A stretch of DNA of 64,000 nucleotides from an uncultured Gemmatimonadales bacterium (GTDB lineage Bacteria; Gemmatimonadota; Gemmatimonadetes; Longimicrobiales; RSA9). A model generated the notes under the pieces. It was not told the origin of the DNA and searched no databases. It was given only the letters and a program-made list of their open reading frames with translations. The DNA is taken from contig CAWCRS010000010.1 of assembly GCA_963798085.1 (NCBI GenBank), forward strand, positions 64,001-128,000, in the 5' to 3' direction. The position numbers and the translations under genes were made by a program. Shown piece after piece: positions 1 to 64,000 of this stretch (position 1 is the first letter of the stretch; each line of letters begins with the position of its first letter).

Positions 1-1203
1 CGCCATCCAGGCGCGCTTCGAGACGCGCTCAATGGAGGTGAGATAGGAGCGTTGCACGGCAGTGTCGCTGAACAGCAGCTCCCAGAAGCGCGCGTCGTAC
101 CAGGACGCCTGCGGATCGAGGCGTGCGTTCTGCGCCAGCGTCAGGGCAATGCGCGTCAGGCGGTCGCCGCCATCCGCATCGAAGCCGATGGGCTCGAGGC
201 GGGTGGTGATGGGATTGTAGTAGAACCGGATGTTGCGCCAGTTGGCGCCGTGCTCGCTGCCCATCAGCTCGTTGATGGCGACGAAGCGACCCAGCGCATC
301 CACATCGAAGGTCTGCGTGGCGTTGAGGCGACCGTCGCGGAAACCCTCCAGCAGGTTCACGGCCTTCAGGTACAGCGGCAGGAATGTCGAGTCCTCGAGG
401 TAGCGTCCGGTCTCGAAGGCATCGACGTCGCTCGACAGGAACGAGCCGGAGCCCGCGCGCTGCTCGACGCCCGCCATGCTGACATCGTGATGGTGCAGCA
501 GCTCGGCCCAGGAAAGGTCCTCGTTGAAGCGGACAATGGGCCCTTCCCGCCGGCGATTGCCTTCGACCAGTCGCTTCTCGAAGTGCTCCTCGATGGCGTA
601 TGTCCCCAGGTCGCGGCCGTTCACGGTCACGTCAATGAAATCGTAGCGCAGGCCGATCAGGCCCTCCCGCCGGAGCGTCTGGTGGTAGATCCACTCGTAC
701 AGGTAGTTGCGCGTCTTGGGATGCTGCAGCGAAAACTGCTTCATGCCGAACAGCGTCTGCTCGCCGCGCACCACCACGCGCAGCGACCAGCGGTCCGTGT
801 TCCAGTGATCGCTGAGATCGCCCTTGAGCCGCAGCTTCACCTTCAGGATCTGGTCGCCGTGGCGGATGGTGGCGGGCACGAAGTCGGCATCCGAGGAGAT
901 CAGCACGCCGGCGGCCAGAGCTTCCTGCCGCCGCGCCGCGATCTTCAGGTAATCCTCGTGCTTGATGTCAATGGTGATATGGTCGGGCTCGACCATGTGC
1001 GCGCGTATGGAGCGCGTCGTGTAGCGCAGCCGATCGTGGGCCCAGCGCACGCCGTTCTGCAGGAGGTGCGAGCGGTACACCAGTGCGCCCGCCACGAGCA
1101 ACAACAGCGTGTAAGCCAGAACGGAGGCCAGGCGCCGGTCAGAGAGGACGCGCTGCCCCGCGCTGCGCAGCCGCGGAATCGGATCGGGTGACTTGATCTC
1201 CAT
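1..1203 (-). CDS. CotH kinase family protein with N-terminal membrane anchor (3' end runs off the window)
   Basis: Absent from the ORF track; first ~230 codons translated by hand from ATG 1203 (TGATG overlap with DUF4956 stop): MEIKSPDP...LAYTLLLLVAGALVY...VKLRLKGDLSDHW...WSLRV...FSLQHPKTRNYLYEW...VTVNGRDLGTYAIEEHF, a CotH-type motif pattern. Confidence 0.75.
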   Translation of the reverse strand, partial: MEIKSPDPIPRLRSAGQRVLSDRRLASVLAYTLLLLVAGALVYRSHLLQNGVRWAHDRLRYTTRSIRAHMVEPDHITIDIKHEDYLKIAARRQEALAAGVLISSDADFVPATIRHGDQILKVKLRLKGDLSDHWNTDRWSLRVVVRGEQTLFGMKQFSLQHPKTRNYLYEWIYHQTLRREGLIGLRYDFIDVTVNGRDLGTYAIEEHFEKRLVEGNRRREGPIVRFNEDLSWAELLHHHDVSMAGVEQRAGSGSFLSSDVDAFETGRYLEDSTFLPLYLKAVNLLEGFRDGRLNATQTFDVDALGRFVAINELMGSEHGANWRNIRFYYNPITTRLEPIGFDADGGDRLTRIALTLAQNARLDPQASWYDARFWELLFSDTAVQRSYLTSIERVSKRAWMA

Positions 1204-1892
1204 CAGATCTGCGTCGAGCTGTCGAGGAACGAAAGGCGCATGCGTCCGTTCAGCTGCTGCAGCTCGGCGCGGCTTTCTTCCACCGCCTGATAGCGGGGGA
1301 ACTCGACCTGGAACGTGGCTTCCACCATGTCGGGTGTGCTGTCGAAGCGCGCCAGATTGAGCGATGTCGCGTGCCGCTCGAGCACCTGCACAATGCGGCT
1401 CAGGTCGCCGCCATCGGGCTGACCGCTGGCCACCGTGAGCCAGAGATTGGCGCGTCGCTCACGGCCCAGGTAATAACGCGAGATTACCAGGACCAGCGTG
1501 ATCAGCAGGATGGCCACCACCGTGATGGCGCGCTGCCCGGCGCCGCAGCCCAGACCAATGGCAATGGTGAGGAACAGGTAGGCCAGCTCTTCCGGATCCT
1601 TGATCGCCGTGCGGAAGCGCACAATGGAGAGCGCGCCCACCAGACCCAGTGACAGGGCCAGTGACGACTTCACCACGGTGATCACCAGCGTGGTGGTCAG
1701 CGCGATGAACAGGAAGTTGCGTGCGAATACCCGCCGGTTCGATACCGAGGTGCCGAAGCGGACGTAGACGGCGGCCACGATGAGCGCCAGCGTCGCCGCC
1801 AGTCCGAGATTGATCAGAAAGTCGAGGATGGCCACCTCGGCGTTCTGCGTGGTGAGCAGCGTCTGGATATTCTGGCCCTGAATCATGAGCAC
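1203..1892 (-). CDS. DUF4956 domain membrane protein
   Basis: Signature LSLGLVGALSIVRFRTAIKDPEELAYLF; several TM helices plus soluble C-terminal domain. Confidence 0.85.
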   Translation of the reverse strand: MLMIQGQNIQTLLTTQNAEVAILDFLINLGLAATLALIVAAVYVRFGTSVSNRRVFARNFLFIALTTTLVITVVKSSLALSLGLVGALSIVRFRTAIKDPEELAYLFLTIAIGLGCGAGQRAITVVAILLITLVLVISRYYLGRERRANLWLTVASGQPDGGDLSRIVQVLERHATSLNLARFDSTPDMVEATFQVEFPRYQAVEESRAELQQLNGRMRLSFLDSSTQI

Positions 1893-1904
1893 CTCGGTTC
1901 GAAT

Positions 1905-3101
1905 TCAGACATCCCGGGAAGCGCGCGCGAATCGGGCGCCGCCCGCTACGCCGGCAGCGAAACAGAGCACCGCGATGAGCGCGATGCCGAAGAGCCGCCG
2001 CCGCCCGCCCGCCACTGCGAGCAGGCGTGTCAGCGAGCCCGTCCGCTGGTTCCGGCTCGCGCTGTCCGGTGTGGTCACCCGACGGAAAGTCTCGGGCAGA
2101 AACTCGTTGGAAGTGAGCGCGGCCACGGTGCGCACATCGTAGTCCACGTGCGTGCCGCTCACACGCACCAGCAGGAACGTGGGGAATTCCGCATAGCGAT
2201 GCCCGTTCTCGCGCCGCTCGCGCAGCTCGGATGCCGTGTGCGGATACTCGAAGTTCGACTGCAAATACTCAATGCCGTCGCGCGTCGTGTGCGAGAACGT
2301 GCCGATCGGGCCGCGATCGCCAGCAAACACCGCACGTACGTTGTGTCCCACGAGCAGCGGGTGCTCCGTGCGCCACCAGGGCGCATTCGCCTTCCACCAC
2401 AGCTGATGGTGCATCAGCACGAACACATTGCGCGGAGCGGGCGCGCGCGTCACTTCCTGGCGCAGGAACTCGATCTCCGCGGGGTCATCAATACTGTCAC
2501 GAACCGCGATCGCCGAACGCCGCGGCGGCATGGGCGCATTGCCCTGCGGCACGAACACGGTGCTGAGCAGGAGGAAGCGCGTACCGCGGAAGTCGATCGA
2601 CTGCGGCAGCCGGCCGTAGCGCTCGAACCGAATGTCGCGGGTGACGGGATCGTGCAGGTCGTGATTGCCGGGAACGCGATAGATGGGCGCGCCCACAGTG
2701 GCGAGTGCGCTGTCCAGTGCGGCCCAGTCGTGCCGGATGATGGCGGGATCCGCCATCGAATCGATCTGGTTGCCGGCAATCAGATCGCCGCCCAGGAAGA
2801 TCAGGTCGGGCCGGATCTCGCGCAGCCGCGCAACCAACTCCGTGAGGCGGGGATTGAGCGCACCATCCTCGGCGCCACGCACGTGCCCGATGACCACGAA
2901 CGAGAACACACTGTCATTGCGCTGCGCGTGAAGCGGAGAGGACAGCACGGCGGCGAGAAACAGAGTGGACAAAGCCGCGGCGAACGTGCCGTGAAATGCG
3001 CGAGGACCGGCGCGGGTCCGATCGGGCGCGCGCCGCGAGCGCTGGACTCCGGATCGGCGGAGCGAGCGACCGGCGCTGCTGTCTACAGCATTGTTTGGCA
3101 A
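1905..3101 (-). CDS. Calcineurin-like metallophosphoesterase, exported, with C-terminal TM helix (start uncertain)
   Basis: Motifs LGGDLI, PGNHD, MHH, FAGD; signal-like segment LSTLFLAAVLSSPLHAQ; hydrophobic C-terminus; frame open to 3287. Confidence 0.7.
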   Translation of the reverse strand: MPNNAVDSSAGRSLRRSGVQRSRRAPDRTRAGPRAFHGTFAAALSTLFLAAVLSSPLHAQRNDSVFSFVVIGHVRGAEDGALNPRLTELVARLREIRPDLIFLGGDLIAGNQIDSMADPAIIRHDWAALDSALATVGAPIYRVPGNHDLHDPVTRDIRFERYGRLPQSIDFRGTRFLLLSTVFVPQGNAPMPPRRSAIAVRDSIDDPAEIEFLRQEVTRAPAPRNVFVLMHHQLWWKANAPWWRTEHPLLVGHNVRAVFAGDRGPIGTFSHTTRDGIEYLQSNFEYPHTASELRERRENGHRYAEFPTFLLVRVSGTHVDYDVRTVAALTSNEFLPETFRRVTTPDSASRNQRTGSLTRLLAVAGGRRRLFGIALIAVLCFAAGVAGGARFARASRDV

Positions 3102-3455
3102 ATGCAGAGCACCATCCTTCGTGGCCGACACCGGCACAACCTCTACCGGTGGATTTCTCCCGGCCTTACCCCAGCCCGCTGTTCGCGCAGCGGCGTGGCC
3201 CGGCAGCGGGCCGCAGCGCCCGTCAGGGCAAGCAGCGTGCCCTGCGCAGATCCGGAAAACCGCAGGGACATGCCGGATTCCGCGCACAACCGCGCCTGCA
3301 CTGCTCGTGACTTGTTGCCGGGGGATGCCGTCAGTGTAACGTGGTTGCCACGTACGGGGCGAGTATCCCGTTGCGAAACCGCAACACCGCCAGAGCCAAC
3401 GAGATTCGCGCGCAGGCAGTCAGGCCGCGATGGGGCGCGGCCCGGCGCATTGCGG

Positions 3456-4748
3456 TCAGTGCGCGCTTCCGGCCGCTTCCGCGACCTGCACGTTCACGCC
3501 CTGCAGCTCCAGCTCGCTCATGGGCTGCCACAGCTGGAAGATCGGGAAGCGACGCACGAACCAGCTGATGGACGCGACGAGCAATCCGCCGAACAGCAGC
3601 AGCGGTCCCAGCTCCGGCCAGCCGAGCGGCAGGTCCGCCGCGCCCATGTGGAGCGACGGATAGACCAGCATGTAGCGCTCGAACCAGAGGCCGGTGAGGA
3701 TGATGCCGCCGAACATCGTGAGGACGCGCGGCGTGCGCTTCGGTGTGGCGCCCAGCAGCCCGAAGAACGGCACCACGAAGATCAATGTGAACACCAGCTT
3801 CGCGATGATGCCGAACGGGGCGAGGAAGCGGTGGATCACGAAGCTCTGCTCGCCGGGCAGCAGACCGTACCAGATGACAATGTACTGCGAGAAGAAGAGG
3901 TAACCCCAGAAGATCACGAAACCGAACGTGAGCTTCCCCAGGTCGTGATACTGCGATATCGACACCGCATCGGGCATCCCCAGCTTGCGCGTGATCAGCA
4001 GTGTGGCAATGCCGGTCGCAGCCAGGCCACCCAGCAGGCCGGCCATGAAGTAGTACGGACCGATCAGGGTGCTGAACCAGTGCGCTTCGAGGGACATGAC
4101 GAAGTCCCACGCCACGATACTGAAGGCCGCGGCCCACACCAGTGCAATGGCGGGCGCCAGCTTTGCCAGGCGACGATGCGCCAGAGCCTCTTCCGCTTCC
4201 TGTCCTCGCCAGCCGCGTGTCATGGATTCGTAGACGGCGGCCAGCCTGCCGCTCACCTGATTGCGCACCAGCCCGATGTCCGGGCGCAGCGCCCACCACG
4301 CGAACAGCAGTGACATCTGACAGAGCACGGCCAGCAGCACCACGTTGCGCACCACGAGGAACGGCAGATTGAGATACGCCTTCGGGCTCGCGTTGGGATC
4401 GCCCAGCCAGGGGAATATGTGCGAAGCGCCGAAGAACAGCGGAATCACGCCCAGGAACGCGAAAGGCAGGAATGCCGAGAAGCTGAGCGCGATGCGGCGC
4501 AGACGGCGCGACCACGCGCCGCGCGTGATCGTCACCATCACCGCCACCATCATCGCGCCCTGCGAGATGCTCAGGAAGTAGAGCCAGTTGAACAGGTACG
4601 CGTGCCAGGCGCGGTCCGTGTCCGTGAAGAGGGCGGCCACGAAGAGGCCGAGACCGATGAGGATCAGCGCAATCGCCGTGGCGTTGGCCTTCGGCGTGGC
4701 GTCGAAGCGCGCGATGGGCGTGTCGTTCTCGTGGGCTGCGTGCGCCAT
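3456..4748 (-). CDS. actF: Alternative complex III membrane subunit ActF
   Basis: Multi-TM NrfD paralogue: WDFVMSLEAHWFST, HDLGKLTFGFVIFWGYLFFSQYIVIWYG; last gene of act operon. Confidence 0.88.
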   Translation of the reverse strand: MAHAAHENDTPIARFDATPKANATAIALILIGLGLFVAALFTDTDRAWHAYLFNWLYFLSISQGAMMVAVMVTITRGAWSRRLRRIALSFSAFLPFAFLGVIPLFFGASHIFPWLGDPNASPKAYLNLPFLVVRNVVLLAVLCQMSLLFAWWALRPDIGLVRNQVSGRLAAVYESMTRGWRGQEAEEALAHRRLAKLAPAIALVWAAAFSIVAWDFVMSLEAHWFSTLIGPYYFMAGLLGGLAATGIATLLITRKLGMPDAVSISQYHDLGKLTFGFVIFWGYLFFSQYIVIWYGLLPGEQSFVIHRFLAPFGIIAKLVFTLIFVVPFFGLLGATPKRTPRVLTMFGGIILTGLWFERYMLVYPSLHMGAADLPLGWPELGPLLLFGGLLVASISWFVRRFPIFQLWQPMSELELQGVNVQVAEAAGSAH

Positions 4749-4751
4749 GCC

Positions 4752-5351
4752 TCAGTTCCCTCCGGTCCTGCCGGTCGCGGCCGGCGCGACGCCCTGCAGT
4801 GTGCGCAGATAACTGACGATTGCCCAGCGCTCGCGGAACGTGGTGCGCGGGCCATACGGCGGCATGATGCCGCTGCGCGCCACGGTGATCATGCCGTACA
4901 GATAGCCGTCGGGTCGCTCCACGGTCAGCGGCAGCGTCAGGTTGGCCGCGACGGGCGGATACTTCAGCTCCTTGGGGTCCTTCTGCACGATGGGGCCATC
5001 GCCGTGGCCGGTCACGCCGTGGCAGGGCAGACAGTTGCGCTCGTACATCTTGCGACCGAGAGCGAGAAAGCTGGAATCCACCGTGAACGGGTTGCGCCCG
5101 TGCGGGCCCGTGGCGAAAGCACGCAGGCCGGCATCCAATGGCTCGATCGCGGGCATCACGCTGCCGGCCGGCGACTCGTAGGGCACTGCGCCCGGCGGCG
5201 CCGGCCGCGTGGCCTCGTAGGGATCGAACGAGGGCGCGCTCTGCATGTACGACAGGAACGGGATCTTGCGCAGCGCATACTCAATGCGCGTACAGCTGCT
5301 GCCCGCCACGGCGAGCAGCGCGACCGCGATCAGCCTCGCCTCACGACGCAC
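4752..5351 (-). CDS. actE: Alternative complex III monoheme cytochrome c lipoprotein ActE
   Basis: Lipobox-like AVAGSSC, CLPCH heme motif, distal MPPY; GTG start at 5351 with GGAGG upstream. Confidence 0.85.
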
Positions 5352-5871
5352 CGGCCACCTCCCGGCTCTGCTCGCGGATCTCAATGGCGCCCGCATCACG
5401 CAGGATGCTGCGCACTTCCGCGGCGCGCGCCGCGGGCGGCTCGACGTAGATCCCGTAGTGGTCGGAGGAGAAGCTGGCGTCGTAGACCACCAGCGGCTTG
5501 CGATAGGGCCAGTGGTTCAGGATGAACAGGCCCAGCACGGTGGACAGCGCGCCGAACAGCACGGTCAGCTCGAACGCAATGATCACCCACGCCGGCAGCG
5601 AGATGGTGGGCTTGCCACCTGTTATCAGCGGCCAGTCCAGCGAAGTCCACGTGGGCAGCGCGAAACCGGTGGCAGTGCCGGTCAGGCCGCCCACGAGCGT
5701 GAAAACGCGAACCGAGCTGTTAGGCTGGTGCAGCGCGTGCTCGAGATTGTGATCCGGCGCCGGCGAATAGACCGTCAGCCGCTTGTGACCCGCCTCGCGC
5801 AGACTGTCGATGGCGTCCACGGTCGCGTCCGCCGCATCGAAGACGGCCAGCATGCCCCCGGGTGTGTTCAT
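5341..5871 (-). CDS. actD: Alternative complex III subunit ActD (DUF3341)
   Basis: [12 protein letters not shown]...VYSP...[10 protein letters not shown]...[13 protein letters not shown] overlaps actC stop. Confidence 0.88.
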
Positions 5872-7257
5872 TGCGCGGGCTCCTTCAGCGCGGCGGTCTT
5901 CCTGCGCCCCAGCCGCAACGGCGCGGGCAGCACTTCCTTCAGCTCCGCCACCGACACCGCCGGCAGCACCCGCAGGAACAGCAGGAACCACATGAAGAAC
6001 CAGGCGAAGCTCGCGGCCAGCACCGACATCTCGACCCATGTGGGCCGGTACGTGCGCCACTGCCATGGCTCGTATTCGTGCGACAGGCTGGTCACAATGA
6101 TCACGAAGCGCTCGAACCACATGCCAATGTTGATGAACAGCGTGATCACGAAGAGCGCGGGAATGCTGGTGCGCACCTTCTTCGACCAGAGCAGCAGGGG
6201 CACCACCATGTTGCAGAAGAGCATGATGCCGGTGGCCCACCAGTAGTTGAAGCGAATGGCGCCCGTGATGTACTGACCCTCCCAGTGCGCCGGCTCGCCG
6301 CTGTACCAGGTCAGGAATACCTCGGCGAGGTAGGCGTATCCCACGATCAGGCCCGTGAGCAGGATCATCTTGGCCATGGCATCGAAGTGCTTGGCCGTGA
6401 AGTACTGCTCGAGGCCGAAGATCTTGCGCAGCGGAATCACGATGGTGATGACCATCGCCAGACCGCTGAAGATGGCGCCGGCCACGAAGTACGGTGCGAA
6501 GATCGTGGAGTGCCAGCCGGGCACGATCGGAGACGGCGAAGTCCCAGGACACGACGGAGTGCACCGACAGCACCAGCGGTGTGGCGAACGCAGCGAGGTA
6601 GAGGTAGGCCTTGTTGAAGTGGCGCCACTCGTTGTTGGTGCCTCGCCAGCCGAAGGACAACACGCGGTAGAGCTTCTTGCGCCAGGGTACCGTGGTCGCG
6701 TCGCGGGCGGCCGCGACATCCGGGATCATGCCGATGAAGAAGAACGTGGCGCTGACGGTGAAGTATGTGCCCACCGCGAACACGTCCCAGAGCAGCGGCC
6801 CGCGGAAGTTGGGCCAGATGTAGCGCTGGTTCGGGTACGGCAGGAGGAAATAGAAGACCCAGGGGCGGCCCAGGTGGATGATGGGGAAGAGGCCCGCCGT
6901 CATCACGGCGAACACGGTCATGGCCTCGGCCACCCGGTAGATGGACTGCCTCCAGCGCGCGCGGAACAGGTAGAGGATCGCCGAGATCAGCGTGCCCGAG
7001 TGTGCAATGCCCACCCAGAACACGAAGCTGGTGATGTCGACGCCCCAGCCCTCCGGGTTCGTGAGTCCCCAGACACCGATGCCGACGACGACTTCGAGCA
7101 GGAACGCGAAGATGCCCCATGCCAGCACCGTCAGCACGCAGGCCAGCAGTATGAAGTACCCGCGGCCCGGCTTGCTCAGGAGCTTGAGCACATCGCGATT
7201 GACTTCGCCGTACTTCTCGATCCCCGGGTGTGTCTCGGAACGCAGCACAGTCGCCAT
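5868..7257 (-). CDS. actC: Alternative complex III NrfD-family quinol-binding subunit ActC (frameshift near 6529)
   Basis: [42 protein letters not shown], continuing as [20 protein letters not shown] in another frame; removing one base restores [14 protein letters not shown]. Confidence 0.88.
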
Positions 7258-7262
7258 ATCGA

Positions 7263-10200
7263 TCAGGCCTCCGAGCCCACGATCTTGCGCAGGTACGTGA
7301 CGGCCGATTGCGTGTTCAGGTCCTCGAAGACGCGATAGCCGCGGCCGGAATTGGCGGCGTGCGCGACGCGCGAGTTGCGGTCGCGAATGTTGCCGAACAC
7401 GATGGCGTCACCGGGACAGGTCTGGGCGCACGCCGGCACGATCTCGCCGTCGCTGACACCGCGGTTATCGAGGCGGGCCTGGTTCTCGGCATCGCGGATG
7501 CGCTGCACGCAGAACGTGCACTTCTCCATTACGCCCTTCTCGCGCACCGTGACATCGGGATTCAGCTGCCAGTTGAGCGGCTCCGGCCAGGAATAGGTGA
7601 ACCAGTTGAAGTAGCGCACCTTGTACGGGCAGTTGTTGGCGCAGTAGCGCGTGCCCACGCAGCGGTTGTAGACCTGCGCGTTGAGCCCGTCCGGCGTGTG
7701 ATACGAGGCGAACACCGGACACACGGGCTCGCACGGAGCGTTGCCGCACTGCTGGCACAGCATGGGCAGGAAGTGCGTGCGCAGGACGCCGTCCTCGGTC
7801 TCCATGTAGCGTTCCAGACGGATCCACTGCAGCGCGCGGCCCTTGGCCACCATCTCCGGACCCACCATGCCGATGTTGTTCTCGGCATAACACGCTGTTA
7901 CACAGGCACTGCAGCCGGTGCAGCGCTCCAGGTCGATGACCATGGCCCAGCGCGGGCGGTCCTTCGAGTATTCGCCATAGAACGTGCCGGGCGGCGGATA
8001 GCCGGCCGGCGATGCATCCATTTCCGCGGGGCGGAAGCCGCCCGCGTCCTGCAGCTCGGTGACCCGTGCATCCAGCGGGTGCACGTTCTCTTCGCCGCCC
8101 GCCGGCGCTGCGGCTGCAGGCGGGCGCTCGGCAACGCCGGCACCGGTGATGACGGCGAGTCCGCGCTTCGTGTCCTCGGCGCGCGCTTCCGTGATGGACC
8201 AGGCGCGGGCCACTTCGCGGCCGGCCTGATCCTCCTGCACGTTGGTCTTGATGGGGCGCTCGTATTCGCCCGTGGCGCGCACCGCGACGCGCGATTGCTG
8301 CCAGACCAGCGCGCCGGACACGCCCTCCACCGTGGCGTCCAGCAGGCGCACCGCGTTGACGCCGCGGCCCGTTGCGTAGGCGCCGAAGCCTTCGTGCCCC
8401 TGCCCCAGCTGGATCGCGATGATGTCCTGGCGCATGGCGGGATTGCGCCACGCGGGCGCGCGCACGCTGCCAGCGCTGGTCGTGACTTCCAGGATGTGGC
8501 CGGTGTCCACGCCCATCGTGTCGGCGACATCAGGATGGACCTCGATCCACGACGACCAGCAGAACTTGCTGATGGGATCGGCCAGCTCCTGCAGCCACGG
8601 CCGGTTGGCCATGCGCCCGTCGAAGTACTTGTAGGACGGGTAGACGAGCAGGTACGGATTGCTGTTGTCGCCGGTGTAGGAAGCGGCCGCGAAGTTGATC
8701 TGCGCGAGTCCGCCCGCAGCTCAACGGCGGAGTCGACGACGCGGCTGCAGGTGCGGTCACGAACCCGACCTGCAGCGTCGCCATCCACCATTCCTCGAAC
8801 GGCTGACCGCCACCTGCGGACGGGTACACCTCGCGCTGCCAGAGCGCGCGCAGGTAGTCGTAGAAGGTCGCCGCCTGTGTGGACAGCGTGGCGCCTGCGC
8901 GCTTCGCGGTGGCGAGCAGCACATCACCGATCTGCTTGCTGTTGAACGCGGGTGTCATCACCGGCTGCACCAGCGACAGTCACGCCCGTGCGCGGCACCA
9001 CATCGCCCCATGACTCGAGGAAGTGGTGGTCGGGCAGCAGCAGGTGCGCGTGCTCGCTGGTGTCGTCCGGATAGGGCGAGAAGCTGGCAATGAACGGCAC
9101 CTTGCCCAGCGCGGCGGCAACGTTGTCGGCAGTGGGCAGCGCGTACAGCGGATTCGGCCCGTACACGAGCAGTGCGCCCACCTGCCCCGCATTCATGCGG
9201 GCCAGCAGCGCCTTCATGTCGGCGTAGGAGCCGGTGGTGGTGCCCCATCGTTCGCGGCGATCCAGGCGCACGGTACGGCCAATGTTGCCGGCCACGCTGT
9301 TGAGCACGGCCACGCTGGCCGCGACCGCAGTGGCGGCGCCGTGCATGGAGGCGATGCCCGGACCGACAGCAAGGGACTGGCCGCCATTGGCGAACTCACG
9401 GGCCAGCGCGCGCAGCCGGTCCGACGAAATGCCGGCCGCCTGCGCATTGGCCTCGACATCGACAGTGCCCAGCAACTGCGCGGCGCCACCCGCACTCGCG
9501 CCGCCATCCACGATCAGGCGGGCCATGGCCAGCGCGACGAGGTGCTCGGTCCCGGGGCGCACGGCCAGCCACTCGTCGGCGTTCATGTCGGTGAGCGACT
9601 GGTGCGGCGATATCGAGACCAGCCGGCCGCGCGTGCCACGGTCGTAGGCGTGGCTCTGCACGAAGCCGTGCATGTAATCGACGGGCGAGAGCCAGGTCTC
9701 GAGGAAGTCGGCCCCGAACGTCAGCACCACATTCGCGTGCTGGAAGTCGTGCACCGGATACGCATCGATGCCGAAGAGCAGACGGTACGCGGTGCGCACG
9801 GGCTCGAGCGCAAACGGTTCGAAGCGCACGCGGTCCACACCCAGCGCCTTGCACCAGTCGTCGATCAGCGCGTCCAGCGAGCCGTTCATGCCTTCCGTGA
9901 GGAAGACCGCCTTGCCGCGATTCTGGGCCAGGGCCTCGGTAAGCCGCTGTTCGGCGGCGTCCCAGGTCAGCGCTTCCAGTCCGTTCGCGCCGCGCGCCAG
10001 CGCCTGCGGCACTCGGTCCGGGTTGTACAGCCCGTGCAGCGACGCCTGGCCGCGCGCGCACAGTTTGCCGTGGGAAACGGGCGAGAGCGGGTTGCCCTCC
10101 GCCTTGATGGCGCGACCTTCGCGGGTGCGAACGTCCATGCCGCACCCGGCGGGGCACTCGCGGCAGGTGGTGCGGTACCACGTCGAGATTCCCGGGACGA

Positions 10201-10330
10201 TCTGGTCATCGGGGATCACATACGGAATCAGCTTCTCGGCCGAGCCCCTGGCGCAGCCGGCGAGGCTGGCGCCGGCGCCGGTTACGCCGAGAACCTTGAG
10301 GAACTGTCGTCGCTCGAGAGCGTTGGCCAT
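7263..10330 (-). CDS. actB: Alternative complex III subunit ActB (molybdopterin-oxidoreductase-like + Fe-S domain; frameshifts near 8978 and 8718)
   Basis: Tat signal [16 protein letters not shown]...GKLCARGQ; C-terminal [41 protein letters not shown]...PACAQTCP; three consecutive ORF pieces. Confidence 0.88.
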
Positions 10331-10346
10331 GAATTCGCTCCGGCCC

Positions 10347-10874
10347 TCAGTAATGGCAGACGGCGCAATCCGTCCGTACCTGCTTCTGGCGATGGCACTG
10401 CACGCACCATCCCATCCACAGGTTCTGATTGAGGCGGATCGTGCGCATGGTTTCGACGGGGCCGTGACACTGCTGGCAGGTCAGCCCCGCGTTCAGGTGA
10501 CGCATGTGCGGAAAGTGGGCGTGATCGGGCAGCTTGTAGATGCGCACCCAGGGAATGGGCTGCTTCTGGTTCCAGTAGGCAACCAGCTGCCTGATGCCCG
10601 TGCTGTCGCGGCGGAACAACGGCTGGCCCGCGGCGATATGGCAACCGGCACACACCTGCACGGCGGGCATTCCGGCGTCCACGGAACGGTCCGCCGAGTA
10701 ATGGCAGTACTCACAGGGGATCTGGTTCAGACCCGCGTGCAAGTCGTGCGGAAAGGCGATCGGCTGCTGCGCGGGAGGGCTGCCGAACGGGGCGAGGGAT
10801 GCCGCGATGACTCCGGTGCCCGCGAGAGCTACGGCCCCGGCCAGGCCGTACGCGGCCCATCTCATATTGACCAT
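10347..10874 (-). CDS. actA: Alternative complex III pentaheme cytochrome c ActA
   Basis: N-terminal TM, QQPIAFPHDLH, five CxxCH (CEYCH, CAGCH, CQQCH, CVQCH, CAVCH), MGWC motif. Confidence 0.9.
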   Translation of the reverse strand: MVNMRWAAYGLAGAVALAGTGVIAASLAPFGSPPAQQPIAFPHDLHAGLNQIPCEYCHYSADRSVDAGMPAVQVCAGCHIAAGQPLFRRDSTGIRQLVAYWNQKQPIPWVRIYKLPDHAHFPHMRHLNAGLTCQQCHGPVETMRTIRLNQNLWMGWCVQCHRQKQVRTDCAVCHY

Positions 10875-11240
10875 CGCGTATCCGGTTGTCTTGTCGGATC
10901 CATCGTACCCGGGGACCAGCGCTGCGCGAGGCGCGCGCCCGCCCCGTCTCGCGGGCGGCAGGATATCGCGTGCCTCCGGCCCGCGCAAGGCGACGCCGGG
11001 TATAGTGCAGGACACCGCCGCGTGCCGGGGGCCGCTGCCTTCGAGATCGCCGGTCGCGGTTGTCCCGGCGTTGCCCCGGCCGCAAGTTCAGGCCGGTAAC
11101 TTCCAGCATCAGTTGTGCAGGGCAGATGCGTCCATGACAAGCGACGACGCGCGTTGCGCTGTGTGTGCACGATATGAGCATGAGTGTGCCGGCACAGGCG
11201 GCGCATTTTCCGGGATTTGCTACAGGACAGGAAGCCGCGC

Positions 11241-11816
11241 ATGATCGGAACAAGAACATGGCTGCTCGCGCTCATCGCTGTTGCCGTCGCGGCGTGTGCG
11301 ACGCTGCACGGCGGCGGGGACAGCGGAGAGAGTCGTCTGCAGCAGGGTCTCAGCGCGCTGGCGCGCCGCGACTATGCGGCGGCCGCTGCGCCGCTGGATG
11401 TGGCCAGCCGCTCATCGAAGCCCGAGATCGCGCGCTCTGCGCTGCTGCTGCTCGCCATCATGCAGATGGATCCGGCGAACCCGGACCGGCAGCCCGATGC
11501 CGCGCTCGAGGGCGTGGCCCGCCTGCGCGCCAGTGGCATTCCCGCCGATCACGAACAGGTGATCGGCGATGCACTGGAGCGCGTGCTGCGGCAGACGCGC
11601 GATCTGCAGAGCGGCCTGGCCGCGGCTCAGGCGCAGCGCGATACGGCGTTCGCACGCATCGATTCACTGCAGCTGCAGCTGGGAAGCATGACCGCCGCGC
11701 GCGATGCGGCCACCCGGCGCGCATCACAGCTGGAGCAGACGGGCGCCGATTGCGACAAGGAGCTGCAGAAGAAGACGCAGGAGCTGGAGCGCATCAAGCG
11801 CGCGATTCGCGGATGA
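11241..11816 (+). CDS. Helical/coiled-coil lipoprotein
   Basis: Lipobox VAAC; long coiled-coil C-terminus (KELQKKTQELERIKRAI); 13 nt upstream of histidine kinase. Confidence 0.7.
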   Translation: MIGTRTWLLALIAVAVAACATLHGGGDSGESRLQQGLSALARRDYAAAAAPLDVASRSSKPEIARSALLLLAIMQMDPANPDRQPDAALEGVARLRASGIPADHEQVIGDALERVLRQTRDLQSGLAAAQAQRDTAFARIDSLQLQLGSMTAARDAATRRASQLEQTGADCDKELQKKTQELERIKRAIRG

Positions 11817-11829
11817 GAGAAAACGGGTC

Positions 11830-13302
11830 ATGACGCTACGTCGTCGCCTCAGCCTCACCATTGCCGGCATCGTCGTGCTGCTGGTGCTGCCGTCGCTGTA
11901 CGGCGTCAGCCAGCTGCGCACACTGCGCGACCTGGCGCGGCTGCAGCGGCAGAACTACGGCAACGCGCACATCGCCCTGGGCGCCGTACAGTCCAACCTG
12001 CTCGAGCTGGCCCGCTCGGCCACGCAATACAATGTCGAACCGGACGCGGACCGTCTGGCTGCCATGCTGAAGGCGCTGGATGTGGCGCGCGGTGAGATCA
12101 CGAAGCTCAAGTCCGGCTACCCGGTGGCGGCACAGCGGACCGACACGCACATCGACAGCATTGGTGTGGCCGTGCGCCGGCTGCAGCTGCTGATGGATGC
12201 GGATCGCAAGGATGACGCGACCGGGTACCTGGACACGCTGAAGGCGCTGGTCACCGGCACCGACCCGATCCTGCGCGATGTCTCGACGGAAATCGACCAG
12301 CGCAGCCAGCAGAACCTGGACGAAGCCGGCGCCATCAGCACGCGCGCCGCCGTCAGCTCACTGATCGCGTTGTTCATCTGTCTTGCCGTGGCCGCTGCGC
12401 TGGGCGCCTGGACCACCCGCGCCCTGACGCAGCCTGTCATTCGCCTGCGCAATGCCGTGGCCGTGGTGGCCGACGGCGATTTCACGGTGCCGCGCGACCT
12501 TGCCTACAGCCGCGCCGACGAGATCGGTTCGCTCTCGCGCTCCTTCCGCGCGATGACGCACCGGCTGAGCGATCTCGATCGCCTGAAAGCCGAGTTCCTG
12601 AGCTTCGCCACACACGAGCTGCGCACGCCTCTTAACGTCGTGTCAGGGTACGCCGATCTGTTGCGCGACGGCACCTACGGCGACCTCTCGCCGTCGCAGA
12701 CAGAGGCGCTCGAGGCGATTCGCGATCAGACGCGCGTCATTGCACAGCTGGTCAACCAGCTGCTGGACATCGGCCGGCTGGAGGCGGGCGGCCTGCGGCT
12801 GCATGTGCGCGAGGTCGCCTCCGCCGAGCTGTTCCAGCGCATCGAGCGCGCTTTCTCGCCGCTGGCGCAAAAGAAGGAAATCACGCTGAGCGTGTACATC
12901 GACGAGACAGTGCCGGCAACGCTCGATGTGGACGCGGACCGCCTGAGCGATCAGGTGCTGGGCAACCTGCTGTCGAACGCGCTCAAGTTCACACCGGAGC
13001 ATGGCGATGTGCGCGTACTGGTGCACCGTGACGAGCAGGACCTGACCATCGAAGTGTCGGACACCGGTCCCGGCATTCCCGAGGACAAGCTGCCGCACAT
13101 TTTCGAGAAGTACTATCAGGTGAGCGACGAGGCGAGGCGGCGAGGCGCCGGGCTCGGCCTCTCCATTGCGCGCGATGTGGTGCGGGCGCATGGCGGCACC
13201 ATCGAGGCGGAAAGCACGCCGGGCCAGGGCACGACATTCCGCGTGCGACTGCGCGTCGGCGCGGGCAGCAGGCACGAAGCGTTCGTCGCCAGCTCCGCCT
13301 GA
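11830..13302 (+). CDS. HAMP-domain sensor histidine kinase
   Basis: Two TM helices, HAMP (DEIGSLSRSF), H-box HELRTPL, NLLSNALKFT, DTGPGI, GAGLGL. Confidence 0.93.
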   Translation: MTLRRRLSLTIAGIVVLLVLPSLYGVSQLRTLRDLARLQRQNYGNAHIALGAVQSNLLELARSATQYNVEPDADRLAAMLKALDVARGEITKLKSGYPVAAQRTDTHIDSIGVAVRRLQLLMDADRKDDATGYLDTLKALVTGTDPILRDVSTEIDQRSQQNLDEAGAISTRAAVSSLIALFICLAVAAALGAWTTRALTQPVIRLRNAVAVVADGDFTVPRDLAYSRADEIGSLSRSFRAMTHRLSDLDRLKAEFLSFATHELRTPLNVVSGYADLLRDGTYGDLSPSQTEALEAIRDQTRVIAQLVNQLLDIGRLEAGGLRLHVREVASAELFQRIERAFSPLAQKKEITLSVYIDETVPATLDVDADRLSDQVLGNLLSNALKFTPEHGDVRVLVHRDEQDLTIEVSDTGPGIPEDKLPHIFEKYYQVSDEARRRGAGLGLSIARDVVRAHGGTIEAESTPGQGTTFRVRLRVGAGSRHEAFVASSA

Positions 13303-13456
13303 TCCATCACATTCCCGAAAACCACTGCGCAGTCTCGCCTCCGTTGACGGCGGGGACTGACAATTGCGCGGCTGGCCACAACTGCCGCCGCCTGATCCTT
13401 CACTCCGATACTGGTGTAGGAGTGCAACTTCGCCGGGCGCGCACAGCACGCGATTC

Positions 13457-13528
13457 TGGGGTGTAGCTCAATGGCAGAGCGGCCGGCTGTTAACCGGCAG
13501 GTTGCAGGTTCGAGTCCTGCCGCCCCAG
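13457..13528 (+). tRNA. tRNA-Asn (GTT)
   Basis: Cloverleaf: TGGGGTG/CGCCCCA acceptor, GCTC/GAGC D-arm, GCCGG-CTGTTAA-CCGGC anticodon arm, GCAGG-TTCGAGT-CCTGC T-arm; CCA not directly encoded. Confidence 0.96.
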
Positions 13529-13649
13529 CTCCAGTTCCGTCAGCGGTGCAGCCCGCGCGCTGGCGCGCCCGCGAATCCGGGTTATCCTTCCCGTCATACG
13601 CAACGGAAGCTGCACACCCCCGAACCCTGGCAACCGTCGCGCGCTCCCC

Positions 13650-14270
13650 ATGATTGCGCTGGTCATCGCCGATGATCAAACGCTCCTGCGCGAAGGCGTG
13701 CGCAGGATAGTGGCGGAGCACGCCGATATCGAGGTGGTGGGCGAAGCGACGAGCGCGGACGCGCTGCTGGCGTTGCTGGGCACCACGCAGGCCAATGTGC
13801 TGCTCCTCGATGTGAATCTGCCCGGCCCCGGCGTGCGGCGACTGATGCTCGACCTGCGGCAGCGGCGGCGCCGGCCCCGCGTGCTCGCGCTGAGCGGCAA
13901 TCCCGACCGACGTCACGCACTCGCCGTACTGCGCGCGGGCGCGGCCGGTTACCTCACCACATACCACTCTGGCGCGCGTCTCATCGAAGCGATCCGCCTG
14001 GTAGCCGCGGGCCGGCGCGTCCATCTGGAATCACCCGAGCGCTTCGAGGGCTCACGCGCACGCGACTGGCCCGAAGGCCTCTCCGACCGCGAGCGCGAAG
14101 TGCTGCGCCTGCTGAGCGGCGGCCAGACCGGCCGCGAGGTGGCCCAGCAGCTGGGTCTCAGCCCCAAGACCGTCAGCACCTACCGCACCCGCATCATGGA
14201 GAAGCTGCGCCTGCACAGCACCGCGGACCTCGTGCGGTACGCCCTCGAGAAGGGACTGGGCGAGGACTGA
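13650..14270 (+). CDS. NarL/LuxR family response regulator
   Basis: Receiver IADDQ...LLDVNLP; HTH LSDREREVLRLL...LGLSPKTVSTYRTRIMEKL. Confidence 0.92.
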   Translation: MIALVIADDQTLLREGVRRIVAEHADIEVVGEATSADALLALLGTTQANVLLLDVNLPGPGVRRLMLDLRQRRRRPRVLALSGNPDRRHALAVLRAGAAGYLTTYHSGARLIEAIRLVAAGRRVHLESPERFEGSRARDWPEGLSDREREVLRLLSGGQTGREVAQQLGLSPKTVSTYRTRIMEKLRLHSTADLVRYALEKGLGED

Positions 14271-14312
14271 GCTGCGTTCTCCCCGCCATGTCGCGCTCGG
14301 TCGTGTGTGGGT

Positions 14313-14759
14313 TCAGGGCACGATGGCGGTGGCTTCGATCTCGAGCAGCGCGCCTGCCTCGAGCAGCCCTGCCACCTGCACCAGCGATGTCGCCGGATAA
14401 TGCCCCGCGAAGCGCTCGCGGAACGCGGCGCCCAGCGCGGCGCGCGCGGCGGTGTAGTCAGCGAGACTGGTCACGTACCACGTCAGCCGCACCACGTGTC
14501 GCGCCTCGCCGCCGCCCGCGCGCACCACCGCCAGCACGTTGTCCAGCGCCTGCGCCGCCTGGCGCGCGAAATCCTGTGTTGCGAACATGTGTGTCAGCGG
14601 ATCCCAGCCCACCTGTCCGGCCACGTGCAGCGCGGTGCCGCGCGCGGCCACGCCTTCCGAGTAGCCGGACGGACGCGGCCAGCCTTCGGGACGGAGCACA
14701 ACGGACGCAGGCGACGACGGGTCGTCCGCCTCTCTGCGCGCGCCGGGCCGCCCGCTCAC
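14313..14759 (-). CDS. RidA/YjgF family protein
   Basis: RPSGYSEGV, VAGQVG, HYPATSLVQVAGL, LEIEATA. Confidence 0.88.
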   Translation of the reverse strand: MSGRPGARREADDPSSPASVVLRPEGWPRPSGYSEGVAARGTALHVAGQVGWDPLTHMFATQDFARQAAQALDNVLAVVRAGGGEARHVVRLTWYVTSLADYTAARAALGAAFRERFAGHYPATSLVQVAGLLEAGALLEIEATAIVP

Positions 14760-16393
14760 GCCGTCTCTTCGCGCAGGCGGAAGCGCTGCAGCTTGCCCGT
14801 CTGCGTACGGGGCAGTGAGGCCCGGAACACGACTCGCCTGGGATACTTGTAGGGCGCGATGCCGGCCTTCACATGGTCCTGCAGCTGTTTCGCCAGGGCC
14901 TCATCCGGATTCCAGCCCGGCCGCAGCACGACGAACGCCGTCACCACCTGTCCGCGCTGCTCGTCGGGCAGCCCCACCACCGCGCACTCCTGCACGCAGG
15001 CGTGCTCTAACAGCACGTTTTCGATTTCCGGCCCGGCAATGTTGTAGCCTGCGGAAATGATCAGATCGTCGGTCCTCGCCTGGTACCAGAAGTAGCCGTC
15101 GTCGTCCATGATGTAGGCGTCACCCGTGAGGTTCCAGCCAGCCTGCACGTAGGCGCGCTGCCGCTCTTCATCGGCGAGGTAGCGGCAGCCGGTGGGCCCG
15201 CGCACGGCGAGTCGGCCCACGGCGCCGGGCGGCAGCGGCTGCCCCTCTTCATCGATGATCCTCGCCTGATAGCCGGGCACCACGCGGCCCGTGCTGCCCG
15301 GTCGGATCTCGTCTTCACGCGCACTGATGAAGATATGCAGGAGCTCGGTGGAGCCAATGCCATCGATGATGGGCAGGCCGGTGGCGTTCTGCCACAGCTC
15401 GAACGTGGCACGCGGCAGGGTCTCGCCCGCGGACGCGCACTTGCGGAGACGGCTGAGGTCATGGCTCGCCACATTGGGCGCCATGGCACGATACGCGGTG
15501 GGCGCCGTGAAGCACACCGTCGCGCCGTGCTGCGCCATGCCCGCCAGCAGGCTGGGTGGCGAACCATCCTCGAGCAGCAGTGTGGACGCGCCAATGCGCA
15601 GCGGGAACAGCAGCAGTCCGCCCAGGCCGTACGTGAACGCCAGTGATGGCGAGCCGCAGAAAATATCGTCGGGTGTGGGCCGCAGCGTGTGCCTGGGCCA
15701 GCAGTCGCAGGCAGCCAGGATGTCGCGATGGAAATGCATGGTGCCCTTGGGCACACCCGTCGTCCCCGAGGTGAACGCCAGCATGGCCACATCGTCCGCG
15801 GCCGTGTCCACGCTGGCGAAATGCGCGGGCTTGCCGCGCATGCGGGCCTCGAGGCCGTCACCATCCGTCGTATTGCAGGCGACGATGCGTCGCAGCGTTT
15901 CCGCCGTGGCCGCGGCCTTTTCGATTTCGTCCAGCAGCCGGGCATCGCACAAGGCGAGCGAGATGCACGCCCGGTCCGCGATCACCGCCAGCTCGCGCGC
16001 GCGCAGCAGCGGCATGGTGGCGACGCAGATGCCGCCTGCCTTGAGCACCGCCAGCCAGCACGCTGCTAACATTTCGTTATTGGGCAGGCGCAGCAGCACG
16101 CGGTTGCCCGGCACCAGACCCAGGTCTTCGACCAGAACGTGCGCGATGCGATTGGCCTGCGCGAGCAGCTCGCGGTAGGTCAGGACGCCAGCGCCGGAGC
16201 GTACCGCGACGCGCTCGCCGCGGCCCTCCGCCACGTGCCGGTCGAGCAGCTCCGCGGCCGCATTGATGCGTTCGGGATACCGCAGGTCGGGCAGGCCCGA
16301 GAAGTCGAGCACCGGCCACAATGCGCGCGGCGGCAGGTGATCCGCGGCAAACGTGTCGACGTGCGCGCTGGCAGTCGCGCGCGACTGGTTCAT
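14756..16393 (-). CDS. abmG: 2-aminobenzoate-CoA ligase (benzoate-CoA ligase family)
   Basis: SAHVDTFAADHLPP N-terminus, FTSGTTGVPKGTMHFH, DGIGSTE, PYKYPR, TGKLQRF; context with abmA. Confidence 0.85.
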   Translation of the reverse strand: MNQSRATASAHVDTFAADHLPPRALWPVLDFSGLPDLRYPERINAAAELLDRHVAEGRGERVAVRSGAGVLTYRELLAQANRIAHVLVEDLGLVPGNRVLLRLPNNEMLAACWLAVLKAGGICVATMPLLRARELAVIADRACISLALCDARLLDEIEKAAATAETLRRIVACNTTDGDGLEARMRGKPAHFASVDTAADDVAMLAFTSGTTGVPKGTMHFHRDILAACDCWPRHTLRPTPDDIFCGSPSLAFTYGLGGLLLFPLRIGASTLLLEDGSPPSLLAGMAQHGATVCFTAPTAYRAMAPNVASHDLSRLRKCASAGETLPRATFELWQNATGLPIIDGIGSTELLHIFISAREDEIRPGSTGRVVPGYQARIIDEEGQPLPPGAVGRLAVRGPTGCRYLADEERQRAYVQAGWNLTGDAYIMDDDGYFWYQARTDDLIISAGYNIAGPEIENVLLEHACVQECAVVGLPDEQRGQVVTAFVVLRPGWNPDEALAKQLQDHVKAGIAPYKYPRRVVFRASLPRTQTGKLQRFRLREETA

Positions 16394-16406
16394 CCCTTCC
16401 TCCGCA

Positions 16407-17578
16407 TCAGGTGGCGGCCTTCAGCACCTGTCCCGCGATCACCAGCTTCTGGATTTCGCTGGTGCCCTCGTAATGCGCAGCGCGCGCACTTCGCGATAGA
16501 GCCGCTCCACTACTTCGCCCCGTACCACACCTCGCCCGCCCAGGAGCTGCACCGCGGCATCGACCACGCGCTGCGCCGCTTCCGTCGCCTGCAGCTTGGC
16601 CATGGCGGCCTCACGCGAGGCACGGCCCTCGCCCTGGTCCTGCGCCCACGCCGCACGGTAGACGAGCAGCGCACTGGCATCAATGTCCAGCGCCATGTCC
16701 GCGACGCGCGCGGCCGTGAGCTGGTGCTCGGCCAGCACCCGCCCGAAGGCGCGACGGCTCAGCACCCACGCGAGCGCTTCCGACAGTGCACGCCGGGCAA
16801 AGCCCAGCGCGGCCGCGCCCACGGTCGGACGGAACACATTCAGCGTGCCCAGTGCGATGCGCATGCCATCACCGGGCGCACCGATCATGTGGGAGGCGGG
16901 CACCACACACTCGTGGAGCGCCAGCGAACCCAGCACGTGCGGCGCTGCCGCCTCGATGCGCGCCGTGACTTCGAGCCCGGGATTGTCGGCGTCGACCATG
17001 AATGCGACGAAGGGCCGGTCGGTCTGGCCCTCCATGCGACAGAATACCACGTAATGGTGCGCGATACCGGCATTCGAGATCCACGTTTTCGCGCCGTTGA
17101 TCACCCAATGATCCCCTTGATGTTTCGCCGCCGTCTGCATGGCCGCAACGTCCGACCCCGCCGACGCCTCCGACAGCGCGAACGCCCCAATGCGCTCCCC
17201 CGCCAGCACCGGCGGCAGATACGCGCGTCGCAACGCGTCCGAGCCGAACAGCGTGACCGGCCCCGTGCCCAGCCCCTGCATGGCGAACGCGAAATCGGCG
17301 AGGCCCAATGCGGCCGCGAGCGCCTCGCGAATCAGGCAGAGCGAGCGCACATCGAGCCGTTCGCGCAGCCCGCCCCAGGCTGCGGGCACCACGTAGCGCA
17401 GCCACCCATCCCGGCCCAGCTGCCCGACGAAACGCCGGCACACCGCATCCACATCGTCGCCTGCATCGTTTTCGTCCCCGACTTCCGCCGCCGCCCACGC
17501 CGCCACCTCCCGCGCCAGCTTCGCATGCGCCGCGTCGAAGAACGGCCACATAAGGTAGCTCTCGTCACCGATCATCAT
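16407..17578 (-). CDS. Acyl-CoA dehydrogenase (frameshift near 16472)
   Basis: [35 protein letters not shown]; adding one base restores [18 protein letters not shown] ending at TGA 16407-16409. Confidence 0.88.
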
Positions 17579-17625
17579 GCTTTTCGGCCTCGTGGCTGTC
17601 CCTTAACAGACTGTCAGGGAACGCC

Positions 17626-17906
17626 ATTGCCGGGGCTGGTTGCGCCATGACGGACGGCGTTGCTGGCGCTGGTTGCTGGGGCTGGTTGCTCGGGAACGGA
17701 TGAACAACCGCTCGGCGCGGCACGAGGCACTGCAGCGGTTTCAAATGAGCCGTGCGCCATTCCATTCCGTTCCCCCGCAACCTGCCCAGGCAGGTTCCTG
17801 CCCGCATCCCCAGCCACGCAGTCGATCTCCGTCCCCCGGGCCAGCCCCGCGACGCTCTACAATCCGTTCCGAGCACCAGCCCCCGGCAACCAGCCCCCGC
17901 AACGCC
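17626..17906. repeat. Intergenic palindromic repeat cluster A
   Basis: Imperfect ~45-bp inverted arms at 17656-17701 (ggcgttgctggcgctggttgctggggctggttgctcgggaacggat) and 17862-17906. Confidence 0.8.
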
Positions 17907-17917
17907 GTGAGTAACAA

Positions 17918-18739
17918 TCAGTTTCCCTCGAAAACGGGCTTCCGCTTCTCGACGAACGCGTGGTACGCGCGCACGAAGTCCTCGCTCTGCATGCAGATGG
18001 CCTGGGCTTCTGCTTCCGCGTCGATGGCGCGGTCCACGCTCATGTCCCACTCCTGGTGCAGGCAGCGCTTGGTGATGCCGTGCGCGAACGTGGGCCCCTT
18101 CGCGAGGTCGCGCGCCAGGGCATTCGCTGCATCCTGCAGTGCGTCGGGCGCGACGAGCCGGTTGTAGAAGCCCCAGCGCTCGGCTTCTTCGCCGCTCAGC
18201 GAGCGGCCCGTGTAGAGCAGCTCGCTGGCGCGGCCCTGGCCGATGATGCGCGGCAGCAGCGCACACGCACCCATGTCCGCGCCCGAAAGACCCACGCGTG
18301 TGAACAGGAACGCAACCTTGCTCCTGGCCGTGCCGATACGGAGGTCGCTGGCCATGGCCAGGATGGCGCCCGCGCCGACGCACGTGCCATCGATCGCGGC
18401 GATGATGGGCTGCGGGCAGGTGCGCATGGCCTTCACCACATCGCCGGTCATGCGCGTGAATGCCAGCAGCTCGTCGATCGCGCCCCGGCCGCGCATCTCG
18501 ACGAGCGGCCCGATGATGTCGTGCACGTCGCCGCCGGAGCAGAAATTGTCGCCATCGCCGGTGATAACAACGATGTTGACATCGTCGAAATCGCGCAGCT
18601 GGCGGAAGGTGTCGCGCAGCTCCGCGTAGGATGCGAACGTCAGCGGGTTCCTGCGCTCGGGCCGGCTCAGTGTGACCGTGGCAATGCCGCCGTCCACGGC
18701 CCAGCGGAAGCTGTGCGGAGCGATGTCGGTGCCGCGCAT
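17918..18739 (-). CDS. Enoyl-CoA hydratase/isomerase family protein
   Basis: [54 protein letters not shown]. Confidence 0.9.
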
Positions 18740-18745
18740 GAGCGC

Positions 18746-19525
18746 TCAGGCGGGCGTGAGGGCGAGTACGCGCAGCGGACTGCCGCTGCCGTTGACGATC
18801 TTGAGCGGCGCGGCAATGACGATGGCGCCGCGGGCGGGCAGCTGATCGAGGTTGCAGAGACTGGCCAGCCCGAACTTGCCGTTACCGTGCATGAAGGTGT
18901 GGTTGGGGAATGGCGGGTCGAAGGTGCCGGCCTGGCCGGCATCGGTGCCGATGGTCTCCACGCCCACGCCCAGGATGTCGCGCTCTGTGGCGAGCAGCAG
19001 CGTCGCTTCCTTCGAGAAGCCGGGACTGTGCGGCCCCTTGTCGTCGGCATTGAGGAACGAATTCGCATCCCGCCGCTTGCTCCAGTCCGTGCGCAGCAGC
19101 ACCCACGCGCCGCCGCCGATTCTGCCGTGCTGCTGCTCCCACTGCGCGATGCGCTCGGGCGTCACCAGGAAATCCGGGTTGGCCTTCGATTCCGCGGCAA
19201 TGTCGATCACGCAGGCGGGTCCAATGAAGCGGCGTGCCGGAATCGTGTCGCACGTGTTATCCGGCAGCTCGCGGCCGGTGACCCAGTGCACGGGCGCGTC
19301 GAAGTGCGTGCCCGTGTGCTCGCCCAGCTCGAGTGTGTTCCAGTACCACCCGGGACCGCGACTGTCGTACCGCGAGATCTCGGTGATCGTGAGGCCGGGC
19401 GATGGCGCGAAGATGGGCGGCAGTCCGATGACGGGCGTGTCGGGCCCGAGCGGCTGCGTGAGATCCACAATCCTGAGCGCGCCACTGGCCAGGGCATCGA
19501 CGAGCTGCTCGAGCAACGCGGGCAT
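18746..19525 (-). CDS. Cyclase-family amidohydrolase, isatin hydrolase-like (kynurenine formamidase fold)
   Basis: GEHTGTHFDAPVHW metal motif; FLNADDKGPHSPG, IGTDAGQAG, GLASLCNLDQLP segments as I recall them from isatin hydrolases. Confidence 0.8.
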   Translation of the reverse strand: MPALLEQLVDALASGALRIVDLTQPLGPDTPVIGLPPIFAPSPGLTITEISRYDSRGPGWYWNTLELGEHTGTHFDAPVHWVTGRELPDNTCDTIPARRFIGPACVIDIAAESKANPDFLVTPERIAQWEQQHGRIGGGAWVLLRTDWSKRRDANSFLNADDKGPHSPGFSKEATLLLATERDILGVGVETIGTDAGQAGTFDPPFPNHTFMHGNGKFGLASLCNLDQLPARGAIVIAAPLKIVNGSGSPLRVLALTPA

Positions 19526-19796
19526 GAGTTCCGTCCGTGTGAGTGAGCGGATGAGGTGCGGCAGCCGATCGCGGCGAATCTAGACGACGTCACGCGCTCG
19601 TGTCCAATGGTCGGGCCGCCGTCCGCATGCGGGACATGCCGTCCCGCGTCCGGGGTGTGAGGGCGGCCCGCACCAACTCGCCGTACGGCGGCAGTGTGTT
19701 GCGCCGGCAGGAGTTGCGAGACACGCACGGCATGGCTCGCTTCTTCCGCTGAGAGGTGGGTTCCCCACAATGGCTCTCCACCGCCCCGGAGGCATG

Positions 19797-22244
19797 ATGC
19801 GCCTGCACCTCCTGTACGACCTGCGTCTCTCTGTGCGCAGTCTGCGAAAGAGCCCCGGCTTCGCTGCGGTGGCGGTGCTCACGTTCGCGCTGGGCATTGG
19901 GCTCAACAGCGTGATCTTCAGCATGATCAATCCGTTCGTGATCCGGCCGCTGCCCGTACCCGCCGCCGCGCAGCTCGTGGTGGTGGGCCAGCAGGATGAG
20001 CAGCTGTCGTTCCCTGTCGAGGTCGATTATCAGGACTATCTCGCGCTGCGTGATGGCGACGACGCGTTCGCCAGTCTCACCGCGCACATCACCTACGCGG
20101 CGGACCTCAGTGGCGATGGTCCCGCCGAGCGCATCTGGGTGCAGGAAACCAGTGCCAACCTCTTCGAGACGCTGGGGCTGCGCGCCGCCATCGGCCGCAC
20201 CTTCGTCACGGGCGATGATGCGGCGCCCCAGAGCCGGCCGCTGCTGGTCCTGACCGATGCGTTCTGGCGTCGTCGCTTCGCCGCCGATCCAGCGGTCATT
20301 GGCCGCACGCTGCGTTTCAACGGCAGCCCGGTGACCATTGCGGGAGTGCTGCCACCCGGCTTCATCGGTCTGCGCAGCGGCATGCGGATGGATGCGTTCG
20401 TGCCGCTGAACCAGGTCGCGCCCGGCTGGGGCCGCGCGATATCGGAGCGCGGCGCTGCATCCGTGGAGGTGCTGGGCCGTCTGCGCGACGGGCACTCGCT
20501 GGCGCAGGCGAAGCAGCAGGCCGCCGTGATCGGACAGCGTCTCGGGGCCACGTTTCCGCAGACGAATCGCGGCCGCTCCTTCGTGCTGGTGCCCGAGACG
20601 CGCGCGCGCCCCGCACTCGCCGTGGCTGCCACTACCCAGCGCGCAGCCGGCATCTTCCTCGGTCTCGTCGGCATGGTGCTGCTGATCGCGTGCGTGAATG
20701 TCGCCAATCTGATGCTGGCGAAGGCGACGACGCGGCAGCGGGATCTCGCGCTGCGCGCCGCGCTCGGTGCGGGCCGCCTGCGTCTGGTGCGACAGGCGCT
20801 GGCCGAGAGCCTGCTGCTGGCCGCACTCGGCGGCGGCGGCGCGATCCTGCTCGCCAGCTGGGCCGCGTCCGCACTGGGCCGCCTGCACGTGGCGATCGAT
20901 GCGCCCCTGGCATTCGCGGTACCCATTGACTGGCGTGTGTTCGCGTTCACACTCGCCGCGACGCTCGGCGCAGGCCTCATCGCCGCGCTGCTGCCCGCGC
21001 TGCAGGTGGCGCGCACGTCGCCGGCCGAGGCCATGCGGCACGGACAGCGCAGCGTGCTGTCGGGCGCGGGCGGCAGGACGCGCGCGTTCCTCGTCTCCGC
21101 ACAGGTCGCGACCTCCGTGGTCGTGCTCATCTCCGCACTGCTGGTGCAGCGCAGTGTGCGCGGCGCGGCGAGGCTGGATCTGGGCTTCCAGCCGGATCAC
21201 GTGCTGCTGCTGTCCGTGGATCCGTCCAATCGCGGTTATTCCTTCGCGCAGTCCACGCAGTTCTTTAACGAACTGTTAAGGAAGGCACGCGCCACACCCG
21301 GTGTGCAGGCCGCCGCGGTGGGTCGCAACATCCCGTTCGGCTACAGCAACAGCAACGCCAATGTCTACGCGGACGGTGCCCCCGTCACACCCGAGTCACG
21401 GCGCCTGATCTTCTACAGTACGGTGAGCGGCAGCTTCTTCCAGACACTGCGGCTGCCGCTGCGGGAGGGCCGGGACTTCAGTGCCGGCGACGACTCCACT
21501 GCGGCGCGGGTCGCCATCGTCAATCAGCGCATGGCGACGCTGCTCTGGCCGGGGAACAGCGCCCTGGGCCGGCGTTTCCGCGCCAGCGTCAGCGGCCCGC
21601 TGTACGAGGTGGTGGGCGTGGCAGGCGACTGGAAATACAACTGGCTGAAGGAAACGGCGCAGCCGTTCTTCTTCCTGCCCGCGGCGCAGAACGGTCTCGG
21701 GTACGCGATCCTCTACGTGCGCACGACTGGCGACCCGCTGGCGCTGGCACCGGCACTGCGCGCCATCATCAGCGGCCTGGATCCGGGTCTGCCGGTGTTC
21801 GACGTGCGCAGCATGGAGCAGCATCTGCGCGACGGCCGCGCGCTCGGACTCCTGCGCCTGGGCGGGCTCTTTGCCGCCCTCTTCGGCAGCCTCGCCCTCG
21901 CCATTGCCAGCATTGGCGTGTACGGCGTGGTGTCCTTCGCCACCAGCCGGCGTACGCGCGAGATCGCACTGCGCATGGCGCTGGGTGCGGCGGCCGGCGA
22001 CATCCGCCAGCTCGTGGTACGCCAGACACTGCTCATGTGCGGCGCCGGCATCGGCGCCGGTGGACTGCTGACACTGCTGTTCGCGAGACTGCTGTCCACG
22101 CTGCTGTTTGGTGTGGGACCCGCCGACCCGCTCAGCTACGGTTCGGTCTGCGCGCTGCTGCTGGCGATCGCCCTGCTGGCCAGCTGGCTGCCCGCGCGGC
22201 GCGCGCAGCGCGTTCAGCCGGTTACAGCGCTGCAGGAGGAATAG
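19797..22244 (+). CDS. ADOP-type duplicated MacB/FtsX ABC permease
   Basis: DLRLSVRSLRKSPGFAAVAV, LLIACVNVANL, ALRAALGA, RRTREIALRMALGA, PARRA; GGAGG RBS. Confidence 0.9.
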   Translation: MRLHLLYDLRLSVRSLRKSPGFAAVAVLTFALGIGLNSVIFSMINPFVIRPLPVPAAAQLVVVGQQDEQLSFPVEVDYQDYLALRDGDDAFASLTAHITYAADLSGDGPAERIWVQETSANLFETLGLRAAIGRTFVTGDDAAPQSRPLLVLTDAFWRRRFAADPAVIGRTLRFNGSPVTIAGVLPPGFIGLRSGMRMDAFVPLNQVAPGWGRAISERGAASVEVLGRLRDGHSLAQAKQQAAVIGQRLGATFPQTNRGRSFVLVPETRARPALAVAATTQRAAGIFLGLVGMVLLIACVNVANLMLAKATTRQRDLALRAALGAGRLRLVRQALAESLLLAALGGGGAILLASWAASALGRLHVAIDAPLAFAVPIDWRVFAFTLAATLGAGLIAALLPALQVARTSPAEAMRHGQRSVLSGAGGRTRAFLVSAQVATSVVVLISALLVQRSVRGAARLDLGFQPDHVLLLSVDPSNRGYSFAQSTQFFNELLRKARATPGVQAAAVGRNIPFGYSNSNANVYADGAPVTPESRRLIFYSTVSGSFFQTLRLPLREGRDFSAGDDSTAARVAIVNQRMATLLWPGNSALGRRFRASVSGPLYEVVGVAGDWKYNWLKETAQPFFFLPAAQNGLGYAILYVRTTGDPLALAPALRAIISGLDPGLPVFDVRSMEQHLRDGRALGLLRLGGLFAALFGSLALAIASIGVYGVVSFATSRRTREIALRMALGAAAGDIRQLVVRQTLLMCGAGIGAGGLLTLLFARLLSTLLFGVGPADPLSYGSVCALLLAIALLASWLPARRAQRVQPVTALQEE

Positions 22245-22357
22245 CCGACACGTTCCACTCCTCACCGGAGAACATGCCGACCGCCTGGTTGCGCGAAGAC
22301 GCGGGCGGAGGGCGTCCCTTCACGGATCGTGAACAGCCGGCGTCCGCGGCGCGGCGC

Positions 22358-22948
22358 TCAGCGTTGCGACCGCAGCCCGCTCAGATGGCGCGCGAACTGG
22401 AAACGATTCTCCAGCAGGGTGAGGTCGGTGACGAAGCCGGCCGTGCCCGTGGGCGGCGTGTACTGCGCTTCGACCTTGGCGACGATGCTCGTCAGCGCCT
22501 GCGCGGCGCTGGCGGCCTCGACCGCTGCCGCCAGCTCCTCGGGTGTGCTCACCCTCGCCGTGTGCGGTACGCCCGCGCCCGCCGCCATGGCGGCAATGTC
22601 GCTGCCCGTCGAGGTGGCCGTGGGGAACCCACCGACGCTCAGCAGGCTCTCGTTGTCGAACACGATGTGCAGCAGATTGCGCGGGCGGTAGCGCGCCAGC
22701 GTGGTGAGCCCGCCGAGGTTCATGAGCACACTCCCATCGCCATCCAGCACGATGACCGGCAGCTCCGGCCGGCACAACGCGATCCCCAGCCCCAGCGACA
22801 ATGCCAACCCCATCGCGTGCTGCAGGTAGAAGAAATTCGGCCGATGCCCCAGCGACTGCAGCTCCGCCGCCACCGCTCCCATGATGGTGACCACAATGCT
22901 GCGTTCCAGCCGGGGATAGATGGCTTGTAGCCCTTCCAGGCGTTTCAT
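22358..22948 (-). CDS. ThDP-dependent decarboxylase beta subunit (ComE/sulfopyruvate decarboxylase-like)
   Basis: ThDP motif DGDGSVLMN...VFDNES; NFFYLQHAMGLA. Confidence 0.85.
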   Translation of the reverse strand: MKRLEGLQAIYPRLERSIVVTIMGAVAAELQSLGHRPNFFYLQHAMGLALSLGLGIALCRPELPVIVLDGDGSVLMNLGGLTTLARYRPRNLLHIVFDNESLLSVGGFPTATSTGSDIAAMAAGAGVPHTARVSTPEELAAAVEAASAAQALTSIVAKVEAQYTPPTGTAGFVTDLTLLENRFQFARHLSGLRSQR

Positions 22949-22987
22949 CGGGGTTTCAGCACGGTTGGTGTCGAGCAGGGTCCGGAC

Positions 22988-23410
22988 GGCGTAGCTGGGG
23001 CTCGGGCTGGTTGCTCGGGAACGGATGGATCGGATGGCGTTGCCGGGGCTGAACGCCGGGGCTGGTTGCTGGTACAACGGGCAACGGACGACAGGCGTTG
23101 CCGGGGCTGGTCGCTGGCGCTGGTTGCCCGGGAACCGACCTGGCAAGTGCGAGTGACGTGATTCTCCATCGCCAACCCTGGCCGCCCGCTGCCGCACCCG
23201 GCTGGTAACCAGGCGTTAGAAAAGCTCATGGCCCTCACTCCCATTGGCCGATCCCCCTCCGCAAGCAACGCCGACCGTTCGCTCATCTGTTCCCCAGCCC
23301 ACCCGGAAACGCCTTCCAATCCCCTGCGCTGTCCCCAGCAACCAGCCCCAGCAACGCATTCGATCTGTTGCCCGCCCGAGCCCGAACCCGAGCCCCAGCC
23401 ACAGCCCCAG
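22988..23410. repeat. Intergenic palindromic repeat cluster B
   Basis: Three forward units (ggcgttgccggggctggttgc...aacgg-like) at ~22988, 23036 and 23094; degenerate reverse copies at ~23290-23410. Confidence 0.75.
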
Positions 23411-23416
23411 AATCCG

Positions 23417-23929
23417 TTAGTCCTCCCACATGAGATCGCGGCAGAGCAACAGCGCGACGGGGCGCAGTGCGGCGTACGCGAGCGTGATGCCCTTGCGGAT
23501 GCGGTGCTCGACGTGGTCGCGGTTGTCCAGGAGTGAATACGGGATGCGCAGGGCTTCGAGCACATGCTCGGTAACACCGCCGCCTTCCGTCTGCCACGGG
23601 TCGCGCTCGCCGAATTCGCCGCGATGGCTGATCAGCAGGAGCAGCGGGATGCGATAGAGCTGCGCGCCCGACACGATGCCGTTCACCGAGGCGAGGAAGC
23701 CGTGGTTCTGCATGAGCATGGCGGAGCGCACACCCGCCAGGTGCGCGCCCATCGAGATGCCAACGCCTTCCTCTTCCTTCGCCAGGCGCACGAGGATCAT
23801 GTCCGGATCCTCTTCCGCCATGCGGATGAGATGCACCAGCCAGGTCTCCGGCAGTGCGGACGTCAACCGCACACCGCAGGCCTTCAGCGCGTCATACACG
23901 ATGCGTGAGCTGTCGACGGAGACCGGCAT
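23417..23929 (-). CDS. ThDP-dependent decarboxylase alpha subunit (ComD-like)
   Basis: LAKEEEGVGISMGAHLAG, LMQNHG, IPLLLLISHRGEFGE. Confidence 0.85.
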   Translation of the reverse strand: MPVSVDSSRIVYDALKACGVRLTSALPETWLVHLIRMAEEDPDMILVRLAKEEEGVGISMGAHLAGVRSAMLMQNHGFLASVNGIVSGAQLYRIPLLLLISHRGEFGERDPWQTEGGGVTEHVLEALRIPYSLLDNRDHVEHRIRKGITLAYAALRPVALLLCRDLMWED

Positions 23930-24000
23930 CTCTTTATGGCGCCTTTCTGCGAATGCGAGCATCCTAGCGTCGCGGCGCCTGGAAGTGCAACCGCGGGGCA

Positions 24001-24525
24001 GATCGGACTGCGTTGCCGGGGCTGGTTGCTGGGGCTCGTTGCTGGGGAACGGCATCAACGGATCTGAACTGCGTTGCCGGGGCTGGTTGCTCGGGCTGGT
24101 TGCTGGGGAACGGCCGGCACGGATTGGCACTGCGCCTACTTGGGCTGGTTGCTGGAAACCGCAGAAACGGAATGAACGGCGGTTGCTTGCGCTGGTTGCT
24201 GGAAACGGCAGAAACGGAATGAGCGGCGTTGCTTGCGCTGGTTGCCGGGAATGGCAAACAAGGAGTGAATCGCGCTTGCCGCGCGGCCCGTGCCCGGAGC
24301 GTCGGACAAGGGACTTGAACAGGCTGTTAGCGATGCAGTGTGCGCCGGCATCGTTGTCGTTTGCACGTGCGCCGTTCCCCGGCAACCAGCCCGAGCCCCA
24401 GCCCCGGCAACGTCGTTCAATTCCGTTCCGGCCGTTCCCCAGCAACCAGTCCGAGCAACCAGCCCCAGCAACGCAGTTCAGATCCGTTGATGCCGTTCCC
24501 CAGCAACCAGCCCCGGCAACGCCGT
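24001..24525. repeat. Intergenic palindromic repeat cluster C
   Basis: Five forward ~45-60 bp units (24001-24260) and three reverse units (24371-24525); perfect 40-bp inverted match 24038-24077 vs 24468-24507. Confidence 0.88.
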
Positions 24526-24601
24526 ATCAACCCCCTTTCCGGCGCGACCTGAATCCGTCAAGCTGAAGCCTTCCATCGGCGCACTGGAGAAAAGAGGGGA
24601 C

Positions 24602-27034
24602 TTGAGAGTTGCGATCATCGGCGGTGGGCCGGCGGGGCTCTACCTGGCGCTGCTGCTGAAGCAGGCAGACGCGGCGCACGAGATCACCGTGCTGGAGCGG
24701 AATCGCGCGGATGACACGTTCGGCTGGGGCGTCGTCTTCTCGGACCAGACGCTGGACAACCTGCGGCGAGCCGATGCGGAGACCTATCGCGAGATAACCC
24801 GACATTTCGCGCACTGGGACGACATCGACATCCACGTGCGCGGCCGCACCATCACGTCCAGCGGCCACGGCTTCAGCGGCATCGCCCGCAAGCGGCTGCT
24901 GCACATCCTGCAGGAGCGCGCGCGTGCGCTGGGCGTGCGCCTGCGCTTCCGGTGCGACGTGGGGGACGAATCGCAGCTCGCGGAACTGGGCATCGTCGCC
25001 CCCGACCTGATCGTGGCCGCGGACGGCGCCAACAGCCAGGTGCGCCGCCGGCACGCCGCGCAATTCCAGACCACGGTCGACGTGCGCACGCAGGCGCACT
25101 ACGTCTGGCTGGGCACGCGGCTGCGCTTCGATGCCTTCACCTTCATCTTCGTCGAAAACGAGCATGGCGTGTTCCAGATGCATGGCTACCGCTTCGACGA
25201 CGACTGGTCCACGTTCATTGTCGAGTGTGACGATGCGTCCTGGCGCGCCGCCGGCTTCGATCGCATGGACGCGCACCAGACCGTGGGCGCCTGTGAAGTC
25301 CTGTTCGCGCGCTGGCTGCACGGCCATCCGCTGGAGAGCAACGCGACCCACCAGTCCGCCTCGCCCTGGCTGAGCTTTCCGCGCGTCACGAACGAGCACT
25401 GGTTCCATGGGCGCAACGTGCTCGTGGGCGATGCCGCGCACACCGCGCACTTCTCCATTGGTTCCGGCACCAAGCTCGCGCTCGAGGACGCCATTGTTCT
25501 CGCCCGCGAGCTGCAGGGCGTCAACGATGCGCGCGATAATGGCGCCGTGCAGGCCGCATTGCAGCGCTATCAGGACCAGCGCCGCACGGAGGCCCTGCGC
25601 CTGCAGAATGCCGCGCGCAATTCCATGGAGTGGTTCGAGAATGTGAAGCGCTACATCAACCTCGATCCCGAGCAGTTCGCCTATTCCCTGCTCACGCGCT
25701 CACAGCGCGTGAGCCACGAGAATCTCCGCCTGCGCGACCGGGAATACCTCGAAGGCGTGGAGCGCTGGTTCGCCAGCCAGGCCACCCGCCAGGCAAACGC
25801 CGCGTTAGAAGCGACTTCTGCATCCCGTCTGCATGCAGGCGATGCAGCCGACACGTCGGGGCACACCCCCGTCCCCAGCCCCAGCCCTCCCCCTCCCATG
25901 TTCACGCCGTTCCGCCTGCGCGGGCTCCTGCTGGACAACCGCGTCGTCGTTTCGCCGATGGATATGTACAGCGCGGAAGACGGCATGCCCAACGATTTCC
26001 ACCTCGTGCACCTGGGCAGCCTCGCGCTGGGCGGCGCGGCACTGCTGTTCACCGAGATGACGTGCGTCTCGCGCGAAGGTCGTATTTCACCGGGCTGCAC
26101 GGGCATGTACCTGCCGCAGCACGCAGGCGAGTGGACGCGCATCGTCGACTTCGTGCATCGCTGGTCGCCTGCGAAGCTCGCATTGCAGCTGGGACACTCC
26201 GGACGCAAAGGCTCGACGCAGCTGATGTGGGAAGCGATGGATGAGCCGCTGCCTGACGGCAACTGGGAGACCCTCGCCCCCTCGCCCATTCCCTGGACCG
26301 AGCGCAACGCCATCCCGCGCGTCATGCACCGCGCCGACATGGAACGCGTAACAGCGGAGTTCGTGCGCGCCGCGGAAATGGGCGCCGGCTGCGGCTTCGA
26401 CATGCTCGAGTTGCACTGCGCGCACGGCTACCTGCTTTCCAGCTTCCTCACGCCAGTGAGCAACCAGCGCACTGATGCGTACGGCGGCTCGCTGGAAAAC
26501 CGGCTGCGCTACCCGCTCGAGGTGCTGCGCGCACTGCGCGCGAGCTGGCCTGCCAGCCTGCCGATCTCCGTGCGCATCTCGGCCACGGACTGGCTGGACG
26601 GCGGCATCACCGGCGATGATGCGGTAGCCATGGCCAGGGCGTTCGGGCGGGCGGGCGCGGACATCATTCACGTGTCGACGGGCCAGACATCGCCTTTGTC
26701 GCGACCGGTGTACGGGCGCATGTTCCAGACGCCGTACAGCGATCGCATCCGCAACGAGACGGGCCTGCCGACCATTGCGGTGGGCAACATCACGGAGCCG
26801 GACCAGATCAATGCGATCGTGGCGGCGGGACGTGCCGACCTGTGCGCCCTGGCGCGGCCGCATCTGGCCGACCCGCACTGGACGCAACGCGCGGCGGCGG
26901 AGCTGGGCTGGACCGGGCAGTGGTGGCCATCGCCGTATCTGACCGGCAAGCGGCAGCTCGAGCGGCTGATTGCGCGCCGCCGGGAAATGGAGCAGGCCGA
27001 GCGCAGCGCCGCCGGCGAGGAGGAACGGGAATGA
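24602..27034 (+). CDS. abmA: Anthraniloyl-CoA monooxygenase/reductase (salicylyl-CoA 5-hydroxylase family; FAD monooxygenase + OYE domain)
   Basis: [38 protein letters not shown]-terminal [15 protein letters not shown] domain. Confidence 0.9.
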
Positions 27035-27849
27035 ACACGGTGTTAGAGGGAAGCGGCGCCGGGCTGCCCGCTGGCCGCTTTCTCCTGGGCCGGCACGCGC
27101 TGGTCACGGGCGGCGGTCGCGGCATCGGCGCCGCCATTGCGCACGCGCTCGCGCGCGCCGGTGCGGACATCAGTCTGCTGGGCCGGAGCGAGCCCGACCT
27201 GCAGGCGGAGGCGTCCCGCCTGGCGGCGCAGCACGGCGTGAACACGGCGGCACTGCGCGCCGATGTGACTGCAGACGACAATGTCCGGTCCGCGTTCGCG
27301 GCCGCCGCGCAGCGTTTCGGCCCCGTCCAGGTTCTGGTGAACAACGCGGGTCAGGCGGAGGGCGCCCCGCTGACGCAGACGACGCGCGAGCTTTGGGACC
27401 GCATGCTGGCTGTCAATCTCACGGCCGCGTTCACGTGCGCGAAGCTGGTTCTGCCGGGCATGCTGGCGGCGGGTAGCGGCCGCATCGTGAATGTCGGCTC
27501 GACGGCGGGATTGCGCGGCGTGGCGCGCATTGCGGCGTACTCGGCCGCCAAGCACGGGCTGGTAGGCTTGACGCGCTCGCTGGCGCTGGAAGTGGCCAAA
27601 CAGGGCGTTACGGTGAACGTGGTGTGTCCGGGCTACGTGGACACCGCCATGGCGCAGCGCGCGGTGAACGCGGTAATGACCGGAACCGGCCGTTCCGCGG
27701 AGGAAGCGACGCAGCTCGTCACGCGGCCCAGCGCATTCAACCGGCTGCTCGCGCCGGAAGAGGTGGCGGGCGTCGTCGCCTGGCTCTGTTCCCCCAATGC
27801 GGCGACCGTGACCGGACAGGCCATCGTCATTGGTGGCGACGTGGTCTGA
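27031..27849 (+). CDS. SDR family oxidoreductase
   Basis: [21 protein letters not shown] overlap with abmA. Confidence 0.92.
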
Positions 27850-29391
27850 TCAGCGGCCCGCCGGCTCCTCATCGAAAGCCGCATCGAACTCGTCCACCCA
27901 GGCCGTGGCGGTGCCGCCCGGCAGGCGGGGCTTCCCCTTCAGCTCCGAGTCGAAGCTGGCCAGTGCGCGCCGCGAATCCTCTGCCGCCGTGTCGCCGGTA
28001 TCATAGACAATGGCGCCCACCTGCTGCTGCTCGAGACGCAGTCTGGCGCGCATCTCATCCGCTGCCGCGAGCGCGGCGCGCAGCTGGGGAAAGCGATAAC
28101 GCAGCGTACCATCGTCCTCCGCCTCGACGCCGGCATCGAACTCCACGGCCAGCCGCTGCAGCTCCTCATTAACTGTCTGTTCCGTGAGGTTCGGATCTTC
28201 CAGCGCCTTGCGCGCCCATGCGGTGGCGCCCGCCACACTGGTGGCATGGCCTTCGATGCCCGCTTCCGAGATCACGCCCAGCAGCACCTTGCGCAGGTTC
28301 TCGCGCGAACGCGCGGCATTGGCGCGGCGCAGTGCGGCCCGCCGGAACAGTGGAACGGCGAAGAAGATGGCGCTGAACGTGAGCGGCACCCACACGAGGA
28401 ATCCCCATGCCAGCGGACCCTCCAGGCCCAGCCGCGGGAAGATGAACAACGGCGAGGTCGCCGCGGCGACGAGATTGAAGCCGTTCAGCCCGGCTATGAG
28501 CGCATCGGTTGCCGCCTTGTTGCCGGTGGCGGCCCGGGCACGCTCGAGTCGACGCCAGGCAGGCTCTGCCGGACGCGCGTGCACGCGCCCGTGCGCGCTC
28601 AGCAGCAGTTCCGGGAACACATAGGCCAGCTCGCCCTTCTCCGAGACGCGCACATCCCCATTGAACGCGCTCACCAGCCTGGCCATTTCTTCCGCGGCCT
28701 GTGCGCTGGTCATGCCCGTGTGCTGCACCAGCTCCGTCGTGGTGATCACGCCGCGGCGGCTGCGAATCATCTCGACCAGCGCGCGGTCGCGCGCCGCCGG
28801 TGTGACGTGCGGCTCATCCGGACCGAACACGAAGGCAAACACCTTCTTGTAGAACGGCACTTTCGTGCCTCGCCGCTGCTCGTGGCGGTATCCGTAGTAG
28901 GGCCGCCCATAGCGCCAGTCGCGTGTCCAGAACAGATACCAGATCCAGAACGTGGGAATGCGCATGCCGCGGCTGCTGCGCCGGTTGCCGCCGCCCTGGC
29001 GGTTGCCGTTGCCGGAGAGCACGGCCATCATGGCAGCGACGAGCAGCGCCACGAAGACCACGAAGTAGACGACGAGCATCACGACGATCCACGCCTTGAA
29101 CGCGCCCGTGAGGAATCGCTTCGCGCCTCGCTTGAAGCGCGACCACCACGATTCCCGGTCGCGCCGCATCAGCTTCGGTTCGAATTCGTAGACCAGGTCG
29201 CCCTTGTCGCTTACTGCGAGGTGGCCGCGGTAAGTGCCCAGCAGCTCGCGCAACGTCTGCTCGGTCTGCTCGCGCGGCAGACCCGTTTCGGCGACGACAT
29301 CGCCCACGGTCGCGCGTCCGCGCAGATTGCGCAGCGCACGCAGCACCGGTGTCTCTTCCAGGACGTCGGGTCGTTCGACTACGGTTTCCAT
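27850..29391 (-). CDS. Conserved membrane protein with three winged-helix-like repeats (At5g03900/cyanobacterial-like)
   Basis: Repeated unit ending GHLAVSDKGDLVYEF, GDVRVSEKGELAYVFP, AGVEAEDDGTLRYRFP; TM segments between units. Confidence 0.7.
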   Translation of the reverse strand: METVVERPDVLEETPVLRALRNLRGRATVGDVVAETGLPREQTEQTLRELLGTYRGHLAVSDKGDLVYEFEPKLMRRDRESWWSRFKRGAKRFLTGAFKAWIVVMLVVYFVVFVALLVAAMMAVLSGNGNRQGGGNRRSSRGMRIPTFWIWYLFWTRDWRYGRPYYGYRHEQRRGTKVPFYKKVFAFVFGPDEPHVTPAARDRALVEMIRSRRGVITTTELVQHTGMTSAQAAEEMARLVSAFNGDVRVSEKGELAYVFPELLLSAHGRVHARPAEPAWRRLERARAATGNKAATDALIAGLNGFNLVAAATSPLFIFPRLGLEGPLAWGFLVWVPLTFSAIFFAVPLFRRAALRRANAARSRENLRKVLLGVISEAGIEGHATSVAGATAWARKALEDPNLTEQTVNEELQRLAVEFDAGVEAEDDGTLRYRFPQLRAALAAADEMRARLRLEQQQVGAIVYDTGDTAAEDSRRALASFDSELKGKPRLPGGTATAWVDEFDAAFDEEPAGR

Positions 29392-29657
29392 CCGCTCACT
29401 CCGTGCTCCTCGAGTGCAGTGTCGTACCGCGTGCTTTTTTCTCTGGCGGCCGAGCGACACAGCCCTGTTCCATACGTCCGGATACCCCGAATGGTTCGCG
29501 CGGCGCGTGAATCCGGGCGGATTCGATCACGGTTCCGCGACGCTGCAGCCCCCGCGACTTGACCCCGGCCCCGGCTTGCGGCACTCTGCACGCCTCTCGC
29601 GCGCCGCGTCGGGGAGAGCGCCCCGCCCGGTGCACCACCGTCCGGAGATAACGCGTC

Positions 29658-30552
29658 ATGAGCCTGGAACTCCGCATCGAGGGCCTTTCCAAGACATACC
29701 CCGGTGGCGCGCGTGCGCTCACCGATGTCTCGCTGGAAGTGCCCACCGGCATGTTCGGCCTGCTCGGCCCCAATGGCGCCGGCAAGTCCACGCTCATGCG
29801 CACCATTGCCACATTGCAGGAGCCCGATGCGGGGCGCATCACACTCGACGGCCTCGACGTGCTGCGGCAGAAGGATGAGGTGCGTCGCATGCTCGGCTAC
29901 CTGCCGCAGGAGTTCGGTGTCTACCCGCGTGTTTCCGGCGAGGAGATGCTCGACCACATCGCGGTGCTCAAGGGTCTGGCCGACCGGCGGCAGCGCCGCG
30001 ACGTCGTGCAGCACCTGCTGCGCCAGACGAACCTCTGGGAGGCGAGGCGCAAGAAGCTGGGCACGTACTCGGGCGGCATGAAGCAGCGTTTCGGCATCGC
30101 GCAGGCGCTCCTGGGCGATCCCCGGCTGATCATCGCCGACGAGCCCACCGCCGGCCTCGATCCCGCGGAACGCAATCGCTTCCTCAATCTTCTGAGCGAG
30201 ATCGGTGAGAACATCATTGTCATTCTTTCCACCCACATTGTGGCCAATGTGACGGACCTGTGCAGCCGCATGGCGATTCTCTCGCACGGGCGGGTGCTGC
30301 TCAGCGGCAGTCCGACGGATGCGATCGAATGCGCTGCGCGGGCGAGTGTGGCAACGGGTGGTGCCGCGCGAGCAGCTGGCCCGGTATCAGGCGGAGCTCG
30401 ACGTCATCTCGACACACCTGCTGGCGGGCCGACAGGTGATTCACGTGCTCGCCGACGCACAGCCGGATGATGGCTTCGAGCCGGTCACGCCGGATCTCGA
30501 GGATGTGTACTTCTCCACCCTGGGCGCCGCCGACCGGCGCCTGGCGGCGTGA
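29658..30552 (+). CDS. ABC transporter ATP-binding protein (frameshift near 30328)
   Basis: GPNGAGKST, YSGGMKQR, IADEPT, STH; C-terminus LRGRVW...PDLEDVYF in the next frame. Confidence 0.9.
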
Positions 30553-30559
30553 GGCCGTC

Positions 30560-33500
30560 GTGTTCCGCAACATCTTCGGCTTCGAGCTGCGCTACCACAC
30601 GCGCTCCGCACTGTTCTGGCTGGGCTCGCTGCTCTTCTTCCTCATCATCTTCGGTGCCGTAACCAGCGATTTCGTGCAGGTGGGCGGGGCCATTGGCAAC
30701 GTCAACCGCAACTCGCCCTACGTGATCCTGCTGTTCATGGCGTTCGCCAGTGTGGCCAGCGTATTCGTGACCACAGCCTTCGTGGCCGGCGCGGTACTGC
30801 GCGACGAGGAGTTCCGCACGCAGGAGATCCTGTACGCCACGCGTGTCACCCGCATCGCCTACGTGTTCGGGCGATTCACGGGCGCCTACAGCGCGGCGCT
30901 GCTCATGGCCGCCGCGGTGATTCCCGCGATCGTGATCGGCAGTCTGATGCCGTGGCTCGAGCCGGAGCGCGTGGGCCCGTTCCTGTGGCAGCCCTACGTC
31001 TGGGGCATGCTGGTGATGGTCGTGCCTAACATGCTGCTCATGAGCGCGCTGTTCTTCGGCCTGGCCACGCTCACGCGCAGCCTGATGTACACGTACGTGG
31101 GGCTGGTGGGCCTCTTCGTCGGCTACGGCCTGGCCGGCAGCTTCGTGCGCAACCTCGACAAGCAGGGCATCGCCACACTGCTGGACCCGTTCGGCGGTGC
31201 ATCGCTCGGCCTGGTCACCAAGTACTGGACCACGGTCGAGCGCAACACGCTGGTGCCGCCCCTGTCCGGCGCCATCCTGTATAACCGGCTGCTCTGGCTG
31301 GGCGTGTCGCTCGCCATCCTGGCGCTCACGTACAACCGCTTCTCGTTCTCGGTGTCCCGCGCGCGGCACAGCAGGCGGTCGCCCGAAGCCGCCGGGCAGG
31401 CGGTGCTGCCCATTGTCGCACCGGTGCGGCCGGCGGCGGCGCCGGCCACGGCAGCGAGGTCCTTCGCCGGCGCTGCGCGCCGGCGCGCATTCCTGCATCT
31501 CACGCTCATGGAGACCCGGCGCGTCGTGCGCAGCCTGCCGTTCCTGATCATCCTCGCCTTCGGCGTGCTCAACGTGCTGGGCTCGGCATCAGCGCTGGAT
31601 GAGCAGCGCGGTACGCCCATCTATCCGGTGACGCACGTAATGCTCGACGCGAACGCCTCTGCTTTCCTGTTTTTTGTATTCATCATCCTCGTGCTCTATG
31701 CGGGCGAGCTGGTCTGGCGCGATCGCGGCAGCAACACCGCCGATGTGATCGATGCCCTGCCCATCTCGAACCTGCTGTTATGGAGCTCCAGGCTGGTCGC
31801 CCTGCTGAGCGTCGTCGTGCTGGTGCTCTGCATCGGCATTGCGGCGGGCATCGGCTTCCAGGCCTGGCATGGCTATACCCACTTCGAGCTGCCACTGTAC
31901 TTCAAGGGCATGTTCCTGGTGAACGGCATCCCGTTCCTGCAGCTCGCCGTCCTCGCCTTCTTCATCCAGGTGGTGACCGGCAACAAATACATGGGCTTCC
32001 TGCTCATGGTGCTGTACTTCATCAGCCTGCCCATCCTCTCGGCGCTGCACTTCGAGCACAACCTGTACCGCTACGCCAACACACCGAGCGACACGTACTC
32101 CGACATGAACGGCTACGGCCACTTCGTGGCGCCGCTCCTGTGGTTCTCCGTCTACTGGAGCTTTGCCGCGCTCATCCTCGTGGGACTGTGCCACCTGTTC
32201 TGGGTGCGCGGCCGCGAGACAGCCCTGCGCATGCGCCTGCGTCTCGCGCGACTGCGACTGCGCCCGCGTGTGCTGGCCTATCTGCTGGTTTCGCTGGCGG
32301 GGTTCATGGTCACGGGCGGCTTCATCTACTACAACACCGACATCCTGAACCACTACACGCCTTCCAACGTGCTGCTGGACCGGCAGGCACACTACGAGAA
32401 GGCCTTCAGGCAGTACGAGAAGCTGCCACAGCCGAAGATCGTGTCCGTCTACGCCGACGTGGACATCTATCCGGAGCGGCGCGCCGTGGACATCCGCGGG
32501 CGTTACGTCATGCGCAACAAGACGACACAGCCCATTCAGGCGCTGCATGTCATCGTCAATCCGCGCGTGCAGATCCGCCGCCTGGAAGTGCCCGGCAAGG
32601 TGAGCGAGACCACGGACTCACTGGCAGGCTACCACATCATTACGCTGGCACAGCCACTGCTGCCGGGCGACGACCTCACCGTGCCCTTCGAGCTGAGCCT
32701 CGCCGAGCACGGCTTCGTGAATGGCAACTCCAACACGCAACCTGGTCTACAACGGCACGTTCTTCAACAACTTCGACTATTTCCCGCACATCGGCTACGA
32801 GCACGGACTGGAAATCGGCGACCCCAACGAGCGCCGCCGCCGCGGTCTGCCGCCGCCGGAGCGTATGCCGAAGCTCGAAGACGATTCGGCGCGCATGAAC
32901 AACTACATCACCCGCGAGTCCGACTGGATCGATTTCGAGACCACCGTCAGCACCAGTGCCGATCAGATCGCGCTGGCGCCCGGCTACCTGCAGAAGGAAT
33001 GGGTGGAAAACGGACGGCACTACTTTCACTACAAGATGGACGCACCCATCCTCGGCTTCTTCGCGTACCTGTCCGCGCGCTGGCAGGTCAAACGGGACTC
33101 GTGGAATGGCGTCGCCATCGAGATCTATTACGACGCACACCACGCGTACAACGTGGACCGCATGATCGATGCGGTGAAGAAGTCGCTCGCCTATTACACG
33201 GCCAACTTCGGACCGTACCAGCATCGCCAGGTGCGCATCGTCGAATTCCCGCGCTACGCAAACTTCGCGCAGTCGTTTCCCAACACGATCCCCTACTCCG
33301 AAGGCATCGGCTTCATCGCGAAAATCCAGAAACCCGACGATATCGACTTCGTCTTCTACGTCACGGCCCACGAGGTGGCACACCAGTGGTGGGCGCACCA
33401 GGTGATCGGCGGCAACGTGCAGGGCGCGACCGTCACCTCCGAGACCATGGCGCAGTACTCCGCGCTCATGGTCATGGAGAAGGAGTACGGCCCCGACCTG

Positions 33501-34181
33501 ATGCGCCGCTTCCTGAAATACGAGCTGGATGGCTACCTGCGCGGCCGAGGCGGCGAACGCATCGAGGAGCTGCCGCTGCTGCGCGTCGAGAACCAGCCGT
33601 ACATCCACTACAACAAGGGCAGCCTCATCATGTACGCCCTGCGTGACTACGTCGGCGAAGCCCCGCTGGATCACGCCCTGGCGGAATACATCAAGCGCGT
33701 CCGGTTCCAGCAGCCGCCCTACACCACATCACGGGAGCTGTTCGCCGCCATCCGCGCCGCCGCGCCACAACAGCAGGCGCTGTTCGACGACTTCTTCGAC
33801 CACATCGTGCTCTACGACAACCGCGCCTCCAGCGCCAGCTGGACGCGCCGGCCCGACGGCAGGTATGCCGTGCACCTCACTGTGGGCGCACGCAAATACC
33901 GCGCGTCCGGCCAGGGCGCCGAGACCGAGGCAGCCGTCGACGACTGGATCGACATCGGCGTGTTCGGCGCGAAACAGCCCGGCGGCCCCGACCCCGGCAA
34001 ACCCCTGCTCTTCGAAAAACACCACATTACGGCGAGCAGCACCGTCATCGACGTGATCGTCGACGAGGAGCCGAAACGCGCCGGCATCGACCCGTACAAC
34101 AAGCTCATCGACCGCAATCCGGACAACAACATCACCACTGTCAGCGCTGCAGCCACAGGCACGCCGGCCGCCGGACGGTGA
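30560..34181 (+). CDS. ABC-2 type permease fused to M1-family aminopeptidase (frameshift near 32740)
   Basis: Two multi-TM halves, then FAQSF, HEVAHQWW...SETMAQY zinc motif and HYNKG. Confidence 0.87.
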
Positions 34182-34343
34182 AGGACGTGCCCTGCCGCTG
34201 CAACGGCCCTGTCGGCCTCACACACGCGGATTCTTCGGGGGAGGGGTCGGGTTGAGGGGTCGGACGCGGGCGCGCGCGCGCGTTGCGGGATGGGGAAGGC
34301 GGGAGGGGGAGGGAGGTGCGGCCGGTTCTTGCTGCCGATATGA

Positions 34344-34378
34344 TTTGTGTTGACAAAGCAAAATATATGGTCTATCCT
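34344..34378 (+). promoter_or_regulatory. Sigma70 promoter with overlapping inverted repeat (probable MarR operator)
   Basis: TTGACA (34350-55), 17-nt spacer, TATCCT (34373-78); TTTGT-gttg-ACAAA at 34344-34357. Confidence 0.7.
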
Positions 34379-34407
34379 CGACAGCACGAACACCTGGACG
34401 GAGTCTG

Positions 34408-34878
34408 ATGCCGACGACTGATGTGGAGCGCGTGATGACGTTCTATCCGCGCATCTTCTTCGCCTGTCACACGCGCCACGTGCGGCACACGGAGTCGGGT
34501 GCGCTGCTCACGTCGCATCAGGCGAGCATCCTGGATCATCTGGATGAGCAGCATCCGATGAAGCTGGGCGAGCTGGCGGATCACATGGGTGTCACGCCGG
34601 GGACGATGTCGATCCATGTGGAGCGGCTGGTGCGCATGGGTTTCGTGAGTCGGCGGCGCAGCGACGCGGATGCGCGGCAGGTGGAGCTGCGGCTCACCGG
34701 GGACGGTGCGAGCGTGCGCGATGACAAGTCAGTGCTCGACGCATCTCTGGTGGATCGCATGCTCGCGCAATTGACGGCGGCCGAGCGGCGCGCCGCGATC
34801 AGGGGTCTGTCACTGCTGGCCAGGGCGGCAACCGCATCGCTGGCGGCCGGTGTGAAGAGGCGCCGGCAGGCCGGTTGA
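34408..34878 (+). CDS. MarR family transcriptional regulator
   Basis: LTSHQASILDHL, GELADHMGV, RLVRMGFVSR..DARQVELRLT. Confidence 0.9.
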   Translation: MPTTDVERVMTFYPRIFFACHTRHVRHTESGALLTSHQASILDHLDEQHPMKLGELADHMGVTPGTMSIHVERLVRMGFVSRRRSDADARQVELRLTGDGASVRDDKSVLDASLVDRMLAQLTAAERRAAIRGLSLLARAATASLAAGVKRRRQAG

Positions 34879-34909
34879 TGGGGGGCTCGCCGTCACGAGG
34901 GAGGAGCGC

Positions 34910-35440
34910 ATGCGCTGGATCTTGTGGACTGTGGCCGTTGTCGTCGGTCTGGTTGCGGCCACTGCGATTGTCGGATTGTTCCGGCCGAAGCGTCACACCG
35001 CGCGCACGCAGTCGCAGCTGGGCAAGGCGCCGGACGCCGTGTGGCGTGTGCTCGCGGATTACGAGCACTGGAGTGAGTGGCAGCCTGACGTGAAGCGCGT
35101 CGAGCGGCTGGCCGATCACGACGGCCACACCATGCTGAAGATGGTGGGCGGCTGGGGCGACATGCCCACGGAGATCACGGTGTCCGAGCCGCCGCGGCGG
35201 ATGGTGACGGAAGTGGATGGCGGCGCCTTCCGCGGCCGCTGGACGTACGAACTGGAGCCGACGGCGTCGGGTGGGTCACGCGTGACCATCACGGAAGAAG
35301 GCGAGGTTGATAATCCGCTGTTCCGAGCGATGATGCTCTTTCACGACAATTACGCGACAATGTTCGGCTACCATCGCGCGCTGGGGACGCGCCTCGGCGA
35401 GACTGTGCAGCCCGTGAAAGCCGATCTCGTCTCGAACTGA
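34910..35440 (+). CDS. SRPBCC (START-like) family protein with N-terminal TM
   Basis: VWRVLADY..W..W, FRGRWTYEL, TITEEGEV.NP; GAGGAG RBS. Confidence 0.82.
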   Translation: MRWILWTVAVVVGLVAATAIVGLFRPKRHTARTQSQLGKAPDAVWRVLADYEHWSEWQPDVKRVERLADHDGHTMLKMVGGWGDMPTEITVSEPPRRMVTEVDGGAFRGRWTYELEPTASGGSRVTITEEGEVDNPLFRAMMLFHDNYATMFGYHRALGTRLGETVQPVKADLVSN

Positions 35441-35476
35441 CGACGCTTTCAGTCGCGAGCACGGCCAGTCCTCGTA

Positions 35477-38400
35477 TCATCGAGTGTGATGCTGTGGCTG
35501 CAGCGCGTCCTCGCGCAGCACGGCATCCAGCGTGCCGACCAGGCGATTGGCGTCGTCGCAGCCGAAGACCAGCGGCGGCTTGATCTTGAGCACGTTGTGG
35601 AACGGTCCGTCGGTGCTGATCAGGATGCCTGACTCGCGCATGCGGTTGGCGACGTGGGCTGCGTGCCGGCCGGCGGGCTCGCGCGTTGCGCGGTCACGCA
35701 CCAGCTCGACACCCACATAGAGCCCGCGGCCGCGCACGTCGCCGATCCGCTCGTGCGTCCGCATCAGCGCACGCAGTCCTGCCTGCAGCTGCTCGCCGGT
35801 GCGCAGCGCGTTGCTCTGCAGCTGCTCGACCTCGATCACATCCAGCACCGCCATGCCTACCGCGCACGACACCGGGTTTCCACCGAAGGTGTTGAAGTAC
35901 TCCATGCCGTTGGCGAATAATGCGGCGATTGCAGGCGACGTGATCACCGCGCCCAGCGGGTGCCCGTTGCCGATGGGTTTACCGACGGTGACAATGTCCG
36001 GGAGCGCGTTCTGCTCCTGGAACGCCCAGAAGTGAGAGCCAACGCGGCCCATTCCAGTCTGCACCTCATCCGCCACGCACACGCCGCCCGCCGCGCGCAC
36101 CGCGGCGAATGCTTGAGCGAGGAACCCCGCGGGCGGCACGATCTGGCCGGCGCATCCGGGCAGCGCCTCGGCGAAGAACGCGCCAATGGGCCGACCCGCC
36201 TCCCGTGCCTCGGCCATCGCCCTTTCGACGGCAGCCGCGTACAGGTGACCGGCCTCCGCATCGTTGCCGCGGAACGGACCGCGATAAGGATCGGGCGCGG
36301 GCGCGACGTGCACGTGCGCCGCGCGTCCCTCTCCGCCGGGTCCGTTGAACTTGTAGGGACTCAGCTCGATGAGCGCGCTGGTGTTGCCGTGGTACGCGCC
36401 GTCCAGCACCAGCACGTCGTGTCGCGCCGTATGCGCCCTCGCCATGCGCAGGGCCAGCTCGTTGGCTTCGCTGCCGGAGCAGACGAAGAAGCAGACGCGC
36501 AGCGGTTCCGGCAGTGTCGCGCTCAGTCGCTCGGCGTAGCGCACGAGGTTCTCGTGCAGGTAGCGCGTGTTGGTGTTCAGCACGCGGCTCTGGCGCTCGA
36601 GGGCCGCGACCACGTGCGGATGGCAGTGGCCGACATGCGCCACGTTGTTGACGGCGTCGAGGAAGGGCTGGCCGGCTTCGTCGTACAGGAACTGACGCCA
36701 GCCGCGCACCATGGTGAGCGGCCTGCGGTAGGCAATGCTGAGCGCGCTGCCAATGCTGCGGTCGCGCCGTTGCCGCAGCGTGCCGGCATCGGGCGAAGCG
36801 GCCGGGTGCAACCCGGGCAGTCTTAACAGCAGGTTGGGATCGGGCGAGAGCGCCAGCCACAGCGCGCGCTGGCCGGGGCGGGCCACACCGGGAAAGGTGC
36901 CTTCGAACCCGAACAGATCGGTGACCACCTGCACGTGCAGGTGCGGCGGCCAGCCGCCGTTGCCCGGCTGCCGGCCCACCTCGCCAATGCGCTGTCCGCG
37001 CTCGACCGGTTCCCCCGCCCGCAGCCCGGACAGGCAGTCCGGTGACAGGTGACCGTACAGCGTCCAGAAGGTCAGGCCATCGGCAACCGTGTGGCGCAGG
37101 ATGATGGTGGGGCCGTAGTCGAGCAGGCCGGCATTGTCCTGTACACTCTCCACAATGCCGGCGAGTGGTGCGAACACGTCTGTTCCGGCCGTGACGAACA
37201 GGTCGATGCCCAGGTGCACGGTCCGCCATTCGGGTCCGTGCGCAGTTTCCACGCGGAACGCATCCGTCGTGTACCAGCGCCTGACTTCATCGTAGCGCCC
37301 GATGCCGATGTCGGCGCCTGCCGCGTGCATGGCGCCGAAGATGGCGCGATCCCACCCGCCCAGGTCGCTCGCATCGGCGGGTCCTTCCGGAAGCGTGTCC
37401 GCAATGCCCAGCTCGAGAGTCAGCAGCTCCGGCGCCGCCGGCGGAACGCCGAGTACGGGAAAGGCATCGTCGCCTTCGTTCTTCAACCACTGGGAAACGC
37501 GTACCGCGTGAGCGCTGGGCGGCAGCCCGCAGGCCTGGCGCAGCACGCAGGCGGCGAAGCGCGGGTGCACGCCGGCCAGGCGCTCGAGGCAGGCCCAGGC
37601 CGGCGCCTCGCTCACAGACAGGTAGACATTCTCCGGATGCTGGCGCCGCTGTTCCGCGGACAGCACGACGCTCATGCAGAGACGCAGGCAGAGCAGCGGG
37701 AAGAGCGCCTCGATTTCCACTTCCGGCAGCGGGCAAACAGCGTGATAGCCATGCACCACATGCGCGGCCGTGCTCACCGGATCCGGAGAGTCCAATGCTG
37801 CGTACGCGGCGGCAATGGCCACTTCACCGGCGATCCAGGAGTGCATCACATCGCCGAAATCGAGCAGGCCGGTGACCCCGATCGGCTTCTGCGGATCGTC
37901 CGCGTCCAGCTCGCCGACCAGGATGTTGTAGTCGTTACCATCACCATGGATCACGCCCGTGCGCAATGCTGCGAACCGATCGCCGGACATATCGAACAGT
38001 TGCAGAAACGACTCGACGCGGGCGCGGCGCACGCGATCGGAGATGGCACCCAGGTGGGTGGCAATCACGGTGCGGCCCTGGCGCAGATCCCAGTACAGCT
38101 CGCGCTGCGCGCCCGGGTGGGTGAATCCCTCGAGCGCGCGATCCACCTCGCCCATCAGCGCGCCCACAGCGGTGAGCAAATCCGGTGTCAGGGGTCGCGT
38201 CCCTGCGAGTGGCCGTCCCGGCACCCAGTCGAGCAGGCGCACCGCGTGGGTTGCACCGGCCGCCGTGGTGAACCGGCCGGTCGCTTCGCCGGCGTGCGTG
38301 CGCAGCAGGCGAGGAAAGCGGAACCGCGAGGTCACGCCGGCCAGGCGATCGAGCAGCTGGTTCTGGCAGTCCAGCAGGCCGGGGTCTTCATTGGTCTGCG

Positions 38401-38614
38401 AGAACTTGAGCACGAAGTCGCCGCGCTCCGTGCGCAGCCGGAAATTCTGATCGCGCTCCGAGGGCAGAGGCTCCGGCGTCGCCTGCAATCCGTAGAGCTG
38501 GAACGCCACCGTGGCCGCTTCCAGGGCGCTCAACCGGGGCGGCCTGTGCCCCTCGCCGGTCGGACTAACAGTGGATTCAATGCCCGCCAGGGCGCGGCCT
38601 GCGCCCGTGCTCAT
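35477..38614 (-). CDS. APH-like kinase / M23-like / class III aminotransferase-fold fusion (hydroxylysine kinase + phospho-lyase-like)
   Basis: [19 protein letters not shown] (kinase); HLGID, YGHL, PHLH (M23); [28 protein letters not shown] (PLP lysine); start uncertain. Confidence 0.88.
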
Positions 38615-39415
38615 GCGCCAGACCGCTGCGCTGTCAGACGGGCCGACATTCCACTGCGAAGCGGCCCGCTGGCAGTGTGCCGGGAGCGGTCGCCGTGAGA
38701 CCGGTGGCGCGGGCCAGAGGCATGAATTCGTCGAGCACCCAATGGCATCCATGGCGGGGCGACAGAGCGGCCTGAAGCTGCGCTTCGGCCCTGGTCGCGT
38801 CAAATGACAAGCACATGGCAGACGAGAACTCGCTCGGGATGCAGGCGGGGGTGCTTCCCTGCAATTGCCTGAACTTCAGCCGGGCGGGCGGGCGGGGGAA
38901 GGGTGCGCAAGTCGTTGGCGCCGACGCCTCACAGCATGTCGGGTTGCATATCTACGGGGGATTCCCTACCGTGCCGGAGAGGAAAACCTAATGTCGCGCC
39001 GTGTTGCGGCGTCTAACTTGACGCTCAAGCTGTGGGAACGAGGCTCGTGCGCACGATGCCTGAGGGCAGGCGTGGCCGGCCCGGGTTCTGCGGTTCGGAC
39101 TGCCGAACGACAATCCGAGCGGCTTCCCGAGCACTTCGGGAGGGAGCATGTGGCTGGCTCCGCGCGTGTTGTGGAATGCTGGTCTCCGGTGGGTCACTGA
39201 CGCTCTCGCGGGCGGACCGATCGTCGACCGTGCTGCAGTGCATGCGCTCCTGAAACACCTGCTCATCCATCCTGTTGCCATTCCATTCGTCGCCAATCCG
39301 TTGCTGGATCTGCCATGCATTGCGCTTCTGCAGGCAACGCACGAGCGGCCAGCGCGGTGCGCCATATCAGCACGACCGGCTGCCTGCCGGCCGCTCTTCG
39401 GAAGGGAGGGCGTAC

Positions 39416-40846
39416 ATGTATAGGGGTCGATGGAGTCTGGCTGCAGGTGCGCTCGTGTTTTCCGGACTGCTGGCTTCCGCCTGCGTGCGTACGGAGCGGG
39501 TGCTGGTGGACATTCCGCCCTACGAGAATCCGCCCACTGCCGCGCAGGGCTTCCTGGGTTACACCAACAGTGCGACCTCCAAACAGCCCGTTTGCGGCAA
39601 CTGCCACATCGGCCACTTCGAGGCGTGGAAGGGCACGCGGCATGCCAGCGCCTGGACGGACCTGCAGGCCAGCGGGCATGCGACCAATGCCTGCAACAAC
39701 TGCCATTCCGTGAGCGCGAACGGCAATCGGGTCACTGACTCCCTGGTTGCGTATGCGGCCACGAAGGACAAGCGGTACCAGGATGTGCAGTGTGAGAACT
39801 GCCATGGACCGGGGCTCGAGCATGTGACCAACCCGGACGCGACGCAGCCGCTGGCGTCCATCGTGGTGGGGACCGATCTCACCAGCGGTTGTGGCGAGTG
39901 TCATCGGGGAACGCACACGCCGTTCATCGAGGAGTGGACGCAGTCCGCTCACAACAACAAGCACGCGTCGCCGCAGACCAACGCCTCGTGCGTGCAGTGC
40001 CACGAGGCGCGCGGCATCTTCGCTGCCTGGGGCGTGAACACCAACTATCTGGAGAAGAACCAGACGACGCCGATCAACATCGGGTGTCCGGTCTGCCACG
40101 ACCCGCACGAACGGCGCAATCCGCATCAGCTCCGGTTCCCGATCAGCGATCCCAATGTCGACACCAACCTGTGCATGAAGTGTCATCACCGCCGGAGTGA
40201 GCCTGACCCGACCAAGGCCTCTTCCGGGCCGCACTCGCCGCAGGGGCCCCTGCTCCTGGGCGAGAGCGTCGGCTGGGTACCCCCTAACTTCACCTACACG
40301 GACAAGATCATCGGCACCCACGGCACGGAGGCGAACCCCGAGCTCTGCGCCGGCTGTCACGTCAGCGCTTTCAATGTGACGGACCCGGCCAGCGGCAACC
40401 TGGTGTTCCACGCCACCGGTCACCTGTTCAATGCGATCCCCTGCCTGGATTCGCAGGGAAAGCCGACGACATCCGACACCTGCCAGCTCTCCGAGCGCAC
40501 GTTCAAGGCCTGTGCCGCGAGCAGCTGTCACGGCACCGAGAGCGCAGCCCGCTCCGCGCTCACGGTGGCCCGCGGTCGCATTGACGATCTGGTCACTTCG
40601 CTCAACGCGCTGCTGAGCCGCGTCCCCAAGACGGAATTCGACGATAACGACGGCAAGCTGACGACAGCGGAGGGCGCCAAGTTCAATTCGGCGCTGGGCG
40701 CAATGGACGGCGCACCCATCCACAATCCGTTCCTGGTGGAGGCGCTGCTCACGGCCAGTATCAAGCAGGTCATGACCGATTACGGGCTGCAGGCTCCGCC
40801 CAGCCTCATCCTGGAGGACGTGCTGAGGGTGGAGGCCAGGCAGTAA
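39416..40846 (+). CDS. Multiheme cytochrome c lipoprotein (8 CxxCH + 1 CX4CH)
   Basis: Lipobox LASAC; CGNCH, CNNCH, CENCH, CGECH, CVQCH, CPVCH, CMKCH, CAGCH, CAASSCH; GGGAGG RBS. Confidence 0.9.
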   Translation: MYRGRWSLAAGALVFSGLLASACVRTERVLVDIPPYENPPTAAQGFLGYTNSATSKQPVCGNCHIGHFEAWKGTRHASAWTDLQASGHATNACNNCHSVSANGNRVTDSLVAYAATKDKRYQDVQCENCHGPGLEHVTNPDATQPLASIVVGTDLTSGCGECHRGTHTPFIEEWTQSAHNNKHASPQTNASCVQCHEARGIFAAWGVNTNYLEKNQTTPINIGCPVCHDPHERRNPHQLRFPISDPNVDTNLCMKCHHRRSEPDPTKASSGPHSPQGPLLLGESVGWVPPNFTYTDKIIGTHGTEANPELCAGCHVSAFNVTDPASGNLVFHATGHLFNAIPCLDSQGKPTTSDTCQLSERTFKACAASSCHGTESAARSALTVARGRIDDLVTSLNALLSRVPKTEFDDNDGKLTTAEGAKFNSALGAMDGAPIHNPFLVEALLTASIKQVMTDYGLQAPPSLILEDVLRVEARQ

Positions 40847-40908
40847 AGCAGCCCCGGATCGACGCAGACGAGCACACCCTGTTCGCAGGGAGGGACCTCG
40901 TATCAGCG

Positions 40909-41742
40909 ATGAGGCAGGCATCGCGGGCGGTGGCCGTCCTGGCGCTGGCACTAACCGCGTGTCAGAAGGCCGCCGCCCCTCCGGCGCAGGCTGGTGCTGA
41001 TTCGACCGCGGCAGCCGCGGCAACGGACACGGCGCCGGCCAGGGCGATCACGCCCATTCCCTTCGTCATGCGCACGAACCCGAACCGGTTCGCGCACTAC
41101 GCGCATCGTGGCGTCTCCTGCAGCACCTGTCACCCGGCGGTACCCGGCCACGGCAGGCACGGCGCGCTGGCCTGCTCCGAGTGCCACGAGCAGATCGGCG
41201 CCACCGCGACGGCAGCGCCGGTTACTTCCGTCGAGTGCAACGCCTGCCATCACGCCGCCGACCAGGCACGACCCTGCCTCGAGTGTCACGGCAGCGCACC
41301 GGCGGGCCCACTCGCCGTGCGCACGGCAGTGCGCGTGTCGGTGCGCCCGGCCACGGAGGAGCGCAGCCTCACCTTTGATCACGCGCGGCATCAGAGTCTG
41401 GCCTGTGGTGAATGCCATGCGGACAAGCCGCACGTGGGTGCGCCCCGACCCTGCAGCGCGTGTCATGATCGGCATCACCGGCCCGATGCGCAGTGTTCGT
41501 CGTGTCACCAGGCGGCGCTGCTGCCCATGCATGATCGCTCAGCCCACCGTGGCTGCGGGGGCAGTGGCTGCCATCAGGATCCGGTGGTAGCCAGCCTGCC
41601 GCTGACCCGTCCGGTGTGTCTCGTGTGTCATCGCGATCGGCAGGATCACGAGCCCGGCGAGAATTGCGCACGCTGCCATCTCCTGAGCACAGGCGACGGA
41701 CCGCGCAGCATTCCGGCCGCGCCGCGCGGGGAAGGGCGTTGA
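40909..41742 (+). CDS. Compact multiheme cytochrome c lipoprotein (9 CxxCH + 1 CX4CH)
   Basis: Lipobox LTAC; CSTCH, CSECH, CNACH, CLECH, CGECH, CSACH, CSSCH, CGGSGCH, CLVCH, CARCH. Confidence 0.88.
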   Translation: MRQASRAVAVLALALTACQKAAAPPAQAGADSTAAAAATDTAPARAITPIPFVMRTNPNRFAHYAHRGVSCSTCHPAVPGHGRHGALACSECHEQIGATATAAPVTSVECNACHHAADQARPCLECHGSAPAGPLAVRTAVRVSVRPATEERSLTFDHARHQSLACGECHADKPHVGAPRPCSACHDRHHRPDAQCSSCHQAALLPMHDRSAHRGCGGSGCHQDPVVASLPLTRPVCLVCHRDRQDHEPGENCARCHLLSTGDGPRSIPAAPRGEGR

Positions 41743-43218
41743 TGCGACACCGCTCGAGCCTGGTGTTCGCCCTGGCTCTCTGGTCCGTCGCGGCCTCACG
41801 CGCAACTGCACAGAGCGCGCGCATTACCGGTGTGACCAGCATGCAGTACGTGCAGCTGCGTCCACTCGTGGAAGACAGTGTGTCCGTGCTGGACGCCATC
41901 GGTGATGGCCTCATCCGGCGCACGGCGAATGGACAGCTGGTGCGCTGCGTGACCGGTGTGCCGTACTGCCAGTTCACGCGCTCGGCGGCACGCACGGAAG
42001 TCGTACCCGTGATCCAGGACATCACGGTGAGCGCATGGGGCATTGGTCGCGGCGTACGCGTGTATGCGCAGCTGCGCACACGCGCCGCCGTGGGCGGTCG
42101 CAACGAACTCTGGCCGCAGGCGAATGATGCATTCGATGCACTCTCCGCATATGTCGAGCTGGATCGCACGCGCTTCCGTTTGCGGGGCGGCCGGCAATGG
42201 AAGACGTCGGGACTCGGCTACTACAACTTCAATGGTGCGTCGGTGCTGTTGCGCGCGCTGCCCGGCCTTTCTCTGGAGGCCTTTGGAGGCTGGAGCCTGG
42301 TTCGTGGTATCAACGAGCCCCTTACCAGCGAGTCGCTGACGGCGATCGAGGCATTCGCACCGAATGCGCGGTCCCTTCTCCTGGGCGCGCAGGCAAGCTA
42401 CCGGCCGGCGGCTTCACTCGGCCTGGGCGCACTCTACCAGCGCGAGATCCGCAGTGACCGTCTCGGCCTGTACACGGAGCGTCTGGCCACCAATGGCGTG
42501 TGGCGCTGGCGGCGCGGCTCCGTCAGCGCATCCATGCAGGCTGATCTCGCATCCCGCGAAGTGAATGATCGGGCGGTTGACCACCCGCTTCATTGTAAGC
42601 GACGCCATCAGTGCCAGCGCATTCGTGCGCACATACCGCCCGTTCTTCGAGCTGTGGACCATCTGGGGCGCGTTCGAGCCGGTCGGCTTCACGGAAGCGG
42701 GTGTTGGCGGATCATGGCAGGACCCGAAGAACGCACTCGTGCTGAACCTCGACGTCGCGCGTCGCGGGTACGCGGACACGCACACCAGCACGGCCTTCGG
42801 CACCTACGAATCATCGGGCTGGACCGCCGCAGCGACCGGGTCGCTGCGGGCAAGGCGCGACTGGTTGGTGCAGGGTGATTATCGCATTGACTTCGGCTTC
42901 GGCGCCTCGCGCAGTGAGGCGAGCCTGCGCGTCCAGCGTGACATCGCGGATGGCACGTATGTAGGCGCCAGCGTCATGGGATTCCAGCAGCAGTTCGAGT
43001 TCCGGGTGGCTGATGGCACCGTGTTCGGTGCGGGCGCCGATGGTGCCCTGCGACTGGGGCCGCGCACACGGCTGAGCGCTTCCCTGTTGAACTACTGGCA
43101 TCGCGGCACCAGCGGATTGCCTGACGTGGACTGGGGTCAGTTGCGCGGGCGGCTGCAGTTCGAGTGGACCATCGGGCCGGAGCCGGGAGTACGCCTGGCC
43201 GGCGGAGGTACCCAATGA
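41742..43218 (+). CDS. Putative outer-membrane beta-barrel (porin) protein (frameshift near 42568)
   Basis: Signal peptide; alternating amphipathic strands rich in aromatic and Gly residues (AYVELDRTRFRLRGGRQW, VQGDYRIDFGFG, GRLQFEWTIG); translationally coupled between cytochrome genes. Confidence 0.7.
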
Positions 43219-44627
43219 CGTCGCGCGCGGGCATCATCACCGTCGCGCTCCTGCTTGCCACCGGCGTCTCGGCGCAGCAGCGCCCGCCCGCGCAGGACAC
43301 CTTCCCGCATCTCACACACGCGCGACTGTTCCCGTTGTGCGATGCGTGTCACGCGGGCATCAGCAGTGGCGTCCGGGCGGATGCGTTCCCGACGCCAGCG
43401 AATTGCGCGTCGTGCCATGATGGGCAGCGCGTGCGCCGGGTTTCGTGGTCGGGACGGGCGGCGCGTGCGTCCAACCTGAATTTCGCGCATCCCCGGCACA
43501 TCCTCGCGATCCGCAACGCGGGGGACTCGCTGGATTGCGCCGGCTGTCACTCCACGGGGGATACGGCGCGCATGGCGGTCGGCCCGCCGGATCCGAACGC
43601 CTGCACGGGCTGCCACGCGCACCAGGCGCCCGGGCACCTGAGTCCGGGGCGCGATTGTTCGACCTGCCATCTCCCGCTCACGGCCGCGACATCCCTGAGC
43701 GCTGCGCGCGTGTCGGCTTTCCCGAAACCCGCCAGCCACCAGGCGCCCGACTTCCTGCTTCAGCACGCGCCGGGTTCCGCCGTGGACCGGACTTCGTGTG
43801 CGACCTGCCATGCCCGCGAGAGCTGCGCCCGCTGCCACCTCAATGCGGATTCGGTTCCGGCTATCGCTGCGTTAGGCCGCGATGCGCGCGTGGCGGCTCT
43901 GGCACGCGACAGAGCCCCCGTATACCCGCAGCCGGCCAGTCACAGCACTTCGGTATGGCGTGCGAAGCACGGCGCGGAGGCGGTCGCGAACGTGGCGCAA
44001 TGCGCGAACTGCCACGCGAGGTCGAGCTGCACCGCGTGCCATCGCGACCGGGCGCCGCCCGAGGTGAGCCGCCTGCCGGTGTCAGGCGAGGCCGATCAGC
44101 GGGGCGTCGTGCTTCCGGCCCGGGTCACGCAGATCCACCCCGCAGGCTTCGTGAAGCTGCATGGGCCGGAAGCCGCCACCATGGAAACTTCCTGCCAGGC
44201 GTGTCACGCTTCGGCGTTCTGCGAGAAGTGTCACGCCGGGCCGGTTTCGCCCTCCTTCCACGCACCCAACTTCCTTGCGCGGCACGGGCCCGATGTCTAT
44301 GCCAATGACATCGAGTGCACATCCTGTCACAACCCCGAGGTCTTCTGCCGCGCGTGTCATGCGGGGTCGGGACTGGCGTCGAGGGGACGCCTGGGCGTCG
44401 CCTTCCATACGGCGAATCCGCTCTGGATCGTGGGCCACGGCGGCGCTGCGCGGCAGGGGCTCGAAGGGTGCGCATCGTGCCACCAGCAGTCGTTCTGCAC
44501 GCAATGCCATTCCGCGACCGCGGGCTGGCGCATCAATCCGCACGGTCCCGGCTTCAACGCGGCGCAGATCGAGAAGGCCAATCCTCTGACCTGTCGCCTT
44601 TGTCACGCGGGAGGCCCACCGCGATGA
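43215..44627 (+). CDS. 16-heme periplasmic cytochrome c
   Basis: Signal peptide ...ATGVSAQ; 16 CxxCH motifs counted. Confidence 0.9.
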   Translation: MTSRAGIITVALLLATGVSAQQRPPAQDTFPHLTHARLFPLCDACHAGISSGVRADAFPTPANCASCHDGQRVRRVSWSGRAARASNLNFAHPRHILAIRNAGDSLDCAGCHSTGDTARMAVGPPDPNACTGCHAHQAPGHLSPGRDCSTCHLPLTAATSLSAARVSAFPKPASHQAPDFLLQHAPGSAVDRTSCATCHARESCARCHLNADSVPAIAALGRDARVAALARDRAPVYPQPASHSTSVWRAKHGAEAVANVAQCANCHARSSCTACHRDRAPPEVSRLPVSGEADQRGVVLPARVTQIHPAGFVKLHGPEAATMETSCQACHASAFCEKCHAGPVSPSFHAPNFLARHGPDVYANDIECTSCHNPEVFCRACHAGSGLASRGRLGVAFHTANPLWIVGHGGAARQGLEGCASCHQQSFCTQCHSATAGWRINPHGPGFNAAQIEKANPLTCRLCHAGGPPR

Positions 44628-45976
44628 CGCAACAGCTCGCCGCATCCCGCGGCAAGGAACGCGCTGTGCGTTGCCGCTTCGCGCGCCGCGCGCGCGGGCT
44701 GATCCGGCTCGCGCTCCCGTTCCTTCTGCTTTCGAGCGCGAGCACGACCGTGTCGGCACAGCAGCTGCGGCCGGAGCGGTGCGCGGAGTGCCACAGCAAG
44801 CTGAGTGACGATCGGCTCTCGAAGCCCGCTCGCCTTTTCCCGACCGACATTCACGCGCAGAAGGGGTTCGGCTGTCTGGCCTGCCACGGCGGCGCCGCAG
44901 GTCACGACGCGGCCGCCGGCTTCCTCAGCAAGCCGGAACGCCGGGACATCCCCCGCCTGTGCGGTCAGTGTCACTCCGATGCGCAGTACATGAAGCAGTT
45001 CAACCCCGCGCTGCGCACGGATCAGGTGTCGGAGTACTGGACGTCGGTGCACGGGCATCGGCTCGCGGAAGCGAACGACCCGAACGTGGCGACCTGCGTG
45101 GACTGCCACCGCGTGCACGAGATCCGGCCGCCCAACGATCCGAAGTCCAGCGTGTTCCCGCTGAATGTGGCCGAGACCTGCGGCCATTGCCACGCCGACG
45201 ACAAACGCATGGCGCAGTACAGGATACCGACCGATCAACTGAGCAAGTGGCGACAGAGCGTGCACGGGCGGCTGATGTCGGAGAAGGAAGACCTCTCGGC
45301 GCCGACCTGCAACGATTGTCACGGCAATCATGGCGCAACGCCGCCCGGCATCGGCTCCATCCGCAATGTGTGCGGCCAGTGTCACGCCACTAACGCCGAT
45401 TTCTTCAGCGCAAGTGGTCACGTCGAGATCTTCGAAAAGGCGGGATTGCCCGGCTGCGAGACCTGCCACAGCAATCACGCGATCATGCCGGTGAGTGACG
45501 ATATCCTGGTGCGGCGCAATGACGAGGTCTGCCGCCGCTGTCATGCTCAGAATGACACGCTCGGCGGCGAGTTTCGCGCCATGGCGCTGTTGCTCGATTC
45601 GCTGAAGACCAGCTTCGATGAGAGCCAGCAGATTCTGCGCGACGCCGCCAATGGCGGAATGGAAGTCAGCCAGGCGCAATTCGAGCTGGAGGATGTGAAC
45701 AACGCGCTCACCAAGGCGCGTTCGTCCATCCACACATTCCATGTCGAACCCGTCAGAACGAATGTGGAAGCCGGCCTCAAGCTCACGGCCGCCGGCATCG
45801 CGCGTGGCCGCGACGCGCTGGGCGAGCATACGTTCCGCCGCCAGGGCCTGGCCCTGAGCGGTCTCGTGATTCTGCTGCTCATTACGGGCCTGCTTCTGAA
45901 GATCCGGCAACTCGAAGCGCGCAGCGCGCACGCCAACGGTGCAGCGGGCAGCCTGGAGGAGGACACGCATGGCTGA
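44624..45976 (+). CDS. Nonaheme cytochrome c with C-terminal membrane anchor
   Basis: CAECH, CLACH, CGQCH, CVDCH, CGHCH, CNDCH, CGQCH, CETCH, CRRCH; helical stalk, then TM GLALSGLVILLLITGLLL. Confidence 0.9.
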   Translation: MTQQLAASRGKERAVRCRFARRARGLIRLALPFLLLSSASTTVSAQQLRPERCAECHSKLSDDRLSKPARLFPTDIHAQKGFGCLACHGGAAGHDAAAGFLSKPERRDIPRLCGQCHSDAQYMKQFNPALRTDQVSEYWTSVHGHRLAEANDPNVATCVDCHRVHEIRPPNDPKSSVFPLNVAETCGHCHADDKRMAQYRIPTDQLSKWRQSVHGRLMSEKEDLSAPTCNDCHGNHGATPPGIGSIRNVCGQCHATNADFFSASGHVEIFEKAGLPGCETCHSNHAIMPVSDDILVRRNDEVCRRCHAQNDTLGGEFRAMALLLDSLKTSFDESQQILRDAANGGMEVSQAQFELEDVNNALTKARSSIHTFHVEPVRTNVEAGLKLTAAGIARGRDALGEHTFRRQGLALSGLVILLLITGLLLKIRQLEARSAHANGAAGSLEEDTHG

Positions 45977-46421
45977 CAGAAAAGCTGAACGGGTTACGCG
46001 CAAGCATTTCGTCGACTGGCTGATCGGCTCCAGCCTGGGCGGATTCCTGGTCGCCGTATTCTATCCGGTCACGCGCTACCTGATTCCGCCGCCGGTGAAA
46101 GAGGCGTCCGTCGGGTCTGTCACGGCGCCGTTCCAGCCCGGCGACCTGCCGGCGAATTCCGGCAAGATCTTCAAGTTCGGCAACGTGCCGGGCATCCTCG
46201 TCCGCACGCCGGCGGGTGAACTGCGCGCATTCTCGGCGCGCTGCACGCATCTCGCCTGCACGGTGCAGTATCGTGACGACCTGAGTCAGATCTGGTGCGC
46301 GTGTCACAACGGTCATTATGACCTGAACGGGCGCAATGTGGCTGGTCCTCCGCCACGCCCGCTCGAATCCTACGACGTCGCCGTGCACGGCAACGAAATC
46401 GTCGTGCGGCGCCGGGCCTGA
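45969..46421 (+). CDS. Rieske [2Fe-2S] protein of a bc/b6f-type complex
   Basis: CTHLAC and CACHNGHY boxes, GPPPRPL, Tat-like TRKHF followed by TM. Confidence 0.93.
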
Positions 46422-46429
46422 CGGCAGCC

Positions 46430-47506
46430 ATGGTACGCGAGCGATTCTCCGCACTGATCCACTGGCTGGACAACCGCATTGGGGTCAGCGGCCTGGCGCC
46501 GCTGGCGCGCAAGAAGAAGGTGCCGGTGCACCGCCACACGTTCTGGTACTACATGGGCGGGATGCTGGTCTTTCTGTTCATGCTGCAGGTTTCCACGGGC
46601 GTGCTTCTCCTGTTCTACTACCGTCCCAGTGCCGAGCACGCGTACGAATCCGTGCAGTTCCTGATGGCGGAAGTGAAGTTCGGCTGGCTGGTGCGGTCGA
46701 TTCACGCGTGGGGCGCGAACCTCATGATCTTCATGATCTTCGTGCACCTGTTCAGCGTGATGCTGCTCAAGGCCTATCGCAGCCCGCGCGAGCTGACGTG
46801 GCTGTCCGGCGCCCTGCTGCTCATGGTGGCTCTCGGCCTGGGCTTCACCGGTTATCTGCTGCCCTGGAACACACTCTCCTTCTTCGCCACACGCGTGGGC
46901 ACCGAAATACCCGGTGTGCTGCCCGGGGTCGGCCAGTTCATCCGCCAGTTCCTGCGCGGCGGCGAGGACATCAGCGGCGCCACGCTCACGCGCTTCTATG
47001 CGCTGCACGTCTCGGTGCTGCCGGGAATGGCCATCATGCTCATCGGCCTGCACGTGCTGCTGGTGCAGAAGCACGGCATGAGCGTGCCGCCCGGCGTGGA
47101 GAAGCAGGGCGGGAAAATGCGCAGCATTCCCTTCTTCCCTAACTTCCTGTTACGCGACCTGGTGGGCTGGCTGTCCGCGCTCACCATTCTGGCCGCGCTG
47201 GCGGCGTTCTGGCCGGCCGAGCTGGGTCAGAAGGCGGATCCCTTCGCGCCGGCCCCCGCCGGCATCCGGCCCGAATGGTACTTCATGTTCCTGTTTCAGA
47301 CGCTGAAATACCTGCCCGCGAAGATTCTGGGAATCGATGGCGAGCTGATCGGCATCGCGGGATCCGGCATCGCGGCGGTCGTGCTGCTGATCGTTCCCTT
47401 CGTGGATCGCCGCTCCAGCAGGCTCTGGACCTTCGTGGCCTGGGGCGCCCTCCTGTACATCATCGTGCTGACCACGCTCGGCTACATGGCCAATCCGGAG
47501 AGCTGA
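46430..47506 (+). CDS. Cytochrome b (cytochrome b6 + subunit IV-like fusion)
   Basis: [44 protein letters not shown], Qo motif RPEWYF. Confidence 0.93.
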
Positions 47507-47510
47507 CGCG

Positions 47511-48227
47511 TCACGCCGACTGCAGGTGACGGTGGCGCATCGCCAGGTGCAGCAGCACGACTTCGACGGGCAAGGCGGCCCATATGGTGATGCCCAGTGC
47601 CAGCAGCGCCGCGCCGGCGGCTGACACACGCGCATTCGTCCACCAGATTTCGGGACGGATGATCACCAGTGCAACCAGCAGCACGGTGAATGTCGTGATG
47701 CCCAGCACTGCGCCCCAGCGCCGCTCCGGCCAGCGTTGCACGGCATTGCTCACCGCACGCCACGCTTCACGCGCACACCAGCCGCACACCACCGCTCCCG
47801 CCACCCAGCCGAGTGCCGCCCCACCGATCAGGAACGGCTGGTGTACTGCGATCGCCCAGCGCGAGATGGAGATCCACAGCGTGATCATGAAGCTCACGAG
47901 AACGGCAGGAATGGCCCAGATCAGGCCTGCAATCGCCGCAGCAGCAGCGCGACGCCGGCTCATATCCGCGGACCGACCAAGGACACCGAGCACGCTGCCG
48001 TGAAGCAGGCCGAGCAACGTCCCCGCAAGGAACATGAACTGCGTGACATCGGCGCCGGCGGTGACGACGAGCGGATTGATCATGGCGGGCAGAGCGACCA
48101 GAAAGCCGCCCAGGACAATGCCCCCTGCCATGCCCGACGCCAAAACAAGACGGCCCGGCAGGCCGGGGCCGGAGATCAGGCAGGCGCGAACTTCTGAGGC
48201 GAACTTCGCAGACCTCGTCTCGTCCAT
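47511..48227 (-). CDS. Hypothetical multi-pass membrane protein
   Basis: About six hydrophobic helices; GGAGG RBS upstream of ATG 48227. Confidence 0.7.
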   Translation of the reverse strand: MDETRSAKFASEVRACLISGPGLPGRLVLASGMAGGIVLGGFLVALPAMINPLVVTAGADVTQFMFLAGTLLGLLHGSVLGVLGRSADMSRRRAAAAAIAGLIWAIPAVLVSFMITLWISISRWAIAVHQPFLIGGAALGWVAGAVVCGWCAREAWRAVSNAVQRWPERRWGAVLGITTFTVLLVALVIIRPEIWWTNARVSAAGAALLALGITIWAALPVEVVLLHLAMRHRHLQSA

Positions 48228-48422
48228 GGTACCCTCCGAATGCTCACGCGTCCTCCCTGACCGCTCGCGTCAACGCGAGCCGCCCTCTATGCGGACGCTG
48301 GGATCCATTCGTCGGGTCGCTGGCGTCAACCACCGCACCGCTCCCCACACCGTAGCCACCCCATGCCAGACTGAAACCTGAACGCCCCCGGGGGTGCGCC
48401 CCGGCGCGCTCCGTACCGTCGT

Positions 48423-49280
48423 TTACGACGCGAGCCGGGCGGCGACAGCCGACACGGCGAAGTGTCCATGGCGCGACGCCACGCTACGTTGTATCATGAT
48501 GCGCCTGCTCGCGCCATGGCAAGCAGCGCCGCCAGGCGCTGCGCAGCGTGAAATGTCACTGTTAGGTGAAGTGGATCCGTCGTTGGGCCGCACCTTGACG
48601 CATTTCTCAGGACAATACGTTGATTCCATTACATTCGTGACGCGGTGAGTTTGCAGTGGCTTCGGACCACCATCTCTCACGTTGCCTGCGGCTTCACCGC
48701 TGCTCTTCAGCCGACTAGCGTGTGCACCGAGCTCAAGAGCAGCCTGACACCCTTCGGCCGTGGGTGGACCGACCCGCTTTGCTCGGAATGAAAGCCATTC
48801 CGTATGGCTTGTGCCGTCGAAGTTGTTCTGCTCGACCGCTCCAGCAATTCCCTCGCCGGTGTGGCGGCCTCGCAGGTATTGCGCCGCATCCGGTGATCCA
48901 TAGACCTGCACCCATATCTGACCGTTGCGTTCCCTCCATTCTGAAAACCCTGCCGGAAGGATCCCGCCGTAGAATTCCCGGCCATGGACGGTGGCCCGGC
49001 TCCGATCGAAGCCGAAGCACATGTTCGGCTGGGCGTCCGCCGAGGGCATGAGCCAGCGAGACTCCTCAAGTACGCGGCGGACCAGCTCGGCCGGGAGTGA
49101 TGACAGGTCCAACGGGCTTGAGCCGAGAACGAATCGACCGCTGGCGATCGTGTCGGCTGCCGCATCATCGCTGCTGAGCACTTGAAACGTGTACTCGCCA
49201 GCGATGCCCTGTGGAGGCTGTGCGGCTACCAGTCCGAAAACGGGCTGAACAGCGATAAGTACTGCCTGAGCGAGTGTCAT
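48423..49280 (-). CDS. Hypothetical, possibly exported protein
   Basis: Open frame with signal-like N-terminus; codon usage looks atypical; C-terminal part doubtful. Confidence 0.4.
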   Translation of the reverse strand: MTLAQAVLIAVQPVFGLVAAQPPQGIAGEYTFQVLSSDDAAADTIASGRFVLGSSPLDLSSLPAELVRRVLEESRWLMPSADAQPNMCFGFDRSRATVHGREFYGGILPAGFSEWRERNGQIWVQVYGSPDAAQYLRGRHTGEGIAGAVEQNNFDGTSHTEWLSFRAKRVGPPTAEGCQAALELGAHASRLKSSGEAAGNVRDGGPKPLQTHRVTNVMESTYCPEKCVKVRPNDGSTSPNSDISRCAAPGGAACHGASRRIMIQRSVASRHGHFAVSAVAARLAS

Positions 49281-49764
49281 GGTAGACCGCCTTGAGAAGC
49301 GCTATCTGGTCTGCGGCTTTCATGCCTGCCGGAGTCTCTGATGCGGATCAGACCAACCGACGAATCACGACCGCGCGTGCCGCTATACTCTACGTGAATC
49401 CTGCCAGAAGGATCCATTTCACCTGAAAGCGCAGTTTACGAAGTCTCGCGCGGCGGCAGTATCAGCATATCGTCGAAACTCCGTCGCAATCAGCCTACCT
49501 GCCGGGTCAGGGACTGGAGTACCGGAGCGCCGCCGCCATTCCGTGCCACCTGCGCCGCCATTTCGGCGGCACCTCATTAACACTTTGTTATAGAGGCGGC
49601 AGGCGGCCGCTGCTGGTTTGCGCCGGCGGCGCCTCGACTCTTTCCGGGCCCGCGCATTGCTCCGTGCCCGCGACAGTTCTACCTTGCACATACCGGATCG
49701 CGCTCGGCCCAGGATGATCCGTGCGCGTTCCGGGGCAATCGCAACGCCCACCGCCCTGGATATC

Positions 49765-51540
49765 ATGCGACGACTGCGACCTCGACCTCCGTACGCATCC
49801 GTCCTGCTCCTCGCCGTGACACTGGCCGCGGCCTGTGCAGCGCGGCAGACACCCGCACGCACGGCGCCCTCGCCACAGCCGGCCGCGGCAACGCTGTACC
49901 AGCCTTCCCGCGCGCTGGGTGCGCTGTTCCGCGATGTGCAGCTGAGCCGCACGTTTCCGGACTCGAAGACATTCGTGGATGCGAGACCCAGGCTGCCCGC
50001 GCCCGAAATCGACGCGCGCTACGACTCCGCGCGCGATGCTGCCGGCTTCGACCTGCATGCGTTCGTCGCACAGTACTTCGTCCTGCCACAGTCGCGTGCG
50101 ACCGCGTTCCACACGGACTCGTCGAATTCCATGGAGCAGCACATCCGCGCGCTGTGGCCGGTGCTCACGCGCCCGGCCGATTCCGCACACGTGCGTTCTT
50201 CCCTGATTCCACTGCCGCACCCCTACGTGGTGCCGGGCGGTCGGTTCCGCGAGATCTACTACTGGGACTCGTACTTCACGATGCTCGGGCTGGTGACCAG
50301 CCAGCGCACGGACCTGATGCGTGACATGCTCGACAATTTCGCGTACCTGATCGCGCGCTTCGGGCATATCCCGAATGGCAATCGCACGTACTATTTGAGC
50401 CGCAGCCAGCCACCGTACTTCGGCGCCATGGTAGCGCTCTATGCGGCGGCCACCGACACAGCGAGTGCGCTGCCGTATCTGGGTGCGCTGGAGGCGGAGC
50501 ACGCATTCTGGATGGATGGTGCGGATCGTATCTCGCCGGGCCAAGCCTACCGTCGCGTGGTGCGCCTGCCCGATGGCTCGCTGCTCAACCGCTACTGGGA
50601 TGACCTTCCGGAGCCGCGACCCGAATCGTACCGCGAAGACCATGCACTGGCACAGCAGCTTCCCGCAGACCGGCGCGCGGCGTTCTATCGCAATATGCGC
50701 GCTGCCGCGGAGAGCGGCTGGGACTTCTCCAGCCGCTGGATGCGCGATCCCGCGGACCTGCGTTCCCTGGAAACCACAGAACTCGCGCCGGTCGATCTGA
50801 ACAGCCTGTTATACTGCAGCGAGCGCGTCAGCGCGGCGCTGCGCACGTTTCGCCATGGCCCCGGCAATGCCGCAGTGGCGCAGCGCTTCGCCGCGGCGGC
50901 GGCTGAGCGGCGGCGCGCACTGCTGGCCGCCGCATGGGATCCGGCGGACAGCTTCTTCTACGATGTGCGCTGGCGCAGCGCTGCGCGTGTCACCGATCGG
51001 CCGACCATGGCGGCTGCGGCGCCGCTGTACTTCGGTCTGGCCACGCTGGCGCAGGGCCGCGCTGTGGCGGCACGGCTGGAGCGGAATTTCCTGAAGCCCG
51101 GCGGCTTCGTGACTACAGGCATCCGCTCCGGCCAGCAGTGGGATGCGCCCAACGGCTGGGCGCCTCTGCAATGGCTGGCCGTCGAAGGGCTGCGGCGCTA
51201 CGGCCGCGCGGCTCTGGCGGACACGGCCCGGGCGCGCTGGCTCGCCCTCAATCGCAGGACGTATCAGGCGACCGGCCGCATGACCGAGAAATACGATGTC
51301 ACCGACCTCCAGCGCCCTGCGGGCGGCGGCGAGTACCCCACGCAGGATGGCTTCGGCTGGACCAACGGCGTGGACCTCGCCTTCTCCATCGGCTTCCCGT
51401 TCCCGATGGGGTCCGGCGAGCAGCGCGACCGCCCGCGCCGGCCGACTCGCCGGGCCCGGGCGGCGTTGCGTCTTACACCTCGAGCCGGTCCTGCGGCCTC
51501 GCCACGAGCAGGTAGAGCGCGGGCATCAGCAGGATACTGA
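49765..51540 (+). CDS. treA: Alpha,alpha-trehalase (GH37), probable lipoprotein
   Basis: PDSKTFVD, PGGRFREIYYWDSY, RSQPP, PRPESYRED, AAESGWDFSSRW, QQWDAPNGW, QDGFGWTNGV; lipobox-like LAAAC. Confidence 0.92.
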   Translation: MRRLRPRPPYASVLLLAVTLAAACAARQTPARTAPSPQPAAATLYQPSRALGALFRDVQLSRTFPDSKTFVDARPRLPAPEIDARYDSARDAAGFDLHAFVAQYFVLPQSRATAFHTDSSNSMEQHIRALWPVLTRPADSAHVRSSLIPLPHPYVVPGGRFREIYYWDSYFTMLGLVTSQRTDLMRDMLDNFAYLIARFGHIPNGNRTYYLSRSQPPYFGAMVALYAAATDTASALPYLGALEAEHAFWMDGADRISPGQAYRRVVRLPDGSLLNRYWDDLPEPRPESYREDHALAQQLPADRRAAFYRNMRAAAESGWDFSSRWMRDPADLRSLETTELAPVDLNSLLYCSERVSAALRTFRHGPGNAAVAQRFAAAAAERRRALLAAAWDPADSFFYDVRWRSAARVTDRPTMAAAAPLYFGLATLAQGRAVAARLERNFLKPGGFVTTGIRSGQQWDAPNGWAPLQWLAVEGLRRYGRAALADTARARWLALNRRTYQATGRMTEKYDVTDLQRPAGGGEYPTQDGFGWTNGVDLAFSIGFPFPMGSGEQRDRPRRPTRRARAALRLTPRAGPAASPRAGRARASAGY

Positions 51541-54500
51541 TGAACAGACGGGAGAACAGACCGCTCACGATCACCATGGCGAACGGCCGTTGCGAGTCGG
51601 TACCCACGCCGTGCGACAGCGCCGCGGGCAGCAGGCCGAGTGCCGCCACGAGCGCGGTCATCATGATGGGACGAAGACGCAGCACGGCCGCTTCGCGCGT
51701 CGCCTGGAAGATGCCCGCGCCTTCCTTGCGCAGCTCGTTGGCGTAGGAGATGTAGACCACGGCCGTCTGCACGGACACGCCGAACAGTGCGATGAAACCG
51801 ATGCCCGACGACACCGAGAAAGGCGTGTGTGTGAGCCAGAGAATGATCAGCCCGCCAATGGGCGCCGAGAGCACCACGCCGATGACCGTGATGAGCGGGA
51901 ACTTGAAGTTGGAGTAGAGCGCGAACAGCAGCAGGAAGATCACGAAGAGCGCCAGTGGCAGCACGATCTGCAGCTGCCGGCGTGACGCCTGGTACTCCTG
52001 ATACTCGCCGCCCCAGACAATGTGGTATCCGGCCGGGAGCTTGACCTGCTGACTCACCTGGCGCTGTGCATCCTGCACTGCACCGGCCAGATCGCGCCCC
52101 TCGACGGAATACTGGATGCCGATGAAGCGCCCATTGTCCTGGCGGTAGATGAAGGACGCGCCGTTCGCGACCTTGATGTCGGCCAGCTCCTTGAGCGGGA
52201 TGTGCTGGCCATCGGGCGTGGCTACCAGGATGTTGCCGATCGCCTCCGGCGTTTCGCGGAAGCGCGGCTCGAGGCGCACGACCAGATCGAACACCCGCTC
52301 ACCCTGCACGACGTCGCTCGCGGAGACACCGCCCACCGCGGCTTCGATCAGCTTGTTGATGTCATCGACATTCAGCCCGTAACGCGCAATGCGTGCGCGG
52401 TCCGGCGTAACCGTCAGGCTGGGCTGTCCCAGCTCCTGCACCAGCGTCAGCTCACGGATGCCGTCGACGCCGCCCAGCACACGCTTGATCTGCTTGCCCG
52501 TGGTCTCGAGCGTATCGAGGTCGGGTCCGAAGACTTTCACGTCGAGTGCGCTCTTCAGGCCGGTCTCTGCTTCGTCGACTGCATCCTCCGCAGGCTGCGT
52601 GTAGTTGAAGATGATGCCCGGGTACTGCCGCAGCTTCTGATCGATCGCAGCGATCAGTTCGCTCTTGTCGTGATACTTGCCGTGCCACTGGCCGTACGGC
52701 TTGAGGCCCACGAAGAACTCGGCATTGAAAAAACCCGTGGGGTCCGTGCCGTCATCGGGCCGCCCGTGCTCATCCGTGACGTTGGTGACCTCATCGAACG
52801 ACTTCAGAATGGCGCGGAACTGCGGTACCAGTGCGGACGACTCGTCGAACGAGATGGTGTAGGGCATGGTGGCGCGCACCCAGAGCGAGCCTTCGTCGAG
52901 GTGCGGCATGAATTCCGCCCCAATGCCGGGAATGAGCAGCAGCGATGCGCCGAAGATGGCGACGGACAGTGCGACGGTGAGGCGAGGCCGGGCGAGGCAC
53001 CAGTCGAGCGTCGCTGCATAGCGCTCCTTCACCCATTCGAATATCGGGTTGCGGCGCTCGCGCACGCCGTGGCGCAGCACCCACGCGCACAGCACGGGGA
53101 TCAGCGTGAGTGTTGCAATCAGTGCACCGACCAGTGCATAGATCGTGGTGTCCGCCATCGGCCGGAACAGCTTTCCCGACGGACCGGTCAGCGCGTAGAT
53201 CGGCAGGAACCCGGCCACGATCACCGCCACCGCGTAGAAGATCGGGCGATCCACTTCGCCCGCGGCCGCGACGATCACATCGCGAACGCTGTACTCGGTG
53301 CCGTGCCGCAGTGCCAGTTGCCGATGGATGTTCTCGACCATCACCACGGTGCCGTCGACCAGGATGCCGAAATCGATGGCGCCGATGGACAGCAGGTTCG
53401 CCGGGATGTTGCGCAGGTCCAGGCAGATGAACGCGAACAGCAGCGCGATCGGGATGGCGGCCGCGACGATCAGACCGGAGCGCAGGTCGTAGAGGAAAAA
53501 CACCAGCACCACAATGACCAGCACAATGCCGCGCAGCAGGTTGTCTTCCACCGTGTGCGTGGTCAGGTCCACGAGATTGCTGCGGTCGTAGAAGGGGTGG
53601 ATTCTGACGTCGCGTGGCAGCAGCGAGTCGTTCAGCTGCCGGGTCTTCGCTTCCACCGCCTTGAGCACGGTCTGCGCCTGCTCGCCCTTGCGCATGAGGA
53701 TGACGCCTTCGACGGCGTCATTGCGGTCATTGAAGCCGAACTGGCCGAGACGGGGCGCGTGGCCGATCGCGACCCTGCCCACATCCTTCACCAGCACGGG
53801 CGTGCCGCTGTGCGTCGCCAGCACGACGTTGCCGATATCCTCCAGCGTGCTGATGCGTCCCAGACCGCGTACGTAGTAGAACTGCCCGCCTTCCGAGTAG
53901 AAGCCGCCGCCCGTGTTGCTGTTGTTAGCGCTCAGCGCGTCGACGACATTGCCCACGGAGAGTCCTGTCGCGGCCAGGCGCGCGGGATCGAGGAGCACCT
54001 GGTACTGCATGGTCTCGCCGCCCAGCGGCGAGTCATCGGCAACGCCGGCCACCGAGCGGTACTGCCGCACGATGAACCAGTCGTTCAGGATCTTCAGGTC
54101 CATGGCCGACTGGTCGGGACTGTCCAGCACGTAGCGGTAGACCAGGCCGGAAGGCGAGAAGAGCGGATCGACGCCGGGACTCACGCCTTCCGGGATCTCG
54201 GCGTCGGGCAGGCGTTCGAACACCTGCTCGCGCGCGAAGTAGCTGTCCGTGCCATCCTCGAACGTCATGCGGATGGAGGACAGTCCATACAGCGAGATCG
54301 AGCGGATGATGCGCATCTTCGGGATGCCGTTCATTTCCGTCTCGATGGGAACTGTAATAAGGCGTTCGACTTCCTCCGCCGCGTGCCCGGGCCACTGTGT
54401 CGTGACTTCGACCAGGGGAGGCGAGAGATCCGGATACGCGTCCACGGGCAGGCGTCTGAACGACCAGATGCCGGCCCCGATCAGCAGCAGACTGAACAGC

Positions 54501-54586
54501 CCGACCAGGAACTGCTGGCGCAGTGACGCGGCGACAATGCCGTTGATGAGCGACGCGGCGCGCGACTCGTGTCTTTCCTCGCTCAC
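51473..54586 (-). CDS. czcA: CzcA-type heavy-metal RND efflux transporter
   Basis: LPVDAYPDL, SIGAIDFGILVDGTVVMVEN (CzcA-type TM4), RLRPIMMTALVA. Confidence 0.9.
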   Translation of the reverse strand: MSEERHESRAASLINGIVAASLRQQFLVGLFSLLLIGAGIWSFRRLPVDAYPDLSPPLVEVTTQWPGHAAEEVERLITVPIETEMNGIPKMRIIRSISLYGLSSIRMTFEDGTDSYFAREQVFERLPDAEIPEGVSPGVDPLFSPSGLVYRYVLDSPDQSAMDLKILNDWFIVRQYRSVAGVADDSPLGGETMQYQVLLDPARLAATGLSVGNVVDALSANNSNTGGGFYSEGGQFYYVRGLGRISTLEDIGNVVLATHSGTPVLVKDVGRVAIGHAPRLGQFGFNDRNDAVEGVILMRKGEQAQTVLKAVEAKTRQLNDSLLPRDVRIHPFYDRSNLVDLTTHTVEDNLLRGIVLVIVVLVFFLYDLRSGLIVAAAIPIALLFAFICLDLRNIPANLLSIGAIDFGILVDGTVVMVENIHRQLALRHGTEYSVRDVIVAAAGEVDRPIFYAVAVIVAGFLPIYALTGPSGKLFRPMADTTIYALVGALIATLTLIPVLCAWVLRHGVRERRNPIFEWVKERYAATLDWCLARPRLTVALSVAIFGASLLLIPGIGAEFMPHLDEGSLWVRATMPYTISFDESSALVPQFRAILKSFDEVTNVTDEHGRPDDGTDPTGFFNAEFFVGLKPYGQWHGKYHDKSELIAAIDQKLRQYPGIIFNYTQPAEDAVDEAETGLKSALDVKVFGPDLDTLETTGKQIKRVLGGVDGIRELTLVQELGQPSLTVTPDRARIARYGLNVDDINKLIEAAVGGVSASDVVQGERVFDLVVRLEPRFRETPEAIGNILVATPDGQHIPLKELADIKVANGASFIYRQDNGRFIGIQYSVEGRDLAGAVQDAQRQVSQQVKLPAGYHIVWGGEYQEYQASRRQLQIVLPLALFVIFLLLFALYSNFKFPLITVIGVVLSAPIGGLIILWLTHTPFSVSSGIGFIALFGVSVQTAVVYISYANELRKEGAGIFQATREAAVLRLRPIMMTALVAALGLLPAALSHGVGTDSQRPFAMVIVSGLFSRLFISILLMPALYLLVARPQDRLEV

Positions 54587-55734
54587 TGGTTGGCTGCGAA
54601 CTGCAGGAACAGTCCGCCCTCCGTGACAATGGAATCCCCCGCCGCGAGTCCTGACTTGATCTCGTAGCGATCCCCCAGGCGCAGCCCCAGCTGGACCGGC
54701 TTGCGGGTGAAGCCCTCCGCGGTCTGCTGAAAGACAAACGGCAGGTTATCACTGTCGCGCAGCACGGCCGATACCGGGATCAGCAGGCCGCTGCGTTCCC
54801 GCCTCGAGTGCAGCGTCACGCGCACGTACATCGCTTTCTTCAGGAGACCATCGCGGTTGGTCGTTGCGATGCGCACGCCTGTGGCGCGCGTGTCCGCGTC
54901 CACCTCGGCGGCCACGTAGTCGACCCGCCCGTGGAACGCCTCACCGCCCAGGGTCAGCGTGATGTCGGCCGGGTCGCCGACGTGCACGTCCGCGAGATCA
55001 CTCTCGAACACGTTCGCCATCACCCACACGGTCGACATCTCCGCGATCGTGAAGCACGGCGTACTGCCCGCCTGCAGCAGCTGTCCCGGTGTCACCAGGC
55101 GCTCCACCACTTCGCCCGCAATGGGTGCGCGAATCACGCCGTGTGCATTGACCACGGGCTGGCCGTGCTGAATCGCACTCACGGTGGCGGAGTCCGCGCC
55201 CAGCGCGCGCAGCCCCTCGAGTGCGGCGTCGCGGTCCGCTGCGGCCGACGACGCATCCGTTTCCGCCTGCTCGAGGTCCTGCCTCGCCAGCGCGTCATTG
55301 GCGAACAGTGCCGAATCGCGGTGCACTACGCGCTGCGCGTTCAGCAGTGCGACCTCGGCCTTGCGGTACGCCGCGATGTTGTCCGCAAAATCGGGTGACG
55401 CGACGTAGGCGAGAGGATCACCGGCCGCCACACGTGCGCCGGGCTCGACCAGCAGATTCGTCACCGGGCCCGAAATCGAAGAGAGCACCTGCGTGCTCCT
55501 GTCGCCATCGAAATCCACGGTGCCCGTCACGTCGACCGCCGGCGTGAAGCGCGCACTCGCGACCGGCGCGATGTGGAAGCGCGACCGCTGCGCATCCGTC
55601 AACTGGCCTGCCACCGCCGGATCGGCGCCCTCCGGCGTATCACCCCTGCCGCCGCACGCCGCGGCAACGACTACCACGCAGAGCAGTGCTGCGGAGAGGC
55701 GTGCACCGTCCGCCCGCGAGGATTCAGTTCTCAT
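54583..55734 (-). CDS. RND membrane fusion protein (CzcB-like), lipoprotein
   Basis: VAAAC lipobox, IRAPIAGEV, VWVMANVFE, IPVSAV. Confidence 0.9.
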   Translation of the reverse strand: MRTESSRADGARLSAALLCVVVVAAACGGRGDTPEGADPAVAGQLTDAQRSRFHIAPVASARFTPAVDVTGTVDFDGDRSTQVLSSISGPVTNLLVEPGARVAAGDPLAYVASPDFADNIAAYRKAEVALLNAQRVVHRDSALFANDALARQDLEQAETDASSAAADRDAALEGLRALGADSATVSAIQHGQPVVNAHGVIRAPIAGEVVERLVTPGQLLQAGSTPCFTIAEMSTVWVMANVFESDLADVHVGDPADITLTLGGEAFHGRVDYVAAEVDADTRATGVRIATTNRDGLLKKAMYVRVTLHSRRERSGLLIPVSAVLRDSDNLPFVFQQTAEGFTRKPVQLGLRLGDRYEIKSGLAAGDSIVTEGGLFLQFAANQ

Positions 55735-57040
55735 GAGTATCTCCATTGCCGATGCTGTCGAGTGCAACGCCCACAGCCCGTTCGAGGTCGGCGCGCGCAT
55801 CATTCGCGGCTCCCAGTGCCTCCGCGTATTGGCTTTCTGCGTCCAGCAGTGTGCGGCGGGTGTCGAGCACTTCCAGTGCGGATGAACCGCCCAGGCCATA
55901 GCTCACGGTCGCAATGCGAAAGGCTTCGCGCGCCTCGGGCAGCAGCTGGTCGCGAATGTAGATCGCCTGCTGCAGTGCCGTGGCGGCCGTGGCGTACGCG
56001 GTGCGCACGTCTTCGTCCACCTGCGCTGTAAGATCGTGATCGTCCGCTTCCAGCTGCCGCTCGAAGTGCTTGGCCTCCGCCACTTCGCCGGCCTGGTGGT
56101 TCCAGAAGAACAGCGGCACGCTGATGCCGATCCCTGTGGTGAAGCTGTTGGGTGCCCCCGACGCCACGTTCTTCTGTACCGAGATGTCAATGTCGGGCAG
56201 CCAGTACGACCGGGCCAGCGACGTGGCCGAATGCGCGCCGGCTCGCTGCCGGGCCATGCCCAGCAGCTCGGGACGCCGCTGCAGCGCGAGCTGCTCCAGC
56301 ACCGCCAGCTGCGGGATCGCCTCCGGTACGACCAGCGAATCCGCCGCCTCGAGCGACGCCCCGAGGATGCGACCCATGATGCGATTCAGCGCCGAGCGCG
56401 CGTTGGCCACGTCACGCGTGTTGGCGATCAACGCGTTCTCGGCCTGTGCCAGGTCCACTTGCGCCTTGATCACATCGAGTCGCGCGACACTGCCCTGATT
56501 GAAGCGCGCCGTGGTCTTGTCCACGAACTGCTGCGCCAGTCCCCGGCTCTCCTGCAGATCGCTCTGGTGCTGCAGTGCGACGAGCAGCGCGTCGTACGAC
56601 TGCGCGGCGCTCGCCGCCGTCTGCTGACGCAGCTGTTCGTACGAGAATTCCGCCGTTGCCACATCGGCGCTCCCCACGCGATGCCGCAGCACGAACTTGC
56701 TGGGAAATGGCACCAGCACGTCGAGGCCGAGATCGCTCCCGCCGTTGACGCCGGGGCGGCGCAGATTCGATTCGCCCACCACATCGGCGGAGAACGCGGG
56801 ATCAGGGAACGCGGTGGCCTCGGCGCGTCGGGCCCTCGCCTGCTCGATCTGCTCGCGCGCCGACGCGAGCGACGGGTTGTGCGCCAGTGCGCTGTCGATG
56901 GCCTGCCGTCGGGTGAGCGTCAGGGGCGGCCCCTGCTGCGCCCGCACGACGGGCGGCAACGCGAGCAGGGCCGCCAGCCCGAGCGCGGCGGAAATGCGCG
57001 ATTTCCTCAACGAACGCCTCCGGATGGTCGGTACGTGCAA
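55724..57040 (-). CDS. TolC/CzcC family outer-membrane efflux protein
   Basis: ALAHNPSL, ISVPLFFWN, LEVLDTRRTL; TTG start with GGGAG SD. Confidence 0.9.
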   Translation of the reverse strand: MHVPTIRRRSLRKSRISAALGLAALLALPPVVRAQQGPPLTLTRRQAIDSALAHNPSLASAREQIEQARARRAEATAFPDPAFSADVVGESNLRRPGVNGGSDLGLDVLVPFPSKFVLRHRVGSADVATAEFSYEQLRQQTAASAAQSYDALLVALQHQSDLQESRGLAQQFVDKTTARFNQGSVARLDVIKAQVDLAQAENALIANTRDVANARSALNRIMGRILGASLEAADSLVVPEAIPQLAVLEQLALQRRPELLGMARQRAGAHSATSLARSYWLPDIDISVQKNVASGAPNSFTTGIGISVPLFFWNHQAGEVAEAKHFERQLEADDHDLTAQVDEDVRTAYATAATALQQAIYIRDQLLPEAREAFRIATVSYGLGGSSALEVLDTRRTLLDAESQYAEALGAANDARADLERAVGVALDSIGNGDTHEN

Positions 57041-57041
57041 C

Positions 57042-57066
57042 CCGGATGCTCCCGCGGGAGCTCCGG
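57042..57066 (-). promoter_or_regulatory. Hairpin sequestering the Shine-Dalgarno sequence of the tolC/czcC gene
   Basis: mRNA reads CCGGAGCUCC-cgcg-GGAGC(a)UCCGG-g-UUG; the SD lies in the 3' arm. Confidence 0.65.
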
Positions 57067-57108
57067 TCGGTGCACTACTGCGCTACTTCGACAATGTGAG
57101 TGGCTGCG

Positions 57109-57453
57109 TCAGACGGGAGACGGTGGGGCGCGGGAAGGAGGTTGCCGCCCAATGGGGGCGCGCGCCGTGATGTGACTGGAAGAAGCAATACGCCGCACGA
57201 CGCGCGTGATGCACTCCCGCGTCGCTTGCGCTACTGGAAGCGTGGACTGCGCCGAGCTGGGGGTGAAGCCCAGCATGCAGTGATCGGCGTGGGTCGCAAC
57301 GCCCACCGCAGACTCGACGTTCGCTCCGGGCGAGTGCGCTGCGCTCCCGCCATGGAAGAGAACCGCGTCGAGCCCGCCGAAGCCGACCTCGCCCAGGAAG
57401 AAGACCGTGGCGAGGAACAGACCGTTGATGGAACGGCGGAGCCGCTGCGACAT
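57109..57453 (-). CDS. Leader/uORF protein with N-terminal hydrophobic segment, HADHC motif and C-terminal RAPP motif (DUF2946/CruR/CutF-like)
   Basis: MSQRLRRSINGLFLATVFFLG...VATHADHCMLG...GRQPPSRAPPSPV*, 114 aa, 68 nt upstream of the efflux operon. Confidence 0.72.
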   Translation of the reverse strand: MSQRLRRSINGLFLATVFFLGEVGFGGLDAVLFHGGSAAHSPGANVESAVGVATHADHCMLGFTPSSAQSTLPVAQATRECITRVVRRIASSSHITARAPIGRQPPSRAPPSPV

Positions 57454-57556
57454 GGGCCCGTGGTACACGGCCGACCCCGAAATGAGCCTCAGCGTCATGA
57501 GTGGCTGTATTTCCCCGTCCACCGGGCCGGCTGTTACAAGGCGGCCGCCGGTCGCT

Positions 57557-60500
57557 TCAATCGCCGCCGACCTCCGGCAATCCCGCTGCACGCAGTCGCG
57601 CGTTGAGTGCGGGAAGGTCACGCGTCCGGACCCCCTGCCAGCGCGCGAGCAGCTGACCGAAGGCCGCGGTCTCACTGGTGATGGCCGCGACCAGCTGCGT
57701 GGTGGGCGTGACATCCGCGTCCTGCAGCATCTCCATGAGCGAAGCGAGCTGGCCGGCCACCGCCGCGAGCCCGGGCGCGCCGCCGCCGCCGCGACCGCCG
57801 CGGCCGCGGCCACCACCGCCCGCGCCTTCGACCGCCGCCGCCGCGGCATCGACTTCATTCACCTGCGTGAGCAGCTCGCCGGTCGCCCGGCCGCGCAGGT
57901 CGTTGAGCTGTGCGCGGACCGTACGCACCTGCTGCTGTGCGGCCGAGTCCTGCCGCAGCGCGCGGTAGAGCTGCAGGCTCATTTGGTACTGCCGCTGCCA
58001 CACCAGCGGCGAGGTCTTCACGCGCGGATCCATGCGCACGGTCAGTGGCGCCTGCTGCGTCGTGCCATTGACAGTCAGGCGCACCGTGTACGTGCCGGGG
58101 AGTACCCACGGGCCCAGCGGCTGCGGCGCCGTGTTGTGCGGTGTCGCCGAAATGGAGAAGCTGACGTTGTCCGCCGCGCCCGGCGGCGGCGACCAGTGCA
58201 GATCCCAGACGAATCTGTGCATGCCCGGTTCGCCCGACAGGATGCGCGTGGGCCGGATCCACCACGAGGGTACGTTGCCGATGTCCGTGATCTCGATCGG
58301 CTTGTCGTCGCTGCTGTATCGCCGAACGACCTGTTGCTGCGCGTCCAGAATCTCGAGCACGACAGGACCATGCGCGGCCGACGCCAGCGAGTAGTCGATC
58401 AGCGCCCCATCCGGCGGATTCTCGCCGGCCGGCTCATCGGGCGGCAGCGGCGTGTCCGGCCACTGGTCCCAGCGGAAACGGTACGCAGCGCCCGGACGGT
58501 ACAGATGTACAGCAGCGGTGGTCGTGGTCGCATTCATCTGCCGCAGCGGCGAGATGTCGTCGAGGATCCAGAAGGAGCGGCCGTGGGTGCCCAGCACCAC
58601 ATCGTTGTCCTTGATCACGAGATCGCGGATCGAAGTCGCGGGCATGTTCAGACGCAGCGACTGCCAGTGGTCGCCATCATCGAAGGACACGTAAACAGCC
58701 TGTTCGGTGCCCGCGAACAGCAGGCCGCGGCGCACACGATCTTCCCGCACCACGTTGACGACGCCGCCGTCGGGAATCCCGTTGGTAATCTGCTGCCAGG
58801 TCTTCCCGCCGTCGTGCGTGCGCCAGAGGTGCGGGCGCAGGTCATCGATGCGAATGGTGTTGACGGCGGCGTACGCCGTCAGCGAGTCGAAGCGGCCCGC
58901 ATCCATGATGGAGATCTTGCTCCAGGGCGTCGCCTTCAGCTTCCGGCGGCGTCACATCCTTCCACGTCTTCCCTGCATCGAAGGTCACGTGGATGAGACC
59001 ATCATCGCTGCCCGCCCAGATCACGTTCGTGGTGCGGTACGAAGGTGCGATGGTGTAGATCACGCCCGGGTGCCGACCCCTGGCCGCGGCGGTATTCGCG
59101 TACACGCCCACGCTCGCCGGCAGCACGCTGTCAGTGCGCGTCAGGTCCGGACTGATCTGCGTCCAGCTCTGACCACCCGTCGTCGTCTTCCACACCGTGT
59201 TGGACGCGAAGTACAGGATATGCGGATCGACGGTCGAGAACACCAGCGGCGCGGTGCGCAGCGTGCGATAGTCGCCGGCGCCGCCGCTGCGGCCCACGCG
59301 CGGCGACACGTTCTGCACCTGCCCGGTACGCCGGTCGTAGCGCGAGACCTTGCCGCCATAGACGATGTCCGGGTCGAGCGGATCGGGCGCCACGTAGCCG
59401 TACTCCTCGACGCCCACCGGATGCCACTCGCTGAACGTGATGCGGCCATCATCACTGCGACTCTGCACACACACCGAGCCGCTCTCCTGCTGCCCGCTGC
59501 ACACGCGATAGGGGAAGGCATTGTCGGTCATCACGTGATACATCTGACGCGGTGGGCTGGTTGTACCACGAGCTGAACGTCTCGCCGCCGTTCACCGTGA
59601 TGATCGCGCCCTGGTCCGACGCGATGAGAATGATGTCCGGGTTCTTCGGGTTGATCCACAGGCGGTGGTAATCATCACCGCCGGGCGCGCCGCGGAACGC
59701 CTTCCACGTGCGCCCGCCGTCCATGGACTTCCAGGAGACGACACTGCCCGTGTAGACAATGTCCGGGTTCATGGGATCGACCTTTACTTCCGCGAAGTCC
59801 GACGGCCGCGAGGCGGCGCGCGCGTCGTCCGTGATGCGGCGCCAGCTCTCCCCGGCGTCGTCGCTGCGGTAGACCCAGCCCTGGCCGTCGGATCTCGACG
59901 GTGGCGTACAGCCGGCGACGGGTCGCTGGGCGCGACGGTGATGCCGATGCGGCCGAGTCCGTCTGCGAAGGTGGGCAGGCCCTGCGTCAGCGGGCGCCAG
60001 GTGTCGCCGCCATCCGTCGACTTGAAAATACCGCTGTTAGGCCCCGTGAACGCCGCATTCTCCCACGGTCCCTGCCGCGCCTGCCATAACACGGCATACA
60101 CAGTGTTGGCGTCGCGCGGATCGAACGCCAGATCGACGGCGCCCGTGTCTTCATCCTTGTACAGCACCTTCTGGAACGTGCGCCCGCCGTCCACCGAGCG
60201 GTACACGCCACGCTCCGCATTGGGACCGTACGGGTGACCGAGCACGGCGACGAAGAGCCGGTCGGGATTCGCCGGATCGATGATGATCTGCGGAATCTGC
60301 TGCCCATCGCGCAGCCCGAGATGCGTCCACGTCCTTCCCGCATCGGTCGACTTGTAGATGCCGTCGCCCGTCGCCAGGTCGGGCCGCTGCAGACCTTCGC
60401 CGCTGCCCACGACACGATGTCGGGATTCGATGGCGCCACCGCGATCGCGCCAATGGAGCCGTTCGGCTCATCATCGAAGATCGGATTCCACGTACGTCCA

Positions 60501-60736
60501 TAATCCGTCGTCTTCCACACGCCGCCGTTCACCACGCCCATATAGAACACGTTCGGCTGGTCCGGCACGCCCGCGGCGGCTTTCGTCCGCCCGCCCCGAT
60601 GCGGGCCGATCATGCGCCAGCGCAGCTCGCGCAGCTGCGCCCCGTCCACCGACTGCGCCGACGCAACCGTCGTGTGGCAGGCAACGAATGCCAGCGCCAG
60701 ACTCACGGGCGCGGCGGCGCGCAGGTATGCACGCAT
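57557..60736 (-). CDS. BNR/Asp-box (VPS10/sortilin-like) glycosyl hydrolase (at least 4 frameshifts, near 60412, 59900, 59546 and 58930)
   Basis: LRWRMIGPHRGGR, repeated KSTDxGxTW Asp-boxes, GDDYHRLWINP, GTHGRSFWILDD, PGTYTVRL; fragments collinear. Confidence 0.85.
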
Positions 60737-60931
60737 GAGGTGTGACTCCGTGATCGGTGTACCGCCAGCCGCGCGGCCGCGCGGGCCGGCCGCCTCATGC
60801 TACCGTGCGCCCACGCGCCCCGGCAACCGCAGCGGCTCCCCGTCGTTGCGCTGGCGGCAGCGCACTTGCCCGCCGCGGTCTCTTATCATACGATGTCAGA
60901 TGAAAACCCTGACATCGTCAGCAGGACAACC

Positions 60932-61264
60932 ATGCCGACTACCGAAATACAGGGAGAGTTCGAACATCAGGTGCTGCTGGCCGCACTGCGCCTGGGCAAT
61001 GCCGCGTTCACTGCCGCCATCGTGCTGGAGCTGGAGGACAAGTCACAGCGTTCCGTGGCGCCGGCCGCGGTATACGTGGCGCTGCGGCGGCTGGAGAAGA
61101 AGAAGCTGGTGCGTTCCGCGCTGCGCACGGGAGACGACCATGGACAGCTGCGCGAGCGGCGTTTCTTCCTGGTTACCAGTCATGGCGTGGATGCGCTGCG
61201 TGCGACGCGGGCCCGGCTGGGCCGGCTCTGGTCGGGTCTGGAAACGATTCTGGCGGAGCGCTGA
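60932..61264 (+). CDS. PadR family transcriptional regulator
   Basis: GEFEHQVLLA, AVYVALRRLEKKKLV, RRFFLVT..G. Confidence 0.88.
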   Translation: MPTTEIQGEFEHQVLLAALRLGNAAFTAAIVLELEDKSQRSVAPAAVYVALRRLEKKKLVRSALRTGDDHGQLRERRFFLVTSHGVDALRATRARLGRLWSGLETILAER

Positions 61265-61266
61265 CC

Positions 61267-63978
61267 ATGTCTGTCTCGTCGCGGGACGTGCAGCCGCCGC
61301 GCTTGATGCGCTGGCTGCTGGGCCGGCTGCTGCCCCGCCGGGAGCGTGCGAATCTGCTCGGCGAGCTGGCGGACCTCTACCGGCACCGGCAGCAACGCGA
61401 AGGTCGCACGCGCGCGCAACTCTGGTATGCCTGGCACACACTGGCGTTTCCGCTGCGGCTGCGTGTGGAAGCGCTGCTGGATGGGTTGCGGTCATCGGCC
61501 GGCCTCGTGGAATCGAGCGGCCGCGACCTGCGGCAGGGCGCGCGTCTGCTGCTGCGCCGTCCCGGCTATGCGCTGGCCAACATCGTCACGCTGGCCATCG
61601 GGCTGGGTGGTCTGGCCACGGTCTACTGCGCCGCAAACTGGGTGTTATTGCGACCCGTGCCCGGCGTGCGGGCTGCCGGCTCGCTGGTCACGGTGCAGCT
61701 CGAGGTGAAATCGGAGGGCAGCCCGGCGTTTCCGGTTTCCGATCCGGATCTGCGCACGCTGGCGGAGCGCAGCCACGCGCTGAGCGGTCTGGTCGGAAGC
61801 TTCGAGGCGGATGTCAACGCCAGCCTCGCGGCCGGTGGCGAACCCCGCCGGCTGAGGGCCGCAGCCGTGAGCGCGGGCTGGTTTCAGCTGCTGGGTGTGC
61901 GCGCGGTGCTGGGCCGTGTCTTCGCCGAAGAGGGTCCGGATGCCGGCGCTGGCGTGGTGATCAGTCAACAGCTCTGGCGGGAGGCGTGGGCCGGCTCGCC
62001 GGGTGCGCTGGGCAGCACCATTCGCGTGAATGCGCGACCGTTCGTCGTGATCGGCGTCGCTCCCTCCGGCTTTCACGGCGCCGAGCTTCCGGGCGAGGTG
62101 CAGCTGTGGCTGTCAGGCGAAGCGCTGCCGGTCATTGATCCGGGCCTCAGGCGGGACGTTCTCGAGGACCGCGGTGTGGCGATCTGGACGGGACTCGTGG
62201 GCCGGCTGGCGGCCGGCGCCAGCGCGGACCAGATACCCGCGGAAGGCGCCGCGACCATGGCGGCAGTACGGGCTGCGTACCGGCGCCACTCGTACTACGC
62301 GGATTATGTGTTGCGTGCCTACCCGGGTGTGGGCCTGTCACCCCGCCTGCGTCAACCGGTGCGGCGCACGCTGTCGCTGCTGGCCGGCGCCGCCGTATTC
62401 CTGCTGCTGCTGGCGCTGGCGAATGTCACAAACCTGGCGTTAGTACACGGCGCGGCGCGTGCCGGCGATGCGGCCGTGCATGCCGCGCTGGGCGCCAGCC
62501 GCTGGCGTCTGGGGCGGCGCGTACTCGCCGAACAGCTGCTGCTGGGCCTGGCCGGTGGCGCGGGCGGTGTTCTGGTGGCTGGCGTCGTGACCCGCGGCTT
62601 CGGCCACGCCAGCCTGTCGGCGCTGGGCGCCTCGCTGGAAGGCATTCGCCTGGATGGGCGCGTGGTGACGTTCACCATGGCCGCCGCGCTCTCGAGCACG
62701 CTGTTAGCGGGCGCCCTGCCGGCCGTGGCCGGCGGCGCCGGCCGGCTGCTGCCCGCGCTGAGCGGCCGGCGCCAGGGCCTGCGCCGCACGGGGCGGGTGC
62801 AGTCCGCGCTCGTCGTGTTGCAGGTCACGCTGTCTCTGCTGCTGGTCGTGGGCGCGGGCCTGCTGGTCCGCAGCGTGATCAGACTGCGCAATGCGGACCC
62901 GGGCTTCGAGCCGGACCGTGCACTGGGCTTTTCCCTGGCGCCGGAGCTTCAGGGATACGACGCGGCGGGCCGGCGTGAGCTCATGGCGAGCGTGGAAGCC
63001 GGCCTCGCCGGCCAGCCCGGTGTGCTCGCGATGGGCTTCGTGGCGCCAGCGCCCATCCGACCGTACTACGTGACCATCGCCGTTTTCCCCAGCGAAGGCA
63101 CGTGGGAAACGAGTCACATCATTGGCGCACAGTTGCAGGTCACGGCCGGCTTCCTGGCCGCGGCCGGTGCGCATCTGCTGGCGGGCCGTCAATTCGAGCC
63201 GGACGAAGACCGTCGTGTTGCCGCCGGCGAGGATCCGGTCGTCATCATTTCCCGGTCCGTGGCGAGGACCGCATGGCCGGGTCTCGCGCCGGCGGACGTG
63301 ATCGGGCGCAAGCTTTCCCGACCGGACGGAAAGGCCGCGCCGATGCGCGTGGTCGGCGTGATCGACGACATGCGGCTGATGGGTGTGGCCGCCACGGTAC
63401 CGCCCGTGATCGTGTTGCCCTGGGAAGGCGGCATCGACAGCGAGGTGAACGGTTGGGTGCGCGTGCGCGGGCGGCCGCGTGATTTCGCTTCGCTCGTGCG
63501 CGGCGTCGTCAGCGGGCTGGATGCGGCGCTGCCCGTCTATCGTGTGCGTGGTGTGCGGGCGGATCTCGACGATCTCGTCATCGAGCAGCGCGTCGTGACC
63601 TGGCTCGCGGTTGGCCTGGCGCTGGTTGGATTGTTCCTCGCCGGTGTCGGGCTGCACGGCGTACTCGGCTACGCGGTCACGCAACGCCGCCGCGAGATCG
63701 GTGTGCGCGCCGCGCTCGGTGCCGGAACGGGACGGATCATGGGCCGCCTGATCCGCGATGGCCTGGTGTTGAGCGGTTGCGGTATTGTTCTCGGCGGCGC
63801 CGGCGCCCTCGCGCTCACGCGCGTACTCGCAGCTCGCCTCTTCCAGATCACGCCGCTGGATCCGCTCGCCTGGGCCGCAGGCATGGCGCTGCTCACGCTG
63901 ATGACGGTGCTTGCCGTCTGGGCACCCGTACGCCGCTCGCTCCGCATCTCGCCGCGCGAAGCGCTGTCCGCGGAGTGA
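61267..63978 (+). CDS. ADOP-type duplicated MacB/FtsX ABC permease
   Basis: PPRLMRWLL prefix, DLRQGARLLLRRPGYA, ANVTNL, QRRREIGVRAALGA; directly follows PadR. Confidence 0.9.
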   Translation: MSVSSRDVQPPRLMRWLLGRLLPRRERANLLGELADLYRHRQQREGRTRAQLWYAWHTLAFPLRLRVEALLDGLRSSAGLVESSGRDLRQGARLLLRRPGYALANIVTLAIGLGGLATVYCAANWVLLRPVPGVRAAGSLVTVQLEVKSEGSPAFPVSDPDLRTLAERSHALSGLVGSFEADVNASLAAGGEPRRLRAAAVSAGWFQLLGVRAVLGRVFAEEGPDAGAGVVISQQLWREAWAGSPGALGSTIRVNARPFVVIGVAPSGFHGAELPGEVQLWLSGEALPVIDPGLRRDVLEDRGVAIWTGLVGRLAAGASADQIPAEGAATMAAVRAAYRRHSYYADYVLRAYPGVGLSPRLRQPVRRTLSLLAGAAVFLLLLALANVTNLALVHGAARAGDAAVHAALGASRWRLGRRVLAEQLLLGLAGGAGGVLVAGVVTRGFGHASLSALGASLEGIRLDGRVVTFTMAAALSSTLLAGALPAVAGGAGRLLPALSGRRQGLRRTGRVQSALVVLQVTLSLLLVVGAGLLVRSVIRLRNADPGFEPDRALGFSLAPELQGYDAAGRRELMASVEAGLAGQPGVLAMGFVAPAPIRPYYVTIAVFPSEGTWETSHIIGAQLQVTAGFLAAAGAHLLAGRQFEPDEDRRVAAGEDPVVIISRSVARTAWPGLAPADVIGRKLSRPDGKAAPMRVVGVIDDMRLMGVAATVPPVIVLPWEGGIDSEVNGWVRVRGRPRDFASLVRGVVSGLDAALPVYRVRGVRADLDDLVIEQRVVTWLAVGLALVGLFLAGVGLHGVLGYAVTQRRREIGVRAALGAGTGRIMGRLIRDGLVLSGCGIVLGGAGALALTRVLAARLFQITPLDPLAWAAGMALLTLMTVLAVWAPVRRSLRISPREALSAE

Positions 63979-64000
63979 ATCGGGCTTGCGCTTGGGCTGG

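Follow-up and report, generated by a model that had tools for sequence, protein, structure and literature searches.

Seven co-oriented genes in the genome of a soil Gemmatimonadota bacterium (a MAG that is ~90% complete) likely encode a route for electrons that links the membrane quinone pool with the cell surface through a Rieske/cytochrome b complex, as judged from sequence motifs and structural models. The genes lie on the + strand at positions 39416–47506 of the window (i.e., the whole 64,000-nt stretch of DNA analysed) and mostly overlap. We give a slightly better than even chance to the more specific reading that the seven predicted proteins form a single chain carrying electrons outward, from membrane quinol to an acceptor at the cell surface.

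Operon layout and haem motif content

The operon begins with two predicted lipoprotein cytochromes. The first gene, g1 (39416–40846; 476 aa), encodes a lipobox-like signal ending at Cys23 and nine haem motifs (8 CxxCH and 1 CX4CH); the second, g2 (40909–41742; 277 aa), encodes a c3/c7-type cytochrome with a signal ending in LTAC and ten haem motifs (9 CxxCH and 1 CX4CH). These genes are followed by g3 (41742–43218), which has no haem motif, is spread over two frames, and encodes a predicted outer-membrane beta-barrel of an unnamed family, and by g4 (43215–44627), which encodes a secreted 16-haem cytochrome (16 CxxCH) with a signal peptide. The last three genes encode a 9-haem cytochrome (g5; 44624–45976; 9 CxxCH) with a signal peptide and a C-terminal hydrophobic helix (residues 409–427), a Rieske iron-sulfur protein with CTHLAC and CACH boxes (g6; 45969–46421, from an ATG at 45969, with a GTG at 45939 also open), and a b6-like cytochrome b with PEWY at residue 281 as well as Hx13H and Hx14H motifs (g7; 46430–47506; 358 aa). 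Only g1 and g2 (62 nt) and g6 and g7 (8 nt) are separated by gaps; g2 and g3 overlap by 1 nt, g3 and g4 as well as g4 and g5 by 4 nt, and g5 and g6 by 8 nt.

By motif count, the seven genes encode 44 haem-binding sites (42 CxxCH and 2 CX4CH); this total, the gene set, and the gene order all reproduce those given in the preliminary description of this DNA. The four cytochromes contain 42 CxxCH motifs, whereas 1000 residue shuffles gave 0.39 on average and never more than 3, and the window outside the operon contains 10 CxxCH motifs over six frames, six of them within the cytochrome genes of an Alternative Complex III operon (3456–11015). In profile searches against characterised families, no component of the operon reached a curated family cut-off, in agreement with the preliminary description, which had not recognised the cluster as a characterised complex.

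The barrel gene and its frame break

The N-terminal part of g3 (41742–42560) is in the frame of 41742 and the C-terminal part (42574–43218) in the frame of 42574. Between them, CGGG (42570–42573, + strand) occupies the place of a single codon in intact homologs, i.e., one extra base is present (alignment A1); a frameshift had previously been placed near 42568, and while its presence is borne out, its exact site is a few bases away. The extra base is most likely an assembly error, since other essential genes of the same assembly are also frame-broken; COX1 (C3:435189–436533) is in at least five frame pieces and ActC, located in the same window, is in two. A paralogous 16-haem gene on contig 7 is also spread over two frames. 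Homologs of g3 are single proteins of ~490 aa (423–521 aa among the best 120 of 616 found at E up to 1e-5); no public contigs covering the break at 42570–42573 were found, and the RNA runs listed included none that contains this stretch. If the break is an assembly error, the organism itself probably has an intact operon; if it is genuine, the copy in the window makes no barrel.

Barrel and complex models were built on an intact ortholog from another genus (whose identity to the two fragments from the window is 53% and 51%; alignment A1) in place of the broken g3 of the window. The ortholog was modelled as a large plug-less outer-membrane barrel with ~24 long strands (pLDDT 86.7; pTM 0.80), and the matches listed by Foldseek include only outer-membrane barrels. 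VIA-align comparisons with 22- to 26-strand barrels gave Z values of 15.7–17.9, and the best matches were 22-strand transporters that carry a plug (only their barrel was aligned), FimD (a 24-strand usher), and MtrB (6r2q_B; Z 15.7, rmsd 4.7 over 358 aligned residues). The earlier proposal that the product of 41742–43218 is a transmembrane beta-barrel is thus upheld for the modelled ortholog. At E thresholds of 1e-3, 1e-10, and 1e-30, the barrel family comprises 618, 353, and 202 representatives, respectively; among 39 family members, five matched Pfam Porin_4 and none matched Pfam MtrB_PioB.

A 16-haem cytochrome predicted to fill the barrel

All 16 CxxCH motifs of g4 are invariant or nearly so across 37 sequences (alignment A2). 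Searches with its sequence gave no NCBIfam match and, with E values up to 0.01 allowed, no relative among solved structures. A model of orthologous g3 and g4 as a complex, built without haems, had a median score of 0.67 (0.72, 0.67, and 0.63 in the individual runs), as compared to 0.00 for the best control; the mark that was applied is attained by 116 of 157 solved complexes and by 2 of 215 mismatched pairs, and serves only as a rough guide with custom alignments. The modelled complex has 332–340 contacts, at least 75% of which agree between runs, and a partner pLDDT of 74–76. Its interface involves barrel residues 37 to 468, including the most conserved loop of the family (298–313), and cytochrome residues 243–460, and the C-terminal half of g4 is thus predicted to sit inside the barrel. 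A solved MtrCAB complex (6r2q) exists, and the passing score may owe something to architectural likeness with MtrCAB; profile searches of the operon genes and the barrel family revealed no similarity to Mtr proteins at the sequence level.

Lipoprotein cytochromes g1 and g2

Cys23 and all nine haem motifs of g1 are invariant in 36 sequences (alignment A3). The g1 model (pLDDT 76.1; pTM 0.73) presented its best fold match to OcwA (6i5b; E 5e-6, TMq 0.45, 446 columns), followed by an S-layer undecahaem cytochrome (6qvm; E 1.3e-4), and the same two entries were matched in a sequence search; the next fold matches, NrfA nitrite reductases, were weak (E 0.008 and above). On the NCBIfam DmsE/MtrA model, g1 scored 34.3 bits versus a cut-off of 192.2. 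Because of its fold likeness to OcwA and its lipobox, g1 is likely the cell-surface end of the path. The second lipoprotein, g2, matched Pfam Cytochrom_CIII (49.2 bits) and Cytochrome_C7 (32.2 bits). Genes similar to g2 precede g5-g6-g7 in two barrel-less loci (L038 and L039) as well as in locus L035; since a g2-like gene is thus found directly upstream of g5-g6-g7 where this module stands apart from the barrel, g2 may be a component of the path's inner section.

The Rieske/cytochrome b module

The g5 gene adjoins g6-g7 in every locus compared, at the position that cytochrome c1/f takes in other Rieske/cytochrome b operons; nine CxxCH motifs are present in all 22 g5 orthologs listed, and the hydrophobic C-terminal stretch is kept in most of them. 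For g6, the Pfam Rieske score was 46 bits and the nearest NCBIfam model was that of b6f PetC (67.2 bits versus a cut-off of 250). The g7 product is unsplit, with seven hydrophobic helices by hydropathy, and matched Pfam Cytochrome_B (175.5 bits) and Cytochrom_B_C (37 bits); its nearest solved chain is cytochrome b6 1q90_B (201 bits). On the NCBIfam model for ExtP (“selenite/tellurite reduction operon b-type cytochrome”), g7 scored 210.1 bits, below the cut-off of 290, as compared to 228.6 bits for cytochrome b6.

Conservation and linkage in Gemmatimonadota

Genes g1 to g7 are found in identical order in 6 of 15 loci from relatives and, among the 62 decidable Gemmatimonadota loci in public genomes, in 26, so that the gene order is conserved in relatives. 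Among 301 sampled Gemmatimonadota genomes, 131 carry the barrel family and 28 carry a g7 ortholog (at least 64% identity); the barrel is present in all 28 of the latter but in only 103 of the 273 genomes without a g7 ortholog. The distance between the g7 ortholog and the barrel gene is at most 10 kb in 16 genomes and 10–26 kb in six; the two genes are on separate contigs in five genomes and 1.16 Mb apart in one. At least four arrangements occur (g1-g2-g3-g4-g5-g6-g7, g1...g2-g5-g6-g7-g2'-g3-g4, convergent, and divergent). The conduit module was found without the Rieske module in 36 of the 62 decidable loci and in 103 of the 131 barrel-bearing sampled genomes, so that the Rieske complex is an optional partner.

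Proposed electron path and alternative readings

In the proposed path, quinol would be oxidised at the Qo site of g7, where the PEWY motif is seen, together with the Rieske protein g6, and energy would be conserved through a Q-cycle. The Rieske cluster would pass electrons to the membrane-anchored 9-haem g5, which, from its gene position and C-terminal anchor, would take the place of cytochrome c1/f. From g5, electrons would move, perhaps via the lipoprotein g2 with its ten haems, to the N-terminal half of g4 in the periplasm, and the C-terminal half of g4, placed inside the barrel by the model of the orthologous pair, would carry them across the outer membrane. Outside, the OcwA-like g1 would take up the electrons and reduce Fe(III)/Mn(IV) minerals, humic substances, or other acceptors, as its fold likeness and lipobox suggest. 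We favour outward over inward flow. However, all structural arguments for a path across the envelope hold equally for a wire running inward, in which a donor (Fe(II), Mn(II), a mineral in reduced form, a cathode, or a partner cell) would feed electrons in via g1, g4, and g5, and the Rieske/cytochrome b complex, reversed by the proton-motive force, would reduce the quinone pool while other electrons flow downhill to oxidases; we consider this reading unlikely, but one to be taken seriously. In each of the four cytochromes, non-motif His residues are at least as numerous as the haems, which fits bis-His ligation and would suit haems below the Rieske potential. Bis-His haems are often of low potential; electrons from the Rieske protein might therefore flow poorly outward, which would favour inward flow or restrict the outward path to high-potential acceptors. 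The genome also encodes haem-copper oxidases and Alternative Complex III for the downhill branch, and in Acidithiobacillus ferrooxidans, the petI bc1 complex is held to work in the reverse direction when the cell oxidises Fe(II). Inward operation is also described for the porin-cytochrome systems MtoAB and PioAB (He et al. 2017, PMC5566968). On the other hand, the RuBisCO large subunit, the carbon-fixation marker searched for, was not found in the 90%-complete genome, which suggests heterotrophy of the host and gives no sign of autotrophy, which usually needs reverse flow; g1 is closest in fold to the terminal reductase OcwA; and most carriers of such clusters have been argued to be heterotrophs that export electrons (PMC13264449).

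Two further readings dispense with a conduit to minerals or electrodes, or with electron transfer to the conduit. A respiratory reductase for soluble or colloidal substrates (selenite, tellurite, or sulfur or nitrogen oxyanions), acting at the periplasm or surface, appears improbable to us. Substrates of this kind have been associated with the Geobacter ext cluster, where deletion of the porin gene extI impairs selenite and tellurite reduction (PMC5877670; PMC6148476), OcwA has been described as akin to reductases of soluble acceptors (PMC6703420), and both the ExtP score of g7 and the weak NrfA matches of g1 point the same way; however, the ExtP score is below its cut-off and about the same as the cytochrome b6 score, a Pfam search of the seven genes gave no rhodanese domain, the CxxCK catalytic-haem motif is absent from all eight reading frames scanned, and a substrate channel would hardly fit into a barrel filled by the 16-haem g4, as modelled. 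Alternatively, g5-g6-g7 could represent a general complex III that feeds oxidases or denitrification enzymes and adjoins the conduit through regulation or history, with no electron transfer to it, a reading to which we assign the smallest chance of all. Because g7 is the only cytochrome b found (i.e., the sole PF00033 match in the genome), its complex may have a wider respiratory role, and the conduit module occurs without g5-g7 in many relatives, as described above. Against this reading, the Alternative Complex III operon, 30 kb from the conduit operon, provides a second quinol oxidoreductase, so that general respiration need not depend on the Rieske complex; the stop codon of g4 overlaps the start codon of g5; all 28 genomes with a g7 ortholog carry the barrel, 22 of them within 26 kb, in several rearranged orders; and an ortholog present in 28 of 301 genomes is too rare for a housekeeping complex in the phylum.

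Comparison with known systems

The outward path proposed here resembles Shewanella MtrCAB (6r2q) and MtoAB/PioAB in that a multihaem cytochrome is threaded through a large barrel and joined by an outer lipoprotein cytochrome, and the complex model of the g3/g4 orthologs predicts the same type of insertion as in MtrCAB. The window system differs in having no sequence membership among Mtr proteins and an outer cytochrome that is OcwA-like and not MtrC-like. Mtr reaches quinol through CymA. OcwA of Thermincola potens and the undecahaem S-layer cytochrome of Carboxydothermus ferrireducens (6qvm), the two best fold matches of g1, are both cell-surface cytochromes of metal-reducing bacteria according to their PDB entry titles, and OcwA is described as a cell-surface terminal reductase (PMC6703420). 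However, identity to g1 is 16–19% and the TM-score only 0.45, and these proteins are located on Gram-positive cell walls with no barrel, while g1 is a predicted lipoprotein of a diderm.

Going by published descriptions, Geobacter ExtABCD, which has two lipoprotein cytochromes (PMC6148476), and OmbB-OmaB-OmcB share the plan of g1-g4 (a periplasmic multihaem cytochrome, a barrel, and outer lipoprotein cytochromes). However, ExtB is predicted there to have 18 strands and ExtA 12 haems, as compared to a ~24-strand barrel model and a 16-haem inserted cytochrome here, and a Rieske/cytochrome b complex is absent from those descriptions of both systems. PCC4 likewise brings together, in one cluster, a porin with several multihaem cytochromes and a redox protein of the inner membrane, but is described with three periplasmic cytochromes (4, 5, and 10 haems), no extracellular cytochrome, and a five-helix dihaem-type inner-membrane protein in place of the Rieske/cytochrome b pair (He et al. 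2017, PMC5566968).

Co-encoding of a conduit with a Rieske/cytochrome b pair has precedents. Among the accounts consulted, the clearest in print is extHIJKLMNOPQS of Geobacter sulfurreducens (GSU2940-2930), which encodes the porin-like outer-membrane protein ExtI, multihaem cytochromes with 5, 12, 10, and 4 haems, and, as Rieske protein and cytochrome b, ExtO and ExtP (PMC5877670). As in the window, one cluster holds all four kinds of protein; however, ExtP is short, b6-like, and followed by a separate membrane protein (ExtQ), while g7 is unsplit, and the haem numbers differ. The ext cluster also contains a rhodanese lipoprotein and a selenoprotein cytochrome, with no outer-membrane cytochrome in its description (PMC6148476), while the window encodes two lipoprotein cytochromes. 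Our preliminary description had proposed a self-contained quinone-to-surface path and had presented known conduits as reaching the quinone pool through separately encoded proteins; sequences and models support the former, but the latter premise was too strong in view of the ext cluster and of a 2026 karst MAG survey in which several porin-cytochrome clusters contain petB and petC (PMC13264449). In the passages concerned, that survey devotes a single sentence and a figure to these clusters and gives no sequence analysis, models, or distribution for them. One carrier, SAW209, is classified in the Gemmatimonadales (family GWC2-71-9; PMC13264449, supplementary table S3), and, going by description, petB/petC clusters of the SAW209 type are probably of the same kind as the operon described here.

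Gene Content and Surroundings of the Operon

The seven co-oriented genes (g1–g7, all on the + strand) at 39416–47506 carry 42 CxxCH and 2 CX4CH motifs in all, in agreement with the count of the preliminary description. Two genes encoding predicted lipoprotein cytochromes, g1 (39416–40846; 8 CxxCH and 1 CX4CH) and g2 (40909–41742; 9 CxxCH and 1 CX4CH), are followed by g3 (41742–43218), which encodes a barrel protein without haem motifs, g4 (43215–44627), which encodes a secreted cytochrome with 16 CxxCH, and g5 (44624–45976), which encodes a cytochrome with 9 CxxCH and a C-terminal hydrophobic helix; g6 (45969–46421) and g7 (46430–47506) encode a Rieske protein and a cytochrome b, respectively, both free of haem motifs. 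We refer to g1–g4 as the conduit module and to g5–g7 as the Rieske module. Adjacent genes share 1 to 8 bases or, at two junctions, are separated by 8 and 62 bases. While g1, g2, g4, and g5 together contain 42 CxxCH, 1000 residue shuffles gave a mean of 0.39 and a maximum of 3, and the remaining 57 kb of the window contains 10 CxxCH over six frames, 6 of them within another respiratory operon. In Pfam and NCBIfam, these four cytochromes matched general c3/c7-type domains, and none reached the cut-off of a named family.

A promoter scan of 38700–47900 found no σ70-like site (0.9 expected), and six terminator-like sites were present in the same interval (3.8 expected), with the sole + strand site located inside g6. 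Among the public runs listed as holding parts of this stretch, none is an RNA run. The genes on both sides are unrelated to the operon; the upstream flank carries an aminotransferase fusion on the opposite strand, and the downstream flank carries a membrane protein, a trehalase, and an RND efflux operon. A 1108-aa open frame at 35477–38803 (− strand) joins APH phosphotransferase, peptidase M23, and class-III aminotransferase domains; this may be an uncommon fusion, or else an artefact arising from high-GC long open frames. The RND efflux operon (51473–57040, − strand; AcrB-type pump, membrane-fusion protein, and outer-membrane factor) and two genes encoding MacB-like ABC permeases (19770–22244 and 61267–63978, both + strand) are ordinary.

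Frame Break in the Barrel Gene

The reading frame of g3 is that of 41742 until approximately 42560 and the next frame from 42574 onward. When 36 homologs were aligned, the bases at 42570–42573 (CGGG) were found to place four bases at the position of one codon, and the two window fragments were contiguous relative to these homologs, save a few residues at the break. Homologs of g3 are single proteins (423–521 aa in the best 120 of 616 at E up to 1e-5), and 14 orthologs from relatives are open from the signal peptide through the stop; a fifteenth ortholog locus (L024) was excluded because its C-terminal part is in a different frame. The assembly itself (6.2 Mb in 12 contigs) contains other broken genes. 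COX1 (C3:435189–436533) is broken into at least five frame pieces and a second haem-copper oxidase subunit I gene (C9:138348–139706) is likewise split into several, suggesting many indel errors in the assembly; in addition, the NrfD-type subunit (ActC) of an Alternative Complex III in the window is in two pieces, and the coding sequence of a paralogous 16-haem cytochrome on contig 7 is spread over two frames. Because other essential genes are frame-broken in the same assembly and the homologs are single proteins, the candidate reading of the g3 break is, most likely, an assembly indel error. It is possible that g3 is a true pseudogene, but the breaks in COX1, ActC, and another cytochrome gene of the same assembly argue against this. 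Public contigs from three soil runs of one sample carry parts of g3, and none of them covers 42442–42639.

Predicted Barrel and Its 16-Haem Partner

The preliminary description had proposed that g3 encodes a transmembrane β-barrel, and the model is consistent with this. The closest intact ortholog (from another genus; 53% and 51% identical to the two window fragments), modelled with a 39-row alignment of the family, gave a large predicted outer-membrane barrel with approximately 24 long antiparallel strands (pLDDT 86.7, pTM 0.80). Among the matches listed by Foldseek, all were outer-membrane barrels. In VIA-align, the model matched 22-strand TonB-dependent transporter barrels (Z 17.9–17.7), the 24-strand usher FimD (Z 17.2), and MtrB (Z 15.7; 358 residues, rmsd 4.7), with the top barrels, including MtrB, differing by about two Z units. 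By sequence, the family is unnamed; 5 of the 39 alignment members matched Porin_4, none of the 39 matched the MtrB/PioB family (Pfam PF11854, MtrB_PioB) at E up to 1, and the window fragments had no Pfam match at E up to 0.01. Searching 1.84 billion representatives with the family profile returned 618, 353, and 202 members at E thresholds of 1e-3, 1e-10, and 1e-30, respectively.

Complex models of the orthologous barrel with its neighboring 16-haem cytochrome (the g4 ortholog) scored 0.72, 0.67, and 0.63, as compared to 0.00 in three controls; in the calibration of this score, 116 of 157 solved pairs and 2 of 215 mismatched pairs attained the mark, a rate that is only roughly valid for custom alignments. 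These models present 332–340 contacts and a partner pLDDT of 74–76, and the contacts involve the whole barrel interior, including the most conserved loop of the family, and cytochrome residues 243–460. The multihaem cytochrome is thus predicted to sit in the barrel lumen, as in MtrCAB-type complexes, and, with residues 243–460 in the barrel, the N-terminal half of g4 would extend into the periplasm. Across 37 sequences, the 16 CxxCH motifs of g4 vary little or not at all. Of the operon genes, g4 alone matches the Pfam domain Mtrc-MtrF_II-IV_dom (37.9 bits, cut-off 30); it has no NCBIfam match at E up to 0.01, including to the MtrA/DmsE family (TIGR03508), and g1 reaches 34.3 bits on that model, below the cut-off of 192.2.

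Predicted Outer Cytochrome g1

The lipobox cysteine and the nine haem motifs of g1 are kept throughout 36 sequences. The best match of the g1 model (pLDDT 76.1, pTM 0.73) was OcwA (6i5b; E 5e-6, TMq 0.45), followed by an S-layer undecahaem cytochrome (6qvm) and then, weakly, by NrfA enzymes; a sequence search returned the same two entries, 6i5b and 6qvm. OcwA is described, in the available part of its report, as a nine-haem terminal reductase on the cell surface of Thermincola potens (PMC6703420). The product of g1 differs from outer lipoprotein cytochromes of the MtrC/OmcA type, as it has no match to Mtrc-MtrF_II-IV_dom and its model resembles OcwA rather than MtrC. Weak scores were obtained on the GSU2203 decahaem model for g1 (32.3 bits) and g5 (36.3 bits; cut-off 325).

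Rieske/Cytochrome b Module

By sequence, g5–g6–g7 form a Rieske/cytochrome b operon whose 9-haem cytochrome, anchored in the membrane, takes the place of c1 or f. The g6 protein presents both Rieske 2Fe-2S boxes (CTHLAC, residue 92, and CACH, residue 110; Pfam Rieske, 46 bits), and g7 presents four His expected to ligate haem, paired in two helices (Hx13H, residue 92, and Hx14H, residue 193), and the Qo motif PEWY (residue 281), as well as a Pfam cytochrome b match of 175.5 bits. A monohaem c1/f subunit was not found; g5 encodes 9 CxxCH and a C-terminal anchor and matches no c1/f family in Pfam or NCBIfam. The g7 protein is b6-like (cytochrome b6 1q90_B, 201 bits), but while cytochrome b6f (PetB/PetD/PetC) has split b6 and subunit IV, the two are fused in g7 into one 358-aa protein. 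Scores on the NCBIfam models for cytochrome b6 (g7, 228.6 bits; cut-off 325), PetC (g6, 67.2 bits; cut-off 250), and the ExtP equivalog NF040969 (g7, 210.1 bits; cut-off 290) were all below cut-off, and the ExtP match is limited to g7 residues 33–219 because g7 is unsplit.

In the 90%-complete genome, g7 is the only PF00033 protein, and haem-copper oxidases are present. The window also carries an Alternative Complex III-like operon (3456–11015, − strand), which includes an ActA-like multihaem gene (10347–11015), an ActB-like gene of molybdopterin type plus 4Fe-4S in two ORFs (8924–10330 and 7263–8612), an NrfD-type subunit in two frame pieces (about 6087–7062), a monohaem cytochrome c (4752–5399), and a 430-aa ORF without a Pfam match (3456–4748). 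The splits in this operon look like further assembly frame errors.

Conservation and Linkage across Genomes

The gene order given in the preliminary description is conserved. Among 80 related public loci (77 with Gemmatimonadota-lineage names, two labelled "uncultured bacterium", and one Candidatus Krumholzibacteriota), 26 contain the complete g1–g7, and 6 of 15 loci from relatives present g1–g7 in the order of the window. Another 36 public loci contain g1/g2–g3–g4 with no Rieske module for at least 3.5 kb downstream, and 18 are too short for a decision on the Rieske module. In an even sample of the phylum, the barrel family was found in 131 of 301 genomes (68 of 128 genera) and a cytochrome b at least 64% identical to g7 in 28. 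All 28 genomes with a g7 ortholog carry the barrel family, as compared to 103 of the 273 without one, counts that overstate the statistics because related genomes are not independent; within this sample, the g7 ortholog was thus found only with the barrel, in about a fifth of barrel carriers (28/131). The two lie within 10 kb of each other in 16 of the 28 genomes and 10–26 kb apart in six, on separate contigs in five, and 1.16 Mb apart in one. In two families (f10 and f11), nine genomes have a cytochrome b 50–56% identical to g7, and the barrel was found in none of the 16 genomes sampled from these families.

In other families of the class, the Rieske module sits between g1 and the barrel; two loci (L123, G302:C4; L124, G328:C9) present the order g1 ... 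g2–g5–g6–g7–g2′–g3–g4, and a third (L125, G263:C20) has a single g2-like gene, placed between g7 and g3. In some genomes, the two modules are convergent or divergent. Conduit and Rieske genes remain together through these rearrangements. A g2-like 10-haem gene is located immediately upstream of g5 where the Rieske module stands alone (L038, G025:C12; L039, G027:C6) and where it is divergent from the barrel genes (L035, G005:C102), suggesting that the role of g2 may lie with the inner module and not at the cell surface; the 10-haem lipoprotein seems to travel with the inner-membrane module. A paralogous g1–g2–g3–g4 set is present in the genome studied here, on contig 7 (about 620000–625100, − strand; barrel N part 40–42% identical), and no Rieske/cytochrome b genes were seen beside it.

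A distant second cytochrome b (39–44% identical), accompanied by a g5-like cytochrome, was observed at four loci (L040, G013:C1; L041, G036:C4; L126, G160:C16; L130, G310:C9). It is sometimes near conduit genes and is absent from the genome studied here; a weak g6-like match (24% identity) lies beside it at L126 only.

Direction of Electron Flow and Implications

Together, the encoded parts, the predicted fold of the barrel, the insertion in the complex model, and the genomic linkage lend support to an electron path across the envelope that would have a Q-cycle-type complex at one end. Within the reach of sequence data, structural models, and genome comparison, the operon given in the preliminary description is confirmed, and its interpretation as a conduit joined to a Rieske/cytochrome b complex is supported. 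Outward electron flow is favored, as slightly more likely than not: the predicted outer cytochrome g1 is similar to a terminal reductase, a search of the 90%-complete genome returned no RuBisCO, ordinary respiration could draw on another quinol oxidoreductase, and the one survey to address the point describes carriers as commonly heterotrophic (PMC13264449). Inward flow, with the Rieske complex running in reverse, is a serious rival that we consider rather unlikely; it is consistent with the spare His of g1, g2, g4, and g5, sufficient in each for bis-His haems, which are often low-potential.

More tentatively, a single hard-wired supercomplex spanning the envelope might unite the 44 haems with the barrel and the Rieske/cytochrome b complex, and be used to respire solid minerals of high potential, for instance Mn(IV) or Fe(III) oxides, with full energy conservation by a Q-cycle, or for the reverse process, a proposal we regard as somewhat improbable. 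The quinol dehydrogenases of model metal reducers are not known to give full Q-cycle energy conservation. Should the Rieske/cytochrome b complex power the conduit, this would couple extracellular electron transfer to a proton-pumping Q-cycle and change the estimates of energy yield and redox window for mineral respiration, or for mineral oxidation; the operon would in that case also offer a defined seven-gene set as a target in soil transcriptomes and for host expression. Gemmatimonadota, a mostly aerobic phylum, rank with the most common bacteria of soils and sediments.

Comparison with Known Systems

Literature searches found no mechanism for electron exchange between Gemmatimonadota and minerals, and, in the portions of text available, no analysis of the present system among texts linking Gemmatimonadota to porin-cytochrome, multihaem, extracellular electron transfer, or Rieske subjects, beyond one sentence in a 2026 MAG survey, which reports petB and petC within several porin-cytochrome clusters, one of them carried by a Gemmatimonadales MAG (PMC13264449). 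Likewise, a cluster of the g1–g7 type was not found in the accessible literature from 2019 on covering operons with Rieske/cytochrome b, multihaem, and porin genes, and excerpts of a 2026 paper on a multihaem selenoenzyme contain no passage on Rieske proteins or gene clusters (PMC13510729). In the parts of the respective reports at hand, the Caldithrix genome has a Rieske/cytochrome b pair within a nap cluster, without a conduit (PMC5317091), and conduit homologs were not found in Desulfatiglans (PMC13343851).

The further comparisons refer to the available portions of the cited texts. The preliminary description also took as its premise that conduits such as MtrCAB and OmaB/OmbB/OmcB reach the quinone pool through separately encoded proteins; this calls for correction in view of the Geobacter cluster extHIJKLMNOPQS, in which a porin and four cytochromes (5, 12, 10, and 4 haems) occur together with Rieske and cytochrome b proteins (PMC5877670), and of which the extHIJKL portion has a share in reducing Mn(IV) and Fe(III) oxides (PMC6148476). 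The likeness of g1–g7 to this cluster is one of layout (porin, multihaem cytochromes, Rieske protein, and cytochrome b), not of sequence. The Geobacter cluster includes a rhodanese-like lipoprotein (ExtH) and a selenoprotein cytochrome (ExtKL), whereas no rhodanese domain was found by Pfam in g1–g7, and the haem sites number 9, 10, 16, and 9 in g1, g2, g4, and g5, as compared to 5, 12, 10, and 4 in ext (PMC5877670). Another Geobacter conduit, ExtABCD, matches g1–g4 in its outer architecture (PMC6148476). PCC4 (He et al. 2017) has three periplasmic cytochromes with 4, 5, and 10 haems, no extracellular cytochrome, and a five-helix inner-membrane protein with two WX3HX13H motifs in place of the Rieske/cytochrome b pair found here (PMC5566968); the haem counts of 9, 10, 16, and 9, the two predicted lipoproteins, and the different inner-membrane protein rule out membership of g1–g7 in PCC4, as described in that text (PMC5566968). 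Judged by profile scores, the g1–g7 proteins nowhere reach the cut-off of a characterised family, and they do not appear to belong to the MtrB or MtrA/DmsE families. The traits that would set this system apart from known ones are the predicted OcwA-like outer cytochrome and the apparent tie of the conduit to its own Rieske/cytochrome b complex.
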